A stretch of 64,000 bases of DNA, from positions 2,294,001 to 2,358,000 of the forward strand of contig BQFW01000013.1 of NCBI GenBank assembly GCA_020891255.1. Reading direction: 5' to 3'. Made by a program: the position numbers and the translations under genes. Numbering within the stretch: position 1 is the stretch's first letter; every line of letters begins with the position of its first letter. The stretch is from Entomortierella parvispora E1425 (Eukaryota > Fungi > Mortierellomycota). The notes beneath the pieces were generated by a model, which searched no databases, was not told the origin of the DNA, and saw only the letters and a program-made list of their open reading frames with translations. This document shows, one piece after another, positions 1 to 64,000 of the stretch.

Positions 1-2501
1 TTTTGGTGCAAGGGAGAGCAGGCATTGGCAAAACAACGCTCTGCAAGAAGCTTGTCCATGCCCACCAGAATGGACTGTGGAGGAATCTGTTTGATGTCGT
101 ATTGTGGATTCCCTTGCGCAACCTCCGAGGATTTACAGGCAACACCCTCGAGGCTCTATTTCGTGACAAGATTTTTATCGGCCAGGATCGTGTCCAGCGT
201 CAAGAAGCGTTGGCGGAAGCTCTTGTGACTTGTGCTGAAAAGGGAAAGGTCCTTTTCATCTTGGACGGCATGGATGAGATTGTGGCCGATACGGAGAGCG
301 AGGAGCGCCAGACTTTTAGGAGGTTCTTAATGACCCTCCTTGGACAACAATATGTCGTCGTCACTTCGAGACCTTCCGGCGTAGACAGCTCACTATTGCA
401 ATCAACAGATCTGGAACTTGAGACTGTCGGGTTCAGTCAGCAGAATGTCCAAGATTTTCTGGTCAAGGTACTCGATTATGAGGGAGCAACATCGGTTCAG
501 GATTTTATTCGACGAACACCATTGATTCAAGGACTCGTCAACATCCCAGTGCAACTTGACGTGATCTGCTTCAGTTGGGATTCACTTCCCAAAAATGTCT
601 CACACATCACCATGACGGGACTATATCAGCTGATGGTGCAGAGACTTTGCTGCAAGGACGCAGTGCGACTCAAGAAGAAGGCGGGAAAAATATTGCTGAC
701 AGACCAGAGACTTCGCAGTTACGGTCCTAAAGAAATGGAGAATGTGATGGCGACCGAACTGCTGCATCTTGGGTACCTTGCGTTCAGAGGGATGGAGAAT
801 CGTCACCAAATCGAATTCGAAGAAAAGGACCTCCGCCAAGCGTTCAGAGAGCTTCAGGAAAGTTCTGGATTCAACCAGACGCCTACACCTGAAGATCTCG
901 TTGACACTATCAAGCAGACATCATTTTTGAACACGGCTGATGTAGACTTGAGCTCTCAAAACGCCAATTTTCAGCAAGCCTGGCATTTTTTGCACCTGAC
1001 ATTTCAGGAATATTTCGCCGCAACCTGGATAGTTCGCCATTTTACCCTCAGACAAGAGTGCCGCCCAGCCAAAATGATGTCCAGGGAACAATTGGCCGAC
1101 TTTGTTCACCAGCACAAATACAACCCTCAATATGAGATTGTTTGGTCAATGGTAGCAGGGCTGTTGGAAGGCGAGGCTCTGATGGAATTCTTTGGGCTTT
1201 TGCAGGGTGCGCCGCGCGATCTGATAGGAGGACGGCATGTGCTGATACTTGCATCCTGCTTCAACGAGGCACATGGTCGACTGGACTCCAAATATTCCAA
1301 GAAAGTAGACGAGGAGCTTCGGAGATGGCTTCGTTTTGAGATGCAGACACTTGAGCATGACGAAGACAGTGTCAGTAGGTTGGGCAGTCAGCTTTCATTC
1401 CCGGAGGCTTCTCTGGTCAACACACTGGTCTCTGAAAGCCCGTGGAGGAGCACCCTTGCAAGGACACTGGGGACTCGCTCTATAATGTCAGACGACGCCA
1501 TCACCTTCCTAGTCGTTGCACTCGACGACAACGACAACAGAGTGAGGTTTTTCGCTGCCGCAGCATTAGCAGAGCAGCCTCAATTGCCGGGATCATTGAT
1601 CACACCTCTCATTGCTGCACTGAAAGATAAGGATGGGGATGTCAGATATGCAGTGGCAACAGCATTAGGCAAACAGTCTCCGCTTCCAGAATCAGCCATC
1701 CCCGCTCTCGTCGCTGCACTCGATGATGAAGACGAAGATGTCAGGTCCGCTGCTGCATCGTTGTTATCCAAGCATTCAATTTCTCGAGAGACATCCATCC
1801 GGCCTCTCATCACGGTGATCGGTGCTAAAGACGAAGACGCCAACCCAACTGCTACATTGGCTTTGAACAGCATTCATTCCACGGGGCCGACTTTCATCCA
1901 ACCTTCGATTGCGCCACTCAAGAACGAACACGAGGAAGTCAAATTTGCAGTGACATTGAATTTGAGCGAAGAATCTGAGTTGCCAGAATCGCCCATAAAA
2001 TCCCCCGTCGACGCACTCAAGGATGAAAATGAGCATGTCAGATCTGCGGCAGTAAGATTATTGGGCAAACAATTTGAGTTGCCAGAATCAGCCATCGGAT
2101 CCCTTGTTGACGCACTCAAGGATGAAAATGAGGAAGTCAGAATTAGGGCAGCATACGCATTGGGCAATCAATCTGGGCTGCCGGAATCAGCGGTACATTT
2201 TCTCATTGCTCTACTCAAGGACGTCGGCAAATATGCCAGTATCTACGCTTTACAAGTTCTCCGGCAACATTCCCATTCCATATGTTTTGCTTTTCCACAG
2301 CTCACAAAAGATGAAATTACGAGCGTGTATGAGAGCTGTCTATTTCAGTATAGCTGCAGTCATGTTTTATCTTTACAAGTACAAGACGGCAGATTGCGGA
2401 TCTATACAGAGAAACGCAAGATCTCAGAGATCATTGACGGCGACGTGCAGGAGAAAATATTTTCTGCGTTCAGAGCTGTCCAGGATAAACGGGGGTTATA
2501 G
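1..2501 (+). CDS. NLR-like NACHT NTPase + HEAT-repeat protein (paralogue 1; 5' end lies outside the window)
   Basis: Walker A GRAGIGKTT, Walker B LFILDGMDE, NACHT winged-helix motif WHFLHLTFQEYFAA, then about 8 units of a 33-aa (99-bp) repeat LPESAIxSLVDALKDExxxVRxxAAxALGxQ; the frame is open from base 3 to the TAG at 2499-2501. Confidence 0.92.
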   Translation, partial: LVQGRAGIGKTTLCKKLVHAHQNGLWRNLFDVVLWIPLRNLRGFTGNTLEALFRDKIFIGQDRVQRQEALAEALVTCAEKGKVLFILDGMDEIVADTESEERQTFRRFLMTLLGQQYVVVTSRPSGVDSSLLQSTDLELETVGFSQQNVQDFLVKVLDYEGATSVQDFIRRTPLIQGLVNIPVQLDVICFSWDSLPKNVSHITMTGLYQLMVQRLCCKDAVRLKKKAGKILLTDQRLRSYGPKEMENVMATELLHLGYLAFRGMENRHQIEFEEKDLRQAFRELQESSGFNQTPTPEDLVDTIKQTSFLNTADVDLSSQNANFQQAWHFLHLTFQEYFAATWIVRHFTLRQECRPAKMMSREQLADFVHQHKYNPQYEIVWSMVAGLLEGEALMEFFGLLQGAPRDLIGGRHVLILASCFNEAHGRLDSKYSKKVDEELRRWLRFEMQTLEHDEDSVSRLGSQLSFPEASLVNTLVSESPWRSTLARTLGTRSIMSDDAITFLVVALDDNDNRVRFFAAAALAEQPQLPGSLITPLIAALKDKDGDVRYAVATALGKQSPLPESAIPALVAALDDEDEDVRSAAASLLSKHSISRETSIRPLITVIGAKDEDANPTATLALNSIHSTGPTFIQPSIAPLKNEHEEVKFAVTLNLSEESELPESPIKSPVDALKDENEHVRSAAVRLLGKQFELPESAIGSLVDALKDENEEVRIRAAYALGNQSGLPESAVHFLIALLKDVGKYASIYALQVLRQHSHSICFAFPQLTKDEITSVYESCLFQYSCSHVLSLQVQDGRLRIYTEKRKISEIIDGDVQEKIFSAFRAVQDKRGL

Positions 2502-2652
2502 CGTAATGTTTGAATAAAAGTGCCTTTCACAACTGCATGTGGTTCGTGCTCAGAAACTGAGGCGTCCATTCAAAGGAGGAATGCCGAATATCAAAAAGCA
2601 AGAAGTACAAGATGAAAAGGCGATAAGCAGTGGAGCGATCATGGTGAGATGA

Positions 2653-2709
2653 GTTATTCTTCCGTTGAATCGCAACCTTCGGTCTTCACGTTGTTTGACC
2701 ACGGAAATA
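2653..2709 (+). mobile_element. Ends-only footprint of DIRS family 3 (left ITR tip fused to right extension)
   Basis: GTTATTCTTCCGTTGAA matches the left-ITR tip inferred from the ICR at about 45725-45765. It is joined to CAACCTTCGGTCTTCACGTTGTTTGACCACGGAAATA, the right-end extension also seen at 4593-4630, 38998-39034 and 45459-45495. The AGT core is present at both flanks. Confidence 0.65.
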
Positions 2710-2729
2710 GTGGTCAAGGGTGTAGCGAG

Positions 2730-3190
2730 CAAAGAGCCGGAAATTCTCGTCTTTACTGCTAAAGGCTGATACGATTCTCTGTCAAGTGTTAATTGTAAGT
2801 TGTCTTTGGTCGTGAATGTTTTTATCGCGACAATATCGTACTGAGATATCCAAGGGTCAATTGCTTTTCACTTCGAGCATCCAATACTGTTGACTGTTTA
2901 TTGAAATGGCAACAAGTACGCAAATCAAATATGCGCTTCATGATCGCCTCAGATGCAAAATCGACTCTTATTGTACGAGCAATTTTTTCCTGCTCTTGGA
3001 CCAGATTTGTTGAGCATCCTTGCGTCAAAGAATAAAAGCAATCCTTGTCCGACGGTGGTCACTAGTACATTCCAGATCCTGAGCTGAATGCCAGTTGCAC
3101 CAACTCCATTCAGGCCAGCAGGTGTGGTTGCACTGATTGATCTACGATACGAAGAATCCAGACTTCAGCGTGAGGTGCATCTCGCCACTG
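2730..3190 (-). pseudogene. Fragment (copy a) of an unidentified multi-exon gene family
   Basis: Inverted homologue of 6750-7380 and 58650-59290; encodes LVQEQEKIA...IMKR..TCCHFNKQSTVL...QLTLGY, matching the other copies. Confidence 0.55.
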
Positions 3191-3262
3191 CTCCTGCCTG
3201 TCGGACGCCACTGCTCCTGCCTGTCGGACGCCACTGCTCCTGCCTGTCAGATGCCACTGCTC
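3184..3262 (+). repeat. 23-bp tandem repeat x3.4 (GCCACTGCTCCTGCCTGTCGGAC)
   Basis: Units start at 3184, 3207, 3230 and 3253, with no spacers. Confidence 0.88.
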
Positions 3263-3724
3263 AACAAACAACACCACAAACGATAGGGTCCAGTATGAAG
3301 TATGGCGTCCTGGAAGAAGAGTCCGACTGCAAGCAAGTCTGTGGTAAGGCCTAGTCCTGTCCTCATTACGTGAATGTTGAATCAGTATATGCATGCTCCC
3401 GCCAGGTCCAGCTCATACATGATTCCAGGAGCCAAGGTTGATGCACGTCGGACGATGGAGACTTGCCTTCGGATCTATAACAAAGGAGAGGAGCAAAGAG
3501 TCCTTACGGTGATTGGACTTGGCCTGAAGACAAAGAGAGAACTAGGTTGACAATTACCCTCACATTCAAGGACGTGTCTGCCAGCATGAACAATGAGGAT
3601 GTGCTGGGAAGGTACGGGCAGTCGACTTGAGACAGCATGAACTCGCGCATCATAGACAAGAAGTAAACAATGGAGCAAAGCAGATGCAGAGCAAGGGGAC
3701 TCCAGCAGACCCGAGATGGTAACA

Positions 3725-4075
3725 AGCGCACGGAGTCCAATGAGTGTTCTGCAACTCTGGGTTAATGCCGCATGCTACCAGTATGAGACGCCAAAGAAGG
3801 AAGCAATCAAGAGGCAAGCGTGGTTTTGGCTGTATGCATCGGTGACAAAACATCACCGAGCACGGAGCGTTAAACACCAAGATGCCTACGGACATGCCGA
3901 CGAGCGCACGGAGTCAATTGAATGTTCTGCAGCTCTGGGTTAATGCCCCATGCAATCAGCATGAGACGCCAAAGAAGAAAGCAATCAGGAGGCAAGCGTG
4001 GTTTTGGCTGTACGCATCAGTGACAAAACATCACTGGGCACGGAGCGTCGAACACGACCAATGTACCTGCATCGA
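3725..4075 (+). repeat. Tandem duplication with a period of about 178 bp
   Basis: GTTCTGCA(A/G)CTCTGGGTTAATGCC...GGCAAGCGTGGTTTTGGCTGTA..CATC.GTGACAAAACATCAC occurs at 3746 and 3924. Confidence 0.8.
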
Positions 4076-4592
4076 AGGCGGCAATCGAAAATTGGTTGTG
4101 AGCAATCTCAGAAGTAAGGGAGTAGCAATGAAAACGGACCTGTGATGACCCAGTGATGATGAATGGGAGTGGTGGAAGTAGAGGTCCAAGGAAAATGCGC
4201 GCATTTGTTTGATGGTAACCAAATCCAAAAAAAAGGCTCCAGGACAATCCACGCCAGGAAGTGATGTTGCTTGGGTTATTTAGGATAAGAAAGCGGCAGG
4301 TTCACGCGGTTTTGGTATGCTGGACAGTGCGGAATAGTACCCCTGTGGTTTCTAAATCACGTCGAAGTCGTCCAAGAGATATCCCTCTGGAGTTCGTTGT
4401 TTGTACGCAATACCGCTACCTATGCGGGCCTCTAGGGAACAGAGGTTATCACAATACAGGTGGCCTCGGGGTTTGCGGTGGAGGCCAAGAGAAGGGAAAG
4501 AGGGAAGGAAGAGGACAATAATGCTTCAACACCATGGAGAGAGAGCCTTGGGTGTTTTGAGTTCGAGGACAAACAAGGAAGGACACATTTTC

Positions 4593-6002
4593 TATTTCTG
4601 TGGTCGAACAACGTGAAGACCCAAGGTTGTAATTCTTCCGTCGAACTGGACTCAGATGTGTGTGTCTTCTTTTATTTTTTATCTTCTTTGAGAGAGCAGC
4701 GGAATGGAGAAATCAGGGTCGGGACCAAGGGCGGGACACACCTGGGTCCAGTTCTCGTCGAACTACAATCGCAGGTCTTCACGCGGTTCAACCACGGAAA
4801 TAGGTTTACAGAATAAACGGTCAAACCTGTGGCTAGCCTATTGACCCCTTCTGCAGCAGATCGGACACTTGTTTTGTCCAATGCGTCCATGTCCCGCGCT
4901 GCTAGGATTGGATCCCGCGTCGACTTGCATGTCTGCGTTGGTGGTGGGGACAGAAATGGGATCTTGTATCCCTCCTGAACGATCTTCAGGATCCTCCTCT
5001 GGGGCGTGAAGGCTTCGCCAGGAGTCGGAAAAAAAGTCCCGCAGACGGCCCCCTACTTTCGGGAGTCGTTCCCCTTCGACGGTTCTGAGAGTCGTTCCTG
5101 CAGTGGCACTGGCTCCCCTGGTCTTGTCTTCCTCCCCCCTGGAAAAAAGCTGTTGTGGCTAGAGTTGGAATTGTTGTTGCCTCCTTTGTTCGATCCTGAC
5201 TTTTGCTTCCAGGAGTTATTGGAGGACTTGTTTTTTGTGGTCGTAGTTTGAACCACTGTTCTTCCCGCCACTGTTGTTGTGGCTGGAGTTGTTGTTGCCA
5301 AACCGTGTCTTGGTCCGTTTAATCTTGTCCTGCCTGAGTAGCTCCACTCGCTGGTCGTTGATCTGGGCTGCCAGGTCCCCCAACGTGCGTAGCATGACTG
5401 TCCCGAAAGAAGAGACCGCTTCTCTGATGCTGTCGGGAGCATCCTGATCTTTGAGTACGGCATACAGGAGAAGGTCAACTGGACGGGTGGCGCTGGCAAC
5501 CGCTTCCTGTAGTATAACCAGAATCTTGTCTGTGGATTGACAATTCTTGGAGACAGAGAGAGATTGTGGGATGGTCTTGGGCGTGTAGAGGCGGCCATGA
5601 GTGTTTGGATAACCCCGCTGGAACTCTTTGGTTTCTTCATCGGAACGTCTCTCCGTAAAGAATAGTTCTGGGTCAGAGGGGAGGATCTCTGGGCAGAGAT
5701 CCACGAGCCATCCTGGAGGGTAAAAGTCAGGACTCTTTTCTGGAAGCCTGAAGCTTGGATCATCTTGCCAGGAGGAGATCCGTTTAGGAGCGGAAGCCGT
5801 GACCGTAGCTGAAGGAGAGGAAGGTGTGCTCAGTAGCTAGGGTAGGGGCCGCAGCTGCCACAGCCTGGAGAAGTTGCATGAGAAGTGCATTGGTGGAGTT
5901 GTCGCTAGGCGGTGTGGACATAGGAAGGAGTGAAGGAGTGAAGATAAAAGAGCGACAGAGCGCACAAAGTAGTTTTATTCACTGTGGGGCTTTGAAGTTC
6001 GG
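4593..6002 (-). mobile_element. Internally deleted DIRS retrotransposon (family 3): left-ITR remnant, gag, start of pol, half ICR, right ITR and extension
   Basis: 5941-6002 is the reverse complement of the right ITR of the 45459-47352 relic. The gag-like ORF runs 5704 to 5053 with one frameshift near 5250. The pol N-terminus VGGRLRDFF..W, ILKIVQEGYKIPF, VSDLLQKGSI is frameshifted. The 4593-4802 inverted structure equals half ICR + right ITR + extension. Confidence 0.8.
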
Positions 6003-6129
6003 TTGGACAGAAGTTTCCTTTCTCTCTTTCTCTTCTTTCTCTCTTTATCTTCTTTCCCTTCTTCGCTTCCCTTCCCCCTCACTCTTCTTTCTTCCTATCC
6101 CTCCATCTTTTCATAATCAGCTCTCTGCT

Positions 6130-7650
6130 CAGTTGCCAATGACATCATCCTACCTGCCATCTATCTGCTCTTTTGTCTCATCTGCCCGAGCCATGTCGGC
6201 TTCAGATCAACTCCTCGTATGTAGTCCCATCTCTGCGGTGCAAGTGTAATCGGTCCGAAAACGTGTTTACTCCGAGTCGCTGTCCTCCTCATACCCCCAT
6301 GGTGCCATGGAACGTCGCCTGATCAGGCTTGTCCCTGAATGAATGTAATGAAGGTAAAGGCAATGGCCAACATTGACAAGCAAACATCCAATCCGAACCT
6401 CGGCTCATAGCTCCTCCTCTTTGACATAGCATTGGACTCGACAAGCATAAAAGCTGGACCAACCTCGCGAAGGATCTTCGGGTATAGAGTATACAACAGC
6501 CTTGGCGACTTGTAATCGTGGACAGACCGGACAAATATCGTGCGTCAAACTGGGAGCATATACAAGGACCCGACATGAGCATGTACGTAACAAGCACAGT
6601 GCCAAGAAGGTCACAGGATATGCGTCGGGCAGTATCTCTCATTGAAGAAAGCCATGGGTCTTACATATGGTCTTGCCCTTCTTTATGAATATCACTTAAC
6701 GGACAGGAGCATGGCGACATACAACTCATGCTGGAGTTTGGACCTCAAGTCAAAGCAGTCCTACAATACCGTCTGACCGGACTGCGGTTGGTTGCAATTG
6801 GCACTCGGCCCAGGATCTGGAATGTGTTAGTGACCGCCCTCGGTCAAGGATTGCTTTTATTTTTGGGCACAAGGACGATCGAAACTTTGGTCCAAGAGCA
6901 GGAAAAGTTTGCTTAAACAGCGGACTTGGTCTTCCAACCACTCATCAGGACATGACACCGCCAGCCACGGAGCAGAAGGATGGGCTGTAAGCATGCTCAT
7001 AGCTCATAGATTGTGTATTTGCAACTCCTCGATATACTGAAAACAGGACCTCACAGAACTACCGGAAAAAAATTGCAAAGACGTCGGAGCAGTCCTTGCA
7101 ATGCTGCAGGTGCCAAGCTGTTGAAAAGTTTTCCGATATCCGTCTACTCTAGTAAATGTATTTCTCCCTCTTTGATCCTAACTGCGTACCGTATCTTGTG
7201 ATTTGAATGTACTACATGTGTCTAAAAAGCGCAGGGGCGAATCTCTAGCAGCCTCTTGAAGTGATCATGAAGCGCTACTGTAGTTGCTTGACTGCTGCCA
7301 CTTCAATAAACAATCTACTATTTTCAACATCTGAACTACAGAGCAACTGGCTCTTGGCTACCACAGCGCGATAATATCCGAAAAAAAAGAGGGAGGGTTT
7401 CACCATTTATACATTTATACATCACAGCAATGGAGGAGTCAAGGTTGCCGTTGAAATTCAGTCATAAGTGATGTTGTGCCAACATGCAGATGATGCACCA
7501 GGAACTAGCTGTACAGAACTCATGGGAAAGGGGATTGCTTGCCAGGGAGAGGATAGGCGGTACAGGATTTCACTGCACTGTCAAGGGTCCTGACCAAGTA
7601 TCAATGTAGATCTCAGTCGGGGGATGGAAGTTCAAACTTGCAGCGATGCA
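6130..7650 (+). pseudogene. Copy b of the unidentified decayed multi-exon gene family
   Basis: Colinear similarity to 38050-39700, 50050-51190 and 58010-59300. Conserved splice-like pairs (CTC|GTATGT, GCT|GTAAGC...AAAACAG|GAC). Stop-riddled peptides such as KHKSWTxLxKD, RRAVSLIEESHG and CCHFNKQSTIF..TEQLALGY. Confidence 0.6.
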
Positions 7651-7779
7651 GATCGTTGAGGGGGGCTGGAAATAATCCGGGGTGCAATACCCATACTTTC
7701 TGTCACAGCGATGTTTGGCGGGGGGAGGTCCCTTCATCTGAAGATTCCAGACTTGTCCTTTATTGCTTGTCAGCGAAAA

Positions 7780-8110
7780 AGGAAACGTTGTCCTATTTGT
7801 CAACACCACAAACGTTTTCTTGTATGAGAGCCCCCAGCCCCCCAGCACCAATCCCAAGATGCATCCAAGGACACACAGGTTGAGTCCAGCGGCGATACCC
7901 ATGGCGCCAATCGACAAGTGTGTAGCCGGCATGGTATGCCATCATCAAGGCGGCGAGCGATCCGGCTGCGATGCCTCCAACCGTGAAGCCCAATAAAAAC
8001 GGCACTGTGTCCACTAGAATCGGGAGGCCAAGGAAGCTGGAGCATGCACCGATTAAAAGATATTTGCACATGCCACTCAAGCACGAGATTATACCCTCTA
8101 TTTGATCCAT
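7780..8110 (-). pseudogene. IFI6/IFI27 (ISG12)-like small membrane protein with an internal deletion and frameshift
   Basis: LLGFTVGGIAAGSLAALMMAYH in one frame continues as AT(HL)SIGAMGIAAG...LGLVLGG in another. This is the ISG12 signature GFTxxGIAAGSxAAxMMS...VATLQSxGAxG with the middle missing. Confidence 0.72.
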
Positions 8111-8737
8111 GTTTTTTTTTTTGCTCTTCAACAAAGGGTTTCTTCACGCTATGTGCAAATAGAAAAGATCGAAGATAGAATTATAGCTGTAAAGCTGAAG
8201 GATGCACGCAAACGATGGGATGGAGTTTGGAAAAGATAGAGTTGAAAAAGAGGAACGGACGCGAAGGTTATGTTCCTGCACCCCCCATTCTCGGTCCAAT
8301 GGGTAATATCGACCATGGTTGTTCAAAAGGTCAAGAGCAGCACAGCTCTGGCGTCCGTGCATTTTTTTTGGGGGGGGGGGGGGTGTGGCAGAGTCAAAGG
8401 CCAAGAGCTCTTCACAACAGTGGCCTTGGACAGGCTCGCAATTGTCCAGAAGGGGTTTTTTTCTGGCGTTGGTCCAATAGAACCTATGGTTGCTTGTACA
8501 ATGAAACTGTCAGGGGCCAGAGGAAGGACTTGACGACTTGCTTGCAGACTGCTTTGCTGCGGTGAACTTCTGTTTTTTGGTCCTGAGCTCGCGTGCTGGG
8601 ATCTTTGAGTGCATTTTCCTCATGAGCCACACAATCTGGACCAGCATAGACTCGGCCTCAGTTCTCCAGGTACTCGCTGTAGTTGATGATGCACTACTTG
8701 TAGTACAGCTAGCTGCAAGTCTGCAAGTTAGCTCATT

Positions 8738-11602
8738 TTATTTTATCACATATCTGATCAAGTCCCTCAAGCGGATTATCTCCGTTTTCTTTTCTTCAAT
8801 GCCATCGAAAAAAAAGTCGTCCATGTTGGACATATTGATGTACACCATTACATCCTCGGTACCGGTAGCAGGGTCCTTCTTGATATGAGTAACATGTTGT
8901 TCTCCTTTGACACAAGGGAGCTCAATGTGAATACGAAGGATACCTGTGATCTTGTGTCCTCCGGATTTGACAAAGTCCTCCCTAATCCTTGACAGCGATT
9001 TGTACATTTTCTCTCCGTCTGCCTTCATGAATCTGCAACGAATGTCAGTCGAGGTCTCATTCTCTTCATGATGCGACTGGGGTATAGTATTGCTATAAAA
9101 CTTGATGCCCAGAGAGCCAGCGTACTGAGGGTTGGAAAAGAACCATGCTCCATCTTGGCGAGTGCCAGATTTCTCAGCCAGGAGCTTGTTCGATGGGCGC
9201 TCCAAGAGGAGTTGAAGATCGCCCCTAGTGTCGTCCCTTAGTCCATACCCATATCCCTGCGCTGTGTTGATTTCGTTGATCTGAAGCTTCAGTCCCTGGC
9301 ACCATGCAGGCAATTCGATGCCTTTAAGGAAAGGGAGGTCCACCAGATAGAAGTTATTAAATCGCTGTAAAGCCCTCCAGACAAGCGGCTCCAGACAATT
9401 CCCTTTGGCGGATGATTTCAGACCGAGATTTTGGAGGATCTCGTAAAGTTGATGAAGATGGCCCAAAAAGACGAGATCCTTCCCCAACAGTTTTAGCTCT
9501 TCCTCAACAACTTCGACAACGAGCGGCTCTTCCATGAGCCAATTCACACCATCCTTCTGCAATTGCAGACTACACACAGCCTTGTCCACGAAGTCGGCTT
9601 GGGTGCTTATCGAGAACTGCGTCTTGCCCCCATGAAGCTTGTAGGCTAATACCATACGGCCGAGAAGATGCGCGACATCTCCAGTCTCGTCGTCCGTCAG
9701 AAGTTGTCTGACTCCTGCCTGTAGCGACAACTTTGATCGAGCAATCGCCAAATCTACCACTTTATCCAGTTTGGCCTGTTTGGAGCTGTGGGGTTCAATG
9801 TGGCGGCACTCAAACATTTCAGTGACAACACTAGCCGAAAATCGTGCTCTTCCTGTTAATTTCTGGCGCTTGACACGCGGGATCGTACAGTCCGAGATGT
9901 CAACAAGTTCCGATAGTACGTTCTGCACGTCTTCTTCGTTAAACACGGGGAATTGCGTAATTCTGTGGAAGTTTGTGCGCTTTCCGACCGCTGGGTATAC
10001 GTCATCCGCATCCTGCAACGACATCGACGTTCCAAGTACCACCAGCGTTGAACGCATGTGGCTAAGTGTTGCACAAAGGGGCGTGAGGAACCCCCGAAGG
10101 TGGATATCCAGTATGCGACCCTTGCCGTCGAGGATCTTGTTTTCAACAATGGAAGATGGTGCAATAAATGTCCTGGGTAAGATACGATTTCCTGCGACTT
10201 GGGCTTCATCCAGAGCGACTACGAGTCCCAGTCCTCGTTTCGTAAGATATTCAGCCAAGCTCTTCTCCACTTGATGGTGCATGTCAACGATTGTGTCTGC
10301 ATCATACATGCGCAACTTCTTGACTAGTTCTCGGATGGTTATGGCTCCTCCATTGGCCTGTTCGCGAAAGAACTGCAGCGGCTCAAGATTCGGGTCAATG
10401 CTGAAAAGGACCTGAAGAAATAGCCGTCTTGCCAGGAATTCTAGCATGACACGTTCTCCTGCAAGTCGTTTCAGGCGCGTGTCATATTGTACCAGGTCGT
10501 TTAGTGCATTTAGTGCGGGCTTCGGAAAACTTGCGTACATCTGTTCAACATCCTGTGCAAGTGTAACAAAGTTGGGATCCTTGAAGTCAGGCGATGCCAT
10601 GCTCCGTGGGTCACAGCATATGCAATATATAACGAAATGTGTCCTTGCCAGGTCAATCACTGTTGCAGTCTTTCCGGATCCTGATCGACCAACCATGGCC
10701 ACCACACTGTGGCCAGTCGTCCTGCCTACATCGCGTCCAACAATCTCGAGTAGCGTCTTGTTATCGGTCGACATTGGCTGCTTATTCCGTAATAGTCCCA
10801 GCATCGCCGGGCTCATGAGATCCTCTGTTTCACCATATGGCAGGGGTTTCTCATAGAAGGGGCCAAGTTTTTTTTTTTGAGCGGCTACAACTTTCGCTGG
10901 GTCGATATTGTGCTTGACATGCGCTTGACGGCTCTCCTCGACGATTTGTGCCAGCTCACTATAAATGCCCTTACTGGGAATGGCTTTCTTCCGGATAGTT
11001 GACGCTGAATGAAAACGAGAGGAGAAAGAGTATTAGTAAGTATTTACGGAGAGCAGAGGCTTCCTTAAAGAGCGACGCTGTATTCTGGCCCCCAGTTGAA
11101 CATTTTTGTCCAATGAAAAGGCGAGTATACATTTCACCGAAAGGCATACCTGCATGGGCTATGTGAAGCAGCACGAAATGAGGGTACAAATAAAACGAAC
11201 AATTACAACAGCCCTTTACAAATAACCTCATGCGAATGAGAAACGAAGCCTGATGTGTTTGTTACCTTCTGGTGTCGGTGGCGCCTTGACGGCGATGTGA
11301 ATGAAGCCGCTTGCGCCATCAAGGAGCAGATCCTCGCCTTGGAGGCACCAACCAGGGTTGAGCTCGTGTTCTTCCTTGAGATCCTTCAAAACCTGGTCTA
11401 TGACTTCTTTGGATTCATTCACTGAAATGCTCACTTTCCAACGTCTGAGCAGGTCTGCATCGATCTTCTCGAAGGCGTTGGGTTTCTTTTTTATAATTTC
11501 GTCCTTGAGTACTCCAACTGTCTCCTCAGATTGAATCTTGACTGGGAAGGAAGTTGAAGTTGATTCGGTGATGAGAATGCAGTTCAGCGAAAGGAGAACC
11601 AT
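8738..11602 (-). CDS. Crinkler (CRN)-type protein 1: ubiquitin-like header + P-loop NTPase + PD-(D/E)xK-like C-terminus; exons 11602-11266 and 11004-8738 (867 aa)
   Basis: Exon 1 reads LSLNCILITEST..SFPVKI....TVGVLKDEI....LRRWKV....FIHIAVKAP (CRN header). A phase-1 intron G|GTAAC...TTCAG|CG keeps the frame (337+2267 nt). Walker A GRSGSGKT, Walker B VVALDEAQ, and RQDG...SLGIKFY in the tail. Confidence 0.88.
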
Positions 11603-12214
11603 GCTGGAAGACGGTAATTGACCTGGGAATGGTGGTAGGTTGAAAAAAGAAAATAATGAGTGTAGAGAAAGTAAAGGAAGCGAAGAGAAAGAGCGAGCGG
11701 AGGATGAGGGAATTAAGATTGGCAGGACAAATCGTGGTCAGCGCACTCTCGTGACTAGCCGATCTCAATGCAAGAGAGGAGAGGGATGCATGACAAGAGA
11801 TTGGATGTTAGAGACATGAGTGCAAGAGACGAGATTGATTCAAGGGATGAGTTGGGATGGGTGGAGAGATGGCAAGGGAAGGGAGGGAGACAGAACAATG
11901 CATTCTCCAAAAGGAGGCTGCGCTTGCCGCATCCAGAAAACAAAGGGCCATGGTCTTGAAGACAGGAAGACACGAGCAAGCGGGAAGGGGAGGAAAGATG
12001 AGAGAAGAGAGAAGAGAAGAGGGAAGAAAAGAGGGAAGAGATGCGAGGAACGAGGGAAGAGATGAGAGGGAAGAGCAAAGAGAGAAAGACGACTGAAGAA
12101 GAGAAGGGCAAGAGGGGAGAGATCAAAGAAAAGAAGAGAAGAAACAATCAAAACTGACAAACAAGAGGGACGAGAAGAGAGTCTTCTGTCTTTTTTTATT
12201 TTTTGTTTTTTTGG

Positions 12215-14740
12215 TGCCAGCAGCAGCAAAGTGCGCCTGGATAAACATGTGCAGCTTGATGTAGGCACACGGTGAGTGTTGCTACATCAGGTGGAGTAAC
12301 CTCTTCCTCCAGGTCCCCTCGTTTTGTTGCGCTCTGCCTGAGAGGACGAGATTCAAGCGCGTCAAAACCAGAGGACGCGACACGACGCGACGTTTGAGAT
12401 TCGCGTACCAGTTCCTGTGGTGTGCAGTCAGCAGGAATTTGTTTCCAACAAGTCAAGGACAGGTGGGTCTCCATTAATCTAACCGTGAACGAATGCTGTG
12501 AATCCACCGCCACAGACTCTTCTTGCACGCTCACTCATCAGTGGCGCCCTTCCATTAGACATGTATCTGTGCTGCTTGCCCTAGTGATCCAAGAGAGAAT
12601 CGCACGACGAAGACTACTGAGCAGGTTGGATTCTGACCAGGTCACTAGGCAAGAAAGATGAACGTCACTGATGTGGCACACGCATGCCCCAAGATGAAAT
12701 GGTCTTGATTTAGGTAGTGGTAGACTACTCCGAGATAGGAGATCTTCAAGCCTGGGTAAACCCTTGCACTAAATAAAGATGCTTGCATGGGACAGCTGCA
12801 GTCTGTCCAATCAGAGAATTCACTCTCCAATTGTGCGGGAGCCGACTCACGCCCATAAAGTTCGTACCTGACAATATGATAAAGGGCGCCTCCTGTCCCC
12901 TGGCAAAAACAAGAGTAGGATAGAAAGGGGTGCTGGTGCGAAAAAAATGCATTTATTGTGTTTCCGGTTTGTGCCTTTGCACTGTGTTTGTCGTAAGTAG
13001 GGTTATGAGGGCTACGGTGCAAGAGGCAATACCTGCTGTGTATGTCTGCTCCTAAAATCGGGGCTATGGAGATGGTACATTTGAGAACAGTAGAAACTCC
13101 TGCTTGCTAGGCTCGAATTGCGAAAGATGCTCCTTGAAATGACGTAGGATTAGAAATAGAGAGAGATCGTGAGTTGATAACATTATCGGATCTCGGTCAG
13201 AACTTCCACGATCCAAAGTGTAATCGGGAAATGGGGTTGTCTCAGCAATGGTATTTTTTGATGTTCTCCAGATCTGATGCCTTCCACGACTGCTTAGCCC
13301 ATTCCCGATTATGCTGAAGCCATTTGAGAGCCCCCTAAAGAAGCAATCAATGTTAGCCGAATGTGCTGGATCATGATGAAGTCATTGTTCCCGTGAGCGA
13401 TGGTGGCAAGCCCGGGGGCGTTGTTGATTCTTGATCGCGGCGGTTTCCCCTTGACTCTGAGGTCCTGGTGTTGCAAATGTTATTGTTTGCTGGTTTGATA
13501 TGGCTTTCTCTTATCTCGAAACGTTCCCGACCATTGAAGCAATGTGTGCTCGCTACAACAAATAGTTGTCGTTAACAATATTTCGAATTTAAAAACCATA
13601 GAGAATAGCAGCACAAAGATTGCACTTACTGCCTGAAACTCCTTCTTGATTGTAGCCGAAATCTCGTCTGATGACATCCTTTTGAGATGTCTTCCTAACC
13701 GACTCTTCTCTGTTCAGGAATGGCCCACGAGGTAGGGTAGTATCTGACCACTCCAATACCCTTGTAGTCGGGAAGGATCCTCAAACTCCTGAAAGGCCCT
13801 CATGAAAGCTGTAAGTGAAATGGTCCGAACATTTGCTCGGTCAAAGAAATCTCTGTGGATGACGAGCATTCGCGTCTTCTGGACTATTGTCCTCAAAAAG
13901 AATAAGAAACGGTTAAAAAGTTCTTGAATAAATCAACAGCAATCTACATTTATCCAATCTGGTTGATTGATCACTGAGTGAATGCGCACTCGTTACACCG
14001 AAAGTAGCACTATCGGATTCCAGGAGTCGCCACCGTCATTCCTTCTTGTCATTGGAAAGGAATAGGGACAGGTTCATGATTCTACGTTGTAGAACATGAG
14101 ACGCGTGGACTAGTTTAACACATCCTCATTGCTTTCGCGGCCGAAGATGTGCAGAGCCTTCACCATGATCCTCAAGTGACTGACCAAGAGAGTTGAGGAT
14201 CAAATCCAATCAATCATGGCAACAGTGGCAAAGGAAGGTGAAGGAGCGCCGATTACGCAAAAAGAAACACTATTTGCTCCTGTGCCATAGTCAGCATCCT
14301 CTAATGCAATTAAGAGGATGAAGACCGCCGTGTTGTTTGACAACACTGCGCTGGGAGAGGATAGGCTTAACAAACCGCGATCCACTTCGCGCATTTGCAT
14401 ATCCATTCACGAGACTTGCCTCATGTGTCTTGCAAGGAGAGATGAGAGCTCTGTCATCCGCAGGCTTGCCACTGTTGCCCCCAGATCAACACTACTGACT
14501 GTACACACTTGCCTTAGTTTGCACAAATGAGAATGAGAGGACGACTGATGACAACTGTGGGAGTTGATGGACGCTGTGAAAGTGAAAGTGGCCTAATGTC
14601 GGGGTGGCGAGATCAATCGACGGGGGATTAGGACTGACTGAAGGTAGAATGGAGAGCGAGTCGAGGGTAATGAATGACACGAGCGAGCGAGTAATCCAAA
14701 AAAAAAAGGCTCCAGGACAATCCACGCCTTAATTACGTCA
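12215..14740 (-). pseudogene. Intron-containing pseudogene of an unrecognised family (copy 1 of a ~2.5-kb duplication)
   Basis: Colinear with 47355-49850. Coding-like HRDFFDRANVRTISLTAFMRAF...YWSGQILPYL, a GTAAGT...TTGTAG intron and in-frame stops (TAA at 13511-13513 where copy 2 has CAA). Confidence 0.55.
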
Positions 14741-14775
14741 TCTTTTGGGAGATAGGGATATAAATTTCTCACTTT

Positions 14776-15720
14776 CTTGCCCACTCTCTTTGTCTCTTCA
14801 AACAAGGTAAGTCTTATTATTTGCATGTCCTTCTCTATTTCTCATCATGACGAATTTGTCACCGATGTGGGCTGTGGACTGAGGTCAATGGGCGTTCGGG
14901 GGAAAATCCCGTGCAAAGCGTTCTCGTGGATCCATTGTCCTCACTTCATGACCCTTTGTGTCGTGGAAAGGTCCACGGCCCTACATTGATGGTTTGCAGC
15001 ACCTGTCATTCTTTTGAAGGGTCTGCCTCCTTGCGCTTGTTCGAATCGAGCCTGAGCCTCTGGTTAGCAAGGTTGCCATCCAAATTTGTTCGTGTTTGCT
15101 CTTGTCTTGTTAAAACTGATGCGCGGCTGTGGACTGAGGACAATGGGCGTTCGGGGGAAAATCCCGTGCAAAGCGTTCTCGTGGATCCATTGTCCTCACT
15201 TCATGACCCTTTGTGTCGTGGAAAGGTCCACGGCCCTACATTGATGGTCTGCAGCACCTGTCATTCTTTTGAAGGGTCTGCCTCCTTGCGCTTGAATTCG
15301 AATCGAGCCTGAGCCTCTGGTAAGCAAGGTTGCCATCCAAGACAGCGCGTTTACAACTCCCCTTTCTACCTCCTTGCATGCAGTTCATACTCGCTCTCTC
15401 TCCCTCTCTTGCCCACTCTCTTTGTCTCTTCAAACAAGGTAAGTCTTATTATTTGCATGTCCTTCTCTATTTCTCATCATGACGAATTTGTCACCGATGT
15501 GGGCTGTGGACTGAGGTCAATGGGCGTTTGGGGGAAAATCCCGTGCAAAGCGTTCTCATGGATCCATTATCCTCACTTCATGACCTTTTGTGTCATGGAA
15601 AGGTCCACGGCCCTACATTGATGGTTTGCAGCACCTGTCATTCTTTTGAAGGGTCTGCCCCTTGCGCTTGAATTCGAATCGAGCCTGAGCCTCTCGTTAG
15701 CAAGGTTGCCATCCAAATTC
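14776..15720 (+). repeat. Imperfect tandem array: ~215-bp core x3, two copies with a ~100-bp extension
   Basis: GCTGTGGACTGAGG.CAATGGGCGTT...GCAAGGTTGCCATCCAA at about 14870, 15125 and 15500; CTTGCCCACTCTCTTTGTCTCTTCAAACAAGGTAAG at 14776 and 15408. Confidence 0.85.
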
Positions 15721-15889
15721 GATCATGTTTGTAAATCGAACTCCTTGCGGTATATCTGAACCCGGCGTGTGCAGGAAACGAATTCATGACAACTCTCGTT
15801 GAGGACCGAAGTGGAAGTGAAGCTTGTCCAGTCCGTATATCCCTTCAAGAACGCGCAGAGAATCAGCTTCTTAAAAGGCTTCAAATTAG

Positions 15890-18800
15890 CATTTCCATAA
15901 AATTCACGGTTCATTTTTGTTGAATGGATTTTTATGGACGGCCTATGAGGGCGTGTGTAACATAGTCAGGGCCATTGCCAATGGACCGTCAAAACCAATG
16001 AAATTTTGTTTTCGCCCCTTTTTATCCATTATGAGATGATGAGCCACAGTCCCCCCTGACGGTCTGGCATCGTCTTTGATCAACGACTGCCTGTCGAATC
16101 TCCGTACGTACTTCTCTCCTCCCTCCCTCCCTCCCCTCCCCTCTCCCTCCTCCCTCTCCTCCCTCTCTTCCCTTTCCTCTCACTCACTGTTTCTCTGTCG
16201 TATTTTTCATGTCTGCGTGTGTGAGAGCGTGTGTGCGCACGCGCATGTGTATTTTATTAAAAAAAAAAAAAAAAGGAAAAAAAAAAAAACTATGGTTGCT
16301 CTTTTGCTTTCACCTTTCCTTTTCCTTGCTCTTTTTCTTCTGAGCTTCCAAACCTCTTGGAAACCTTTTTGGGCAAAAGCTTGTAGTATGCTGCAATTGA
16401 GCAAGAGTTGCAATCTTCCTTCAGCATGTCCTGAAAGTCTTGAAGAGCTTGTGCAATCATAGCCATGTCAATTGGTGTGTTATCCGGGATGTAGCGCAAG
16501 ACCGATTGAACAATCGTCTTCTTGAATAAGTAGAGACCTGCAAACCCGTTTTTCCCATCAGGGTTAGCCGAATTCTTTTCACTGCGCCATAGATTTGAAT
16601 ACCATGAATCCATCGTCACGACTGAGGGGCTACCATTGACACCATAGAACCACTCTTGCCAAACCCCCTCTAGCGTGTTTGGCCGAGGGACCAACGTGCA
16701 CAAAGGCATGTGCCTGGGCATAGGAGGGTCAACCTCGCCTCTCTCTCTTCTGTAGTGCGCAATTACTACAGCCACAGCTTGGATTTTATCTTGAGTTTTG
16801 ACAGAATGGCCGCTGTCATCATGACAACGTGGATGGATAATGGAAGGAGGAGGAGCGACTAAGCTCGATTCTTCTACCCTCGATAATTGCAGGCTGAGAA
16901 TCGGGGCACCTGGGGCTTCCTGCTCTTTTGACAGCAGACCCAAACGAGGTAGAACGGACCCTTCAGTGATACTCAAGCCTCCTTGTTCTTGTTCTTGGGT
17001 TATAGAGGTCATCCGACCAGCAGCATCTGACAGAGAGGCCGCTAATGACTTCACTAGGGCATCAATCTTGTCATTCACCTTGCCCATACCTTGAACGACA
17101 CCCTCAAGGACATACTGATTACGCTGCTCTGCATGCAAGGCTCGGCGGTCCTGGTAGACTTGGAGCCTCTCAATGTTATCCGAGATCTTGGAGATCGCAG
17201 TGCTCATTGTTTGTTGTCGGGAAGTTTGCTGTGATATGAGGGCATTGGCGGCCTCCAGTTGCCGCTGAATAACAGGTGCCACGGACGTTAGGTTGCTAGG
17301 GCGAAGGGAAGTGTGGGCTAACGTTTCTGCCATCAACTTCTTAAAGGCCAAAAATTCCGGAGACCTGAATACTTCACGCTTGAAAATAGGGTGCCGGGAA
17401 GATTTGTTCTCGGCCAATAAAAAAGACGGCGGCGTCCTGCAGAATGACTTTCCGCAAGTGGGCAAGCAGACAAAGATGCCGTCGACGCGAGATTGCCTCA
17501 TCAGAGAGAACTTTCCGTGCAGCCCTTTTCTTGATTTTTTTTGATCTTAATATTTTCCTCTTGACGTCCGTAGAATATGCTCCGATCCAGCATGATGTTG
17601 TCGATGGTCTGGATCCAGAAAGGGTCGTAGTGCTTTTTGTCCTCAGGATTTGAGCATGCACGTTCAATGAATGGGAAGACCATGCGCTGTAGCTCGAGGT
17701 CTGGAATGACATTACGCTCCAGCCAAAAGTTTTCCGTACGGCCATTCTCAAATCCGGCCATTTGCAACGCCACAGATGCATCGACGCCGTCGAGGTAATG
17801 GGTGATGAGTCGGTTTGTCCCCCAGCCGCCGTGTTTCGATATATCTTCGTGCGTGGCTCCAGTCAGCCGCGCCAAAAAAGCACCCAGTCGTCTACTGAGA
17901 TGGGTTGCTTTGCCTTTGACACCAATGTTGAGATAATCCTGGACCTCGCGTGTCTGCTTGTACTGTGTGGCATATCGTATCTCTGATGTTCGTGTGGTGG
18001 ACTTTGACAACAAGTGATAGTTGACCCAGTCGTGATCTTCTACTCTAGGCGGAGGGGCAGCCGATGAGGAAGTAGGCTAGATAATTCAGATTAGAAAGGG
18101 GTAGAGCCTCACCCAGCTCATAAAATGTACGTCATAATCAAAAAGTTCAAACTTACCAACCAGTACTCAAGCAGATAAAAGGCTAGAGCACCGACAGGAC
18201 ACGCTTCCACGTCTGGGTTTCGTACCACGACATTATATCGGATCTTGCCATTATTGTTCATTTTTCCTTGTCTTGTCATCAAAACCACACCAAGGACGAA
18301 TTTTCTCTCCTGCTCCCGATCTTTCCGCACTGGACGTGCAACATTCTGGCCAAAGAGGTCGATCAATCTCATCCTGCGTGTGGTTTCACTGCGGCACATC
18401 ATAAAAAATCGAAGGGCGGCGTCAGCTCGATGGCGAAGACCAGTTATCACTCGTGTCCATTTGCTCTGTTCGCCCTGTATATTATGGTGCCAAAAGTGCA
18501 CCATTACCATCTTGACATTCTCCAAAGGGTCCTCCTCGACAAAGTTTGCTGAGCCTTGATCGGTATCTGTCGCTCTCTTCGTGACCGCCACTCTTCTTTC
18601 GTAACTCGTAATCAGGTCCCTCAGGTAATCCATCGGCTTTCTCTCGAGACACCTGAACATGACTTTGTTGTCTGGGTCCACACGTTGCTGACGGTAGAGT
18701 TCTCCGATGGCGGATGCGTGTAATTTTACCGTTGAGAGAGACGGTGCATTGGCCGGTAATCCCCTGTCGGAATGACATACATTCTCACCGAGGTCGTCAT

Positions 18801-20041
18801 TGACACTATCGCTGTCACTATCGTTGTCATCATCAGTGTCGTCGCTATCATGACCATCGCTGTCACTGTCACTGTTGTCGTCGCCTCTTTCTCTCTCGTC
18901 TTCAATTGCTTTTTCTTTTCCCGCGCATTCCAGTAGGTAAAATGATGATACCTGTTAACATGGAAGTTGACATAGAGGTCATTCTGATGAGAATACGTAG
19001 ACAATGGAGATACAAAATGTGATTATCGGTTCTTACCCTTGCTTGGGTCCTCTTTCGATGCAGTTAAACAAGTCCAGTAACGCAAGACTTTCTCTTCGAT
19101 GACGTTGGCGTCTGAGTATCCAGCTTCCGTGCACCATTTCTAGTCATTAATGAGTTTATGGGTGTTTGTAGTAGACGAATTAGAAAAAAAAAAAAAAAAA
19201 AAAAGGATAAAGGGCACTGTCAGCCATGATCAGCCACGATCGTACACTTGGCCCAACTTACAGAGAATACGGCTTGATATCGGTCATAGAGTGCACGCGT
19301 CGACGTCTTGATACTTTCCCTTCGCTGTTCGCGGACAAGTTGCATACAGGCCAACTCCTTTTGTCTCAAGTCAAGCTCATGAGCTTGACGCGCCTTCTGT
19401 CCGCATGGAACTGCGCGACAATAGAAGTACTAGACGAGATTCCTTGCGTGTTGTCGTGTTGTCGTGACGCCGCGAGCTCGGACGCGTCGAGTGAATCCTG
19501 CAGGTACAACGAAGCCCAGAGAGATGGAGCATGAGTATATAGGCAAACAGAATGGCATAGAGGCACACAGATGGCACTGTTCATTCCGCAGCATGCGTAG
19601 AGCTGACGTAGTCGAGTCGAGCATTACATTAGATTCACGTTGAGATGAATCGACTTGCTGGGAGCATGGTTGCTGGCCAGTTGTCGGAGGCTCTCGTTTC
19701 TGTCGTTTTCGCGTCCGCTGTTGTTGCTGTTGTTGCTGCTTGGGTTCCTGGGGCGGTTCCTGGTCCTGTTGAGACAATTGATGCTTGGGCATTTGGAGAA
19801 GGTGCGCCAATGAAAGAATGTAAAAGAATGATGTAGCAAATGTGCCGCATGCATGAACGGGCCCAGGCGCCTGACAACCCCCCTTTATTCCCGTGGACAA
19901 AAAGAAAATATCTGTTTTTTGGCCCTTGTTCAATTTCATGGGCTGGTTCATCGGGCCAATAATGGACTGCAGGCGCGACGACGATTGGCCGACTTGGTCA
20001 CGTGACTTTATGGACCGTCAATGTCCAGGAAGCGTCTCATT
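15890..20041 (-). mobile_element. Fungal Crypton (tyrosine-recombinase DNA transposon), monomer 1
   Basis: 4148-bp unit bounded by CATT at 15890-15893 and 20038-20041; near-identical to the next unit. Confidence 0.88.
16290..19792 (-). pseudogene. Crypton recombinase + GCR1_C-like gene, monomer 1 (two extra homopolymer bases frameshift the last exon)
   Basis: Same multi-exon gene as monomer 2, but with T8 vs T7 near 17535-17542 and A6 vs A5 near 17419-17424; these could be real slippage or sequencing error. The start codon is putative. Confidence 0.7.
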
Positions 20042-23000
20042 TCCATAAAATTCACGGTTCATTTTTGTTGAATGGATTTTTATGGACGGCCTATGAGGGC
20101 GTGTGTAACATAGTCAGGGCCATTGCCAATGGACCGTCAAAACCAATGAAATTTTGTTTTCGCCCCTTTTTATCCATTATGAGATGATGAGCCACAGTCC
20201 CCCCTGACGGTCTGGCATCGTCTTTGATCAACGACTGCCTGTCGAATCTCCGTACGTACTTCTCTCCTCCCTCCCTCCCTCCCCTCCCCTCTCCCTCCTC
20301 CCTCTCCTCCCTCTCTTCCCTTTCCTCTCACTCACTGTTTCTCTGTCGTATTTTTCATGTCTGCGTGTGTGAGAGCGTGTGTGCGCACGCGCATGTGTAT
20401 TTTATTAAAAAAAAAAAAAAAAGGAAAAAAAAAAAACTATGGTTGCTCTTTTGCTTTCACCTTTCCTTTTCCTTGCTCTTTTTCTTCTGAGCTTCCAAAC
20501 CTCTTGGAAACCTTTTTGGGCAAAAGCTTGTAGTATGCTGCAATTGAGCAAGAGTTGCAATCTTCCTTCAGCATGTCCTGAAAGTCTTGAAGAGCTTGTG
20601 CAATCATAGCCATGTCAATTGGTGTGTTATCCGGGATGTAGCGCAAGACCGATTGAACAATCGTCTTCTTGAATAAGTAGAGACCTGCAAACCCGTTTTT
20701 CCCATCAGGGTTAGCCGAATTCTTTTCACTGCGCCATAGATTTGAATACCATGAATCCATCGTCACGACTGAGGGGCTACCATTGACACCATAGAACCAC
20801 TCTTGCCAAACCCCCTCTAGCGTGTTTGGCCGAGGGACCAACGTGCACAAAGGCATGTGCCTGGGCATAGGAGGGTCAACCTCGCCTCTCTCTCTTCTGT
20901 AGTGCGCAATTACTACAGCCACAGCTTGGATTTTATCTTGAGTTTTGACAGAATGGCCGCTGTCATCATGACAACGTGGATGGATAATGGAAGGAGGAGG
21001 AGCGACTAAGCTCGATTCTTCTACCCTCGATAATTGCAGGCTGAGAATCGGGGCACCTGGGGCTTCCTGCTCTTTTGACAGCAGACCCAAACGAGGTAGA
21101 ACGGACCCTTCAGTGATACTCAAGCCTCCTTGTTCTTGTTCTTGGGTTATAGAGGTCATCCGACCAGCAGCATCTGACAGAGAGGCCGCTAATGACTTCA
21201 CTAGGGCATCAATCTTGTCATTCACCTTGCCCATACCTTGAACGACACCCTCAAGGACATACTGATTACGCTGCTCTGCATGCAAGGCTCGGCGGTCCTG
21301 GTAGACTTGGAGCCTCTCAATGTTATCCGAGATCTTGGAGATCGCAGTGCTCATTGTTTGTTGTCGGGAAGTTTGCTGTGATATGAGGGCATTGGCGGCC
21401 TCCAGTTGCCGCTGAATAACAGGTGCCACGGACGTTAGGTTGCTAGGGCGAAGGGAAGTGTGGGCTAACGTTTCTGCCATCAACTTCTTAAAGGCCAAAA
21501 ATTCCGGAGACCTGAATACTTCACGCTTGAAAATAGGGTGCCGGGAAGATTTGTTCTCGGCCAATAAAAAGACGGCGGCGTCCTGCAGAATGACTTTCCG
21601 CAAGTGGGCAAGCAGACAAAGATGCCGTCGACGCGAGATTGCCTCATCAGAGAGAACTTTCCGTGCAGCCCTTTTCTTGATTTTTTTGATCTTAATATTT
21701 TCCTCTTGACGTCCGTAGAATATGCTCCGATCCAGCATGATGTTGTCGATGGTCTGGATCCAGAAAGGGTCGTAGTGCTTTTTGTCCTCAGGATTTGAGC
21801 ATGCACGTTCAATGAATGGGAAGACCATGCGCTGTAGCTCGAGGTCTGGAATGACATTACGCTCCAGCCAAAAGTTTTCCGTACGGCCATTCTCAAATCC
21901 GGCCATTTGCAACGCCACAGATGCATCGACGCCGTCGAGGTAATGGGTGATGAGTCGGTTTGTCCCCCAGCCGCCGTGTTTCGATATATCTTCGTGCGTG
22001 GCTCCAGTCAGCCGCGCCAAAAAAGCACCCAGTCGTCTACTGAGATGGGTTGCTTTGCCTTTGACACCAATGTTGAGATAATCCTGGACCTCGCGTGTCT
22101 GCTTGTACTGTGTGGCATATCGTATCTCTGATGTTCGTGTGGTGGACTTTGACAACAAGTGATAGTTGACCCAGTCGTGATCTTCTACTCTAGGCGGAGG
22201 GGCAGCCGATGAGGAAGTAGGCTAGATAATTCAGATTAGAAAGGGGTAGAGCCTCACCCAGCTCATAAAATGTACGTCATAATCAAAAAGTTCAAACTTA
22301 CCAACCAGTACTCAAGCAGATAAAAGGCTAGAGCACCGACAGGACACGCTTCCACGTCTGGGTTTCGTACCACGACATTATATCGGATCTTGCCATTATT
22401 GTTCATTTTTCCTTGTCTTGTCATCAAAACCACACCAAGGACGAATTTTCTCTCCTGCTCCCGATCTTTCCGCACTGGACGTGCAACATTCTGGCCAAAG
22501 AGGTCGATCAATCTCATCCTGCGTGTGGTTTCACTGCGGCACATCATAAAAAATCGAAGGGCGGCGTCAGCTCGATGGCGAAGACCAGTTATCACTCGTG
22601 TCCATTTGCTCTGTTCGCCCTGTATATTATGGTGCCAAAAGTGCACCATTACCATCTTGACATTCTCCAAAGGGTCCTCCTCGACAAAGTTTGCTGAGCC
22701 TTGATCGGTATCTGTCGCTCTCTTCGTGACCGCCACTCTTCTTTCGTAACTCGTAATCAGGTCCCTCAGGTAATCCATCGGCTTTCTCTCGAGACACCTG
22801 AACATGACTTTGTTGTCTGGGTCCACACGTTGCTGACGGTAGAGTTCTCCGATGGCGGATGCGTGTAATTTTACCGTTGAGAGAGACGGTGCATTGGCCG
22901 GTAATCCCCTGTCGGAATGACATACATTCTCACCGAGGTCGTCATTGACACTATCGCTGTCACTATCGTTGTCATCATCAGTGTCGTCGCTATCATGACC

Positions 23001-24186
23001 ATCGCTGTCACTGTCACTGTTGTCGTCGCCTCTTTCTCTCTCGTCTTCAATTGCTTTTTCTTTTCCCGCGCATTCCAGTAGGTAAAATGATGATACCTGT
23101 TAACATGGAAGTTGACATAGAGGTCATTCTGATGAGAATACGTAGACAATGGAGATACAAAATGTGATTATCGGTTCTTACCCTTGCTTGGGTCCTCTTT
23201 CGATGCAGTTAAACAAGTCCAGTAACGCAAGACTTTCTCTTCGATGACGTTGGCGTCTGAGTATCCAGCTTCCGTGCACCATTTCTAGTCATTAATGAGT
23301 TTATGGGTGTTTGTAGTAGACGAATTAGAAAAAAAAAAAAAAAAAAAAAGGATAAAGGGCACTGTCAGCCATGATCAGCCACGATCGTACACTTGGCCCA
23401 ACTTACAGAGAATACGGCTTGATATCGGTCATAGAGTGCACGCGTCGACGTCTTGATACTTTCCCTTCGCTGTTCGCGGACAAGTTGCATACAGGCCAAC
23501 TCCTTTTGTCTCAAGTCAAGCTCATGAGCTTGACGCGCCTTCTGTCCGCATGGAACTGCGCGACAATAGAAGTACTAGACGAGATTCCTTGCGTGTTGTC
23601 GTGTTGTCGTGACGCCGCGAGCTCGGACGCGTCGAGTGAATCCTGCAGGTACAACGAAGCCCAGAGAGATGGAGCATGAGTATATAGGCAAACAGAATGG
23701 CATAGAGGCACACAGATGGCACTGTTCATTCCGCAGCATGCGTAGAGCTGACGTAGTCGAGTCGAGCATTACATTAGATTCACGTTGAGATGAATCGACT
23801 TGCTGGGAGCATGGTTGCTGGCCAGTTGTCGGAGGCTCTCGTTTCTGTCGTTTTCGCGTCCGCTGTTGTTGCTGTTGTTGCTGCTTGGGTTCCTGGGGCG
23901 GTTCCTGGTCCTGTTGAGACAATTGATGCTTGGGCATTTGGAGAAGGTGCGCCAATGAAAGAATGTAAAAGAATGATGTAGCAAATGTGCCGCATGCATG
24001 AACGGGCCCAGGCGCCTGACAACCCCCCTTTATTCCCGTGGACAAAAAGAAAATATCTGTTTTTTGGCCCTTGTTCAATTTCATGGGCTGGTTCATCGGG
24101 CCAATAATGGACTGCAGGCGCGACGACGATTGGCCGACTTGGTCACGTGACTTTATGGACCGTCAATGTCCAGGAAGCGTCTCATT
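20038..24186 (-). mobile_element. Fungal Crypton, monomer 2
   Basis: 4145-bp unit ending at CATT 24183-24186, after which the hAT sequence resumes. Confidence 0.88.
20437..23937 (-). CDS. Crypton tyrosine recombinase (Ndc10-like) with C-terminal GCR1_C-like domain; spliced, 5' exons only partly resolved
   Basis: F..|KWC...Y.D, RHRADAALRFFMMCRSET (R), RQGKMN (K), CPVGALAFYL, HLSRR (HxxR), HGGW, THYL (Y); C-terminal TLEGVWQEWFYG..SPSV...Y...WR. Introns such as TTG|GTAAGT...CTAG|CCT keep the frame. Confidence 0.82.
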
Positions 24187-24625
24187 GCAAATCGATCTGG
24201 TTCTGACTCCGGCTTTTATGAAGTTCAGGGTGCCGCGACCCTGGTCCTCGCACAGCTGCCCTGCAAGATGTATGGCATTTATGTTAAATATAAGGCTTCT
24301 GCGGTAGCGTATGCCGATCAACCTCAAGCCTTCTGGACGGAGCGTCAGTACAACCCAAGCTTCAGCGAACTGGCGGCTATAGGACCGTCCTACTTAGGCA
24401 TTCAGGCAACCTCACTGCATCGGAGCGAGCCTTCAGTCAAGCATTATTCTTCCCCCTCCAAGGGACTCTATCTGTGTGTATCTTTCTTTATTGATCTCAC
24501 GTGACTCCAAAGAAAAAATTGCTCTGCAATAAAGGGATCTCTCGATGCATCTCTCAGATCTCCATCTTTCTTTTTCACGCGGCCGGACATTAATCATCCC
24601 CCGAAACTCGACTGATCCTGATCTA

Positions 24626-25534
24626 ATGTCCGATGCCACCACCCAATCTTCCCCCGACATTGCCACCTTGGCAGCTGCGGTCCTATCTCTTACCCAGAAA
24701 CTATCTGACCAAGATCGACTCCTCAAGGAGCTACAGGACCAAGCCACTGAGAGCGACATTCGTCCTGGACAAGTGGTCTACAAGAGTGACCGAGCAACCA
24801 CTCTCTTACAATACCCGGAACTTCAGAATCAGTACCCAGCAATCACACAAAAACACTTCTTCAACACTGTCCTCCCTGCAGGACATAACCTCTTTGACTG
24901 GAACGACTATCACTACACCGATGGTATGGTCTACAAAGCACCACCAGTCTTGGAACATCAGGGCGTCACCCTCCCAGAGTTGGCTCGCAAACATGAGCAG
25001 GACCTGGCCAAGATTCAGGGACACATGGCCAACTCCACGAGATTGTTCGACACACTCGTCGACGAAATTCTCACATATGAAATGGACGCAGACGAGCTCG
25101 CCAAGCACGTCATTTCATTTGTCAACACTGCCCGCATCTTGGTATCTAACGACGCCTCCAAGATCAGCCTCATGCGGAAGGACATCTATCTCCGCCATCT
25201 GGAACTCCCAACTTCAGAGCCCCAGGAGAATGCTATCCTCACTCTGGAAGACCTCGCCAAACGTAGAACGACTGTGGACCTCGTCAGCAAGACTTACACC
25301 AAGCCAAGCGTCAAGGAAAGCAAGAGACCCTTGCATAAGAAACCCGGGTTCAAGAAGAAGCAACCCGAGGACTCAGACAAGAAATCTACCCACGAGAAGT
25401 CAAAGGAGTCAACAAATAGCCGTGACGGTGGCGGCAGGAACAACCGCCCTTACAAGGCCAGAAAGTCGAGCAACTACGACGACAACAAGTCTGCAGGAGA
25501 CAAGGGAAACGGATCAGAGAAGGAGCGCCAGTAG
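24626..25534 (+). CDS. gag: DIRS Gag-like protein
   Basis: First ORF after the left ITR, with an N-terminal coiled coil, YKAPP..L...HEQDLAKIQ..MAN.TR..D, and a basic Lys/Asn/Ser-rich tail; similar to the other two gags here. Confidence 0.85.
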   Translation: MSDATTQSSPDIATLAAAVLSLTQKLSDQDRLLKELQDQATESDIRPGQVVYKSDRATTLLQYPELQNQYPAITQKHFFNTVLPAGHNLFDWNDYHYTDGMVYKAPPVLEHQGVTLPELARKHEQDLAKIQGHMANSTRLFDTLVDEILTYEMDADELAKHVISFVNTARILVSNDASKISLMRKDIYLRHLELPTSEPQENAILTLEDLAKRRTTVDLVSKTYTKPSVKESKRPLHKKPGFKKKQPEDSDKKSTHEKSKESTNSRDGGGRNNRPYKARKSSNYDDNKSAGDKGNGSEKERQ

Positions 25535-28442
25535 GAGCACGCCTTCTCCAATTCAAACGGGAATGGGAGGAGATGACAGATTCAACTTGGGTCAACAACA
25601 TTGTCAGCAAGGGGTACTCGATCGTCTTCAGCAAACCACCGCCAATGCGCCTCCCACCAATCCACGATCCCTACACCACACCAGCGGAGAAGGAGGAAAT
25701 AAACAAAGAGATCGTTTCTTTATTACAAAAAAGGGCCATAGAAGAATGCTCAGGCTGGGGATATTACAGCCGTCTATTCACAATACCCAAGAAGACAGGG
25801 GGCCTCCGCCCTGTCCTCAACCTTCGACCTCTCAACCAACACCTGAAGGCCCCACATTTCAAGATGGAGACGCTCACTCACATCTGCCAAATGTTGCGGC
25901 CGAAGGATTGGTTGACATCAATCGACTTAAGCGACGCCTTCCTCCACGTCGCCGTACAGCCGAAAAGTCGACGCTACCTACGCTTCCGATGGCACGGGAA
26001 GACATATCAGTTCAGGACCCTTCCATTCGGTCTCTCACTGTCCCCTTACGTCTTCACCAAGATCATACGACCCATCCTGCAGTGGGCACGCAAACAGGGG
26101 ATCCGCATTTCAGCATATTTAGACGACATATTAGTTGCCGCAACCAGCAGAGAAGAGTCAGAAAGACACACTCTCATGGTACGTCAGAAGCTGGAACGAC
26201 TGGGATTCCTCATTCAGAACGAGAAATCAATGCTTACGCCTTTGCAACAGATCAATCACCTGGGATTTCACATAGACACCGTCCAAATGTCACTGTCAGT
26301 CCCGGGGAACAAGATCCGAGACCTGAGGAGAGAAGCCAACAAGATGCTGCAGGCAGCAGCAGTCCCGCTGAAGAGATTGGCGTCCTTCATAGGGAGAGCG
26401 ATGTCCATGACAGTGGCCATCTTTCCAGCACGACTAAAGACGCGCCGACTCATCCAAGCTCAGAACTCAGCATTAGCAAGGAACTGCCCATGGACGGAGT
26501 CTGTCACACTGGACCACCAATCGAAAGAGGATCTTCAATGGTGGTGCAAAAACCTGTCGACATGGAATGGTCAGGGATTCCTCCCCCAGAGGTCAGAGAT
26601 CGATGTATTCACGGATGCATCTCAGGACGCATGGGGGATAGTCTACGAGGACGAGGAGATCTCGAAGACATGGACACAGGAGGAGCAACCGTATCACATC
26701 AATTACAAGGAATTGAAGGTGATATGGCATCTGATACACCTGCCGGACATGCGAGGCAGGACAATCCAGGTAATCTGCGACAATACGACGGCAATTGCGC
26801 AGATAAACAAGTTTGGAGGGACCAAATCAAAGCGATTGCTGGACCTAGCAACACAAATTTGGGACTATTGCATCAAGACGGGAACCCGACTCATGACAAC
26901 GTACGTACCGTCTCAGTTCAATCCAGCCGACTCACCATCGAGACGCATGACAGCACAGTTGGAGTGGTCGATCAACAACTCGTTCTATCGACAGCTAGAC
27001 TCGACCTGGGGACATCACTCAGTCGATCTATTCGCCACGGCAAAGAACGCGAAGACTCAACGCTACGTCTCCTGGATGCACGAGGAGACAGCGTGGAGAC
27101 AGGATGCGTTCAGCTTCAGTTGGAAGGACCTGGGCCGAGTCTACATCTGCCCACCGTGGTCACTCCTCAACCGAGTCCTGGAGAAGATCAGAACGGACAA
27201 GGTGCAGGCGACAGTGATCACACCACAGTGGCCTGCTATGATTTGGTACCCTACAATCCAGGCCATGTCAACACACAGCCCAATCCCAGTACCGAGGACA
27301 ATGGTACAACCCGCACCAGGAAACAGCCCACAGCCACTGGAGCGGAACCCCATGTGGCAGTTAACAGCGTGGAGCGTCGACGGCAGCAAGCTGTGACCAC
27401 AGGGGCCGACGCAGGAGTCATTCGCCGATTGTTTGACTCCAAATCCGCTCAGGAAAGGAACAAGAGCACATCGAGTCAACGAACATTCACGCAATGGATG
27501 CAGGAGAGAGGTCGACCACTAGAGGATACCTCACCTACGGACTTGATGAACTTCCTGAACTATGGAGTGGAGATTAGGGCTTGGAAGCCGCAAACGGCCC
27601 GAGCCTACTTGTCATCAGTACTCAAACTCTTCCCGAGGGACCGTCAGGAAGAGTGGCGAGCGGATGAAAATCTGTCAGATTTTCTAAAGGTCATTGGTGC
27701 ACACACACTCAAGCGGCTACGTCACGACGACGCGGATACGACACCTATCTTCATCGAGATCCTCAAGAAGGGTGAGAACAAGGGCCTAAACATTAGGCAC
27801 TTGACATCGAAGACATGCTTCTTGCTGGGACTGGTAGGACTCCTTCGACCGGACGACTTGGCTTGTATAGACACAAAGCAGTGCCGAATTCGAGATGGAG
27901 TGCTGGAATTGACCATCGTCTCTCCCAAGGAACGTCGAGATGGACAACGCATTATCAAGACCGTCTTGATACATCCGCACACAGATCCAATCTTTTGCCC
28001 GGTAGAAGTGTATCAGGAGTACCGTAGGCGTACTGAGAAACACGACGAACATGCAAGGCAGCAACACCCCAAGCTGGACAAGGAGTTGTTGGAGGTTGAA
28101 ATAATACCCCTAATCAGGGAGATCAGTTATGGCAAATCGCCTCTGGGAGCAGAGAGAATCTCCAAGTACCTTGCCGTCCTCCTGGATCTGATGCCCAGAG
28201 AGAAGGGGCAACCCCGCCCAAAGGTCAGGGCGCTGGGAGCTACGAACGCCCTCAAGAAAGGGGTTCCGTTGGAGGAAGTGACCGTTCAAGGGAACTGGTC
28301 ATCGCCTACCATGGTGGAGAACTACTATCGAATTTCAAGGACCCTCGTTAGCAACTTCACCAACACTCTTCTTCCCCGGCATCTGGATTCACAGATAGAG
28401 TCCCTTGGAGGGGGAAGAATAATGTCTAGCGTTGCCGAATGA
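24633..28442 (+). CDS. Long overprinted ORF (1269 aa) whose last ~340 aa are the DIRS tyrosine recombinase
   Basis: Stop-free from the AUG 7 nt after the gag AUG. The recombinase part (about 27395 onward) has LLRPDD (R), SPKE (K), CPV, PKVR, GNWS (W) and ENYY (Y). Confidence 0.85.
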   Translation: MPPPNLPPTLPPWQLRSYLLPRNYLTKIDSSRSYRTKPLRATFVLDKWSTRVTEQPLSYNTRNFRISTQQSHKNTSSTLSSLQDITSLTGTTITTPMVWSTKHHQSWNIRASPSQSWLANMSRTWPRFRDTWPTPRDCSTHSSTKFSHMKWTQTSSPSTSFHLSTLPASWYLTTPPRSASCGRTSISAIWNSQLQSPRRMLSSLWKTSPNVERLWTSSARLTPSQASRKARDPCIRNPGSRRSNPRTQTRNLPTRSQRSQQIAVTVAAGTTALTRPESRATTTTTSLQETRETDQRRSASRSTPSPIQTGMGGDDRFNLGQQHCQQGVLDRLQQTTANAPPTNPRSLHHTSGEGGNKQRDRFFITKKGHRRMLRLGILQPSIHNTQEDRGPPPCPQPSTSQPTPEGPTFQDGDAHSHLPNVAAEGLVDINRLKRRLPPRRRTAEKSTLPTLPMAREDISVQDPSIRSLTVPLRLHQDHTTHPAVGTQTGDPHFSIFRRHISCRNQQRRVRKTHSHGTSEAGTTGIPHSEREINAYAFATDQSPGISHRHRPNVTVSPGEQDPRPEERSQQDAAGSSSPAEEIGVLHRESDVHDSGHLSSTTKDAPTHPSSELSISKELPMDGVCHTGPPIERGSSMVVQKPVDMEWSGIPPPEVRDRCIHGCISGRMGDSLRGRGDLEDMDTGGATVSHQLQGIEGDMASDTPAGHARQDNPGNLRQYDGNCADKQVWRDQIKAIAGPSNTNLGLLHQDGNPTHDNVRTVSVQSSRLTIETHDSTVGVVDQQLVLSTARLDLGTSLSRSIRHGKEREDSTLRLLDARGDSVETGCVQLQLEGPGPSLHLPTVVTPQPSPGEDQNGQGAGDSDHTTVACYDLVPYNPGHVNTQPNPSTEDNGTTRTRKQPTATGAEPHVAVNSVERRRQQAVTTGADAGVIRRLFDSKSAQERNKSTSSQRTFTQWMQERGRPLEDTSPTDLMNFLNYGVEIRAWKPQTARAYLSSVLKLFPRDRQEEWRADENLSDFLKVIGAHTLKRLRHDDADTTPIFIEILKKGENKGLNIRHLTSKTCFLLGLVGLLRPDDLACIDTKQCRIRDGVLELTIVSPKERRDGQRIIKTVLIHPHTDPIFCPVEVYQEYRRRTEKHDEHARQQHPKLDKELLEVEIIPLIREISYGKSPLGAERISKYLAVLLDLMPREKGQPRPKVRALGATNALKKGVPLEEVTVQGNWSSPTMVENYYRISRTLVSNFTNTLLPRHLDSQIESLGGGRIMSSVAE
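25504..25548 (+). other. Candidate -1 ribosomal frameshift signal (G GGA AAC + 6-nt spacer + 7-bp stem)
   Basis: The heptamer 25504-25510 is in gag frame. GAGAAGG 25517-25523 pairs with CCTTCTC 25542-25548, the gag UAG lies in the loop, and the -1 frame is open into pol. Confidence 0.62.
25504..27396 (+). CDS. pol: DIRS Pol: reverse transcriptase, RNase H, DAM-like methyltransferase (no own AUG; -1 frame relative to gag)
   Basis: PVGARL..F...W, LRPVLNLR, IDLSDAF, LPFGL, AYLDD, FTDAS, HINYKEL, CDNTT, DLFAT, CPPW. Confidence 0.93.
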   Translation, partial: GKRIREGAPVGARLLQFKREWEEMTDSTWVNNIVSKGYSIVFSKPPPMRLPPIHDPYTTPAEKEEINKEIVSLLQKRAIEECSGWGYYSRLFTIPKKTGGLRPVLNLRPLNQHLKAPHFKMETLTHICQMLRPKDWLTSIDLSDAFLHVAVQPKSRRYLRFRWHGKTYQFRTLPFGLSLSPYVFTKIIRPILQWARKQGIRISAYLDDILVAATSREESERHTLMVRQKLERLGFLIQNEKSMLTPLQQINHLGFHIDTVQMSLSVPGNKIRDLRREANKMLQAAAVPLKRLASFIGRAMSMTVAIFPARLKTRRLIQAQNSALARNCPWTESVTLDHQSKEDLQWWCKNLSTWNGQGFLPQRSEIDVFTDASQDAWGIVYEDEEISKTWTQEEQPYHINYKELKVIWHLIHLPDMRGRTIQVICDNTTAIAQINKFGGTKSKRLLDLATQIWDYCIKTGTRLMTTYVPSQFNPADSPSRRMTAQLEWSINNSFYRQLDSTWGHHSVDLFATAKNAKTQRYVSWMHEETAWRQDAFSFSWKDLGRVYICPPWSLLNRVLEKIRTDKVQATVITPQWPAMIWYPTIQAMSTHSPIPVPRTMVQPAPGNSPQPLERNPMWQLTAWSVDGSKL

Positions 28443-29387
28443 AATGAAGGCTAAAGCAACATTTATTCGACACCGACAAGGGACTCTAGATGTCCCACCC
28501 GGCCCGCCCTAGGCATATCTTTGCGAGTAGATGGAGATCTGAGAGATGCATCGAGAGATCCCTTTATTGCAGAGCAATTTTTTCTTTGGAGTCACGTGAG
28601 ATCAATAAAGAAAGATACACACAGATAGAGTCCCTTGTCGGTGTCGAATAAATGTTGCTTTAGCCTTCATTTCATTCGGCAACGCTAGACAGGATTGATC
28701 CCCGACAAAAAAAGAGCATCCACTTAAGACAATAATTTCAACTCTATAATTTGTGCTCAGAGCTTTGCCCTTGTTATTCCAGAGATTGCAAAGATACGAA
28801 GGAAAGAAGAACTTGCAAGACTGGAGAGGGCACGCAGAGTACCTGTAGTTTGAAATGAACATACGATAATAAATATCTTCATTTGTTCCCTTTTTTTTTT
28901 TTTTTTTTTGAGGAGTGAGAGGCTGGGACCGAAGGGAAGTGACATCGTTGTTTTTGTTACCAACGATAGGAAGGAGCAAGGAGAGTACGACAGAGATGAA
29001 AACAAGGACCATGACAATGAAAAAAAGAACGCGCCACGGCAGGAAAAACAGCACGCTCGGCAGGAACGGAGAACATGCCACGGCGGGAAGGAGAACACGC
29101 CTGCTGGGCGGGAAAGAGAGCTCGCCTGGGCGGGCGTCACCAAATTCACGCCGCAGTGTGACACGGAAGTCGCCGCGGCGTGTGGCTTAGAACACGCCAC
29201 GCTCAGCGTGTTCCCAAACTTTCGGGTGAGTTCGCACAGTGTGAATTGAGCCTGGACACGGCTAAAATTTGGACTCGCAGTCTCTATGACAGCAAGAACC
29301 GCATTTTGGGGATTCGAACTACGTACATGTACTGCACATACCGACAAGGGAGTTGGAAAAAATTACAGCAAGTCTCAACTCTTATGT

Positions 29388-29492
29388 TTTGCCACCAACC
29401 TTTGCGCCTTGCCACCAACTCTTTCGCCTTGCTCGTGCTTTGCCACCAACTCTCATGCCTTGCCACCAACCTCTCGCGCCTTGCCACCAACC
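29388..29492 (+). repeat. Cluster of five TTGCCACCAAC motifs
   Basis: Five copies about 20-30 bp apart; similar clusters at 36474-36524 and 54583-54631. Confidence 0.75.
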
Positions 29493-29639
29493 TGTCGTGA
29501 ATCAAGACTAGGCAAGACGGGATTGGATGACCCTTCCAAGGACGGGAAATGTGGGAGAGGAACAAGGTGGTCTTTCAGTTGGAGTATTTTGTCTTTGAAT
29601 TTTCAAGGCTGACTTTTATTATTAATAGAAGCAAACCGT

Positions 29640-31236
29640 CTAGGAAGAAACAATCTGTTGTTGACAACAAAAAGTGTCTACTGGACAAACACCAGGTACT
29701 GATGTAAATATCACTTCACCAGGTAGATCACCGGTTGCACAGGAAGCAAGGCACCCAGATCCTAAATTATTAGTAACACAGGAGGAGGGTTCTTGCATTT
29801 GACAACATATTGTGATTGGGGTATTTCCTGGGCAGTCTTGGAAAGCCGCTGCCGCTGCAAGATACTCCACCCCAGCGACATCACCAGTAGCACAAGTAGC
29901 TAAACATATTCCATGCGCACTTGCGCAAAGTGTGCCAATTGCTGAAGTTGGGCTTGGGGTCGCAGACGTTGATGTAGTAGTGGCGGTTATGGACGGCCCT
30001 CCTCCTCCTTCTACAGTCGTTGTAGATGCGGTGGTGGCCGTCCCTCCCCCACCTCCTCCAGCGGTCGGTGTAGTGGTGGCTATAGTTGTGGTTGTTGCTT
30101 TGGTTGTTGTTGCTGTGGTAGTGGTGGTAGTGGTGGTAGTGGTGGTAGTGGTGGTGGTGGTGGTGGTGGTGCGAGTCGTCGGTTTGGTAGTGGTGACTGC
30201 TGTAGTGGCAGCGGTAGTGCGAGTCGTCGGTTTGGTAGTGGTGACTGTTGTGGTGGCAGTGGTGGTGTAAGTCGTTGGTTTGGTAGTGGTGACCGCTGTG
30301 GTGGCAGTGGTGGTGTAAGTCGTTGGTTTGGTAGTGGTGACCGCTGTGGTGGCAGTGGTGGTGTAAGTCGTTGGTTTGGTAGTGGTGACCGCTGTGGTGA
30401 CCGCTGTGGTGGCAGTGGTGGTGTAAGTCGTTGGTTTGGTAGTGGTGACCGCTGTGGTGGCAGTGATGGTGCGAGTCGTTGGTGTCGTGGCTGCTGCTAT
30501 TCTTGCTGCTGTGGTGGTTGTCCCTTCTCCTCCAGTTGATGTAAAGATGACTCTGACTGTTATTCCACGTGAAGTGGTTGTTGCGGTGTTTGTAGACACT
30601 GGAGTGGTGGCTATTGTCTTCGGAGTAGTGGTTTTGATTGTGTGAGAGATTTCAGTTGCTGCTGCTTTGGTCGTCGGCGTGGTGGTAGCAGAGGTAATAA
30701 TTCTAGGGCCTGATTTTTTGTAGGGGAACATAGTGTTAGTGACAGAAATGTTGCCTGTCTACTCCAATAGCTGGGATTCAAAAGGAAGAATAGTGCTAAT
30801 AGGAAGCATTCAAAAAAAAAAAAAAAAAAAAAAAAACTGGGAATACGTCCTTACAAACAACAGGCGTCGTCCTATGGCACTGATGATTCCTTTGGCGATG
30901 GTGAGGCTTCTTGCGACGATGTTGAAGTTTCTTGTTACATTTATGGGGTTTCTTGGTGCATTGATGATATTTTTGTTGACGGTGACGAGGCCCCCCTTCG
31001 CGTTTATTGCACTTTTTACGAGGGTGCCAGTTACTGTGCATTTGGCTGTCTACCTCGGAATGTTCCGTGTAAGTTGCTTCGCGGTGGAGATGCCGTTGGA
31101 TGCTCTTGTGATTATGGTGCTGATTCCTAACTCGGCCTTGAATGCTGGTACCAGCGCCATCTGCCACGCAAATCGATCCAACGCAGATTGAGAGAGCCAG
31201 TGAGGTCCCAGCAAGCTTACCAAGTGAAAGTTTCAT
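29640..31236 (-). CDS. Secreted mucin-like protein (483 aa): signal peptide, His/Lys/Arg-rich region, Thr-rich repeats, two C-terminal 6-Cys modules; exons 31236-30855 and 30709-29640
   Basis: MKLSLGKLAGTSLALSICVG signal. The T|GTAAGG...CACTAAC...TCAG|GC intron keeps the frame (382+1070 nt). TTKPTTYTTTATTAV repeats, and C-x6/8-C-x3-C-x17/19-CP-x4/7-CC twice. Confidence 0.82.
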
Positions 31237-31405
31237 GTGAATGAATGGGTCAGTCGTAAGACTAGGATCTAATACTGGAAGTTTAAGAAGAAAAGAGATG
31301 TGAGCGGAAACTAAGGCAGGAAATGCAAATAAATGTCCTGGAAAAATACAGACAAAATTAAAAAATAGGGGCATTAATAAAGCATATTAACAGTAGGACG
31401 ATCAT

Positions 31406-31506
31406 CATTCCTAAGGTTATCATTCCTGCGTAAAACGGATTGTTATCATTCCACAATCACAGAATTACCATTCTCGAGTCGATTATTCCTGGATTATTAT
31501 CATTCC
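31406..31506. promoter_or_regulatory. Five CATTCY motifs (three overlapping TTATC/GATA) 170-270 bp upstream of the mucin start codon
   Basis: CATTCC at 31406, 31421, 31447 and 31501; CATTCT at 31469. Function is inferred only. Confidence 0.4.
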
Positions 31507-32167
31507 ACAATTGCAGAATTACTGGTTTAGTCTCACAAGGTCAGAGGCTCTAAAGCAGCAACGTCACAGAAGTGATCTACTGCAACGGCCGACTCAGAGC
31601 ACAGATCAAGCCAGATTTGCCAAACGCGGGCCGTGTCCAAATTTAGGTTGCGATCGACTCGCCCCATAGGCTGAAGCAAATGGAAAGGGAACTCGCGTCA
31701 AAAATAGCAGCTGGAAACAAAGAACAAAGGAAACAATGGAACAAAGACAGAAACAAGGAACAACTGCCGCCTAGAGGCCCCACTTCAATGATCAACACAC
31801 ACCTCGTAGGCACATATAAAGAAAAGCACAAGAAAAATAAAGAAAATCAAGCGCCTTTGGACACAATTTTTGCCCTCTTTTGGTCGAGGGGTCTCCCCGA
31901 AGGCCGTTCTACATTCTGCGAGGAGCAATCTCATATTGTTAAACGTGATCCATCTTTATTTTAGCGCCTCCAAAAAAAAGAGAAAAAAGAAATTTTTCGA
32001 GGATCATGAACCTCACCATCGCAGCTAAGGATGACCCTACGCGAAAGAGCAAACAAGGGCGGGTGGGAGGGAACAATATGAGATTGCTCCTCGCAGAATG
32101 TAGAATGGCCTTCGGGGAGACCCCTCGACCAAAAGAGGGCATTCTACTTCGGAGCAATCACATATTG

Positions 32168-35100
32168 TTACTCCAAAGAGACAGGACCAGTAAGAGTGAC
32201 TTTAGTCAAATTCGTCGTGGTCCGCTTGGAAAGCCGATAAAAGGCATCGAACGTCGCTGAGTGTGCCCAAAACCCTTGGGCCTGCACTTCGTCGACGGAT
32301 GCACCGTGCTCTACTGCCAGAGATGAGCCAATGGAGCGACCGGATGGCATTGAGCTACCTTCTTGACGAGGGATCCGAGAGGAGACATTCTTGATATGGC
32401 GGCTAATGGTCTGAGAACCGACCACCCTGTCCACCATACGAATGTGTCGAATCAACGGTAAGTATTCCCGATTGATGCGAGGATGCTTCACGGGTTTGAC
32501 TGACGAACCCTCTAGGCGTGCAACATAAGACTTGTACGCCTCGACAGGACAAAAAAGGGGGTTGTCGTGGGGATGAATGAAGACAGACTTGATGATTGGA
32601 CAATTCTGTCTTTTCTCCTTGGGGCCCAGGACTTGGAGCTCCAAAGCCCCCGAGCAGAGGACCGGGCTGTGAGCCAAGTCTACGCGGGCAATATCTGATG
32701 GGCGCATGAAACCACAGACCGCCAACAACCAACAAAGTTTGGGCACCAATAGGTCGTCCTTGAGGCCATCGTTCGGACCCAAATTGGTGAAGAACTCGAG
32801 GACTGGAGAAACATCGACAGGGCTATTAGTGTGGTCACGGATTTGATCGCTGCTCAAATGCAAAAAGAACTCCTTGAAAAAGGGGTTCGCCCAGATCAGA
32901 TCTCGATTAGAGAGCATGTTGAGGATGCTCGATCTATGGGCATTGACTGTGCCCAGAGACCATTTCTTGGTCGTGATCTGCTCCGAAAGGTAGTTCAAGA
33001 CCTGGAAGGGGGACGGGGCTTGAGCATCGAGGCCCTGGTCCGAGCAATACGCGATCCAGGCCCTCTGGGGGGAGCTGTAGGACTTTGCTCGAGAGCGAGC
33101 GAGAGCTGACTGTGAAAAAATGGACACAGTAGCCGGTGACGCGCCTTGACCCTCGATGCGTTGGCGTTGAGCTTCCACGCCGCCAACGTCCAGGGCAGAG
33201 GATTCCCGTCGGGAAAAAAGGCGTGTCCTTCTTCCTTTGGGAGAATGAGCGGTGGACCGACCTGTAGGTCCAGGAGGGTCGGGTACCAGATCGCCGAGTG
33301 CCACAGGGGAGAGAAGCTGAGATCCTTGACTAGGGTGCCTGAGACTCTCTCCCGCTGCATCTTGGACAGAGTGTGCGATATCATCGCCCACGGGGGGCAG
33401 GCGAAGATCCTCTCGTGCTTTCATGGGATCGAGAGAGCGTCCGTCGCCACTGCCTGGGGATCCCATTGCCACGTCGCGAATCTCGGGAGCTGGTGGTTCT
33501 TCCGACTCGCAAAGAGATCGATGGAGTGGGGACCCAACTGCTGATCGATCCGCTGGAAGGAGGTGCGACTGAGTGACCACTCCGTCTGGAGCCACAGGTT
33601 GCGCGATGGGATGTCCGCAGGGTTGTCCTCGGACTGGATGAATGTCGTCATGATTCGGGTTCCTGTCGCCAGACAGTAATCCCAAATGAGACGAGCCAGA
33701 TCCACCAGGGGGGATGAACGTGTTCCCCCGAACTTGGTGATGTAGGACAAAGTGGTTGTCGAGTCCGAATGAACTCGTACTACCTTGCCCTTGATGTCTG
33801 GATCCTGAATCGCTCTCCAGACTGTGTGCAGTTCCCGCCAGTTGATAGACTGGAGTCTTTCCTTTGTCGACCACGGTCCTGATAAGGTCTCGGTCACTGT
33901 CACAATGCCCCAACCCCAGTCGCTCGCATCCGTGAAGAGCTCCACGTCCGGGTGTTGCGGAAGGAAAGACTGTCCCGTCCAGCTCATAAGGTGGTCGCAC
34001 CACCACTCCAGGTCCTCTCTGGCTCCCGGAGTTAGGGTGGTGGAGTCGCTCCATGTTTTCCCTGAAGCGAGAGTAGTGTCCTTGCAGGACAAGAGGCGGC
34101 GGGTCTGCAAACGAGCGGGCAGGACCGCTAAAACCGCGGCTTGGGCCTTGCCCAAAAAAGAGGCCAGTCGACGCAGAGGGACCAGCGTTGACTGGAACAG
34201 GTGTAGAGCTTCCCGACGAAGATCCCGCACCTTGTCCTTGGGAAGAGACAGGGTCATCTTGCGGGTGTTGATGAAGAAACCGAGATGTTTGATAACCCGA
34301 GTCGGTTTGAAAACGGACTTGTCGAGGTTGATCCGATAACCCAGGCTCTCTAGCTTCGCTCGGACCTGTTGGGCCTGGGCCCGAGCCAAGGTCTTGGAAG
34401 ACGCTGCCAAGAGGATGTCGTCCAAGTACGGGGAGAGACGGATGCCCACCGATCTCGCCCATCTGATGACTGGGCGAAGGATCTTCGTAAAGACCCATGG
34501 GCTTAGGGACAAGCCAAAAGGGAGGACTCGGAACTGAAAACGACGGCCACCCCAATCGAACTGAAGGAGCTTGCGGGACGCCTGATGGACGAGAATGTGA
34601 AGAAACGCGTCCGTTAGATCGATGGATGTCAACCAATCCTTGCGCCGAATCATACGGCAAACTTGTTGTACCGACTCCATCTTGAAGCGGTGGCGTGGAA
34701 GATGGGAGTTTACCTGTCGTAGATTTAAGACTGGGCGAAGTTTGCCATTCGATTTGGCTATCACGAAAAGGGGGGACCGATGTCCCTCCTCCGTTGGGGA
34801 GACTTCCTCGATTGCTTGTTTGGTGAGGAGTTGAAGGACCTCCTCGTCCAAGGCTGCTTGGGCCTCGAGAGACAGTGGGTACGAGACTGTCTTTGTCGCT
34901 GACACTGGTGGGATCGAGGTCAGGGGAATCTTGAACCCCTTCTCGATCGTCGAGCGAACCCAGCGCTCGTCCGTGAGACGCCGCCAGGCTGACCGGAAAC
35001 GTGCTAACCGCCCTCCTATTGCGTCCGGCTCTGAGGAGGAGGGCGAGAAAAACCCGACTTGTCTTTGCCCTTAGGGCCTGAAGACGCAGATCTGGTCGTG

Positions 35101-35944
35101 CCCGATGAAACCGGCTCCGAAGATTTTTCAGGCTGAGCCTGAGGTTGGGACGACGCGGAACGAGTTGTCTTAGCTTCGGGGGAACGACCACGGGGCTTTT
35201 TCTTAGGCCTGGCACGGCCTTTGCGGGATGAACCCGGCTCTGAGGACTTGGCTTGAGGCTGCCAAATGCGAGTATTTGTCTCCATGACTGCCAAGAGGTC
35301 GGCCATGACCTTGGTCTCCACCAAGTAAGGCGCAGAGGCGCTGGACACCTGGGGAGGGTTCCTGACCTTGGGGTTGACCCATCGGATGATGTTATCGAGT
35401 CGGGTTTGCGAGATCGCAGAAGCCTGACCGGACGGGAGGCGGCGGATGCCGGCGAGATGTTCCATGACCGTGAGGAAAGGAAGACGCTCCTGGGGCACCC
35501 GGGACGTACGTTCCATGAAATAATCCAAGTACTTGGTTGTTTGGGACAGTTGGAACTGAATGTCGGACAGCTGCTTATCGTGCGCTTTAAGCTCTGCTGG
35601 GAGGGAGAGTCCCTCTGGTGGCACGGGGGTGGAATAGTCGTGGCCAACGATGGCAGGGCTTCTTGCTGCAAAAGCTGCTTTTTCAGAGGGGGCCAACGGC
35701 GCCAAACAAAATGGAGTTTTGAAAAGACAACCAGAACCGAACGTAGTGAGGTCGATGAAATTCTGGTTGGGAACGTATCCGAGAGTAGACTGGAGGGGAA
35801 AGAGCTCGGGATCGAAGTCACCAGTTGACTTCTGGTGGATGCCAATGAGTGCGGCCAACTGCTGTTCCAGCTGGGCCATCCTGACATCAAGGGGAACGGG
35901 ATCGGCGGCCATCTGAGCCGAAGGTCCGTCAGAGGAGTGTCCAT
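32168..35944 (-). CDS. Long overprinted ORF (1258 aa from the second AUG) ending in the tyrosine recombinase
   Basis: ATG TCT A ATG at the gag start. The frame is stop-free to 32168, with FMRPSD, GPKE, FCPV, PSGR, GFW and DAFY. Confidence 0.85.
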   Translation of the reverse strand: MDTPLTDLRLRWPPIPFPLMSGWPSWNSSWPHSLASTRSQLVTSIPSSFPSSLLSDTFPTRISSTSLRSVLVVFSKLHFVWRRWPPLKKQLLQQEALPSLATTIPPPCHQRDSPSQQSLKRTISSCPTFSSNCPKQPSTWIISWNVRPGCPRSVFLSSRSWNISPASAASRPVRLLRSRKPDSITSSDGSTPRSGTLPRCPAPLRLTWWRPRSWPTSWQSWRQILAFGSLKPSPQSRVHPAKAVPGLRKSPVVVPPKLRQLVPRRPNLRLSLKNLRSRFHRARPDLRLQALRAKTSRVFLALLLRAGRNRRAVSTFPVSLAASHGRALGSLDDREGVQDSPDLDPTSVSDKDSLVPTVSRGPSSLGRGGPSTPHQTSNRGSLPNGGGTSVPPFRDSQIEWQTSPSLKSTTGKLPSSTPPLQDGVGTTSLPYDSAQGLVDIHRSNGRVSSHSRPSGVPQAPSVRLGWPSFSVPSPPFWLVPKPMGLYEDPSPSHQMGEIGGHPSLPVLGRHPLGSVFQDLGSGPGPTGPSEAREPGLSDQPRQVRFQTDSGYQTSRFLHQHPQDDPVSSQGQGAGSSSGSSTPVPVNAGPSASTGLFFGQGPSRGFSGPARSFADPPPLVLQGHYSRFRENMERLHHPNSGSQRGPGVVVRPPYELDGTVFPSATPGRGALHGCERLGLGHCDSDRDLIRTVVDKGKTPVYQLAGTAHSLESDSGSRHQGQGSTSSFGLDNHFVLHHQVRGNTFIPPGGSGSSHLGLLSGDRNPNHDDIHPVRGQPCGHPIAQPVAPDGVVTQSHLLPADRSAVGSPLHRSLCESEEPPAPEIRDVAMGSPGSGDGRSLDPMKAREDLRLPPVGDDIAHSVQDAAGESLRHPSQGSQLLSPVALGDLVPDPPGPTGRSTAHSPKGRRTRLFSRRESSALDVGGVEAQRQRIEGQGASPATVSIFSQSALARSRAKSYSSPQRAWIAYCSDQGLDAQAPSPFQVLNYLSEQITTKKWSLGTVNAHRSSILNMLSNRDLIWANPFFKEFFLHLSSDQIRDHTNSPVDVSPVLEFFTNLGPNDGLKDDLLVPKLCWLLAVCGFMRPSDIARVDLAHSPVLCSGALELQVLGPKEKRQNCPIIKSVFIHPHDNPLFCPVEAYKSYVARLEGSSVKPVKHPRINREYLPLIRHIRMVDRVVGSQTISRHIKNVSSRIPRQEGSSMPSGRSIGSSLAVEHGASVDEVQAQGFWAHSATFDAFYRLSKRTTTNLTKVTLTGPVSLE
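32995..35055 (-). pseudogene. pol: DIRS Pol (RT, RNase H, MTase) with TGG->TGA at 33421-33423
   Basis: IGGRL..F..AW, LRPVLNLR, IDLTDAF, LPFGL, PYLDD, FTDAS, DLFAS; DALSIP*KHERIFACPPW continues in the same frame past the stop. Confidence 0.88.
35009..35055 (-). other. Candidate -1 frameshift signal (G GGU UUU + 9-bp stem)
   Basis: The heptamer 35055-35049 is in gag frame. CGCCCTCCT (35045-35037) pairs with AGGAGGGCG (35017-35009), and the -1 frame is open into IGGRL. Confidence 0.6.
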
Positions 35945-35951
35945 TAGACAT
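35016..35951 (-). CDS. gag: DIRS Gag-like protein
   Basis: RMAQLEQQL coiled coil, YSTPVPP...HDKQLSDIQFQLSQTTKYLDYF, and a basic tail. Confidence 0.85.
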   Translation of the reverse strand: MSNGHSSDGPSAQMAADPVPLDVRMAQLEQQLAALIGIHQKSTGDFDPELFPLQSTLGYVPNQNFIDLTTFGSGCLFKTPFCLAPLAPSEKAAFAARSPAIVGHDYSTPVPPEGLSLPAELKAHDKQLSDIQFQLSQTTKYLDYFMERTSRVPQERLPFLTVMEHLAGIRRLPSGQASAISQTRLDNIIRWVNPKVRNPPQVSSASAPYLVETKVMADLLAVMETNTRIWQPQAKSSEPGSSRKGRARPKKKPRGRSPEAKTTRSASSQPQAQPEKSSEPVSSGTTRSASSGPKGKDKSGFSRPPPQSRTQ

Positions 35952-36907
35952 AAGTGAAACAGTGTAGGAATGAAAACGCGGAGGGAATCCAGCGAAAAGA
36001 TGGTGAGGTTCATGATCCTCGAAAAATTTCTTTTTCTCTTTTTTTTGGAGGCGCTAAAATAAAGATGGATCACGTTTAACAATATGAGATTGCTCCGAAG
36101 TAGAATAGTCGAAAACCTTGTCTTCCATTGTAGTTCTTCTCGAGCCGCTACCAAAAAAAAAAAAAAAAAAAAAAAAAGTTGGAGGGAGCGAGGACAGATT
36201 TTTTAGCGGTCAACAATGCCAATTCTGGTCGCTCCTTTTCTAGCATCACCCCAGAATGGAGGGTCTGCGCAACCACAACGCGACTAGCGGTGACCGAGTC
36301 ATAGCTTGTGTCCATGCACAGTCATCCCATTCTGTTTCTGTCCTTTCCTTTCTTCCGGCCACTAGTTCATTTTCGTTCTATTACAAAAACCAGCTTTTTC
36401 TTCTCCATTAAAATTTGTCTCTATGGGGTCCTTACAAGAATCACAGAGCACAGCTCCATCAAAATATGTGGCTTGCCACCAAATGTCGCGTCTCTTGCCA
36501 CCAAAAGCGCGTCTTGCCACCAACTGTCGCGTCTCCTGACGCCAGAAAAACGCGCTCAGAACAAAACCCAACAATTGAGGCGAGGAGACAAAGCGTAGGT
36601 AGAGATGTTATGAAGAAAGAAGATGATGATCTACACCACCAACTCCCTTAGATTGAACTATGCATGTGCGCCAATCTTTGAGGGTCAACGCCGCAATGCT
36701 GCATTCAAGTCACTCCTGTCCTCAACACCAGAGTTCCCCCTTTACTGGAAAGACGCGTTTGCGCGTTTGCGCAACAGCACCGCGACTTTTGGGCGACTTT
36801 TTTTGTGTTTCGTGTCCACACACATTCATGCCTTTCTCCTTTCTTCCGTTCATTCGTTATTCCTTTCCCTTCCATGTCAAAAAGTAGATGTCCCGCTGAA
36901 AATCGGT

Positions 36908-37834
36908 TTATTGCTGATTCAAACACTGGCGAATCTCAACGACCTGCAGTTGAAGCATCTGCGCCGTCCTAAAAATGTCGTCAAGTCGACGACGTAGTTG
37001 TTCGTCCGACAGAGATCCAGAACGTTCAACCGGTTTTTGCATCGTACTTGTCTCTTGAACAGGATGTGAACCGCTTTGCACCTGAATCTGCTCTTCTTTT
37101 CGCCTTTTGTGGTTCATTCCTTGGAGAGGGTTGGTAACGTCAGGTTCAGACGACTGTGATTGGGCGTATCGTTCCTCGGTCTGTCTCCGTTTCCCGCGAC
37201 GCACGGACTTTGAGGGTGCATACTCCAAGACAGCTTCATTAAGATCAAAGAGTTTCTCCACCAGTCTGAGTAGGTGAGTGGGCGTCGCCTCTTCTCCTGT
37301 CTCGGTCACAGCCTCACGAAGTTCCGCATACGATTTGAGTAGCTGATCATGCATGGCTAAAAGAGCCGTCCCCGTGACCCCCTCCAGTGCCTGTTCCTTC
37401 GCTTCCAGCGTCGTGGCCAGATCTCCAAAGAAATGGCGGTCAAAGTTGGGTGGGATCAGATCCTTCTTCTCCTGCAGTGAAATCACCAGTTCCTGAAGTT
37501 CTCCAATCAGGAACAGGACGGCCACCAAAACATAGGCCTGGTTCCTCCCGTCTGAAGTGTATCGTAGAAGAGAGTATCTCGAGATATAGCCGCTTTCTGG
37601 TCGATCCTCCAGATTTGTACGCTGGGGTTTCCGGGAAACAACCTGCGCCTCGAAAAACTGGGAACCTACAAAAGTTGTCCGAGCGTGAGCGTGCTGCATT
37701 TCAGTTTCAACAGGAGCACACATGTTGCACAATGACCAACCCCTTTTGCCCTCAAGCAGAGGTAAAACATGAGGCGGATCTCTAAAATAGCCCATCAGGT
37801 CTCCAGGAGAGGCATTGTTCTTGTGCGAGCTCAT
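36908..37834 (-). CDS. Hypothetical protein (~308 aa), helical with a charged C-terminal coiled coil
   Basis: Long uninterrupted ORF with protein-like composition; no family recognised. Confidence 0.5.
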   Translation of the reverse strand: MSSHKNNASPGDLMGYFRDPPHVLPLLEGKRGWSLCNMCAPVETEMQHAHARTTFVGSQFFEAQVVSRKPQRTNLEDRPESGYISRYSLLRYTSDGRNQAYVLVAVLFLIGELQELVISLQEKKDLIPPNFDRHFFGDLATTLEAKEQALEGVTGTALLAMHDQLLKSYAELREAVTETGEEATPTHLLRLVEKLFDLNEAVLEYAPSKSVRRGKRRQTEERYAQSQSSEPDVTNPLQGMNHKRRKEEQIQVQSGSHPVQETSTMQKPVERSGSLSDEQLRRRLDDIFRTAQMLQLQVVEIRQCLNQQ

Positions 37835-38049
37835 GATGGGCGAGATGGTGTTAATGGAATGACCATTAAAGCTCGGCTGCACACATAGGCTCGACCCAGA
37901 CCGAGCTGTTGTCTCACGTGCAGGTCAGCTTTCACATACACAGGCGAGGGCGTCTTTTCTCTTTTCTCCCCTCTTCCCTCTTCCCTCTTCCCTCTTCCCC
38001 CACCTCTCTTCCCTCTTCGCCTTTCGCTCTTCACCCGGTCCTGTCGCGT

Positions 38050-39700
38050 TCGGCCTCTTCGTCACTCCATCGCAATCAATTAATCCCTTGCTCCATCAGA
38101 GCTGACGTGCATGCTCCGTTTGGGTTGTGTGTCAGAAGGAGCATGCATGCACGCAACCGAAAGGACGAATTCGACGCCCGGCATTGTCTTCCGTTCTGTG
38201 ATACTAAGTTCTTGACCCAGGACTTTTCCAACATGTTGACCCAAGTTGCTATCCATCTCGCACTTCCATGATGTTCTTGACCACGATGACTAGGACCGTA
38301 CATGATCAGGCTTGTACCTGAATCCCTGAATGAATGGAAAGGCAACGACCATCATTGACTTGCAAACATCCAGTCGGAACCCACACTCATTCTTCTTTCT
38401 CTTTGACATAGCATTTGACTCAAGTCTGGAGTACATCAGCCTTGGCGACATCATGCAAGCTGCTCTTGGCACGATTGTCGTTCAACTAAGGATCTGGAAT
38501 AGCCTGATGTCCACCATCGGACAAGGACTGGGTTCAATGTTCACACCAAGACCATTGAAAAGGTCGCCAGGAATTTGAGGTAGATCTTTCGGACATCTGG
38601 ATCGGTCTGCGATCCAGTCGCCAAGGCATAATACCATTCTGTAAGCTTGTCTCCTCGATCAGGGTATTCAAATTCAAGCACGTACTGAACAGCCTCTTAG
38701 GATTGACCAAACGATGTGAGCAAGTCTCCACGCCACCCAAGAATACAGAGCCATAGATCTCATCCCAGACACTTTTAGTGAGGAAGACAGAAAGACACCA
38801 CTGGACCTGGATATGGAACAGAGGAATGGAGCAGCAGGATGGACTGCAAGCAAAAAAAAGTTCAGATATATGCAGGTACTCCATCACTATTCTCGCTAAG
38901 CATTTTTTTTTTTTTTTTTTTTTGCGACATCCTTGAATCAAATGGCAACAAGAGTTTCCAAAACTGCGACTGTCCTGTACTGCTGACAGTGGGTCAACAA
39001 CCTTAGGTCTTCACGTTGTTCGACCACGGAAATAGAAAAGTATCGATTCTATAATATCTCAAGCCTTCGGTGCTAAAAATGAAGCTACCGCAAAGAATAG
39101 CTGGTCCTTTCCTGAAAATAAACCCGGACTGCATCGAGAACAAAAAGATCATCAAGACGATCTTCAAGAATAGCATCTCCAAAGAGTTTGATATGCTAAA
39201 TAAAGCCTCCTTAATTTTCGAGAACATTCCCGGCTGCATTTGGAAAAGTTTAGTGGAAGAAGGTCTACTATCTAATATAAACAATCTACCATATTCAACA
39301 TCTGAACTACAGAGCAACTGGCTCTTGGCTACCACAGCGCGACAATGTCGCGAAAAAGAGGGTGGGTTTCACCGCTTATACATTTATACATCACAGCAAT
39401 GGAGGAGTTGCCGTTGAAGTTCTGTCATTAGTGATGTTGTGCCAACATGCAGATGATGCACCAGGAACTAGCTGTGCAGAACTCATGGGAAAGGGGATTG
39501 CTTGCGAGGGAGAGGATAGACGCCGAAGGATTTCACTGTCAAGGGTGCTGACCAAGTATCAACGTCGATCTCAGCCGGGGGAGAAAAGTTCAAACTTGTA
39601 GGGATGCAAACTTGATCCTTTCCATCCATGCACTTCCAATCGGGTCCAGACTGGGACGTCGGGTGCAGTCGAGAGTAAACAAGCACTGCGTCGCACAAGC
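38050..39700 (+). pseudogene. Copy c of the unidentified decayed gene family (rearranged, contains a DIRS end)
   Basis: 38270-38530 matches 6300-6860 and 58200-58750; 39270-39600 matches 7300-7640. The left boundary is approximate. Confidence 0.55.
38998..39034 (+). mobile_element. Isolated right-end extension of DIRS family 3
   Basis: CAACCTTAGGTCTTCACGTTGTTCGACCACGGAAATA. Confidence 0.7.
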
Positions 39701-39981
39701 ATTCGCCCTCTCTTTTCCTTCTCTTTGTTCTCCCAGGCGAGATGAGATGGACCTGGGAAGAATTTTTTTTGAGGAAAACAGGTGCGGCAATAATGCCCTC
39801 ACGCTCCTCTCTTTTCTTTCCACTTTTTCTCGCCTTTTTTTTTTTTTTTTTTGTTCTCTCGTACTCTACCTGCCAGCAGCCAGAATATCCAACAACTCCC
39901 AAGGTACTGTGTCCGCAACGGCAAGTCATGAATGCTCAGCAAGCAAAGACTGATATGTGCTTTGTATATAGCACTGTCAAC

Positions 39982-42900
39982 ATGACGCCTTCTGAACACG
40001 AGGCTTTGGAGAAGGCAAAGGATCGTATACAATCTGCTCGAGAAGCTAAACTCACGGTTCCGATGTACTACTGGAGAGCAGTACATGCCCTTAAAAAGAT
40101 CGACAAAAAGAAGGTTGGCGCCGATGCCTTGACTGGCAAGGTCGATGCACTTCGAGAGCTCGCTGAGGTGCTGGATCACTCGGGAGAAACGGGCAAGGCC
40201 GTCGAGTGCAGACAGAAAGCAGATGCCTTGATGTAAGCACCCTTATTCTCGTCAACATCTGATGGGTGTTTGAATGACTCTAAATTGAACCACAATCCAC
40301 GTTAGCCGAGAATTAGGCGAGAACAAGAGGTTTCGTGTATCCACCGCTTCACTGTCTTTGACTGCACCGGTGATTACTCAGGAAGAAGTCGAGACAAAGG
40401 TTGCCTGTATGGTCTCTTTAGAGGGTATGTCTTTATTGTATACTAGCACCAACCCCGTTTTGATCTTTATTAATGTTGTCTTCGCACCTTTTTTATTCAA
40501 AGCCTCTGCCACATGCGCTGCCAACATCTCCTCCACCCCTCAACCGACACCTCCGCCAACCGCTCAAACAATCATCTCTATATCAGTGGCTACCAGTATC
40601 CAGGAATTTACGACGTTCTTCACCAAGGATGTAAATCCTGTACCTATTCATTGTACGCTACCTGGTCCGGATGAGCAATTACAGAGCACCTATCAACTTG
40701 TCTACGGTCTCCAGCTCTTACAGGATTCAGTTCATGAGAAGGATCTTTCTCCTGAAGCTCTCCAATGGCGTCACAGCACTCGAAATAACTTGGATGAGAA
40801 GGATCGCCTGCAGACCATAGCTGTTCAGATTGTCCAGACATTCAGAAGTAATGCTACCAAGGATGCTGCTGCGGTGGCTGAGGTTGTCCAGCTGGCCCCG
40901 GTGCTCGACAGCGAGTATTCCTGGCTCCTCCTCACATCCTTCACCGACGCTATCTGCCAGTCACAGCATTTGCATGTGCACCTAGTGGGAGGGCTGGTCA
41001 ACGTGATGCAAGGAGCAGCTCATGGATCCATCAGCTCAAACGACCTTGTGGTCGTCCTTCAGTCCCTTTTCAAGAAACTCCAGTCGACTCACCCAGAGAG
41101 CACTCGAGATCGACATCACCTGTTGCTTGCAATTTCACAGGTTCTGGATGCAATGGCAGATGCTGATATCGGAAGTCTTGATCGCGACGCTCTTCATGGG
41201 CCATTGAAGGATCTTCTTCAAGGGTTAGAGTCAAGCAAAGACCCCTATTTGACATTCCAAGCCGAGTATGCCACGCAGGCGCTGTTGAACGTTCCAGATG
41301 ACGAGACTGTCCTGAAGGCAGGATTTCGACGATTATGGTCCGGCTTGAAGGTTGTAGCAGGCTTTGCCAACATCTTGGATCCAACAGCGATAAAGGACTC
41401 ACTCGAGGCTCTAGAGAATCTATACGAATCTGGCAATGGAAGCATCAGGCTGCTCAAAGACCTCCATAAAGCGATCAGGAACAATGACCATCCGACATTC
41501 TCTATGAAGAAGGGTCTCAGGTTCAAGAAGGCTTGGTATGACGCCCTTCGCAGAGCGGAAGTATGTATCAAGGCTGGCGGGCTCGTGGAATTCAGAGATC
41601 TGGTCACTACCGCGTCATACCGACACCAATTCGAATTTCAATGGGGAATTTGCCAGCTACTCGGACGATTGGCGGCTGATACTCAATGGGATCTAGAAGC
41701 ACGGAAGGAAGCAGTTGTATTCCTTGGGGAGCTCTACAAGGATTCTGAACTTTGGAATCGGCAGGAAGGAGTTGACCAGGTCATTTTTGATATCCTCACC
41801 AATGTGACTGCCAACTATGGAGCCAACTTTGAAGGTATATCGATCTTATATTACTACACCCAGGTTGCAACCTCTGGGAGTAAGCTACGAAGAATCCTAT
41901 TCCTAACGTTCTTTTTTTTTGGTATTCACTTTTATAAAAATATAAACTAGGCGCCACGTCTTTGCTGAAGGAGATGAGGAAACAGAGCCCAGACTTGAAG
42001 TCATACGTCAATCTACAGTCGCCACTTTGGAACAATTTCCGGCCTTCAGACTCAACTGGCCACACCACTGCAAAGTTCACACTGCTGAAAACTGTCCAGA
42101 TCCAGTACCCTTGGAGACCTCGTCTTTATGGCATCCACAAAGCTCTCAAGGCGTACCACGCACCAGAACTCGTCATCCGCAGAGTTTCGGGAGACACGCT
42201 GGATCTGGAGACATGCTTTGTCAACCTAGCAATTGTCGAAGCACCGGCACATCGGCAAAAGGAAAAAGAGGATCTCAAAGAGCAGGCAGCAATCTTTCAT
42301 CGGCTACAAAGCTTCGAGAGGATTGAAAACACCAACACGGATGCACTGATCCCTTTGGAGCAACTCTTCAACAAGCACAAGCTACTAGAACGCCAAAGCA
42401 ATGAGGGTGAAGACATTCCTAAAAGGATTTTGGTGCAAGGGCGAGCAGGAATTGGTAAAACAACACTTTGCAAGAAGCTAGTCCATGCCCACCAAAATGG
42501 ACTGTGGAGGGATCTGTTTGATGTCGTACTGTGGATTCCATTGCGCAACCTCAGAGGATTTACAGGCACCACTCTAGAATCGCTGTTTCGTGATAAGATT
42601 TTTATCGGCCAGGATCGTGTCCAGCGTCAAGAGGCGTTGGCGGAAGCTCTTGTGACCTGTGCTGAAAAGGGAAAGGTCCTTTTCATCTTGGACGGCATGG
42701 ACGAGATTGTGGCCGATACGGAGAGCGAGGAGCGCCAGACTTTTAGAAGGTTCTTAATGACCCTCCTTGGACAAGAATATGTCGTCGTCACTTCGAGACC
42801 TTCCGGTGTGGAGAGCTCACTATTACAATCAACGGATCTGGAACTTGAGACTGTCGGGTTCAGTCAGCAGAATATCCAAGACTTTGTGGTCAAGGTACTT

Positions 42901-45432
42901 CCTGAAGCAGCAGTATCAGTTCAGAACTTCATTCGACGATCACCATTGATTCAAGGACTCGTCAACATCCCTGTGCAGCTGGACGTGATCTGCTTAAGCT
43001 GGGATTCACTTCCCAAAGACATCTCACACATTACTATGACAGGACTTTATCAGCTAATGGTGCGCAGACTATGCTGCAAGGACGCAATTCGACTGAAGAA
43101 GAATGCTGGCGAAATACTTCTGACTGAGAAATATCTTCGCGATTTCGAACCTTATGAAATCGACGATCTGATGGCCACCGAGTTGCTGCATCTTGGATAT
43201 CTCGCCTTCAAAGGAATGAACAGTAATCATCAAATTGAATTCGAGGACAAGGACATACGCCGTGCGTGTGGGGAGCTCGACGGATATGGTACAGGCGACC
43301 GGCCTCTTAAGCCTCTCGAGCTCTCTGAGATCATGAAGAAGACATCATTTTTGCATTCAGCAGATGCGGATCTGAGCTCTACAAAGGCCAACTCTCCGAA
43401 ATCCTGGCATTTTTTGCATCTGACATTTCAGGAGTACTTCGCCGCAACCTGGATAGTTCGCCATTTCACCCTCAGACAGGAGTGCTTCCCAGCCAAAATG
43501 ATGTCCAAGGATCAATTGGCGGACTTTGTTCACCAACACAAATACAACCCTTAGTATGAGATTGTTTGGTCGATGGTAGCAGGGCTGTTGGAAGGAGAGG
43601 CTCTGATGGAATTCTTTGGGATTTTGCAGGATGGACCGCCCGATCTGATAGGAGGACGGCATCAGCTGATACTGGCATCCTGCTTCAACGAGGCACATGG
43701 TCGACTGGACTCCATATATTCCGAGAAAGTATACGAGGCGCTAAAGAGATGGCTTCGTTTCGAGGTGCAAACACTTGAGCATGACGAAGACACCGCGAGT
43801 GGGTTGGGCAGTCAGCTTTCATTTCCGGAGGCCACTCTGATTGAGACTTTGCGCTCTAAAAGCTCATGGAAGAATACTCTTGCAAGAACACTGGGGGCTC
43901 GCTCTATAATTTCAGATCACGCCATCACCTTCCTAGTCGTTACACTTGACGACAGCGACAAGAGAGTGAGGTCTTCGGCGGCCACTGCACTAGGAAAGCA
44001 GCCTCAATTGCCAGGATCAGTGATCACAGCTCTCATTGCTGCACTGAAAGACGAGAATGAGGTTGTTAGGTCTTCAGCGGCAAGAGCATTGGGCAGACAG
44101 TTTCCACTGCCAGAATCAGCCATCCACCCTTTCGTCTCTACACTTGATGATGAAAACGAAGATGTCAGGTCTGCCGCAGCAAAAGCACTAGGGAAAAAGT
44201 CTACGCTTCCAGAATTCGCTATCCAGGCTCTAATCGCCGCACTCCAAGACGAGTATTGGAGCGTTCGGTTGTCAGCTTTGGAGGCATTCGACAATCAGAA
44301 TACCTTTCCGGAGATAGCCATCCAGCCTACTATCGCTGCTCTCGAGGATCAAGACGAAGACGTGAGGTCTGCTGCTGAGTGGGTGTTATCCAAGCATTCA
44401 ATCTCTCAAGAGACATCCATCCGGCCTCTCATCACGGTGATCGGTGCTAAAGATGAAGACGCCAACTCAACTGCTACATCGGCTTTGGACAGCAATCAGT
44501 TCATGACACCGACTTTCATCGATCCTCCCATTGCTCCACTCAAGCACGAACACGAGGAAGTCAAATCTGGAGTGACATCGAATTTGAGAGAAGAATCTGA
44601 GTTGCCAGAATCGTCCATTGAATCCCTTGTCGACGCACTTAAGGATGAAGATATATATGTCAGATATGGGGCAGCATGGGCATTGGGCAATCAATCTGAG
44701 TTACCAAAATCAGCCATCGGATCCCTCGTTGATGCATTCATGGATGGAGATGAGGATGTGCGTGTCAGAGCTGTAGCAGCAAATACATTGCGCAAACAAT
44801 CTGAATTACCAGAATCAGCGATCGGATCCGTTGTTTCCGCACTCAAGGATAAAGACGAGTATCTCAGATTTGCGGCTGCAAGAGCACTGGGCTGTCAATC
44901 TGAGTTGCCAGAATCAGCCATCGGATCCCTCATTGACGCACTCAAGGATGAAGATAGACTTGTCAGATTTGAGGCAGTAAGAGTATTGGGCAATCAGTCT
45001 GCGTTGCCTGAATCAGCTGTCGGATCCCTCGTTGACGTACTCAAGCATGAAGATAGACTTGTCAGATTTGAGGCAGCAAGAGCATTGGGCAATCAATTTG
45101 AGTTGCCAGAATCAGCGGTACATTTTCTCATTGCTCTACTCAAGGACACAGGCGAATATGCCAGGATCCACGTTTTATAAGTTCTCCGGCAACATTCCCA
45201 TTCCATATGTATTGCTCTTCCACAGCTCACAAAAGATGAAATTACGAGCGCGTATGAGAACTGTCTATTTCAGTATAGCTGCAGTCGTGTCCTATCTTTA
45301 CAAGTACAGGATGGCAGATTGCGGATCTATACAGAGAAACGTGAGATCTCAGAGAACATTGGCAGCGACGTGCAGGAGAAAATATTGTCTGCTATCAAAG
45401 CTGTCCAGGATAAGCACGGGTTGGAGCTGTGA
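39982..45432 (+). pseudogene. NLR-like paralogue 2: TPR-like helical exon + ARM-like domain + NACHT + 13 HEAT units; exons 39982-40232, 40306-40406, 40503-41834, 41951-45432; nonsense codons at 43552 and 45178
   Basis: The splice phases are mutually consistent (AT|GTAAGC, TTAG|C, T|GTATGG, AAAG|CC, G|GTATAT, CTAG|GC). TAG and TAA fall where the paralogues have CAA/CAG, and the frame continues to the TGA at 45430-45432. Confidence 0.86.
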
Positions 45433-45458
45433 TGTCTGAATAAAGGGCCCTTCACAAG

Positions 45459-47352
45459 TATTTCCGTGGTCGAAAAACGCGAAGACTTGAGGTTGTTGTT
45501 CGACGAGAACTAGACCCAGATCTGTGTGTATCTTTTATTTTCGTTCGAACTTCAAAGCCCCTAAATGAAAATTCTTTGAATAAAACTACTTTGTGCGCTC
45601 TATCTTGCTCTTTATCTTCTTTGAGAGAGCAGAGGAATGGAGAAAACCAGGGTGGGACCAAGGGTGGGACATATCTGAGTCCAGTTCTCGTGGAACAACA
45701 ACATCAGGTCTCCACGTTGTTCGACCACGGAAATAGTTATTCTTCCGTCGAACTGGACCCAGATATGTGGCTCCAGAGCACAAAGACCGTTACGCCTCAG
45801 GCGCGAGGTCTGAGGATGGCAGTTGCGAAGTTGGTCTTCGTCACACTACCCATCCGATAGAACTTGTCGAAAAGGACCGTCGATGACCAATTGGCGTAGG
45901 TGGCAATTTTGCCGCGGCAATATCCGACAATAGGGCACCTGCTGGAAAGCAGCGGTGGATCCAGTTGCGTGTCCACTAGGCAGAGCCATCTGGACGGACA
46001 GGGGCAACTTGATCATTATGACCTTCGCATGGTTGCTAATCGTCTGCGAGGACACTGGCACAGTGAAGTCCTTGATGCTACGAATCAGGGGCGTGGATTT
46101 GATGGCCGGGTTCTTATGGTGAGGAAGCAGGCAGGGTGAGGCTTGGACTCAGAGATCGTCGCCACGGGGCAAAGGCGAGGATCGTGCTTACGGATTGTAA
46201 GGCACCAGGAGATGGGATGACCATCTCTGGTCTCCTTTGGCCAGGTGATCGGGAGGCTCACAAACTCATTCTGGATCTTGAGACGTGTATCTGACATATC
46301 GATGCAGCGAACACTATCGGGGTGGAGCATGCCCACAACCTGGAGCATCCAGCAGAGACGGTGCGTGAGCTGATGCATGCTCAGCTCCGGGAGAGCGTCC
46401 TGGGCTGACAAAGAACTCCAAGATTGAACTCAGGTCCACATCCAGGTCACGGAGGACCTTGATGTCTTTCTCATTCACTCGCTTCATGAAGTCCAAGAAA
46501 TCCGGATCTCTGAAGGCTGACTGATCCTGGTACAAAGCGACTACGGCCTTCTTATAGGCCAAAGCAGTGGATGCCTTTCACTTTGTCGCCATACCTCCTG
46601 TAAGCCGGTTGGTCACTTGTGGTGGGTTAGGGGTGGTTGGATCAATATCGCCCTGTAAGCACCAGCGATGATATTGCTCCTGTGGCGACGAATACTTTGC
46701 CAAAGTCCTCTTGTGTTGAGGGCAATCCAACGCAATAGAGGCTCATGCTATTCTCTAGGCGGCGCCGTTTAGCCTCCAAGCGGATAGAGACCAGTGTGGG
46801 TTCTTTTGTAAGAGGTTTGGGATGCTTCCCGGAGGAGGAAGCACTGCTGATCGTGGAATCCTGCGCGGCGGTTCCACTGCTAGGGCCTGTATGGACGGGA
46901 ACCAGATTGCTGTTGGCCAGAAGGGTGTGATCACCGTCGCTTGAATCTTCTCGAGGCGAATATTCTGCAGGACTGCTGGCAGCAAGTTCCATGGTGGGCA
47001 ACAATAGACTCGACCTAGTGGCTTCCACCGGTGCTGAAGTGAATCCACTGCTTACGCTGCTAGATCCTGTTTCCATGACATGAACCTTGGCAACTGTGCG
47101 TTCTGTTGCGTGGCAAAGAGGTTCACCTGATGTGGTCCCCAATCCGTCTCCAATGTCTGAAAGTACTGTGGGTCTATCGACCATTCCAGCTGCGATTGAA
47201 GGCGACGAGATGGCGCATCTGCTGGGTTGAATGCTGAGGGAACGTATGTTGTCCGTAGGCGGGTGTTCGTTTGCAGGCAGAATTTCCAAAGTTCTGCGGC
47301 GGTTAACATTAGAGCGAGAGCGCTTTCCTCCGAAGTGATTTACGTGGTAATA
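45459..47352 (-). mobile_element. 3' half of a degenerate DIRS (family 3): RNase H end, MTase, recombinase, ICR, right ITR and extension
   Basis: VNHFGG.RS, ADAPSR, NLFAT, YCCPPW, LRLCPV, NWSS..LFDKFYR, with stops and frameshifts. The ICR circle junction CCACGGAAATA|GTTATTCTTCC is at about 45725-45747. Confidence 0.88.
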
Positions 47353-47354
47353 GC

Positions 47355-49850
47355 AGCAGCAGCAGCAGCAAAGTGCGCCTCCAAGACCACTTCCTTGGAT
47401 AAACATGTGCAGCTTAATGTGGGTACACAGTGAGCGTTACCACAGCAGGTGGAGTAACCTCTTCCTCCAAGTCCCCTCGTTTTGTTGCGCTCTGCCGGAG
47501 AGGACGAGATTCAAACGCGTCAAAACCAGAGGACGGGACGCGACGCGACGCGATTTTTTTTTTTTTTGAGATTCGCGTACCAGTTCCTATGCTGTGCAGT
47601 CAGCAGGAATTTGTTTCCAACAAGTCAAGGACAGGCGGGTCTCCATTAATCCAACCGTGAACGAATGCTGTGAATCGACTGCCACAGCCTCTTCTTGCAC
47701 GCTCGCTCATTAGTGCGCCCTTACACTAGACATGTATCTGTACTGCTTGCCTCAGTGATCCGAGAGAGAATCGCACGACGAAGACTCCTGAGCAGGTTGG
47801 ATTCTCACTAGGTCACTAGGCAAGAAGATGAACGTCGCTGATGTGGCACACCATTCCCCAAGATGAAATGGTCTTGATGTAGTGGTACTCCAAGATAGGA
47901 GATCTTCAAGCCTGGGGAAACCCTTGCCACTAAATAAAGAAAGTCAGGGAATTCACTGTCCAATTGTGCGGGAGCCGACTCACGTCCACATAAGTTCGTG
48001 CCTGACAGTTAATAAACGACACCTCCTGTCTCCCGGCAAAAGCGAAAGCTAGGAAAGAAAGGGGTGCCGAGGAAAGCGAAGGACAACAACAAGGCGAGCT
48101 GGTGCGAAAAAAATGCATTTATTGTGTTTCCAGTTTGTGCTTTTGCACTGTTTTCGTCGTAAGTAGGGACACGAAGGCCAGGGTGGAAGAGGGAATACCT
48201 GCTGTGTATGTCTGCTCCTAAAATCGGGACTATAGAGATAGTACATTTGAGAACAGTAGAAACTCCTGCTTGATCGGCTCGAATTACGAAAAATGCTCCT
48301 TGAAGTGACGTAGGATGAGAAATAGAGAGCGATTGTGGGTTGATAACATTGTCGATCTCGGTCAGATCCAAACTGCAATCGGGAAATGGGGTTGTCTCAG
48401 CAATGATTTTTTTTTGATGTTCTCCAGATCTGCTGCCTTCCACGACCGCTCAGCCCATTCCCGATTATGCTCAGGCCATTTGAGTGCCCCCTAAAGAACC
48501 AATCAATGTTAGCTGAATGTGCTGGATCATGATGAAGTCATTGTTCCCGTGAGCGATGGTGGTAACCCTGGGGGTGTTGTTGATTCTTGATCGCGGCGGT
48601 TTTCCCTTGACTCTGAGGTCCCGGTGTTGCAAAATTTCCTCCACCGTTATTGTTTGCTGGTTTGATATGGCTTTCTCTTGTCTCGAAACGTTCCCAACCA
48701 TTGAAGCAATGTGTGCTCGCTACAACAAATTAGTTGTCGTTAATAATATTTCGAATTTAAAAACCACAGAGTAGCAGAACATAAAATACCTACTGCCTGA
48801 AACTCCTTCTCGATTGTTTCCGAAATCTCGTCTGACGACATCTTTTTGAGATGTCTCCCTAAACGGCTCTTCTCTGTGGAGGAATGACCCACGAGGTAGG
48901 GCAGTATCTGACCAGTCCAATACCTTGTAGTCGGGAAGGATCCTCAAACTCTGGAAAGGCCCTCATGAAAGCTGTAAGTGAAATGGTCCGAACATTTGCA
49001 CGGTCAAAGAAATCTCTGTGGATGACCAGCATTCGCGTCTTCTGGACTATTGTCCTCAAAAAGAATAAGAAACGGTTAAAGCGTTCTTGAATAACTCAAC
49101 AGCAATCTACATTTATCCAATCTGGTTGATTGATCATTGAGTGAAAGCGCACTCGTTACACCGAAAGTAGCACTATCAGATTCCAGGAGTCGCCACCGTC
49201 ATTCCTTCTTGTCATTGGAAAGGAATAGGGACAGCTTCATGATTCTACGTTGTAGAACATGAGACGCGTGGACTAGTTTAACACATCCTCATTGCTTTCG
49301 CGGCCGAAGATGTGCAGAGCCATTCACCATGATCCTCAAGTGACTGACCAAGAGAGTTGAGGATCAAATCCAATCAATCATGGCAACAGTGGCAAAGGAA
49401 GGTGAAGGAGCGCCGATTACGCAAAAAGAAACACTATTTGCTCCTGTGCCATAGTCAGCATCCTCTAATGCAATTAAGAGGATGAAGACCGCCGTGTTGT
49501 TTGACAACACTGCGCTGGGAGAGGATAGGCTTAACAAACCGCGATCCACTTCGCGCATTTGCATATCCATTCACGAGACTTGCCTCATGTGTCTTGCAAG
49601 GAGAGATGAGAGCTCTGTCATCCGCAGGCTTGCCACTGTTGCCCCCAGATCAACACTACTGACTGTACACACTTGCCTTGACAACTGTGGGAGTTGATGG
49701 ACGCTGTGAAAGTGAAAGTGGCCTAATGTCGGGGTGGCGAGATCAATCGACGGGGGATTAGGACTGACTGAAGGTAGAATGGAGAGCGAGTCGAGGGTAA
49801 TGAATGACACGAGCGAGCGAGTAATCCAAAAAAAAAAAAAATGACGTCAT
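47355..49850 (-). pseudogene. Copy 2 of the ~2.5-kb duplicated pseudogene
   Basis: Colinear with 12215-14740; it begins at a CAG microsatellite abutting the truncated DIRS. Confidence 0.55.
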
Positions 49851-50049
49851 CTTTTGGGAGAGGGGCGCGCTCGCCCACGCGTGCGCGCTCTCTCGGTGCA
49901 AGGCATCTCTGATTCCCGCAGAGACTTCTTTGAATGACTTTGCAGGCAAGGCACGGGTGCTCATATATTATTTTATTTCTCTTTTCACTTCTGGCACGCG
50001 TGCCTCTTTTCTCTCTCTCTTCCCTCTTCGCTCCTCCCCCTCTTTCTTT

Positions 50050-51002
50050 CCCCTCACTCTTCTTTCTCATTCCCTTCCCTCCATCTTTTCATAATCAACT
50101 CTCCGCTCAGCTACTTTTTTGTTTCATCTGGTAGAGTCATGTCGGCTTCAGATCAACTCCTCGTATGTAGTCCCATCTCTGCAGTGCAAGTGTTCGCGGT
50201 CCGAAAATGTGTTTGCCCCGAGTCGCTGTCCGCCTCGTCTCCCCATGATGCCATGGTCCATGCTGACCAGGACCGTTGCCTGATCAGGCTTGTCCCTGAA
50301 TGAATGTAATGAAGGTAAAGGCAATGGCCAACATTAACATGCAAACATCCAATCTGAACCTCGGCTTATAGCTCTTTCACATAGCATTGGAGTCGACAAC
50401 CATAAAAGCTGGACCCACCTCGAGAAGGACTTTGGAGTCTGGAGTATACAGCAGCCTTGGCGTCTTTTAAACATATACAGACTGGACAAATATCATGCAT
50501 CAAACCGGGAGCATGCTCAAGGATCCAACATGCGCGCGTCCGTGATAAGCACAATGCCAAGCATGTCATAGGATTTGCGTCGGGCAGTATCTCTCATTGA
50601 AGGAAGCCATGGGTTTTACACATTGCCTTGCCAGCGTTCTTGGCTCTTCTTTACGGATATCACTTGGCAGACAGGAGCATGGCGAGATACAACTCATGCT
50701 AAAGTTTGGACTCAAAGTCAAGCAGTCCTACCGTCTGACCGAACTGCAGTTGGTTGCAATGGGCTCTCAACCCAGGATCCGGAATGTGTTAGTGGCCGCC
50801 CTCGGACAATGATTGTTTTTATTCTTGGGCACAAGGACGATCGAAAAATGTGGTCCAAGAGCAGGAAAAAATTGCCTAAACAACAGGACTCGGTCTTCCT
50901 TCTACTCATCAGGACATGATACCGCCAGCCACGGAGCCGAAGGATGGGCTGTAAGCATACCCACAGTTTGTGTATTTGCAGCTACTCGATATGCATCAGG
51001 AG

Positions 51003-51038
<36 letters not shown>

Positions 51039-51190
51039 CGCTGAAAACAGGACCTCACAGGACTAGCGGAAAAAATTGCAAAGACGTCGGAGCAGTCCTT
51101 GCAATGCTTCAGGTACCAGACTGTTGAGAAAATTGCCGATATTCTTCTACTCCTGCAAGTATATTTCTCCCTCTTTGATCCTGACTAACT
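50050..51190 (+). pseudogene. Copy d of the unidentified decayed gene family
   Basis: Colinear with 6080-7190; includes the exon DLTGLAEKIAKTSEQSLQCFRYQTVEKIADILLL. Confidence 0.6.
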
Positions 51191-51202
51191 TTACTAGTGC
51201 GT

Positions 51203-51247
51203 ATTGAGACGCTTGCTGGGCATTGGCGGTCCATAAATCAAGTGACC
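51203..51247 (-). mobile_element. Diverged Crypton terminus
   Basis: The minus strand GGTCACTTGATTTATGGACCGCCAATGCCCAGCAAGCGTCTCAAT aligns to the Crypton end GGTCACGTGACTTTATGGACCGTCAATGTCCAGGAAGCGTCTCATT (24141-24186). Confidence 0.7.
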
Positions 51248-51978
51248 AAGATTGAAAAGTTGGTGAAGAGTTTGCCTCTAAGGGTGCTGTAGGCGTTGGA
51301 CAGGTGATGGAGCTGCAGCAGGATAGTGACTTTTGGGGAACTGGATGGTCGACCAGTTATCACTGACGAAGAGGAGGGGATCATGACCACGATGCCTCGT
51401 CGACAGTTGTCCGTTACTGCTTGAATCCTGGTCCTTGGACCAGCTTTGCACCAATATCGTCCGCACCTTCATCTTCTTTGTTCGCTCCTGTCGTAAGTAC
51501 CTGGTCAAAGGTCGACCTTTTTGGAGTGATAGTCCTTGACGGTTACAACTACGCTACCCCTTTCTCACCGACACTGCCAACAAAGCTCGGCGAGTCAGCC
51601 ATTTAAAAAACATTATGCTCGGGTCAAACTCGAGGAGCTGTGGCTTATCCCCCGATGCTAAAAGCTGGACTCAAGGACGCTGAGATCGAGTCTCTGAGAA
51701 TGGCTGATGCAAATGCCCATTGGGTACCCACCAGCAGAACTAGTGCCAAGCACCCTACAGAGGATCAATATACACCGCCTGTTTACTGCCGTTTGAGCGA
51801 AAACTGTGTTTTTTTCAGACCCAGTTAAAAGAGGCTGTTGCTCCTCCCTGCTCGTTATTGTTTCTCCATTTTGTATAGCAGCGTTGAGGCACCTCTCCCA
51901 TCTTCTCTTTATTGACTTCCAACTCCATTTAAAAAGCACCGCACTTCTTTCTTCGCCCCATTTTAGTTTGGTAGTACT

Positions 51979-54416
51979 ATGTCAAATACCGATTGCGTGG
52001 AGATAGATGGCCCAAGCAGGTCTGCACTATCTCTTGCTGTGATATCCCGTCATTCAGCCAGCAGCACTGAGGACAATATTCCTTTTATCCCTGCTACCCT
52101 TACAGTCTCTAACCTTCATTACGAAGTCATCATCAAGGAGCGGTGTAACAATGCATGGAAAAAATTCTCCAAGAAACATAACCGTGTCCAGAAGGCGTTG
52201 ATTGCCAATGTTTCCCTTATGGCGGCTCCTGGCCGAGTTCTTGCCATCATGGGCCCCAGTGGATCAGGTAAATTGTAGTGTCTTTTTTTTTTTTTGAAAA
52301 TAAAATATTCGGTTTGCAGGCAGACTATCAGCACTGTTACTTGACTGTGTTCTGATGCTCATTATCCGTAGGCAAGACCACACTTTTGGACATGATCGCC
52401 AACCGACGGGTTCGCCACATTGGCAAGGACAAGGGAGAGATCTTACTGAATGGTTTCCCCGTCAAGCAGTATGGTTCTGTCTCAAGACGTCTCTTTGGAT
52501 ATGTTGCTCAACACAATGGTACATGGTCCTAAGTTCTCTGACACTTAGTTTATGAAAATGTGCTACCAATATCATCTCATCGTCCAAGTAATTAACGGTG
52601 CCAGGGAAACTTATTTTTCTAGATCTCATGGAGACATTCACTGTCCAGGAGATTTTGACCTTTGCCGCAAAGATGAGACTGCCCCGTTCAATGAGTGACC
52701 AAGACAAGATTGCTAGAGTGTATGCAGTCATGCAAGAGCTGAACCTCACCCATATTAAGGATACCAAGGTTGGAGGGACTCTCATGCGTGGTATTTCAGG
52801 GGGTGAAAAACGTCGAGTCATCGTTGCTGAGGAGCTCTTATCCAGTCCTAGTATCTTGCTCTTGGATGAGCCGACGTCGGGACTGTCCTCTACTGACGCC
52901 TTGAACATTGTTAAAGTGATCAAAGGGCTTGCAGCCAAAGGTCGTACTGTTATCATGGTGATACACCAGCCTCGCTCTGATATCTATGAGGTACGTGTGA
53001 GAACATGGAAAGCCTAGCCTTGGGCCAAGCACATGCAGTGGAAAAGAACAAACTGTACTAATAAGCAGTACCGTCTTTAGCTCTTTGACGACCTGTTACT
53101 GCTATCCCAAGGGATGGTCGTGTATTTTGGAAAGGCTCAATCTGCCTCCACCTACTTTGAGGAACTTGGTTATGATTGCCCCGTCGGATGGAACATTGCC
53201 GACTATTTATGTATGCCCTCAAAGCCCTGCCCTTTGGTAACATCAGTTCAAATGAAGTGTTTATACTTATTTTCTCTTTGGCTCTTTCACATATCTATAG
53301 TGGATTTGGTTTCCGAGCCTCACGAGACCTCTTCAGGCGAAAGACTTTCTGCTGTCCACAAAGACTTTGCAACATATTATTCCAACTACCTTTCCTCCAA
53401 CCCGGAAGCGTACCTGACCCAGCTCTTGAATGAGCACAACAACAGGGTAAACAAGATTGAGGGCGAATCTCTCATGAGCAGGTGCAAGAAGGAGTACACA
53501 ACCGAGTATGCCACCACCGCCTTGACACAGACTTTGATGTTGACGCATCGCAACTTGACCAATTTGGCTCGCCACCCCCTCATTTTCCGGGCAGCAGCGG
53601 TCATCCATGTTGTTTCTGCTCTCGTGGTTGGTTCAGTGTTCTCGGGCCTAAAGGACAGACCAGAGATGGGTGCGATCAGCTTTAACAAATCGATCGTTTT
53701 GTTCTTCATAAGCAGTTTCTTGGGCATGATAACCTTTGCCGCCTTGCCTCAGAGTACAGTGGAGTTTTTTTTTTGGTTGTCAGTGGCTTTCAATCTTGAA
53801 TATCTTTGGGATATTGCGCTCACAACGGCATTCTTATTCTCTTCTTCTATACATAGTTCTTGTGGAACGAAGCACATTCTTAAGAGAACGCGCAGCAGGA
53901 ATGTATAGGACTTCGTCCTACTTCATAGCCAAGACGATCGTTGAGACCTTCTCCTACGCGGCTCTGTCAGTCATTTTTGCCGCCATCACATATTACCTTG
54001 TTGGTTTCCAGGGTTCCGTAATCTACTACTTTATGTTGGTCGCAGCCTTTGTGAACGTGTCCTTATCCTTGGTTGCTGCCATCGGAGCTCGTCTGGAAAG
54101 CGCCGAGATCGGTATAATCTTGAAGGTCCTAATTAGCAGCGTAGCCGTTCTATTTTCGGGATTTCTCGTGGGCAGAACTGAGATCCCTCGAGGGTGGATC
54201 TGGGCGCTCTGGGCGTCTTACTACCAATGGGCTCTTTCAGGGTTGATGGACAATGAGTTTTCGGATGGATCTCTGAAAGGAACCACCACACTTTTGTACT
54301 TTGGGATTAACCAGGTCGAGATATTGACCAAGAAGACGTGTCTTTTGGTTCTGTTGGCTTATTACATAGTTCTCAGAGTCATTGGGTTCCTGCTGCTTCG
54401 TTCCAAAAGGGTTTAA
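51979..54416 (+). CDS. ABCG (White-type) half-size ABC transporter; exons 51979-52267, 52372-52518, 52623-52990, 53081-53210, 53301-53753, 53857-54416
   Basis: GPSGS|GKTT, ISGGEKRRV, LLLDEPTSG, IHQP, FLRER..G.Y, and a C-terminal transmembrane region; five GT-AG introns restore one frame. Confidence 0.93.
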
Positions 54417-54719
54417 AGTCACCTTCACGGGTGTTTTTTTCTTGAAATAAATTCTGGGAGAATGATTATAATAATGCGAAGTGATCCTGTGCTCCAGTCC
54501 CACACCAAGGCTGGAGGAATTACGTCTTGGAGAATATAATACTATTATTTAATTTTGATGTCGCCAATTTTTGCAACTTTTCCCGCCACCAAAAGCGCTC
54601 CTGTGCTTCGCCCATTTTTTTGCCACCAAAATTGAACGCTGGTCTTTGCCCTCCCCTGGCCCTTATTTATAAGTTTTATAAGTATGGTGCCCTTCAAATG
54701 AAAATACACTGCATCCAAC

Positions 54720-54787
54720 TGGAATCGCGCGGCGATTCCACTGCTAGGGCCTGTATGGACGGGAACCAGATTGCTGTCGGCCAGAAT
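54720..54787 (+). mobile_element. ~65-bp filler copied from the DIRS family 3 MTase region
   Basis: GCGCGGCGATTCCACTGCTAGGGCCTGTATGGACGGGAACCAGATTGCTGTCGGCCAGAA is nearly identical to 46863-46921. Confidence 0.8.
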
Positions 54788-54798
54788 CTCAGCTCATT

Positions 54799-57792
54799 TT
54801 ATTTTATCACATATTTGATCAAGTCCCTCAAGCGGATTATCTCTGTTTTCTTTTCTTCGATGCCATCGAAAAAAAAGTCGTCCATGTTGGACATGTTGAT
54901 ATACACCATTACATCCTCGGTACCGGTAGCAGGGTCCTTCTTGATATGAGTAACATGTTGTATTCTTTGGACACGAGTTAGCTCAAGGTGAATACGTAGG
55001 ATACCTGTGATCTTGTGTCCTCCGGATTCGACAAAATCCTCCCGAATCCTTGACAACGATTTGTACATTTTCTCTCCATCTGCCTTCAAGAAGCTGCAAC
55101 GAATGTCAGTCGAGGTTTCATTCTCTTCATGAAGCGACTGGGATATAGGATTGCTATAAAACTTGATGCCTAGAGAGCCAGCGTACTGAGGATCGGAAAA
55201 GAACCATGCTCCATCTTGGCGAGTGCCAGATTTCTCAACCATGAGCTTGTTCGATGGGCGCTCCAAGAGGAATTCAAGATCGCCCCTAGTGTCGTCCCTT
55301 AGTCCATACCCATATCCCTGCGCTGTGTTGATTTCGTTGATCTGAAGCTTCAGTCCCTGGCACCATGCAGGCAATTCGATGCCTTTAAGGAAAGGGAGGT
55401 CCACCAGATAGAAGTTATTAAATCGCTGTAAAGCCCTCCAGACAAGCGGCTCCAGACAATTCCCTTTGGAGGATGATTTCAGGCCGAGATTTTGGAGGAT
55501 CTCGTAAAGTTGATGAAGATGGCCCAAAAAGACGAGATCCTTTCCCAACCGTTCTAGCTCTTCCTCAACAACTTCGACAACGAGCGGCTCTTCCATGAGC
55601 CAATTCACACCATCCTTCTGCAATTGCAGACTACACACAGCCTTGTCCACGAAGTCGGCTTGGGTGCTTATCGAGAACTGCGTCTTGCCCCCATGAAGCT
55701 TGTAGGCTAATACCATACGGCCGAGAAGATGCGCGACATCTCCAGTCTCGTCGTCCGTCAGAAGTTGTCTGACTCCTGCCTGTAGCGACAACTTTGATCG
55801 AGCAATCGCCAAATCTACCACTTTATCCAGTCTGGCCTGTTTGGAGCTGTGGGGTTCAATGTGGCGGCACTCAAACATTTCAGTGACAACACTAACCGAA
55901 AATCGTGCTCTTCCTGTCAACATCTGGAGCTTGACAAGCGGGATTGTACAGTCCGAGATGTCAACAAGTTCCGATAGTACGTTCTGCACGTCTTCTTCGT
56001 TAAACATGGGGAATTGCGTAATTCTGTGGAAGTTTGTGCGCTTTCCGACCGCTGGGTATACGTCATCCGCATCCTGCAACGACATCGACGTTCCAAGTAC
56101 CACCAGCGTTGAACGCATGTGGCTAAGTGTTGCACAAAGGGGCGTGAGGAACCCCCGAAGGTGGATATCCAGTATGCGACCCTTGCCGTCGAGGATCTTG
56201 TTTTCAACAATGGAAGATGGTGCAATAAATGTCCTGGGTAAGATACGATTTCCTGCGACTTGGGCTTCATCCAGAGCGACTACGAGTCCCAGTCCTCGTT
56301 TCGTAAGATATTCAGCCAAACTCTTCTCCACTTGATGGTGCATGTCAACGATTGTGTCTGCATCATACATGCGCAACTTCTTGACTAGTTCTCGGATGGT
56401 TATGGCTCCTCCATTGGCCTGTTCGCGAAAGAACTGCAGCGGCTCAAGATTCGGGTCAATGCTGAAAAGGACCTGAAGAAATAGCCGTCTTGCCAGGAAT
56501 TCTAGCATGACACGTTCTCCTGCAAGTCGTTTCAGGCTCGTGTCATATTGTACCAGGTCGTTTAGTGCATTTAGTGCGGGCTTCGGAAAACTTGCGTACA
56601 TCTGTTCAACATCCTGTGCAAGTGTAACAAAGTTGGGATCCTTGAAGTCAGGCGATGCCATGCTCCGTGGGTCACAGCATATGCAATATATAACGAAATG
56701 TGTCCTTGCCAGGTCAATCACTGTTGCAGTCTTTCCGGATCCTGATCGACCAACCATGGCCACCACACTGTGGCCAGTCGTCCTGCCTACATCGCGTCCA
56801 ACAATCTCGAGTAGCGTCTTGTTATCGGTCGACATTGGCTGCTTATTCCGTAATAGTCCCAGCATCGCTGGGCTCATGAGATCCTCTGTTTCACCATATG
56901 GCAGGGGTTTCTCATAGAAGGGGCCAAGGGTTTTTTTTTGAGCGGCTACAACTTTCGCTGGGTCGATATTGTGCTTGACATGCGCTTGACGGCTCTCCTC
57001 GACGATTTGTGCCAGCTCACTATAAATGCCCTTACTGGGAATGGCTTTCTTCCGGATAGTTGACGCTGAATGAAAACGAGAGGAGAAAGAGTATTAGTAA
57101 GTATTTACGGAGAGCAGAGGCTTCCTTAAAGAGCGACCCTGCATTCTGGCCCCTGGCTAAACATTTTTGTCTAATGAAAAGGAGAGTATACACTTCACCG
57201 AAAGGCATACCTGCATGGGCTATGTGAGGCAGCAAGAAATGTGGTAAAACGAACAGTTACAACAGCCTTTCACAAACAAGTTTATACGAGTGAGAATGGC
57301 GCCTGCCGCATTACCTTGAGAGGGTGATTGGACGACAATGTAAATGAGGCTCCTGTCTGCGCCATTTCGAAAATAAGTCTCAAGATTCTCGAGTTCGTCA
57401 GCAAGCTCTTTGCGAGACGCAGTAGAAAGCTGCGCCGTAGTGGCTCCACCTTCAATATGAAAGAGAGTGAGCTTGTCAGCAGCGATCTTGTTGAATTCGG
57501 GGTCTTTTTCTTTCTTGATTTCGTCCTTGAGCTTGCTGACAGATTCTGAAGATGCAATATCAACAGGGAATGAGCTCGATTCTCCATCCATGATACAGTT
57601 CAGGCGGAGCATCTTGCCGGCCATGGTGATGTCGGTCATGGCGGATGGAGAGGCGGCTGGTTTCGAGGACGTGTCCGCTGCGGAAGAATGACTCGTAGCA
57701 GTCCGTGGTGGACTCGTCGAGCTTCCTGCTGATGATCCTGGTTGGAGATTGCTGGTTGATTTCGCTTTCCCTTTGCCATTGTTCTTTGTCAT
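54799..57792 (-). CDS. Crinkler-type protein 2; exons 57792(or 57624)-57315 and 57065-54799
   Basis: Exon 2 (2267 nt) is nearly identical to that of CRN 1. The different header reads LRLNCIMDGESSSFPVDI...VSKLKDEIK...ADKLTLF...LIYIVVQSP, with a phase-1 G|GTAAT donor. Confidence 0.88.
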
Positions 57793-58009
57793 TGTGCGGA
57801 CAGTGGTTCGCGTGAGTGTCACAAGTGGGCGGATGAGATGTGTTGTGACTGAGAGTGACGGAAGAGTGGAGGGAAAAGGAGCGAGGACGGCGAAATTGCT
57901 CTCTTTCTTCCGCTTCCCTTCTTCACTCCGCACTCTTCCTCTTGGCCCCTCTTGGCCCCTCATTCTTCTTCTTCACTCTGCTCACCCTTTGTCTTCTCAT
58001 CATTAGCCC

Positions 58010-59300
58010 TCTGCTCAACCGCCATGACATCACCCTACTTGCCATCTGCTTTTGTTTCATCTGTCCGATAAATGTCAGCTTCAGTTTGAGAGCATGCAAA
58101 CGAGTGCAAGGAGATCAGCTCCTCGTACAGTTCTCATTCCGAGATTGACCGCAACTTGTGTTTGCTCCGAGTCGCTGTCCTTCGCGCTCTTCCATGACGC
58201 CATGGTCCATGCTGACTAGGACCATTACCTGATAAGGCTTGTCCCTGAATGAATGTAAAGGCAGTCGACCAACAAGGACATGCAAACATCCAGTCCGAAC
58301 CACGACTAATGGCTCTTCCTCTTTGAGATAGCATTTGACTAGACAAGCACAAAAAGCAGGACCAACCTCACGAAGGACCTTGGAGTCTGGAGTATACAAC
58401 AGCCTTGGCGACTTTTCATCATGGACAGACTGGACAAATATCGTGCGTCAAACTGGGGGCATGTACAAGGATCCACCATGCGCGTGTATAAAAAAAGCAC
58501 AGTGCACCAAGCAGGTCACAGGATTTGCGTCGGGCAGTCTCTCTCATTGAAGAAAGCCATGGGTTTTACATATGGCCATGCCAGTGTTCTTGGGTCTTCT
58601 TTATGGATATCACTTAACGGACAGGAGCATGGCGAGATACAACTCATGCTGAAGTTTGGGCTCCAATTCAAAGCAGTCCTACAATACCGTCTGACCGGAC
58701 TGCAGTTGGTTGCAATGGGCACTCAACCCAGGATTTGGAATGTGTTAGTGGCTGCCCTCGGACAAGGATTGCTTTTATTCTTGGGCACAAGGACGATCGA
58801 AAACTTTGGTCCAAGAGCAGGAAAAAATTGCGTAAACAACAGGACTCGGTCTTCCTTCTACTCATCAGGACATGATACCGCCAGCCACGGAACAGAAGGA
58901 TGGGCTGTAAGCATGCTCAAAGTTTGTGTATTTGCAGCTACTCGATGGGCATCAAGAGGGCTTTTTTTTTTTTTTTTTAAGCATCGTTGAATCGCTGAAA
59001 ACAGGACCTCACAGAACAGCCGGAAGAAAAGACATCGGAGCAGTCCTGGAAAAGTTTGCCGATATCCTTTTACTCCTGTAAGTGTATTTCTTGCTCTTGG
59101 ATCTTGATTTACTTTCCTCCTGTGTACCGTATCTCGCCCTTTGAATTTGCTACCTGTGTCCATTGAGCGAAGGGGTGAATCATGAAGCGTTACTTTTGGT
59201 TGCTTGACTGCCGCTACTTCTAATAAACAATCTTCCATATTGCACATTTGAACTACACAGAATGAAACTGGCTCTTGGATACCACGGCACGATAATGTTC
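58010..59300 (+). pseudogene. Copy e of the unidentified decayed gene family
   Basis: Colinear with copies b and d; longest residual ORF 58421-58990. Confidence 0.6.
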
Positions 59301-59625
59301 GCCAAAAGCTATTCACGATCTAAACAGAACAAACAGTTATCTTTTGATAAAAAAAATCGCATCCGAGGGTTACAATAAAGATGAGAATCTCTGGCTTGTT
59401 GATCGCTACAAATCTGACAACCCTTCTCACCCGATCATTCCTCTGTATATTCCATTTTTGATCGCACCGTGTGTGCATCTTGTCCTTCCTGCTGTAGTGC
59501 CGCTGGTAGTCGGCACTACCTCATTAAACGGCCTCCTCGATTCCTCACGATTGACCGTATACAATTGTTCAGCCCTTTCTTTATTCAATCTGCCTTTTAA
59601 TGGGGGGGTGGGTCCTGCGAAAACA

Positions 59626-62600
59626 TCACAGCTTTAACCCTTGTTTATCATGGACGGCTCTCATCGCAGACAATATGTTTTCCTGCACGTCGTTACCAAT
59701 GGTTTCTGAAATCTCGCCTTTATCGGTGTAAATCCGCAATCTGCCATCTTGGACTTGTAAAGATAATACTCGTCTGCAGCTCTGGTAAAATAGACAGCTC
59801 TCGTACACACTTGATATTTCATCTTTCGTGAGCTGTGGGAGAGCAATGCATATCGAATGGCCTTGTAGCCGAAGGGCCTGTGAAGCGTCGAGTCTGGCAT
59901 CTGTGTCTCCATCCTGGAGTAGAGCAATGAGAGACCGTATGGCTGATTCTGGCAACGTTGATCGGATGCCTAATACGTCTGGGGCTATGTTTTTAGAAGA
60001 AGGAGTTCCTTGTTTGATTATAGCAATGAGAGGCTGTATGGCGGTTTCCGGTACAGCTGAATGATTCTTTAAGGCGCTCATGGCTGCAAATCTAACATAT
60101 TGGTGTTCATCGCCGAGCGCAACTACAAGGGACTCGATGGCCGATTCAGGTAACTGAGATTGTTTGCCTAATGCTTCCGCTGCTTTAGATCTGACACTCT
60201 TATCTCCATCCTTGAGTGCATCAACAAGGGATCCGACGGCTGATTCTGGCAACCCAGGCCGATATCCCAGTGCAATTGCAGCTGTACACCTAAAATCCTT
60301 ATTTTCATCCTTGAGCGTGTGAGCGAGGGATTCCACGGCTGATTCTGGCATGTTAGCTTGACTTCCCAATGCTTCTGCTGCATCAGATCTGACAAATCCA
60401 TTTCCATCCTTGATTGCGTCAACGAGAGACTTAACGGCTGATTCTGGCAACTCGGATCGATTTCCTAATGTGTGTGCTGCCATGTGTCTGAAACCCTCAT
60501 TTTCATCCTTGAGTCCCTCAACGATGGAGTGCACCACGGATTCTGTTAACTCAGTTATATTTCTCAATGCTCCTGCTGCTGCATATCCGACAGTCGAGTC
60601 TTCATCCTTGAGTGCGCCAACTAGGGATTGGACCACTGACTCTGGCAACTCGAATTGATATCCTAATATTGAAGCTGCTGCAGATCTGACATCCTTCTTG
60701 CCATCCTTGAGGACCTCGACGAGGGATTGAACCCCTGACTTTGGCAACTCAGATTGTTTGTACAATATAGATCTTGCTTCTTGCCTGACGGCATAACGTT
60801 CATCCTTGAGCACCTCAACGAGGGATTTGATGGCTGAATCTGACAATTGAGATTGTTTGTCTAATACTCCTCTTGCTGCAGATCTGACATCCTTGCGTTC
60901 ATTCTTGAGTGCGTCAACTAGAGATTGCACGACTGATTCTGGTAACTCAGATTGATTTCCCAACACATCTGCTGCCGCCCATATGAACTCCTTATTTTCA
61001 TCCTTGAGTACCTCAACGAGGGATTTGAAGGCTGATTCTGGCAACCCAAATTGTTTCCTTAATGCTCTTGTTGCCGCAAATCGGACGTCCTTGTCTTCAT
61101 TCTTGAGTGCGTCAATGAGGGATTCAATGGCTGATTCAAGCAATTTCGATTGCTCAGCTGATGACGATGCTGCAGCCCAGAAATACTCCGGTTCGCTCCT
61201 GTGCACATCAATGTCGAACTGAAAGCGCTCGCGTACTGTCGATGCCGCTGTAGGATTGACCTCCTCATTCTCATCTGTTTGTGTACCAATGAGAGACTGA
61301 AAGACCAATGGTTGCGCTGCCTTAGAACTGACTTCCTCATCCCCATCCTTGAATGGATCAACGGGAGTCCGGATGGCTGATTCCGGTAATAAATATCCAC
61401 GTGATGCCAGTGTTGTTACAGATCTGACGTCCTGGTTCTCATCCTTGCCTTCCGTGTGTAATGTAGTGAGAAGCCGAATTTTGAACTTTTGAGATTCAAA
61501 TTGTTCGTCGAAAGTCGATGTCGCCGCAGACCTGACTTCCTCATGGTCGTCCTTCCGTGCCGCAATTGCAGGCTGGAGCTTTTTCGGCATCTTGCACCGA
61601 ATATCCAATACAGACGTTGCGGATGAGTTGATGTCTTTGTGTTTAGCCTCTATTACGATGATGGGTTTTTTTTGCGGTATTCCATGCTTGGATAACACCG
61701 ATGCAGCAGCGGACCTGATGAATCCATTGTGATCCTTGAGAGAAGCGACTACAGGCTGGATGGCAGATTCTGGAAACATATTCTGCTTGCCTAATGCCTC
61801 TAGTGCTGATACCCGAGTGAGAAAATATTGTTTTACTTCCTTGAGTACGACGATGAGAGCCTGGATGCCGAATTCTGGAAGTGTAGCATTGTTCCCCAGT
61901 GCGTCTACTGCGGCAAGTCTAACCAAAAAGCTTGTATCTTCAATCGCAGCTTTTACCAGGAGGTGAATGACAGATTCCAGCATCACAGAATGTTTGCCTA
62001 AAGCTTCAGCCGCTGAAGTCCTGATAAACCCATCCTCATCTTTAAGTGCAACAGTGAGAAAATTTGTCGCATCCTCTGATATTATAGAGCGGGCTCTCAG
62101 TGTTCTCGCGAGGGTAGCCTTCCATGAGCTTTCACAGCTCAATGTTGCAATCAGAGAAGCCTCCGGGAATGAGAGTTGACTCCCTAAGCTACTCAGAGCG
62201 TATTCATCATGCTGAAGTGTCTGCATCTCAAAACGAAGCCATTTCCGAAGCTCTTCGTCTACTTCCTCGGCATATTTGGAGTCCAGTCGACCATGTGCCT
62301 CGTTGAAGCAGGATGCCAGTACCAGCTGATGTCGTCCTCCTATCAGATCGCGCGGCGCACCCTGCAAAAATGCAAAGAATTCCATCAGACCCTCTCCTTC
62401 CAACAGCCCTGCTACCATCGACCAAACGATCTCATACTGAGGGTTGTACTTGTGTTGGTGAACAAAGTTGGCCAATTGAGCCTTGGACATCATTTTGGCT
62501 GAGAGGCATTCTTGTCTGAGGTAAAAGTGGCGGACTATCCAGGTGGCGGCGAAATACTCTTGAAATGTCAGATGCAAAAAGTGCCAGGCTTGTAGAGAGT

Positions 62601-64000
62601 TGTTATTTTTGGAGTTCAAATCCACATCGGCCGTGTGCAAAAATGAGGTCTGCTTCATGACCTTGACGAGCTGAGGAGGCAATAGTCGCTGGTTGGCTCC
62701 TGTGTGGACCCTGAGATCACGAAAGGCAGAAAGCAGGTCCTGCTCCTCGAATTCGATCTGATGGTTGTTGCTCATCCCTTTGAACGCGAGATATCCGAGA
62801 TGCAGGAGTTCGGTAGCCATCAACTCATCCACGTCTTCCAGCGCCATGTCGTTGATCTCTTGTTCTGTCAAACTCATTCCACCAGCTGTCTTCTTCAGTC
62901 GAACGGCATCCTTGCACCACAGCTTGCGTACCATCAGTTGATACAGTCCTGTCATGGTGATTGCTAGTCCATCTGTTGGCAGTTTATCCCAGCTGAAACA
63001 GATAACATCCAGTTGTACAGGGATGTTGACGAGCCCTTGGATTAACGGCGTTCGTTGAATAAAATCCTGAACCGTTCTCACGGCTTCAGGCTCAAGAACC
63101 CTGACCAAAAAGTCCTTGACATTCTGCTGGCTGAATCCAACAGTTTCGACTTCCAGATCAATTGGCGGTAGTAGCTTGCTGTCCAAGCCAGAAGGTCTTG
63201 AGGTGATGACCACATATTGTTGCCTGAGCAAAGCCATGAGGAATGATCTGAAGGTCTTGCGTTCGTCACCCTCTGTATCTGCCACAATCTCGTCCACGCC
63301 GTCCAGGATGAACAAGACTCTGCCCTTTCCCGCACAAGTGGAAAGAGCTTCGGCCAGAGCCGCCTGTCGCTGGTCATGGTTCTGGGTGATGAACACCTTT
63401 TCGCGAAATAGACATTCCAGAGTGTTTCCTTTGAATCCTCGGAGTTGGCGGAGCGGAATCCATAGCACGACATCAAACAGATCTCTCCACCATCCATTCT
63501 GGTGAGCGTGGACAAGTTTCTTGCAGAGTGTTGTTTTGCCAATGCCTGCTCGTCCTTGCACCAAGATTCTCTTCGGAACAACTTCCTTTCCATCACGTAA
63601 CTTGCGCTTGTCGAAAAGATGCTCCAACGGGATCAATGCCTCCGTGTTCGTGTTCTCTACTCTCTCAAAGCTCGGGATCCGATGAAAGACGGTTGCCTGA
63701 TCTTTGAGATTTTGCTTTTCCTTTTGTCGATGAGCAGTCGCTTCCACAATTGCCAGATTAACGAAACATGTTGCCAGGTCCAACTCTTCTCCCGAAACCC
63801 TACGGATGAAGAGGTCAGGCGCATGGTAGGTTTTGAGTGCCTTGTGAATGCCAAGTCGAGGCTGCCATGGGTATTGGATCTGAACAGTCTTTAGCAACGT
63901 TGCCTTTGCCGTGACATGTCTAGTTGGATCCAGAGAATGGGTATTGTTCCACAGTGGTGATTTTAGATCGGCGATAGGTTTTAGCGTAGGGTTTTTACAT
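59626..64000 (-). CDS. NLR-like paralogue 3: NACHT + about 23 HEAT units (5' part outside the window)
   Basis: The frame is open from the window edge. GRAGIGKTT, FILDGVDE, HFLHLTFQEYFAA and a long 33-aa repeat array; same C-terminal cap as paralogues 1 and 2. Confidence 0.92.
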   Translation of the reverse strand, partial: CKNPTLKPIADLKSPLWNNTHSLDPTRHVTAKATLLKTVQIQYPWQPRLGIHKALKTYHAPDLFIRRVSGEELDLATCFVNLAIVEATAHRQKEKQNLKDQATVFHRIPSFERVENTNTEALIPLEHLFDKRKLRDGKEVVPKRILVQGRAGIGKTTLCKKLVHAHQNGWWRDLFDVVLWIPLRQLRGFKGNTLECLFREKVFITQNHDQRQAALAEALSTCAGKGRVLFILDGVDEIVADTEGDERKTFRSFLMALLRQQYVVITSRPSGLDSKLLPPIDLEVETVGFSQQNVKDFLVRVLEPEAVRTVQDFIQRTPLIQGLVNIPVQLDVICFSWDKLPTDGLAITMTGLYQLMVRKLWCKDAVRLKKTAGGMSLTEQEINDMALEDVDELMATELLHLGYLAFKGMSNNHQIEFEEQDLLSAFRDLRVHTGANQRLLPPQLVKVMKQTSFLHTADVDLNSKNNNSLQAWHFLHLTFQEYFAATWIVRHFYLRQECLSAKMMSKAQLANFVHQHKYNPQYEIVWSMVAGLLEGEGLMEFFAFLQGAPRDLIGGRHQLVLASCFNEAHGRLDSKYAEEVDEELRKWLRFEMQTLQHDEYALSSLGSQLSFPEASLIATLSCESSWKATLARTLRARSIISEDATNFLTVALKDEDGFIRTSAAEALGKHSVMLESVIHLLVKAAIEDTSFLVRLAAVDALGNNATLPEFGIQALIVVLKEVKQYFLTRVSALEALGKQNMFPESAIQPVVASLKDHNGFIRSAAASVLSKHGIPQKKPIIVIEAKHKDINSSATSVLDIRCKMPKKLQPAIAARKDDHEEVRSAATSTFDEQFESQKFKIRLLTTLHTEGKDENQDVRSVTTLASRGYLLPESAIRTPVDPFKDGDEEVSSKAAQPLVFQSLIGTQTDENEEVNPTAASTVRERFQFDIDVHRSEPEYFWAAASSSAEQSKLLESAIESLIDALKNEDKDVRFAATRALRKQFGLPESAFKSLVEVLKDENKEFIWAAADVLGNQSELPESVVQSLVDALKNERKDVRSAARGVLDKQSQLSDSAIKSLVEVLKDERYAVRQEARSILYKQSELPKSGVQSLVEVLKDGKKDVRSAAASILGYQFELPESVVQSLVGALKDEDSTVGYAAAGALRNITELTESVVHSIVEGLKDENEGFRHMAAHTLGNRSELPESAVKSLVDAIKDGNGFVRSDAAEALGSQANMPESAVESLAHTLKDENKDFRCTAAIALGYRPGLPESAVGSLVDALKDGDKSVRSKAAEALGKQSQLPESAIESLVVALGDEHQYVRFAAMSALKNHSAVPETAIQPLIAIIKQGTPSSKNIAPDVLGIRSTLPESAIRSLIALLQDGDTDARLDASQALRLQGHSICIALPQLTKDEISSVYESCLFYQSCRRVLSLQVQDGRLRIYTDKGEISETIGNDVQENILSAMRAVHDKQGLKL

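Follow-up and report, generated by a model that had tools for sequence, protein, structure and literature searches.

Do neighboring NACHT genes whose repeat arrays differ in length, and whose units vary at fixed positions, form an adaptively diversifying family of NLR-like receptors in an early-diverging fungus? The question is raised by a 64,000 nt stretch of DNA from Entomortierella parvispora E1425 (assembly GCA_020891255.1, contig BQFW01000013.1, positions 2,294,001–2,358,000, forward strand; hereafter the window). It holds three paralogues with the same order of parts: an N-terminal ARM_5 domain, NACHT, HEAT-like units of 33 residues in an array, and a conserved tail of 74 residues. Pfam matched NACHT and HEAT_2/HEAT in all three copies (NACHT, E = 1e-20 to 4.6e-19), and over the three copies HEAT_2 matches reach E = 3.8e-63 (copy 3) and ARM_5 matches E = 8.8e-58 (copy 2). 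An earlier reading of the sequence alone had proposed NLR-like NACHT–HEAT genes in an early-diverging fungus, which these domains and the Mortierellomycota host bear out.

Copy 1 occupies positions 1–2501 on the plus strand with part of its exon 3 (ORF 3–2501; Pfam NACHT E = 4.6e-19, HEAT_2 E = 7.6e-29). Its NACHT domain begins at the window edge, the gene starts upstream of the window, and the stop codon lies at 2499–2501; the sequence matches the annotated product P0026 (1594 aa). The array (1497–2276, eight units by a unit HMM, alphaRep match E = 2e-43) consists of three N-terminal units, two degenerate “kink” units, two canonical units and one cap unit. It is followed by the 74-residue tail (2277–2498), which is conserved in an alignment of 47 sequences. 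For this tail a confident AF2 model predicts a pair of helices, a sheet of three strands and one more helix; Pfam matched no family to it, and Foldseek and VIA returned no fold match of its own, the HEAT part dominating the match list.

Copy 3 lies on the minus strand and runs past the window end. Its exon 3 (59626–64000; ORF 59626–63897; Pfam NACHT and HEAT_2) has an intact frame, and the annotated product P0001 (1806 aa) is 100% identical. The unit HMM finds 21 units in its array (59857–62076; TRF period 99 at 60502–61137), and at least two degenerate units fill gaps, giving about 22–23. Four units stand at the N-terminal end of the array, about 180 residues of degenerate sequence make up its middle, and 13 units including the cap complete it.

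The plus-strand copy 2 lies wholly within the window. Exon 1 (39982–40232, within ORF 39742–40236, with a donor GT following at 40233) was modeled after the annotated copy 1 product, P0026. Exon 2 (40306–41834) encodes the ARM_5 (PF23948) helical domain, and is separated by a 116 nt GT…AG intron (intron 2, 41835–41950, splice signals read) from exon 3 (41951–45432), which carries NACHT, helical domains, the array and the tail in one frame (ORFs 41962–43554 and 43573–45180). The array (43921–45201; TRF period 99 at 44594–45117) has 13 units by the HMM: five N-terminal, two degenerate, five canonical, one of them 35 residues long, and one cap. In-frame stops are present at 43552–43554 (TAG) and 45178–45180 (TAA), where six paralogues have Gln or Glu codons (CAG/CAA, GAA in one), and copy 2 is probably a pseudogene. 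Because each of the two nonsense codons would result from a C-to-T change at CpA, disabling by a RIP-like process was considered; it was rejected, as substitutions specific to the copy 2 lineage have an unremarkable spectrum.

Motifs readable in the translations identify the proteins as NLR-like STAND ATPases: GRAGIGKT (Walker A), LFILDGxDE (Walker B) and TSRP (TSR sensor), with Walker A and B intact in the NACHT ATPase. The three-part NLR layout of N-terminal effector, NOD and superstructure-forming repeats is seen in the full-length annotated P0026 and P0001, in which the helical ARM_5 domain of about 600 residues holds the N-terminal position. As a test for a NAIP-like helical third domain (HETHS) behind the P-loop core, NLRC4_HD2 and NOD2_WH gave only weak Pfam matches (both E = 0.0019, below cut-offs).

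The family extends well beyond the window. At least 30–40 NACHT matches are found in the genome, with clusters on C13, C1 and C6, and exon-3 open frames of the family span 996–2442 aa. On contig 13, about 10 genes lie in a tandem cluster that includes the three loci, and its copies form one clade with 100% support in an unrooted NACHT tree. Truncated frames or stops are found at many family loci. Taken at the level of the gene sequences, these patterns establish birth-and-death evolution through local gene duplications and frequent apparent pseudogenes, copy 2 among them.

Bonometti et al. (PLoS Genet 2025, PMC12258605) count 26 N-NACHT/HEAT NLR genes in E. parvispora. There, a NAIP-like NACHT is followed by HEAT repeats; the genes described here have the same order of NACHT and HEAT and are annotated proteins of the genome that was counted, and their match to that subtype is one of architecture. 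The family, its count in E. parvispora and its link to endosymbionts are already in print (PMC12258605, PMC9815663, PMC11291939), so that what the window contributes is detail and not a new type of system. In its accessible part PMC12258605 treats domain assortments and NACHT types; unit number, site variability and dN/dS of the HEAT arrays in Mortierellomycota are the detail supplied here.

Array lengths were compared using the HMM built from LPES-anchored units. The sequence-only reading had put them at about 8, 13 and 23 units, close to the 8, 13 and about 22–23 counted, and the arrays lie where it had placed them. It had also described a common NACHT domain, degenerate “kink” and C-terminal cap, and Pfam and the HMM recover these in all three copies as central degenerate units and a divergent last unit, followed by the conserved 74-residue tail. 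The proposed differences in unit number hold at the nucleotide level as well: the gaps between copies 1 and 2 are 198 nt (two units) and 303 nt (three units, one of 35 residues), and so comprise whole units. In paralogue p2149 two adjacent units are near-identical, as recent unit duplicates are, and for 23 of the 62 units the nearest neighbor comes from the same gene, against 10.7 expected. Whole units have evidently been gained and lost in register.

Variability and selection were analyzed on 62 canonical units from seven paralogues, all within the C13 cluster. A framework of L1, P2, S4, L9, L13, D15, R21, A24 and L28 is nearly constant (87–100%), while entropy over the 33 unit positions is highest at 26, 19, 7, 18, 22, 33 and 23. 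This agrees with the constant framework, and with the variation after KD, after VR and around AA, that had been noted by eye; the corresponding positions are 16–19, 22–23 and 26. The positions randomized in alphaRep, artificial binders derived from natural PBS-lyase-type HEAT-like repeats, are 18, 19, 22, 23, 26 and 30; they account for five of the seven most variable ones, position 30 being intermediate.

The resemblance to alphaRep (PMC3754942; PDB 3LTJ, 4JW2) extends to sequence and fold. From position 3 on, the two unit consensus sequences hardly differ (phmmer, E = 2e-43), and Foldseek superposes the folds with an rmsd of 2.6–4 Å at 37–39% identity; VIA Z scores of alphaRep, YibA and CpcE to the fungal model are 11–12. 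Helix-turn-helix units within the 31–33 residue range, the pattern KD-x4-VR-x2-AA-x-ALG and a solenoid arrangement place the arrays in the alphaRep-type, or PBS-lyase HEAT-like, class. In an AF2 model of the last three copy 1 units and the tail (pLDDT 93.9), helix A spans unit positions 4–12 and helix B positions 18–29, and all six alphaRep positions fall on one face of helix B. For the entire copy 1 array, AF2 run on a single sequence gave a poor model (mean pLDDT 57), which served for the helix pattern only and not for the kink. In alphaRep, positions 18, 19, 22, 23, 26 and 30 line the concave binding face (PMC3754942); variability in the fungal units is focused at the same positions, whose assignment to a concave face is taken from that work and not from coordinates of the fungal model. 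In the mapping to a predicted structure that the sequence-only reading had proposed as a check, the variable sites lie on one helix-B face at alphaRep surface positions. Differences from alphaRep are a unit of 33 rather than 31 residues, the surplus of two lying in the inter-repeat loop, a variable position 7 on helix A, and fungal arrays that are joined to a NACHT ATPase and have a degenerate center and a C-terminal α/β tail.

The NLRs of Podospora anserina with highly conserved repeats (het-e/het-d WD40, ANK, TPR and the HEAT gene Pa_6_7270; PMC4986451, PMC13449251) offer a second comparison. They too gain and lose whole units and have hypervariable or positively selected sites on a concave binding surface, and the Podospora HEAT unit also has 33 residues, with 3 to 12 units among isolates; in Podospora the variation is among isolates, whereas here both copy number and sites differ among paralogues of one E. 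parvispora assembly and not among alleles. The N-terminal domains are sesB-like, HET or PNP_UDP in Podospora and ARM_5 here, and the phylum differs. High-internal-conservation (HIC) repeats of the het-e/het-d type are defined by more than 85% internal conservation (Dyrka 2014) or Psim ≥0.7 (PMC13449251). The arrays in the window show 69–78% nucleotide matches between repeats (TRF), under the 85% threshold, and a protein similarity to the per-gene consensus of 0.65–0.75, which straddles 0.7. Internal repeat conservation is thus below that of Podospora genes with active repeat shuffling; this, and the disabled state of copy 2, are points against the receptor explanation favored below.

The six alphaRep sites were picked in advance for a dN/dS test against framework sites. 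Across all four combinations of model and tree their ω was 1.41–2.89, compared with 0.3–0.8 for the framework, and random six-site framework sets gave 0.34–0.80. One set-up yields ω = 1.81 at the six sites against 0.54 in the framework (2ΔlnL 31.9), and allowing the class its own rate scale yields 2.24 (2ΔlnL 17.7). When codon frequencies are class-specific and the all-site tree is used, however, ω is 1.41 and 2ΔlnL 2.5, which is not significant; in other set-ups 2ΔlnL reaches 27–32. A single tree is a poor model for 62 recombining 99-nt units, and repeat recombination can inflate such ω tests. In many unit pairs the variable codons approach saturation. At saturated codons a pairwise expectation that takes the transition/transversion ratio into account is too liberal, so the closest pairs were relied on. 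In this tree-free comparison of the 13 closest disjoint unit pairs, the six sites have dN 0.48 and dS 0.20 (ratio about 2.4), with a framework dS of 0.16, and variable codons are flanked by almost identical framework codons. Parsimony (SLAC-like) tests of single sites gave best p values of 0.04–0.06, which do not survive correction for 33 sites.

Diversifying selection at the helix-B face is therefore suggested, not proven, because significance varies by model (2ΔlnL 2.5 to 32). The adaptive diversification asserted in the sequence-only reading stands in so far as ω exceeds 1 in every model at the helix-B sites and arrays differ by whole units, but its statistical significance is model-dependent; the per-site dN/dS check that accompanied it gives ω above 1 at the pre-chosen sites taken together and no significant single site after correction. 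As the comparison is between paralogous positions of different arrays, ω above 1 may also record old divergence between units and not an ongoing arms race.

In our judgment the loci are probably the published N-NACHT/HEAT NLR-like STAND ATPases of Mortierellaceae, putative receptors that recognize through the HEAT face and evolve by birth and death, in-register unit turnover and faster replacement on helix B. On this face replacement appears to outpace synonymous change, with purifying selection acting on the framework; this is a suggestion, ω above 1 not being robust. By analogy with other NLRs and alphaRep, the concave face of the solenoid, formed by helix B of successive units with residues 18, 19, 22, 23, 26 and 30, would bind a ligand; binding would free NACHT for oligomerization, upon which the N-terminal ARM_5 domain, the presumed effector or signaling part, would signal.

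The same variability could have arisen neutrally, the sites being exposed, unconstrained positions of a generic alphaRep-type repeat and differences in copy number a side effect of unequal recombination as a family rich in pseudogenes decays. Variation at the same unit positions is also seen in other Mortierellaceae, in homologues from bacterial endosymbionts, in further homologues and in the natural family behind the alphaRep design (PMC3754942), and the pattern is therefore one of the repeat class in general and not of this locus. The non-significant model (ω 1.41), the truncated frames or stops at many loci and the two nonsense codons of copy 2 also fit a neutral origin. Strict neutrality, however, predicts ω of 1, and relaxed constraint a value below 1, whereas the pre-chosen sites exceed 1 in all four combinations and in the tree-free comparison; variable codons amid near-identical framework codons in the closest pairs are hard to obtain without selection for change. 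We consider a neutral origin unlikely.

The relatives of these proteins raise a different possibility, namely that the family serves dealings of the fungus with Burkholderia-related endobacteria and not pathogen sensing, in which case homologous NACHT–HEAT proteins might regulate or mimic one another. Homologues are present in Glomeribacter and Mycoavidus genomes (36–40% identical across about 90% of the query), some of which also carry ARM_5, and strain E1425 harbors Mycoavidus sp. B2-EB (PMC8759367). The N-terminal helical domain is common to Mycoavidus and the fungal family (PMC9815663), and transfer from Mycoavidus with a possible role in symbiosis has been suggested (PMC11291939). These bacterial NACHT–HEAT proteins, reported as common to Mortierellomycota (PMC9815663, PMC11291939), have units of 33 residues that vary at the same positions; their genes are without introns, and their sequences fall outside the well-supported Mortierellaceae clade of the unrooted NACHT tree. 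Homologues also occur in the ascomycetes Colletotrichum and Fusarium, without such endobacteria, and even a receptor directed at an endobacterium would count as an NLR-like sensor, compatible with the receptor explanation. A role confined to endobacteria seems improbable to us. In a more specific version, which we hold very improbable, host and endobacterial proteins would co-evolve as receptor and mimic or decoy, bacterial copies for example titrating or poisoning host receptor complexes, and the HEAT surfaces would record a host–endosymbiont contest rather than classical pathogen sensing.

If the helix-B face of these putative HEAT-face receptors is truly under diversifying selection, Mortierellomycota would possess a repertoire of receptors that use a natural alphaRep-like scaffold for binding, and the repeat shuffling and hypervariable sites known from Podospora would extend to HEAT repeats and to a phylum that diverged early. 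The natural sequence diversity of the units could then guide binder design. Common to the fungus and to endobacteria, the family is also a candidate for studying how an intracellular bacterium is sensed or tolerated.

Three paralogous NACHT-HEAT genes are present in the window. Copy 1 (positions 1-2501, + strand) starts upstream of the window and has the annotated product P0026 (1594 aa), and copy 3 (59626-64000, − strand) extends past the window end and encodes P0001 (1806 aa). Copy 2 lies entirely within the window on the + strand (exon 1, 39982-40232; exon 2, 40306-41834; exon 3, 41951-45432), its exons modeled on those of copy 1 with the help of splice signals. Pfam searches assign an ARM_5 domain (PF23948, E=8.8e-58) to exon 2, and a NACHT domain and many HEAT-type families to exon 3. 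A 178-bp tandem duplicate (3725-4055) lies just downstream of copy 1.

The 33-residue HEAT-like units were counted using an HMM trained on LPES-anchored units. The copy 1 array comprises 8 units (three N-terminal, two degenerate, two canonical, and one cap), the copy 2 array 13 (five N-terminal, two degenerate, five canonical, and one cap), and the copy 3 array 21, plus at least two degenerate units in a central stretch of ~180 residues. These counts agree with the 8, 13, and 23 units proposed in the sequence-only reading, which had placed the arrays to within 30 nt. All three copies have in common a central run of degenerate units, a divergent final unit, and a tail of 74 residues. Four other paralogues of the cluster, completed from the genome, have 16, ~27-28, ~20, and ~17 units, with the degenerate stretch absent from one. 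Across the 38.9-Mb, 20-contig Entomortierella parvispora assembly, the open frame of exon 3 varies between 996 and 2442 aa, implying some 8 to 50 units per array.

The tail (74-76 residues; copy 1, 2277-2498, +; copy 2, 45202-45429, +; copy 3, 59629-59856, −) is predicted at high confidence to fold as two helices, a three-stranded sheet, and a further helix. It is conserved in the 47-row alignment A1, which includes bacterial homologues, and yielded no family in the Pfam search and no fold match of its own in structure searches.

Exon 3 of copies 1 and 2 is 85-95% identical in nucleotide sequence over most of its length, and the alignment is broken by two sizeable gaps only, one of 198 nt (two units) and one of 303 nt (three units, one with 35 residues). 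The gaps thus correspond to whole units, and the arrays change in register. Near-identical adjacent units in some arrays point to recent tandem duplication of single units. Compared over framework nucleotides, 23 of 62 units have their closest relative within the same gene (10.7 expected by chance), showing that within-gene duplication or homogenization occurs; many units are closest to one at the matching place in another paralogue.

Two in-frame stop codons, TAG (43552-43554) and TAA (45178-45180), interrupt copy 2; the corresponding codons of six paralogues are CAG or CAA, or GAA in a single case. As it is otherwise well conserved, copy 2 is probably a recent pseudogene, and relatives with truncated or interrupted frames are common in the genome. 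A RIP-like origin of the stops was rejected, given that the substitution spectrum displays no RIP-like bias.

Variability was assessed in 62 canonical 33-residue units from seven paralogues of the cluster. Framework residues L1, P2, S4, L9, L13, D15, R21, A24, and L28 are 87-100% conserved, and entropy is highest at positions 26, 19, 7, 18, 22, 33, and 23. The array matches the alphaRep artificial HEAT-like binders at E=2e-43, and numbering from the L of LPES coincides with alphaRep numbering. In the alphaRep library, positions 18, 19, 22, 23, 26, and 30 are randomized and make up the concave surface used for binding (PMC3754942). The last three units and tail of copy 1 were modeled by AF2 with A1 as input (pLDDT 93.9). 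In the model, helix A covers unit positions 4-12 and helix B positions 18-29, such that the variable positions run i, i+1, i+4, i+5, i+8 along one helix-B face. Foldseek aligns this model with alphaRep chains at an rmsd of 2.6-4 Å and 37-39% identity, and by homology with alphaRep the variable positions would lie on the concave face. Variability is also greatest at these positions in 165 E. parvispora units sampled genome-wide, in 274 units of other Mortierellaceae, and in units of Glomeribacter/Mycoavidus and unnamed homologues. The pattern thus characterizes the repeat class across kingdoms rather than this locus in particular.

The six alphaRep positions were fixed in advance as the test class for selection, avoiding post hoc site choice. 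A GY94-type likelihood analysis that used a fixed nucleotide tree and a shared synonymous scale gave omega of 1.81 for the class (2ΔlnL 31.9 against omega = 1) and 0.54 for the rest. Like all omega estimates here, it ignores recombination among repeats, which is known to inflate such tests. With its own rate scale, the class has omega 2.24 (2ΔlnL 17.7). Per-site omega is 3.1, 2.7, 2.2, and 2.1 at positions 26, 19, 7, and 22, respectively, and 0.0-0.7 at framework sites; random six-site framework sets, used as a control, gave 0.34-0.80. A parsimony count points in the same direction, with single-site p values of only 0.04-0.06, and the 13 closest disjoint unit pairs, compared without a tree, have six-site dN of 0.48, same-site dS of 0.20, and framework dS of 0.16. 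A tree from framework codons only gave omega 2.0-2.9 (2ΔlnL 9.0-27.4), and omega fell to 1.41 (2ΔlnL 2.5) when each site class had its own codon frequencies on the all-site tree. Every estimate puts omega above 1, but whether the excess is significant hinges on the model. Neither dN/dS at or below 1 nor a scattered or buried placement of the variable sites was found, and adaptive diversification falls short of proof: the earlier interpretation of an adaptively diversifying HEAT-NLR family was right in kind, with "adaptive" only suggested.

In a NACHT-region tree of 110 homologues, which is unrooted and hence silent on the direction of transfer, all Mortierellaceae proteins fall in one clade (100% support), with bacterial sequences outside it. 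Proteins of the cluster on this contig (P0001, P0012, P0009, P0026, P0002, and P0006) form their own clade (100% support), and those of a second E. parvispora cluster group in a further one, indicating lineage-specific tandem expansion. The NACHT-HEAT system of the window is already described in print: N-NACHT/HEAT NLRs have been defined, with a count of 26 for E. parvispora (PMC12258605), a long helical N-terminal domain is common to Mortierellomycetes, Pezizomycotina, and Mycoavidus (PMC9815663), and NOD-like receptor transfer from Mycoavidus to Mortierellomycota has been proposed (PMC11291939). A Podospora NACHT gene likewise has 33-residue HEAT repeats, numbering 3 to 12 among isolates (PMC4986451, PMC13449251). 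Seven NACHT-HEAT paralogues from the same genome (P0002, P0003, P0011, and P0017-P0020) are named "bilin biosynthesis protein" at NCBI, a misleading label most likely derived from a PBS-lyase HEAT-like repeat match.

Between the NLR copies, two 692-aa ORFs (8738-10816 and 54799-56877, both −) are 96% identical without gaps, carry a GRSGSGKT P-loop close to the N-terminus, and match no Pfam family; the pair resembles either a dispersed repeat or the outcome of a recent duplication of an unknown ATPase gene. A ~4.15-kb tandem duplication spans 16118-24000, with recurring TRF arrays (16118-16185 and 20266-20333; 19537-19576 and 23682-23721). Each copy contains a GCR1_C-domain ORF, the second additionally with NDC10_II, a pairing suggestive of a recombinase gene, either Crypton-like or domesticated. 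Two very long ORFs (24633-28442, +, 1269 aa; 32168-36154, −, 1328 aa) match no Pfam family, the latter sitting where G+C is higher (0.55-0.57). A GTG-rich minisatellite with 48- and 108-nt periods (30091-30518) is contained within ORF 29640-30731 (−).

E. parvispora belongs to Mortierellomycota, and its description as an early-diverging fungus is correct. The domain layout, intact ATPase motifs, alphaRep-like solenoid, and in-register unit changes of its NACHT-HEAT genes are shown by the analysis, and replacement is faster at the helix-B face positions, the significance of omega depending on the model. If the proteins work as NLRs and alphaRep binders do, the concave face would bind a ligand, binding may free the NACHT domain to oligomerize, and the ARM_5 domain may be the signaling part.

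What the first reader, a model, noticed from the sequence alone, without database searches (positions are those of the whole stretch)
8738..11602. Crinkler pair built by intron-mediated exon shuffling
Seen: CRN1 and CRN2 (54799-57792) share a 2267-nt exon 2 and most of the intron. Homology stops about 35 nt from the donor and about 10 nt after the stop codon, and the two ubiquitin-like header exons are only distantly related. Both introns are phase 1. Known: CRN/CR effectors recombine between header and NTPase-nuclease modules. Inference: here a phase-1 intron makes the swap frame-safe, so one toxin-like module is coupled to two different headers and promoters.
Basis: partly seen in the sequence, partly recalled or inferred. 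Interest (0 to 1): 0.75.

Follow-up and report, generated by a model that had tools for sequence, protein, structure and literature searches.

The report
Fungal Crinklers swap headers at introns
Two fungal Crinkler genes share an almost identical enzyme-like body but carry different front domains, and the join lies in an intron/9-base-exon/intron block whose splice phase appears conserved across relatives, which likely lets recombination swap front domains without breaking the reading frame; the swapping itself is known, the intron link may not be.

Summary
The pair is real. Both genes carry a Pfam Crinkler header (38% identical to each other) and a 2267-nt last exon (51 differences). One correction: the 'single intron' is two phase-1 introns around a 9-nt micro-exon, shown by a spliced contig for gene 1 and by deposited proteins identical to the three-exon reading. 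Shuffling is supported in both directions: this body also sits behind a third header, and headers 88% identical to header 2 sit on two unrelated bodies. The phase-1 junction recurs in 7 of 8 relatives with upstream DNA (predicted sites), and a second header swap at that donor appears in another fungus. However, breakpoints also fall inside exons, and header/body recombination at this motif is textbook for oomycete Crinklers, where tested genes lacked introns. Best reading: ectopic recombination or gene conversion among clustered paralogues, with a shared phase-1 intron cassette acting as a frame-safe crossover zone. Whether the intron drives shuffling or only tolerates it is untested. The body is an AAA+/STAND-like NTPase plus a likely restriction-endonuclease-fold domain whose activity is uncertain. 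New variant of a known kind; ten library searches found no report of the intron link.

The parts
11266..11602 (-). Gene 1 exon 1: Crinkler ubiquitin-like header H1 (112 aa), ends in a phase-1 donor just after the HI.V..P motif
   Evidence: Pfam PF20147 E 9.7e-16; phase; spliced contig
11159..11265 (-). Gene 1 intron 1, 107 nt, GT..AG, phase 1
11150..11158 (-). Gene 1 9-nt micro-exon (symmetric 1-1)
   Evidence: X2 contig joint 11011-11266 with 2 letters between and 1 mismatch; P0005 identical to three-exon reading
11005..11149 (-). Gene 1 intron 2, 145 nt, GT..AG, phase 1
8738..11004 (-). Gene 1 last exon: body B1, AAA+/STAND-like NTPase plus likely REase-fold C-terminal domain
10667..10690 (-). 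Walker A (body residues 105-112); Walker B DE at body residues 265-266 (10205-10210)
   Evidence: K111 and T112 in 54 of 54 rows, D265 in 55 of 55 rows of alignment A1
8741..9415 (-). C-terminal alpha/beta domain with conserved E538, D617, K634 (likely restriction-endonuclease fold; the residue two before K is A/G, not E/D/Q)
   Evidence: fold not confirmed by structure search
9947..11076 (-). Most recently homogenised tract between the two genes (5 differences in 1130 nt); starts inside intron 2, ends inside the coding exon; counterpart 56008-57137
57315..57792 (-). Gene 2 exon 1: 58-aa Ser/Thr-rich extension plus Crinkler header H2, phase-1 donor
   Evidence: Pfam PF20147 E 5.5e-17
57220..57314 (-). 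Gene 2 intron 1, 95 nt, phase 1 (80% identical to gene 1 intron 1)
   Evidence: predicted, no spliced contig seen
57211..57219 (-). Gene 2 9-nt micro-exon, identical to that of gene 1
   Evidence: P0095 identical to three-exon reading
57066..57210 (-). Gene 2 intron 2, 145 nt, phase 1 (136/145 identical to gene 1)
54799..57065 (-). Gene 2 last exon: body B1, 96% aa identical to gene 1
54720..54786 (-). 69-nt piece right after the 3' end of the shared block, 94% identical to 46854-46922; possible rearrangement scar

Best explanation
The two genes are Crinkler (CR) paralogues that share one NTPase-plus-likely-nuclease body but have different headers, most likely because ectopic recombination or gene conversion among clustered Crinkler genes exchanged parts in or near the phase-1 intron/micro-exon/intron block that separates header from body. 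Shown: gene structure, stepwise identity, reciprocal header/body combinations in deposited proteins of the same species, splicing of gene 1 in one contig. Inferred: the intron block is a stretch of homology shared by genes with unrelated headers and unrelated bodies, so it can seed crossovers; because the junction introns are all phase 1 and the linker exons are multiples of three, any crossover inside the block gives an in-frame chimera. Later conversion tracts, which also end inside exons, keep the bodies alike. The product would be a non-secreted or unconventionally exported ATP-regulated DNA-binding or DNA-cutting protein, with the header and its promoter setting partner, place or timing; that function is inferred from the family only.
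For: Same body, three headers: P0005, P0095, P0006 bodies 91-96% identical, headers 31-38% (32-38%). Same header, three bodies: H2 is 89/101 identical to the headers of P0096 and of P0097, whose bodies show no significant blastp match to B1 or to each other (best E about 1); the switch falls at the exon boundary, and P0096/P0098 keep the micro-exon peptide. Genomic contigs of run X1 leave the gene-2 sequence at 57318 (a fourth header running into the same phase-1 donor), 57245 (intron 1) and 57180 (intron 2). Relatives: 7 of 8 loci with upstream DNA have a predicted phase-1 donor after the header motif and a phase-1 acceptor at the body start, with optional middle exons of 36, 63 or 9 nt; L002 and L012 share intron and body but diverge just upstream of the donor. 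Across 33 proteins, header-versus-body identity correlates at 0.35 against 0.69-0.90 for seven equal-sized body windows. Among 65 short header-only ORFs, 29 carry the peptide trace of a phase-1 donor, 2 of phase 0 and at most 10 of phase 2; background 149 of 1706 windows.
Against: Breakpoints are not confined to introns: the cleanest tract ends at 9946 inside the coding exon, the best single split is at 9214 (permutation p 0.0002), and L013/L017 differ in a patch inside the header exon. L006 has no intron at the junction. Header and body distances still correlate (Mantel p 0.0015), and headers evolve faster (mean identity 43% against 57%). Oomycete CRNs recombine at the same motif although 10 of 10 tested P. 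capsici CRN genes had no introns (PMC3607596, passage), so an intron is not needed. Gene 2 splicing was not seen in a contig. The splice evidence is one contig of one run that the tool labels 'DNA?'. Splice sites in metagenome loci are predictions, and the 7 loci form only 5 independent groups. Intron positions of P0006 and P0096-P0098 were not seen in DNA.
Confidence: 0.68

Rival explanations
1. Ordinary gene conversion or unequal crossover with an incidental intron: all these genes inherited one ancestral phase-1 intron, tracts simply end where similarity falls away, and the intron neither attracts crossovers nor is kept for shuffling.
For: Stepwise identity gradient rather than one break; tract ends inside exons; intronless oomycete CRNs recombine at the same motif; one ancestral intron explains conserved phase with no selection for shuffling.
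Against: Three of three informative X1 loose ends near the junction of gene 2 fall at the donor or inside the two introns; swaps between wholly unrelated bodies need a shared homology block, and the intron block is the only one seen; all predicted middle exons are multiples of three.
Confidence: 0.24
2. Transposon-mediated capture or duplication moved the body (with part of the intron) behind a new header, without homologous recombination.
For: The shared block ends about 8 nt after the stop and abuts a 69-nt piece of another locus; the window holds Crypton-like and DIRS-like elements; Helitron-mediated CRN shuffling has been proposed for Phytophthora (PMC5289972, section 11).
Against: Similarity fades gradually through intron 1 into paralogous header sequence, as expected of homologous exchange; introns are retained, so not a retrocopy. 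Element ends around the block were not searched for.
Confidence: 0.05
3. Whole-gene duplication followed by very fast header divergence, with no swap.
For: Headers diverge faster than bodies on average (43% against 57%).
Against: Headers differ at 50% of bases while the adjacent exon differs at 0.4%; H2 is 88% identical to headers on unrelated bodies but 38% to H1.
Confidence: 0.02
4. Assembly artefact that pasted one body behind two headers.
For: Run X1 may be the sample behind the assembly, so it is not independent; no single contig spans gene 2 from header to body.
Against: The copies differ at 51 sites; X1 has separate contigs for the variants and one 1307-nt contig covering header 1, intron 1 and the micro-exon with no difference; the X2 spliced contig links H1 to gene-1 alleles (1 other letter on gene 1, 3 on gene 2).
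Confidence: 0.01

Closest known systems
Oomycete CRN (Crinkler) effectors with recombination at the HVLVVVP motif (reviewed in PMC5289972; P. sojae analysis PMC3726527)
   Same: Modular header plus body; swaps just after the HI/HV.V..P motif; both patterns occur (same header with unrelated bodies, different headers with near-identical bodies; 32% and 35% of P. sojae CRN genes, section 16 read).
   Different: Here the motif is followed at once by a phase-1 splice donor and optional 1-1 linker exons; 10 of 10 tested P. capsici CRNs had no introns (PMC3607596, passage). The host here is a Mortierellaceae soil fungus by the label of the identical deposited proteins; no secretion or host delivery is shown.
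CR (Crinkler-RHS) proteins of the Ubl header + NTPase + REase architecture (Zhang et al. 2016, seen only through the review PMC5289972 section 11; the paper itself was not held)
   Same: Pfam Crinkler header; P-loop NTPase with AAA+/STAND-like fold; C-terminal alpha/beta domain with conserved E, D and K.
   Different: The numbered CR-NTPase/CR-REase subfamily could not be assigned; the position two before the lysine is A/G in 49 of 50 rows, so the canonical PD-(D/E)xK motif is not met literally.
Class 1-1 (symmetric phase-1) exon shuffling of animal multidomain proteins (recalled, no call)
   Same: Modules bounded by phase-1 introns; symmetric exons can be added or dropped without frameshift.
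   Different: Here terminal modules (first exon with promoter, last exon) are exchanged between paralogues, and the symmetric exons are short linkers, not domains.
Rhizophagus RiCRN proteins (PMC6131194, passages)
   Same: CRN-like headers with REase/NTPase bodies in Mucoromycota.
   Different: That paper's main text does not discuss introns or exons (0 hits outside references).

Membership tests
Crinkler / CR proteins | N-terminal ubiquitin-like Crinkler header | tested here: met
   PF20147 above gathering score in both genes (58.9 and 62.9 bits against 24.6)
Crinkler / CR proteins | HVLVxxP-like motif closing the header | tested here: met
   HIAVKAP and YIVVQSP just before the donor
Crinkler / CR proteins | Header/body recombination within the family | tested here: met
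   reciprocal combinations
CR NTPase+REase class | P-loop NTPase of AAA+/STAND type | tested here: met
   Walker A and B conserved; model pLDDT 86.8 matches Cdc6/Orc1, TnsC, MuB and archaeal ATPases, Foldseek E 1e-4, Z 10-11, rmsd 4-5 A over 240-300 residues
CR NTPase+REase class | C-terminal restriction-endonuclease fold with catalytic E, D, (D/E/Q)xK | tested here: inconclusive
   helix-strand pattern and conserved E538 (51 of 52), D617, K634 (47 of 50) fit, but position 632 is A/G; structure searches were filled by the NTPase, and the single-sequence model of the domain failed (pLDDT 33)
Secreted, host-translocated CRN effector | Secretion and delivery into a host cell nucleus | not testable with these tools
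   no hydrophobic leader is evident by eye in H1 or H2; no predictor was run
Intron-mediated exon shuffling | Same-phase introns at module boundaries | tested here: met
   4 of 4 introns in the window phase 1; 7 of 8 related loci, predicted
Intron-mediated exon shuffling | Recombination breakpoints enriched inside the introns | tested here: inconclusive
   breakpoints seen at the donor and in both introns but also inside exons; no whole genome was held for a count

The most novel reading that the evidence does not exclude
Fungal Crinkler repertoires are a genome-wide, phase-1 exon-shuffling system: a conserved splice donor right behind the header motif, a set of optional symmetric linker micro-exons and a phase-1 acceptor on every body make any header, with its promoter, compatible with any body, across several fungal lineages. 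The intronless oomycete HVLVVVP 'hotspot' would then be the same module boundary without, or after loss of, this intron.
Probability: 0.33. Interest if true: 0.72.

Novelty: new variant of a known kind. Interest (0 to 1): 0.5.

Why it matters
CRN/CR proteins are one of the most widespread eukaryotic effector-like families, and the mechanism behind their known header/body hotspot has been open (a Helitron route was proposed). A conserved phase-1 intron block gives a concrete, countable mechanism in fungi: breakpoint position and intron phase can be tabulated from existing genomes. It would also be an unusually clear case of ongoing exon shuffling in a fungus, and it warns that header-only or body-only fungal CRN gene models are often split at this intron. 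The single gene pair by itself is ordinary for the family.

Tried and rejected
No whole genome was held, so the genome-wide phase and breakpoint table could not be made. No RNA holder was listed by the run search; X2 is read as cDNA-derived only from its spliced contig and near-zero intron depth. The single-intron model was rejected. 'H3 is the ancestral header of B1' (an early note) was dropped: its nearest headers are only 45% identical against 40-41% for H1 and H2, and header-tree support is weak, so the order of events is unresolved. Run X3 shows no cover over header 1; a gap in contig cover is not evidence of absence. Body search with the single protein in metagenome contigs found nothing; with the alignment, nothing in viral contigs or prokaryote genomes. 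Header 1 had no close relative among 174 longer candidates (weak evidence). The header alignment was too variable for a locus scan. The C-terminal domain folded alone gave an unusable model, and no nuclease was listed in the structure searches of the full body, which does not exclude one. The Atlas gave only Crinkler or unnamed clusters. Earlier findings of this scan: none in three look-ups. Zhang et al. 2016 was not held. No supplements were read; CRN gene-structure tables there could already show the intron.

Full report
Observation. A self-blastn of the window gives one 2513-nt match, 8730-11242 against 54791-57296, 96.9% identical. Both genes are on the minus strand. The last exons are 2267 nt each with 51 substitutions and no indels. 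The first exons encode Pfam Crinkler headers that are 38/101 residues and 153/303 bases identical. Similarity ends about 8 nt after the stop codon. No whole genome was held.

Corrected gene structure. Laying three public runs on gene 1 showed one contig of run X2 (1006 nt, depth 25) that joins 11266 to 11011 with two extra letters and one mismatch. That is exactly a 9-nt exon at 11150-11158, flanked by AG and GT. The three-exon readings translate letter for letter to deposited proteins P0005 (870 aa) and P0095 (917 aa), which their source labels Entomortierella parvispora; these models probably derive from the same assembly, so they are not independent. All four introns are phase 1. The tool lists X2 as 'DNA?' and lists no RNA holder; that X2 is cDNA-derived is my inference from the spliced contig and its near-zero depth over the introns, where X1 has full depth. 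No spliced contig was seen for gene 2.

Shape of the homology. Identity rises stepwise: header 50%, intron 1 76/95, micro-exon 9/9, first 73 nt of intron 2 with 9 differences, then 5 differences in 1130 nt (11076-9947), then 46 in 1209 nt. The boundaries were chosen after looking, so their Fisher values (about 1e-8) are inflated; a permutation test on the last exon gives p 0.0002 with the best split at 9214. Sites where gene 2 matches a third paralogue rather than gene 1 are scattered in the 3' half. This is a mosaic of exchange tracts, the latest starting inside intron 2 and ending inside the coding exon.

Reciprocal shuffling in the same species. A third deposited paralogue, P0006, has the same body (91-92%) behind a third header (31-35% to H1 and H2) and no micro-exon peptide; an X2 contig appears to show its direct splice (loose end at 11006). 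Conversely, headers 89/101 identical to H2 sit on two unrelated bodies: P0096/P0098, which keep the micro-exon peptide, and P0097, which lacks it. The three bodies show no significant blastp match (best E about 1). Genomic X1 contigs depart from gene 2 at 57318, where a fourth header end runs into the same phase-1 donor, at 57245 in intron 1 and at 57180 in intron 2 (18 of 24 loose ends were shown, and I cannot tie these contigs to particular proteins).

Relatives. An alignment-based scan of metagenome contigs gave 21 loci; 8 reach the body start with upstream DNA and were examined. Seven have a predicted GT donor in phase 1 right after the header motif and a phase-1 AG at the body start; they fall in 5 independent groups (L002/L012, L004, L005, L013/L017, L018). 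L006 is intronless. Predicted middle exons are 36 nt (L004), 63 nt (L013/L017) and 9 nt (L002/L012). L002 and L012 share intron and body (656/755) but diverge just upstream of the donor, a second header swap. L013 and L017 have identical bodies (749/749) and differ in a patch inside the header exon. Of 91 homologues, 33 had both a full header and a near-full body; header and body identities correlate at Spearman 0.35 (Mantel p 0.0015), against 0.69-0.90 for seven 110-column body windows versus the rest. The header tree is poorly supported, so no order of events is claimed.

Phase across unrelated bodies, indirect. A header profile found 4876 cluster representatives at E 0.001; the best 150 were returned. 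After dropping P0096 and P0105 (the ORF of L005), 148 remained and the closing motif was located in 101. Of 65 with a tail of 90 residues or less (likely read-through into an intron), 29 show the peptide trace of a phase-1 donor within 14 residues, 2 a phase-0 trace and at most 10 stop at once (phase 2 or truncation); 1 of 36 long-tailed proteins and 149 of 1706 background windows show the phase-1 trace (p 1e-13).

The protein. An AlphaFold model of the body from 55 sequences (pLDDT 86.8) matches AAA+/STAND-like ATPases (Cdc6/Orc1, TnsC, MuB, archaeal ATPases) over residues 40-490. Walker A and B are conserved. The last 230 residues form an alpha/beta domain with conserved E538, D617 and K634, as in restriction-endonuclease-fold domains (family knowledge), but the position two before the lysine is A or G in 49 of 50 rows, and the fold was not confirmed. 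Nuclease or toxin activity is therefore an inference.

Mechanism. Most likely, ectopic recombination or conversion among clustered paralogues in a repeat-rich region. The intron/micro-exon/intron block supplies homology between genes that share neither header nor body, and uniform phase 1 makes crossovers there frame-safe. The main rival is that the intron is inherited and incidental; exon-internal breakpoints and intronless oomycete CRNs keep it alive.

Literature. Recombination after the HVLVxxP motif is established (PMC5289972, passages and section 11; PMC3726527, section 16). Ten of ten tested P. capsici CRNs lacked introns (PMC3607596, passage). A chytrid CRN table lists intron counts without position or phase (PMC3161006, first part of section 4). 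PMC6131194, PMC10234402, PMC5364385, PMC5053185 and PMC3886924 were searched by passage and gave no statement on junction phase; PMC10234402 mentions a misannotated first intron of CRN10. Ten searches of the held library (listings seen) showed no paper linking CRN shuffling to intron phase; 'crinkler' with 'mortierellaceae' gave 0. The library lacks most subscription papers, Zhang et al. 2016 was not held, and no supplements were read.

Verdict. Real, corrected in detail, and generalisable: a new variant (intron-bounded, micro-exon-linked) of the known CRN header/body recombination. Interest 0.5.

Noticed in passing
window 24459-28637 (+) and about 31871-36096 (-): Two DIRS-like retrotransposons in opposite orientation: about 100-nt inverted terminal repeats, overlapping ORFs with reverse transcriptase (RVT_1 E 1.6e-27 and 3.7e-22), a weak Dam-methylase hit in the first, and long ORFs (27% identical to each other) with a weak tyrosine-recombinase hit.
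   Followed up: partly
window 15890-24186: Perfect tandem duplication of a 4.15-kb unit (99.9%, 3 gaps) encoding NDC10_II and GCR1_C domains, Crypton-like by recalled domain content; the first copy's frame is split, which could be an assembly indel.
   Followed up: partly
window 3-2498 (+), 40289-45177 (+), 59629-63999 (-): Three NACHT plus HEAT-repeat (NLR-like) genes, 76-85% alike with differing repeat numbers; the middle one has an ARM_5 N-terminal part and in-frame stops or introns at 41950 and 43554. The Crinkler genes sit in this NLR-like cluster.
   Followed up: partly
window 12218-14707 / 47360-49837 and 6030-7386 / 50004-51203 / 57956-59307: Two families of 1.3-2.5-kb dispersed repeats (73-88% identical) with no convincing Pfam hit in the ORFs scanned; one lies upstream of each Crinkler gene.
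   Followed up: no
P0099-P0247: 83 of 148 top header hits carry two or more tandem Crinkler headers, many as ORFs ending just after the last header; the ranking favours multi-domain hits.
   Followed up: no
window 8537-8691, 11818-11951, 57184-57810: Run X1 shows several diverged contigs over the 3' flank of gene 1, part of its upstream region, and the micro-exon block and header 2, so these pieces recur elsewhere in the genome.
   Followed up: partly
window 52592-54416 (+): ABC-G type transporter gene ending about 380 nt from the stop of gene 2, convergent with it.
   Followed up: no

Follow-up and report, generated by a model that had tools for sequence, protein, structure and literature searches.

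How two essentially identical ~4.1-kb Crypton units came to stand head to tail in the genome of the fungus Entomortierella parvispora E1425 is the question raised by positions 15890-24186 of the window, a 64,000-nucleotide stretch of contig BQFW01000013.1 (here C13; the whole dimer is at C13:2309890-2318186). The parts of the dimer, given in element orientation with the gene on the opposite strand, are as follows.

15890..15893, plus strand: left junction, hAT flank followed by CATT
15890..20037, plus strand: Crypton unit 1, 4148 bp, with ends matching four single-copy insertions
20038..20041, plus strand: middle junction GCGTCT-CATT-TCCATAAA, an end-to-end (circle-type) joint, identical to the joint of a dimer on contig C8
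20038..24182, plus strand: Crypton unit 2, 4145 bp, from BLAST/MAFFT alignment and a repeat search
24183..24186, plus strand: right junction CATT, core copy on the target side

Aligned with BLAST and MAFFT, 15890-20041 and 20038-24186 are 99.93% identical over 4152 columns, with no mismatches and three one-base gaps. Unit 1 carries the extra base each time: an A at 16277, an A at 17419 (A6 versus A5) and a T at 17535 (T8 versus T7). The first-pass annotation had described two units differing only in homopolymer lengths, with CATT at 15890, 20038 and 24183; both statements hold, as there are no substitutions, only three one-base length differences, and CATT is present at all three junctions. 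Its reading of the middle junction as the sequence expected of an excised circle is likewise correct, since the order is exactly right end, CATT, left end. To judge from the other copies in the genome, this junction is a precise end-to-end joint, because four single-copy insertions of the same element (on C12, C7, C14 and C15) fix the element ends to the base.

These four insertions and the C8 dimer all start as flank-CATTTCC and finish as GCGTCT-CATT or GCGTCT-CAAT. In a survey of terminal repeats that took in six full-length loci and two fragments, the left junction was CATT in all seven left ends found in the genome, and the right-junction position at other loci was CATT (four loci) or CAAT (four loci). 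The target is therefore CAWT, in which only CA is invariant, and not CATT as first proposed. The break points of two truncated copies, a 478-bp right end on C7 and a 107-bp piece on C9, do not lie at CAWT sites. Scans of JGI metagenome contigs gave no match to the end-to-end joint or to the degenerate right terminus.

The element is a CryptonF, encoding a tyrosine recombinase and a GCR1_C domain, and the original identification as a Crypton is borne out by these two domains, by the lack of long repeats and by a short terminal repeat matched by the target. Its genes and their diagnostic positions are listed below.

20437..23729, minus strand: Crypton gene of unit 2, exons 23729-23407, 23284-23182, 23096-22302 and 22221-20437
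16290..19584, minus strand: Crypton gene of unit 1, exons 19584-19262, 19139-19037, 18951-18157 and 18076-16290
21940..22538, minus strand: catalytic residues of the unit 2 tyrosine recombinase, R 22538-22536, K 22409-22407, H 22047-22045, R 22038-22036, W 21969-21967 and Y 21942-21940
23542..23543, minus strand: private 1-bp deletion, an exon 1 frameshift (GACAAGAAG becomes GACAGAAG; alignment column 3513)
23055..23066, minus strand: A-run in exon 3, A5 here and A4 in C7 and C12 (alignment column 3024)

The unit 2 model was built by mapping the annotated E. parvispora protein EMPS_07616 (P0002) together with P0001 (67%-identical). It ends with the stop codon TAG at 20439-20437, has a provisional start codon, and contains three introns that are all of the form GTAAG..AG. 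Relative to it, the last exon of the unit 1 gene is broken twice, at 17535 and 17419. Homologues of the protein are present in Mortierella alpina and Linnemannia zychae. Domain searches, done exon by exon, matched Pfam NDC10_II (a fold derived from Crypton tyrosine recombinases) on two exons (E 1e-8 and 3e-6) and, C-terminal to the recombinase, GCR1_C (PF12550; E 6e-9, 36.5 bits against a cut-off of 23) at residues 441-510 of a 573-aa ORF in the last exon of unit 2. NDC10_II and GCR1_C were the only Pfam matches and the recombinase exons the only sizeable conserved ORFs of the unit, with no reverse transcriptase among them. Between 14000 and 26000 there are no inverted repeat pairs of at least 30 nt, and apart from the two units there are no long direct repeats.

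Because a sequence search of PDB chains with the last-exon piece gave no recombinase match, the catalytic residues were assigned from alignments made within the genome. R (MMCRSE), K, H-x-x-R (THLSRR), W and Y (ITHYL) occupy invariant or nearly invariant columns in comparison with 6 to 10 other Crypton recombinases from the same genome, and unit 1 has the same set 4145 bases lower. The residues are thus encoded in both units, as had been noted, but the surrounding ORF is interrupted and the activity deduced from them was overstated.

The exon 1 deletion, at 19397-19398 in unit 1, is shared by both C13 units and sits in a conserved stretch upstream of the recombinase domain; the base is kept in the other six copies and in five diverged relatives (74-96% identity). 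The two units therefore descend from one element. This bears directly on the possibility of two independent insertions, the second by a circle that had left another locus and hit, at random or through site preference, the junction of a resident copy unrelated to it. A hybrid junction retains one cognate half-site and should thus be a better target than a bare CAWT. With CAWT occurring at a density of ~20 per kb (both strands counted), we estimate that a chance second insertion onto a resident junction in the right orientation would occur of the order of 1e-5 times per insertion. As the private deletion is confined to the two C13 units among the copies and relatives compared, two insertions would also imply that a donor bearing the mutation has since been lost, or that gene conversion followed, and we regard this origin as highly improbable.

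In the assembly, the A-run in exon 3 also puts both C13 units out of frame, although this may be a nanopore error. Taken as read, the C13 units are probably not autonomous, and with the deletion in exon 1 and the frameshift in exon 3 the dimer is probably mobilised in trans, if at all. None of the assembled copies has an uninterrupted ORF; since most of the interruptions are in A/T runs and the assembly is from nanopore reads, they do not tell whether a copy is coding-competent. For the T5/T6 run in the last exon, at the 17419 site, an intron or a programmed frameshift was considered and rejected, since the 67%-identical relative P0001 reads through in the T5 frame. The diverged copies also have the T5 length, so T6 reflects a real frameshift or else a nanopore error.

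The insertion site is probably a relic of a hAT transposase gene, which has been interrupted a second time downstream of the dimer.

15738..15889, plus strand: hAT transposase relic, left part (frame ...LLAVYLNPACAGNEF...LQIS)
24187..24441, plus strand: hAT transposase relic, between the Crypton dimer and a DIRS insertion
24442..28689, plus strand: DIRS-type retrotransposon in the same hAT relic, separate from the dimer

Homology to hAT picks up again at 28690-28795, after the DIRS element. Removal of the dimer plus one CATT restores the hAT frame, as the first reading had it, giving ...LQISI-ANRSG..., which is open across the joint. Both flanks are collinear with a paralogous hAT transposase, the left flank aligning to residues 238-263 and right-flank residue 13 to residue 308, and for each flank 0 of 2000 shuffles scored as high. 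Paralogues of this kind on C15 and C11 have a 435-codon open frame (stop to stop) with a PF05699 match at 39 bits, and the DNA of 24187..24441 is 79% identical to a stretch within the PF05699 matches of two hAT paralogues. The relic itself, degenerate and cut again by the DIRS element, has no Pfam match. No empty-site paralogue of the C13 insertion was found, the flanks adjoining the dimer being unique in DNA, and the only usable empty-site comparison is with a distant hAT paralogue at the protein level. A segmental duplicate of the upstream region within the window ends at ~14707/49837, short of the hAT relic. The repeats to the left of the dimer gave no sign of a tRNA origin and no tandem-repeat signal.

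The C13 locus is not the only one of its kind. A second head-to-tail dimer, with the same end-to-end joint, is present on a different chromosome, contig C8 (C8:2273121-2281417), so that dimers make up two of the six full-length loci (C13 and C8). Both C8 units carry the T allele at alignment column 1459; each dimer is homogeneous within itself, and the two loci differ from each other. By its sequence, the family is young, with eight copies in total and at most 1-2 substitutions in 4.1 kb. The first-pass annotation had proposed recent activity, and the youth of the family agrees with this, but the C13 units share a frameshift deletion and are broken in exon 3 as assembled. Two other Crypton families in the same genome, with four identical copies each, have no dimers.

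Around the joint itself lies a cluster of short directly repeated motifs.

19962..20134, plus strand: four same-orientation WATGGAC sites, at -76, -28, +44 and +91 from the joint

Three of the four are within 17-nt TTTATGGACCGTCAATG-like repeats, and an inverted TCCAT is present at +4. Only 0.08 WATGGAC sites are expected in 240 nt (Poisson P about 1.6e-6, calculated post hoc), and over the whole unit four of the five ATGGAC/GTCCAT sites are at most 120 nt from an end. We consider these candidate binding sites for the recombinase or for GCR1_C.

Our preferred explanation, to which we assign a probability of roughly two in three, is that the dimers are real and arose when a recombinase joined the right end of one copy of the element to the left end of another. 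A tyrosine recombinase supplied in trans by another copy would pair a right end (...GCGTCT) with a left end (TCCATAAA...) and exchange strands at the short shared core, the CA within CAWT. Were both ends to come from one copy, the products would be a circle and an empty CAWT site; were they to come from two copies of the same element, the product would be flank-unit-CATT-unit-flank. The two copies could lie on sister chromatids; alternatively, a circle released from the sister copy could have encountered a resident end, or the circle could already have been dimeric. The recombinase is thus the presumed maker of the joint, any of these three routes may have applied, and the dimer is taken to be present in the DNA and not only in one nanopore-based assembly. 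As no assembled copy has an intact ORF, a source of working recombinase is an assumption.

In weighing this explanation we counted for it the match, to the base, between the joint and the ends defined independently by the four single insertions. Also counted for it were the same joint at C8, the internal homogeneity of the dimers, the directly repeated sites at the joint, the low odds of a random hit, and the recombinase residues with GCR1_C, as well as the similarly variable target of a Chlamydomonas CryptonF that excises cleanly yet gains copies, and the tandem arrays of bacterial elements such as SGI1 (both described below). Counted against it were the two other Crypton families without dimers, the interrupted ORF of every assembled copy, the failure to see any free circle or empty allele, and the combination of homopolymer-only differences with shared private variants, which is also the pattern of a falsely duplicated single copy.

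That last pattern is central to the possibility that each locus has one copy and that the unit was written twice by the assembler, from joint-bearing reads (of circles or concatemers) or from mis-overlapped repeat reads. The assembly is nanopore-based (SMARTdenovo, Nanopolish and Pilon; PMC8759367), with residual homopolymer noise in an eight-copy repeat, and the two units of each dimer agree at every reliable variant and depart from each other only in homopolymer length, like a duplicated consensus. However, the coverage is 409x in long reads, and an 8.3-kb dimer is easily spanned. Assemblers also tend to collapse repeats, not to expand them. Moreover, at each of two separate loci the duplication boundary coincides exactly with the ends of the element, so an artefact needs joint-bearing molecules in the sample, which would itself be support for circles. 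We consider a misassembly unlikely.

A real dimer could also be made by the host, through homologous recombination of a circle or sister copy with the resident element, or through gene conversion after unequal exchange. The crossover could fall anywhere within 4.1 kb of identity, with no recombinase necessary for the joining step. If a circle integrated by homology into a resident copy identical to it, exactly the same sequence would result, and because the units are identical the position of any crossover has left no trace. A pre-formed end-to-end joint is still required, so a circle or dimer must come first, and the two other Crypton families, though equally young, have no dimers; we judge a host-made dimer to be slightly less likely than a misassembly. 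The description of the locus as a direct snapshot of a circle is not borne out, because the same structure results from recombinase exchange between the left end on one sister chromatid and the right end on the other, which involves no free circle, and also when a circle recombines homologously with a resident copy. Sequence alone does not separate these routes.

Among known CryptonF elements, Cn1 of Cryptococcus neoformans (that of Goodwin et al. in 2003) is reportedly one. The E. parvispora element shares with CryptonF a length of ~4 kb, one intron-containing gene encoding a tyrosine recombinase and then GCR1_C, and the lack of terminal inverted or long direct repeats, with a short direct repeat at both ends that resembles the target (PMC3212892). 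Its core is a degenerate 4 bp (CAWT), in contrast to the 6-bp repeats of most fungal CryptonF, and its host belongs to Mortierellomycotina, whereas Rhizopus oryzae was the only 'Zygomycota' host in the survey of Kojima and Jurka 2011 (PMC3212892). We found no mention of head-to-tail dimers in the Crypton literature searched, which covered work other than that of Goodwin et al. 2003.

The first Crypton seen moving is CryptonF-1_cRei of Chlamydomonas reinhardtii (Lopez-Cortegano et al. 2023, PMC9977147), for which mutation-accumulation lines directly revealed insertions, clean excisions, and inversions and translocations associated with recombinase sites. Like the present element it forms a young multi-copy family, and its terminus resembles its target with a variable third position (ends CACCG and target CAYCG there, CATT and CAWT here). 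It excises cleanly, yet gains copies. Movement was observed in that case, whereas in E. parvispora we see the end state in one assembly alone; no tandem dimer is described in the parts of that report consulted here (PMC9977147). 

Outside Cryptons, the dimers have several parallels. Tandem arrays are known for bacterial tyrosine-recombinase elements, including lambda polylysogens and ICE arrays. They are also documented for SGI1 (Salmonella genomic island 1), where, as here, head-to-tail copies have an attP-type joint between them; such arrays form when an element integrates into the junction of a copy already present or when multimers integrate, and are frequent at some sites (PMC2297512). 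Unlike these bacterial elements, with long specific att sites and transfer by conjugation or phage, the present one is a transposon of a eukaryote; its core is 4 bp long and its potential targets are numerous. Starships are also fungal tyrosine-recombinase elements (the recombinases being termed 'captains'), and their circular intermediate has been detected from reads across the joined ends (bioRxiv 10.64898/2026.09.21.753150). They differ in size (tens to hundreds of kb, with cargo) and in the evidence, which is free-circle junction reads there and chromosomal dimers here. The same 2026 preprint still calls the Crypton circle a hypothesis (bioRxiv 10.64898/2026.09.21.753150), and we found no demonstration of circle-mediated Crypton movement in the literature searched.

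What, then, do the dimers mean for this family? Movement of Cryptons via a recombinase-made circle is a proposal dating from 2003. A chromosomal joint equal to the predicted circle junction, at two loci of a very young family, lends sequence-level support to end-to-end joining, and the dimers, seen in one nanopore assembly, fit this long-proposed model. The nanopore (DRA010776), Illumina and RNA-seq (DRA013164) reads are publicly available, and the strain is deposited in a culture collection (JCM 39028), so E. parvispora allows an immediate test of it. If the dimers are real, they would offer a simple route by which an excising element gains copies. It is conceivable, if doubtful, that they are not accidents but a step that lets a cut-and-paste Crypton multiply: a dimer would form by recombinase exchange between sister chromatids or by re-integration beside a resident copy, and later excision of one unit would free a circle as the donor site retains a copy. 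If true, this would explain how the Chlamydomonas Crypton can excise cleanly and still rise in copy number (PMC9977147).

The Crypton insertion consists of two units in head-to-tail order, unit 1 at window positions 15890-20037 and unit 2 at 20038-24182. Alignment of 15890-20041 with 20038-24186 gave 99.93% identity over 4152 columns, with no mismatches and three one-base gaps; the tandem duplication is perfect in that it holds no substitutions. All three gaps are differences in homopolymer length: an extra A at 16277 in unit 1 relative to unit 2, A6 in unit 1 versus A5 in unit 2 at 17419, and T8 versus T7 at 17535. CATT occurs at 15890, 20038 and 24183, and the dimer is as the first-pass annotation had described it.

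Each unit carries one gene on the minus strand, with four exons and GTAAG..AG introns; protein tests were run exon by exon, the exons not being joined. On exons 3 and 4 Pfam finds NDC10_II, the fold of budding-yeast Ndc10 that derives from Crypton recombinases; GCR1_C lies near the C-terminus. When aligned with Crypton recombinases of the same genome, the R, K, H-x-x-R, W and Y residues fall in invariant or nearly invariant columns. The unit holds no inverted repeats of at least 30 nt and no reverse transcriptase, and its architecture is that of the CryptonF elements of Kojima and Jurka (PMC3212892).

Removal of the dimer plus one CATT leaves a frame (...LQISI|ANRSG...) open across the joint, as had been claimed, with both flanks collinear with a hAT transposase paralogue. 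The left flank protein matches residues 238-263 in the 435-codon open frame of the paralogue, and residue 13 of the right flank corresponds to residue 308, leaving a few-residue gap within a variable linker. The right flank DNA is 79% identical to part of the PF05699 domain in two hAT paralogues, and in shuffle tests of each flank the observed score was reached in 0 of 2000. The relic itself is degenerate and gave no Pfam match; these alignments support a hAT identity for the flanks. It is cut again by a DIRS-type retrotransposon (24442-28689), 255 bp to the right of the dimer, with hAT homology from 28690 onward, so that three classes of transposon are nested here, two of them using tyrosine recombinases. 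On the left, the relic adjoins three copies of a ~260-bp repeat (14767-15731; 71-97% identity, spacing 255 and 377), which showed no tRNA-like part and has related copies at C13:2369643-2370022 and on contigs C1, C15 and C8. A segmental duplication within the window (8730-11242 with 54791-57296, 97%; 12238-14707 with 47396-49837, 89-93%; overall 8730-14707 and 47396-57296) stops just before the repeat block and the relic.

A survey of the 38.9-Mb genome (20 contigs), in which the window spans C13:2294001-2358000, found eight full-length copies, ~100% identical, plus older fragments.

Full-length copies of the Crypton in E. parvispora (C numbers denote contigs)
Window 15890-24182 (C13), gene on minus strand: head-to-tail dimer
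C8:2273121-2281417: second head-to-tail pair (units C8a and C8b)
C12, C7, C14, C15: single copies

All left ends read flank|CATTTCC, and right ends read GCGTCT followed by CATT (C13, C12, C7, C15) or CAAT (C8, C14 and two fragments). A pattern search of the genome returned 11 right termini, against none for the reversed control. Because the ends are common to all loci, the unit boundaries are known to single-base precision without recourse to the dimer. The CATT reported earlier is present at all three C13 junctions, but across the genome loci the target reads as CAWT, with CA alone constant in every case. The active CryptonF of Chlamydomonas has the same pattern, with terminus CACCG and target CAYCG (PMC9977147). 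The middle joint of both dimers is GCGTCT-CATT-TCCATAAA, that is, right end, core and left end in sequence; this is what an excised circle would carry, and the earlier reading of a circle-type joint stands. Around the joint lie four WATGGAC sites in one orientation (-76, -28, +44 and +91), three of them inside 17-nt repeats, and an inverted TCCAT at +4. Some 0.08 WATGGAC sites would be expected in 240 nt (a post hoc test); the sites are read as candidates for protein binding.

One of the 11 right termini is a 45-bp stretch in the window (51207-51250, minus strand), 89% identical to the Crypton right terminus. It stops precisely at ...GCGTCT, CAAT comes next, and the vicinity holds no recombinase gene; the stretch may be a relic consisting of a right end alone, or what remains of a lost element's terminus. 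The annotated E. parvispora protein EMPS_07616 was matched at 100% identity; the copy that carries this annotation is a 96%-identical derivative of the Crypton at C10:1300476-1303081 (within the locus C10:1298976-1304544). Missing from it are unit positions 43-1510 and the final 26 bp at the right end, and a ~60-bp direct repeat of non-element DNA (...ccgtgacacgtctgtagcatgcg.gatatttgtca) flanks it on both sides. A fragment on C9 ends, as this derivative does, at unit position 4119.

The E1425 assembly was built from GridION nanopore reads with Canu correction, SMARTdenovo, Nanopolish and Pilon, at 409x (PMC8759367). In a nanopore assembly of an eight-copy repeat homopolymer lengths are unreliable, so noise may account for all three differences seen between the units. 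A single copy falsely duplicated in assembly would likewise give shared variants and homopolymer-only differences, but the coverage is very high, the 8.3-kb structure is short relative to long reads, and the duplication boundary is precise at two loci, leaving mis-assembly an unlikely explanation. If the joint stemmed from circle reads, that would in itself be evidence for circles.

The full-length copies differ almost exclusively in homopolymer lengths. Variants that can be relied on are a G/T substitution at alignment column 1459, where C8a, C8b and C12 have T; changes private to C15; and a one-base deletion found only in both C13 units (window 19397/19398 and 23542/23543). The deletion lies in exon 1, in the stretch ...FHADKKARQAHELD..., which is in frame in the six other copies and in five relatives of 74-96% identity; by this comparison the frameshift is derived, and it lies upstream of the recombinase domain. 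Such a shared private deletion implies either descent of both C13 units from a single mutated element or later homogenisation. With exon 1 frameshifted, the dimer probably cannot make its own recombinase, which tempers the first-pass annotation's claim of recent activity, although the catalytic residues are present as stated. As assembled, none of the eight copies is intact: their frames are interrupted by 1 to 4 one-base breaks apiece, almost always within A/T runs of 4-8. The exon 3 A-run has length A5 in six copies and A4 in the other two, and the exon 4 T-run is T6 in seven and T5 in unit 2 only; in a relative of 67% identity, the T5 frame continues without a break. Eight copies with almost no substitutions must have had a working source, so many of the broken states are probably nanopore errors. 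The position of the breaks in A/T runs suggests residual error in multi-copy repeats of the assembly, and caution is needed with any reading-frame call made within this genome's repeats.

CAWT occurs ~20 times per kb on both strands, which puts the chance that a second insertion strikes a resident junction, correctly oriented, at the order of 1e-5; dimers are nevertheless present at two of the six loci. At both loci the joint coincides exactly with the element ends, which speaks for the recombinase rather than a generic duplication. By one route, a left end on one sister chromatid would exchange with a right end on the other, which would be excision chemistry in trans and make a free circle unnecessary. 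Alternatively, an excised circle could integrate into the junction of a resident copy, or a dimeric circle could integrate. The joint is as a circle would carry it, but the C13 dimer had been taken as a snapshot of the latter two events, and all three routes would yield the same sequence. Homogeneity within each dimer favours partners of common descent, compatible with all three; less probably, the host joined a circle to a resident copy by homologous recombination. Bacterial tyrosine-recombinase elements such as SGI1 have well-documented tandem arrays (PMC2297512).

Two further Crypton families, ~37-43% identical in recombinase, have open last exons (719-731 codons) and four identical copies each, all single with no dimers. 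The genome also holds several Crypton-like recombinase genes that are older and more distant.

Copies of the two further Crypton families
First family: C5:1723911-1725075
First family: C6:729094-730257
First family: C7:2944743-2945907
First family: C11:1250972-1252135
Second family: C1:2421042-2422158
Second family: C4:2126912-2128027
Second family: C6:90939-92054
Second family: C9:540141-541256

Scans of JGI metagenome contigs with the joint and a degenerate right terminus gave no match, and no description of head-to-tail Crypton dimers was found in the literature searched, which did not cover Goodwin et al. 2003. In a 2026 preprint on Starship circles the Crypton circle is still hypothetical (bioRxiv 10.64898/2026.09.21.753150). 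The observation of a dimer at this place in the assembly is confirmed, and to it are added another dimer, exact ends, a CAWT target and a shared inactivating mutation; its original interpretation is partly supported. Such dimers are a by-product to be expected of Crypton recombination that, as far as can be seen, has gone unreported, and they are directly testable with public reads.

Follow-up and report, generated by a model that had tools for sequence, protein, structure and literature searches.

The window analysed here is a 64,000-nucleotide stretch of the genome of Entomortierella parvispora E1425, a soil fungus (contig BQFW01000013.1; positions below are those of the window). It contains two DIRS1-like elements, termed here E1 and E2, and a truncated DIRS relic. 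E1 lies on the forward strand at 24443–28693 and belongs to a young family, of which the genome holds five near-identical copies (L096–L100) that diverge beyond about 24443 and 28693. Three of the five copies are intact in all three frames, and the terminal repeats are identical. The left and right inverted terminal repeats (24459–24567 and 28529–28637, forward strand) are 100% complementary, and an internal complementary region (28390–28493, forward strand) pairs with both termini and includes the 3′-terminal part of the long ORF described below. The E1 gag gene (24626–25534, forward strand) encodes 302 amino acids and begins with M-S-[DNH], a start that is conserved between lineages. The exact E1 Gag protein is annotated in NCBI on four contigs, and the five near-identical element copies were retrieved, two of which share one contig. 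The NCBI gene models of this genome include gag and a partial gene in the third frame but omit pol, which matters for annotation.

The E1 pol frame (25426–27396, forward strand) opens within the 3′ end of gag and encodes reverse transcriptase (RT), RNase H, and a Dam-like methyltransferase. Pfam searches detect RVT_1 (1.3e-27), together with Dam (1.5e-5) and RT_RNaseH (0.003), which are below the curated cut-offs and stand in the correct order; the pol proteins of relatives carry PF00078 and PF05869. No rve or protease family is found by Pfam in the ORFs of the element. E1 thus shares with DIRS1-like elements a gag gene, a pol of the RT/RNase H/Dam-like methyltransferase type, a tyrosine recombinase (YR) in the place of a DDE integrase, the lack of a protease, inverted terminal repeats with an internal complementary region, and a long overlap between the YR ORF and pol.

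E2 lies on the reverse strand at 31871–36106, as delimited by inverted repeats and tblastn, and its inverted-repeat layout (termini and internal complementary region) is the same as that of E1. Its gag (35016–35951, reverse strand) encodes 311 amino acids. E2 pol (33160–35070, reverse strand) is ~44% identical to that of E1 by tblastn, and the two elements are therefore divergent families, as the original prediction had it. E2 had also been taken for a full element; it is not fully intact, because its pol contains a premature in-frame TGA at 33423–33421, and pol homology runs for ~87 codons past this TGA, to about 33160. The relic (4828–5836, reverse strand) holds gag and the start of pol. A long open +1 frame over its gag had been predicted and is present (5829–5053), except that the ATG-initiated ORF at 5763–5053 is itself this +1 frame; the true gag frame is open at 5836–5216, with no ATG before 5395.

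In both E1 and E2, gag starts with ATG TCN NATG, and the second ATG is in the +1 frame. From this ATG, the frame is free of stops for 1269 codons in E1 (24633–28442, forward strand) and for 1258 codons in E2 (32168–35944, reverse strand; counted from the +7 ATG), extending from gag through pol into the YR. The E1 ORF consists of an overprinted leader of ~921 codons followed by the recombinase. A TAA at 24624–24626 shuts the E1 frame just upstream, so that 24633 is the earliest possible AUG of the long frame; the E2 frame is open from 36202. The frame relations are the same in the two elements: pol is −1 relative to gag, and the long frame is +1 relative to gag and −1 relative to pol. In the arrangement of the start, the lengths of the open frame, and the frame relations, the original prediction is borne out.

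Shuffling of synonymous codons, which had been proposed as a check, gives ~19 expected stops in the long frame of each element, and none is found in E1 or E2. The expected numbers are 5.9 for E1 gag, 12.9 for E1 pol, 2.9 for E2 gag, and 16.1 for E2 pol; shuffles with no stop amount to 0 of 2000 for E1 gag, E1 pol, and E2 pol, and to 34 of 2000 for E2 gag taken alone. Chance falls far short of explaining a third frame without stops over gag and pol. One could suppose that the open frame has no function and merely follows from codon usage or base composition, with low T and an A over T skew; in keeping with this, the elements have a positive AT skew, and T is the rarest base at third positions of pol. 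This explanation has a negligible probability: it is rejected by the shuffles, which preserve codon usage, and stops occur in normal numbers in the remaining sense frame and in all three antisense frames of E1 and E2. Depletion of T at positions that would start a stop codon is, moreover, what selection against stops would give.

The same frame is kept open in relatives. These were chosen by pol homology only, and the clade is defined as the lineages with at least ~50% pol identity to E1; the long frame is open over gag and pol in all 16 of them. In the 15 lineages analysed, ~315 stops are expected in this frame and 3 are seen: 0 versus 254 expected over pol, and 3 versus 60.6 expected over gag, all 3 upstream of the ATG of the frame. 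Shuffles that keep the codon usage of each lineage predict 13–26 stops in pol and 2–7 in gag per lineage, and none gives zero stops for pol. L025 had seemed to be an intact copy in which stops interrupt the long frame; it is frameshifted, with the frame open to either side of the indel, and was rejected as a counter-example. Because Gag proteins of the clade are only ~21% identical between lineages, openness is kept by selection and not as inherited sequence. Selection for openness over gag is explained only by translation that would enter the frame at its 5′ end.

The layout of start codons at this 5′ end fits leaky or competitive scanning. In every lineage, the first ATG of the long frame lies 7–58 nt 3′ of the gag ATG (Fisher p ~5e-5 for proximity). 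A conserved +7 AUG, as originally claimed, is not what the clade has: +7 is the commonest spacing, found in 5 of 16 lineages (E1, E2, L001, L008-12, and L035/36), but the spacing is +10 in L025, +13 in L019, and 16–58 nt in ten others. Two out-of-frame AUGs within ~15 nt of each other, each of which opens a long ORF, are accordingly present in the +7 lineages, L025, and L019. In 12 of 15 lineages, position −3 of the gag AUG is a pyrimidine (ctaAUGu, a weak context, in E1; cuuAUGu in E2); given how rich in pyrimidines the surrounding sequence is, the weakness of this context does not reach significance. A purine occupies −3 in all 10 long-frame AUGs away from +7 (background 0.55).

Several features of the start region were set aside. 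The ATG that comes next after that of gag is invariably a long-frame one, but this largely reflects composition: pol-frame ATGs are scarce in gag for compositional reasons (10 versus 104), and only the proximity and context of the long-frame ATG are used as evidence. Past the gag stop, 12 of 15 lineages have a long-frame ATG as the first one; it arises from two conserved Trp codons of pol that follow an A-ending codon, at about the background rate, and reinitiation after the gag stop is not counted as a signal. Contigs of ~4.2 kb do not serve to mark transcript ends, since the terminal repeats are where assemblies break. The terminal repeats themselves contain further upstream ATGs (24545 in the left repeat of E1, in the gag frame; 36013 in E2, in the long frame and in a strong context), and whether the 7-nt AUG pair comes first on the mRNA therefore depends on the transcription start. 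If 24545 and 36013 are transcribed, the order of start codons would differ from the simple model.

Expression of pol by −1 frameshifting from gag is well supported by sequence features in E1, E2, and their relatives. A slippery heptamer, G GGA AAC (25504–25510, forward strand), lies in the gag phase of E1, and 6 nt past it a predicted hairpin (GAGAAGG ... CCUUCUC; 25517–25548, forward strand) holds the gag stop in its loop. E2 has G GGU UUU (35049–35055, reverse strand) in the gag phase, followed by a hairpin. Phased G GGA AAC is also present in L001, L002/L017, and L003/L020, and G GGU UUU in L035; nine lineages have only a non-canonical NNU UUU CAC motif. A hairpin is located 3–7 nt past the heptamer in all heptamer-bearing lineages of the clade that were folded (E1, E2, L001, L002, L003, L058, and L067), and the hairpins at this place are built from different sequences in different lineages. 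A conserved Pol motif (VGARL in E1; VGGRL) is encoded 5′ of the first pol ATG (25573 in E1), which leaves pol without a start of its own. The phased X XXY YYZ heptamer, spacer, hairpin, and start-less pol are those of Gag-Pol expression in retroviruses and LTR retrotransposons. Unlike retroviral Gag-Pol frameshifting, the slip in E1 and E2 accounts for pol only, and the third frame is additional. No description of frameshifting in DIRS elements was found in the DIRS literature examined.

The long frame ends in a recombinase, as predicted. The C-terminal ~340 residues, encoded in E1 by the non-overlapped tail of the ORF (27399–28442, forward strand), are a Cre-like tyrosine recombinase by fold: the AF2 model of the E1 tail has a pLDDT of 82, and Foldseek matches it to Cre, XerA, and lambda Int (E about 1e-7, probability 1.00). 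The identification rests on this fold search of a predicted structure. Pfam gives nothing on the whole long ORF and a Phage_integrase match below threshold on the recombinase domain, and a PDB sequence profile gives only weak Cre matches (E 0.03). In the alignment of YR sequences, R150, K177, H223, R277, W300, and Y310 are invariant. Neither the E1 nor the E2 recombinase domain has a Met of its own before the conserved N-terminal residues. The first Met of the E1 tail falls past conserved Q27 and W33, and the nearest long-frame ATG after the pol stop is at +102 in E1 and +78 in E2, both within the conserved N-terminal domain. A 2A-like NPGP motif at the junction of leader and recombinase was sought and rejected, as E1 offers no more than NPGH and nothing of the kind is present in the other lineages.

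If the recombinase were instead made by termination and reinitiation, ribosomes coming from Gag-Pol synthesis would terminate at the pol stop, restart at a long-frame AUG that overlaps or adjoins it, and release a free YR of ~325 residues, and the open frame would be incidental or serve another purpose. In 7 of 15 lineages, the pol stop does have a long-frame ATG no more than 6 nt away (ATGA, TAATG, TAGNNATG), a rough enrichment over the ATG density of the frame, and in L001 and L021 the conserved G-A-D with which the recombinase domain starts comes immediately after the Met near the pol stop. Such an ATG is absent from E1, E2, L026, L034, and L038, and reinitiation gives no reason for ~2.8 kb of stop-free sequence upstream, which is seen even in lineages that have the ATG. 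As a general explanation this is unlikely; because the ATG adjoins the pol stop in the 7 lineages, the YR may there also be made alone by stop-start coupling. Even less probable is that Gag-Pol ribosomes slip by −1 once more shortly before pol ends, yielding a Gag-Pol-recombinase fusion. Going from pol to the recombinase frame takes a −1 shift in every lineage, and these elements already have a well-supported −1 slip between gag and pol, but the last 200 nt of pol contain no conserved phased slippery heptamer (there is one in L006 only). A second slip would also need only a short overlap, leaving the openness across all of pol and gag unexplained.

The overprinted leader itself shows no constraint on its amino-acid sequence. 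At conserved residues, the third-base identity of 4-fold sites is 0.30 in pol versus 0.28 in the non-overlapped part of the recombinase, and synonymous-site identity in gag is likewise the same as in that part. Synonymous identity in sliding windows is about 0.35–0.51, versus 0.32–0.46 in the non-overlapped recombinase; there is no peak, and localised constraint was rejected. The reduced synonymous variation that marks overlapping genes is therefore not seen in the overlapped frame. AF2 predicts the leader to be fully disordered (pLDDT 32, no secondary structure). The ~920-residue leader thus looks like a translated conduit and not a domain, in which stops are avoided and the sequence is otherwise unconstrained. 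A role of the leader in packaging the enzyme had been suggested; with neither amino-acid constraint nor a predicted fold, nothing points to it. A recombinase with a disordered N-terminal extension of 920 residues is odd biochemically in an element that has no protease.

The reading we favour, to which we give a probability of roughly 0.6, is that a single full-length mRNA is read in three frames. Gag would be the product of most ribosomes, which would initiate at the gag AUG in its weak context; a few per cent of them would slip by −1 at the phased heptamer and hairpin to make Gag-Pol with RT, RNase H, and methyltransferase. A separate fraction of scanning ribosomes would initiate at the AUG 7 nt downstream in the +1 frame, through leaky scanning or competition between the AUGs, cross ~920 overprinted codons, and then make the recombinase domain. 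The choice of start codon would fix the ratio of recombinase to Gag. Leaky scanning, as originally proposed, is partly supported by the avoidance of stops, the AUG layout, and a YR without its own Met, and is stripped of the conserved +7 spacing; we infer translation of the long frame from a 5′ AUG, and its ratio-setting role, from the sequences.

The unconstrained leader is also what would be expected if the absence of stops alone mattered at the RNA level, with the YR made from a spliced or subgenomic RNA. Otherwise, for example, ribosomes that inevitably initiated at the neighbouring out-of-frame AUG would soon run into a stop and expose the genomic RNA to nonsense-mediated decay; in yeast, out-of-frame AUGs near the start codon do capture ribosomes and lower mRNA levels through this pathway (PMC9743702). 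An element under such pressure could simply lose the nearby AUG, but this AUG is kept near the gag AUG everywhere, usually in a strong context, and the long frame runs without interruption into a recombinase that in E1 and E2 has no start of its own. We consider a spliced or subgenomic YR RNA, with the frame kept open for such an RNA-level reason, improbable.

For initiation at paired AUGs, the closest parallel is turnip yellow mosaic virus (TYMV), in which the AUGs of p69 and p206 are 7 nt apart and competition during oscillating scanning has been proposed (PMC6294492). Competition between AUGs less than about 15–17 nt apart is documented in TYMV (PMC6294492) and yeast (PMC9743702). E1 and E2 likewise have two out-of-frame AUGs 7 nt apart that open long overlapping ORFs on one RNA. 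There is no homology between the two systems, and whereas both overlapping proteins of TYMV are functional, the DIRS overprint looks like an unconstrained spacer. The 7-nt spacing is, furthermore, found in only 5 of 16 DIRS lineages, and spacings of 16–58 nt would need ordinary leaky scanning.

Overlap of the RT and recombinase ORFs is known in DIRS elements, as the original prediction acknowledged: in DIRS1-like elements the YR ORF covers nearly all of pol (PMC3266345, PMC3950715). The overlap has been noted in all five fungal elements examined, including RoDIRS1, MciDIRS1, and PblDIRS1 (Piednoel et al. 2011, PMC3266345), and in Dictyostelium DIRS-1, ORF II overlaps ORF III and starts near the 3′ end of gag (PMC3266345, PMC3950715, PMC6681497). 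E1 and E2 resemble these elements in that the YR ORF extends far over pol and its non-overlapped 3′ end encodes the catalytic domain. They differ from the published overlaps in that the frame covers all of gag and, in the clade, starts 7–58 nt after the gag AUG. No description of a gag-spanning frame, paired AUGs, or a three-frame scheme was found in the DIRS literature, of which Goodwin and Poulter (2001) was not covered; the pol overlap being already known, what appears to be undescribed is the spread of the frame over gag together with the pairing of AUGs. Nor does the DIRS literature examined propose a mechanism for YR expression or for the long overlap, even though the overlap has been on record since the first DIRS-1 sequence.

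A known but unexplained peculiarity of DIRS elements is thus extended, and a mechanism for it becomes testable. The clade is a natural experiment, in which ~2.8 kb remain open against hundreds of expected stops, the sequence drifts, and the start adjoins that of gag. If the three-frame reading is true, the conduit of ~920 codons in Mortierellomycotina would be among the longest overlapping ORFs in a eukaryotic element, and one mRNA would have each of its three frames read by a different mechanism. Confirmation would make it a striking case of selection for translatability alone, and of a eukaryotic mobile element that uses three frames through leaky scanning and frameshifting.

In the survey, the gag-spanning form is restricted to the clade with at least ~50% pol identity, and in distant relatives the frame opens near the start of pol. 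In relatives with 31–36% pol identity, the long recombinase frame continues that of gag past a single stop. This arrangement differs from that of E1 and E2 and resembles Gag-Pol readthrough in murine leukaemia virus; the analogy suggests that different DIRS clades may feed the same overprinted frame through different entries. By extension, DIRS1-like elements in general may make their YR through a long, translated, stop-free, and unconstrained conduit over pol, entered through a second AUG in Mortierellomycotina and by readthrough of the gag stop in the distant clade, a tentative generalisation that we hold at somewhat less than even odds. The stop that separates gag from the recombinase frame in the relatives with 31–36% pol identity is mostly TGA, often followed by C.

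Two DIRS1-like retrotransposons in the window, E1 (about 24443–28693, plus strand) and E2 (about 31871–36106, minus strand), look complete and share one repeat layout: in E1, inverted terminal repeats at 24459–24567 and 28529–28637 are 100% complementary to each other, and an internal complementary region (28390–28493) pairs with both termini. E1 pol contains reverse transcriptase, RNase H, and Dam-like methyltransferase domains. The ORF layout agrees with the original prediction in coordinates, lengths, and frames. In E1, gag occupies 24626–25534, the pol frame extends without stops from 25426 to 27396, and a third frame (ALT), which ends in a tyrosine recombinase, is open from 24627 to 28442 (all plus strand). 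ALT is closed directly upstream by a TAA at 24624–24626, and its first ATG (24633; 1269 codons) lies 7 nt after the gag ATG. On the minus strand, E2 has gag at 35951–35016, a pol frame open from 35070, and an ALT ORF of 1258 codons that begins with the ATG at 35944 and ends at 32168. Relative to gag, pol lies in the −1 frame and ALT in the +1 frame in each element, so ALT is −1 relative to pol. An extra upstream ATG lies within the terminal repeat of each, in the gag frame in E1 (24545) and in the ALT frame in E2 (36013).

In 2000 synonymous-codon shuffles that left every protein sequence and its codon usage unchanged, the expected numbers of ALT stops were 5.9 over gag and 12.9 over pol for E1, and 2.9 and 16.1 for E2; the observed number is 0 throughout. 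No shuffle of E1 gag, E1 pol, or E2 pol was free of ALT stops (0/2000 each), and only E2 gag taken alone gave such shuffles (34/2000). Stop counts are ordinary in the other sense frame and in all antisense frames of both elements. Chance thus does not come close to explaining the stop-free ALT frame, which is confirmed as real, and the same shuffles exclude base composition alone as its explanation.

E1 appears five times in near-identical form in the E. parvispora genome (GCA_020891255.1; copies L096–L100). Three of the five copies have every frame unbroken, and the terminal repeats do not differ; the architecture is thus that of a recently active element. Single-nucleotide insertions occur in L096 (at the equivalent of 25962) and L099 (28409). 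NCBI gene models for these copies include gag (302 aa) and a third-frame gene of 793 aa ending at the recombinase stop, but lack pol. E2 was described as a full element, and its gag and ALT frames are indeed intact, but pol is interrupted by an in-frame TGA (33423–33421, minus strand) about 87 codons short of the end of pol homology. Because homology continues beyond this stop while the other frames survive, E2 appears to have been inactivated recently. Two truncated relics also lie on the minus strand. That at 4828–5836 retains gag and the start of pol, with a long open +1 frame over gag as had been noted, but the ATG-initiated ORF at 5763–5053 is ALT and not gag. In the other (45812–47315), the C-terminal third of pol precedes a recombinase region disrupted by a frameshift.

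Relatives were collected by pol similarity alone (protein search, contig look-ups, and one metagenome scan), so the set cannot favour long third frames. ALT is open from the gag start to the recombinase end in all 16 lineages whose pol is about 50% or more identical to that of E1 (clade A, which includes E1 and E2), at lengths of 1213–1350 codons. One apparent exception, L025, was rejected; it is a frameshifted copy whose gag carries an indel, with ALT open to either side of it. Across the 15 lineages analysed by shuffling, ALT stops over pol number 0 against 254 expected, and over gag 3 against 60.6 expected, all three lying after the gag ATG but before that of ALT. Gag protein identity within the clade is only about 21%, which indicates that the open frame has been kept through complete sequence turnover. 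On these comparisons, selection of ALT for translatability from the 5′ end is strongly supported.

In relatives with 39–41% pol identity, ALT opens just ahead of the pol frame (L048–L051) or inside the gag 3′ end (L014/15). At 31–36% identity (metagenome contigs L065, L066, L073–L081, L083–L085, and L088–L092), pol is in the +1 frame, gag and ALT share one frame with one stop codon between them, and ALT openness over pol begins 130–360 nt inside pol. The separating stop is TGA in 16 of 20 cases and TAG in the remaining 4, and C is often the next base; this layout suggests that ribosomes read through the stop into the overprinted frame. An ALT frame open over most or all of pol is thus general in these relatives, which fits the published overlap, whereas the frame stays open across gag only in the clade holding E1 and E2. 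A long overlap is present in all five fungal elements examined previously (PMC3266345), ORF II of DIRS-1 overlaps ORF III (PMC3950715, PMC5633606), and reviews describe DIRS ORF overlap as frequent and extensive (PMC6681497, PMC9210276, PMC3783388). The DIRS literature searched contains no description of an overlap covering gag or of paired start codons, and proposes no expression mechanism for the overlap; for each, an earlier remark by Goodwin and Poulter (2001, 2005) is possible.

The last ~340 ALT residues align among lineages with R150, K177, H223, R277, W300, and Y310 invariant. Sequence-only methods gave weak matches for this domain. Its AlphaFold2 model is confident (pLDDT 82), and the top Foldseek matches, all full length, are Cre, XerA, Tn1549 integrase, and lambda integrase (E about 1e-7, probability 1.00). 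Upstream lies the leader, the ~920-codon ALT stretch overprinted on gag and pol, which is rich in Ser, Arg, Pro, and Thr. With an alignment as deep as that of the recombinase, AlphaFold2 predicted no secondary structure anywhere in 910 residues (pLDDT 32). Identity to E1 in other lineages is 19–36% for the leader versus 45–70% for pol. Third-base identity at four-fold sites of conserved pol residues is 0.30, and 0.28 in the non-overlapped recombinase part; sliding windows of synonymous identity revealed no local constraint peak in the leader. Pol third positions, which coincide with the first positions in ALT codons, contain T less often than any other base. Lack of stops is the only constraint that could be detected in the leader, and the proposal that it packages the enzyme is unsupported. 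ALT may rank among the longest ORFs whose openness is maintained purely so that they can be translated.

Conservation of the gag N-terminus, M-S-(D/N/H), among lineages fixes the position of the gag ATG. The distance from it to the first ALT ATG is not the conserved +7 originally proposed and varies from +7 to +58: +7 (E1, E2, L001, L008–12, L035/36), +10 (L025), +13 (L019), +16 (L027, L029), +19 (L003/L020, L031), +22 (L032), +25 (L002/L017, L026), +43 (L038), +55 (L006/L021/L047), and +58 (L034). Proximity of the two is nevertheless significant relative to ALT ATG spacing elsewhere in each gag (Fisher combined p about 5e-5). Fungal AUG contexts prefer A at −3, and a pyrimidine there is weak. 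The gag AUG has a pyrimidine at −3 in 12/15 lineages, which is not significant against the pyrimidine-rich leader; a purine is found there in 10/10 ALT AUGs not at +7 (often ACAAUG), the fraction for other ALT ATGs being 0.55. That the next out-of-frame ATG is always in ALT was discarded as evidence, because pol-frame ATGs in gag are rare by composition.

The simplest reading is that the recombinase is made by initiation at the ALT AUG near the gag AUG. Some scanning ribosomes would initiate there and translate the ~920-codon conduit and then the recombinase; leaky scanning at the paired AUGs is plausible, and the original interpretation as a whole is partly supported. Turnip yellow mosaic virus drives two overlapping ORFs from AUGs 7 nt apart (PMC6294492), and in yeast an annotated AUG has competition from an out-of-frame AUG up to about 17 nt away (PMC9743702), cases that by analogy support such a mechanism. 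Stop–start coupling at the pol stop may also yield free recombinase: in 7/15 lineages (L001, L019, L020, L021, L027, L029, L031) an ALT ATG overlaps the pol stop or lies within 6 nt of it (ATGA, TAATG, TAGNNATG), the pattern of stop–start reinitiation sites. However, this ATG is missing in E1, E2, and three other lineages, and coupling leaves the upstream open frame unexplained. The recombinase domain of E1 and E2 has no Met ahead of its conserved N-terminal residues. A second frameshift at the pol end, feeding the recombinase frame, is not supported, as no conserved slippery site is present there. A spliced or subgenomic RNA, or an ALT kept open only to avoid nonsense-mediated decay, is possible but fits poorly with the retained, well-placed ALT AUG.

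The pol frame overlaps the gag end in every lineage, and the conserved pol motif VGGRL starts at the gag stop, ahead of any pol ATG. A canonical slippery heptamer lies in gag phase within the overlap, G GGA AAC in E1 (25504–25510), L001, L002, and L003, and G GGU UUU in E2 (35055–35049, minus strand) and L035; the remaining lineages share an NNU UUU CAC motif instead. In all folded heptamer-bearing clade A lineages a hairpin begins 3–7 nt past the heptamer and encloses the gag stop in its loop, and its stems differ by lineage (E1, GAGAAGG/CCUUCUC; L003, GAGGGA/UCCCUC; E2, CGCCCUCC/GGAGGGCG); heptamer and hairpin together span 25504–25548 (plus strand) in E1. They form a −1 frameshift signal of the standard type, which makes a Gag-Pol fusion the most likely form in which pol is produced. 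No description of a frameshift signal in DIRS elements was found in the literature searched. One mRNA would thereby serve three frames, with Gag from ordinary initiation, Gag-Pol from −1 frameshifting, and leader–recombinase from leaky or competitive initiation, which turns an old descriptive oddity of DIRS elements into a testable mechanism.

Elsewhere in the window, minus-strand ORFs at 16290–17501 and 20437–22158 both encode GCR1_C, the second also NDC10_II; these two domains occur as a pair in Crypton-type tyrosine-recombinase DNA transposons, and genes similar to these ORFs adjoin other E1 copies (L098, L099). NLR-like genes with NACHT and HEAT/ARM repeats and tandem ARM/HEAT ORFs (3–2501, plus; 59626–63897, minus; 40358–45180, plus) belong to a large Mortierellaceae family with matches also in Glomeribacter and Mycoavidus endosymbionts. 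Two 692-aa minus-strand ORFs (8738–10816 and 54799–56877) are 96% identical, carry a P-loop-like GRSGSGKT motif with no Pfam match, and may be part of a repeated unit. Short CTTGCCACCAA arrays occur only at 29408–29490 and 36472–36523 (6 exact copies versus 0.03 expected by chance), each flanking one of the two DIRS elements at a distance of a few hundred bases.
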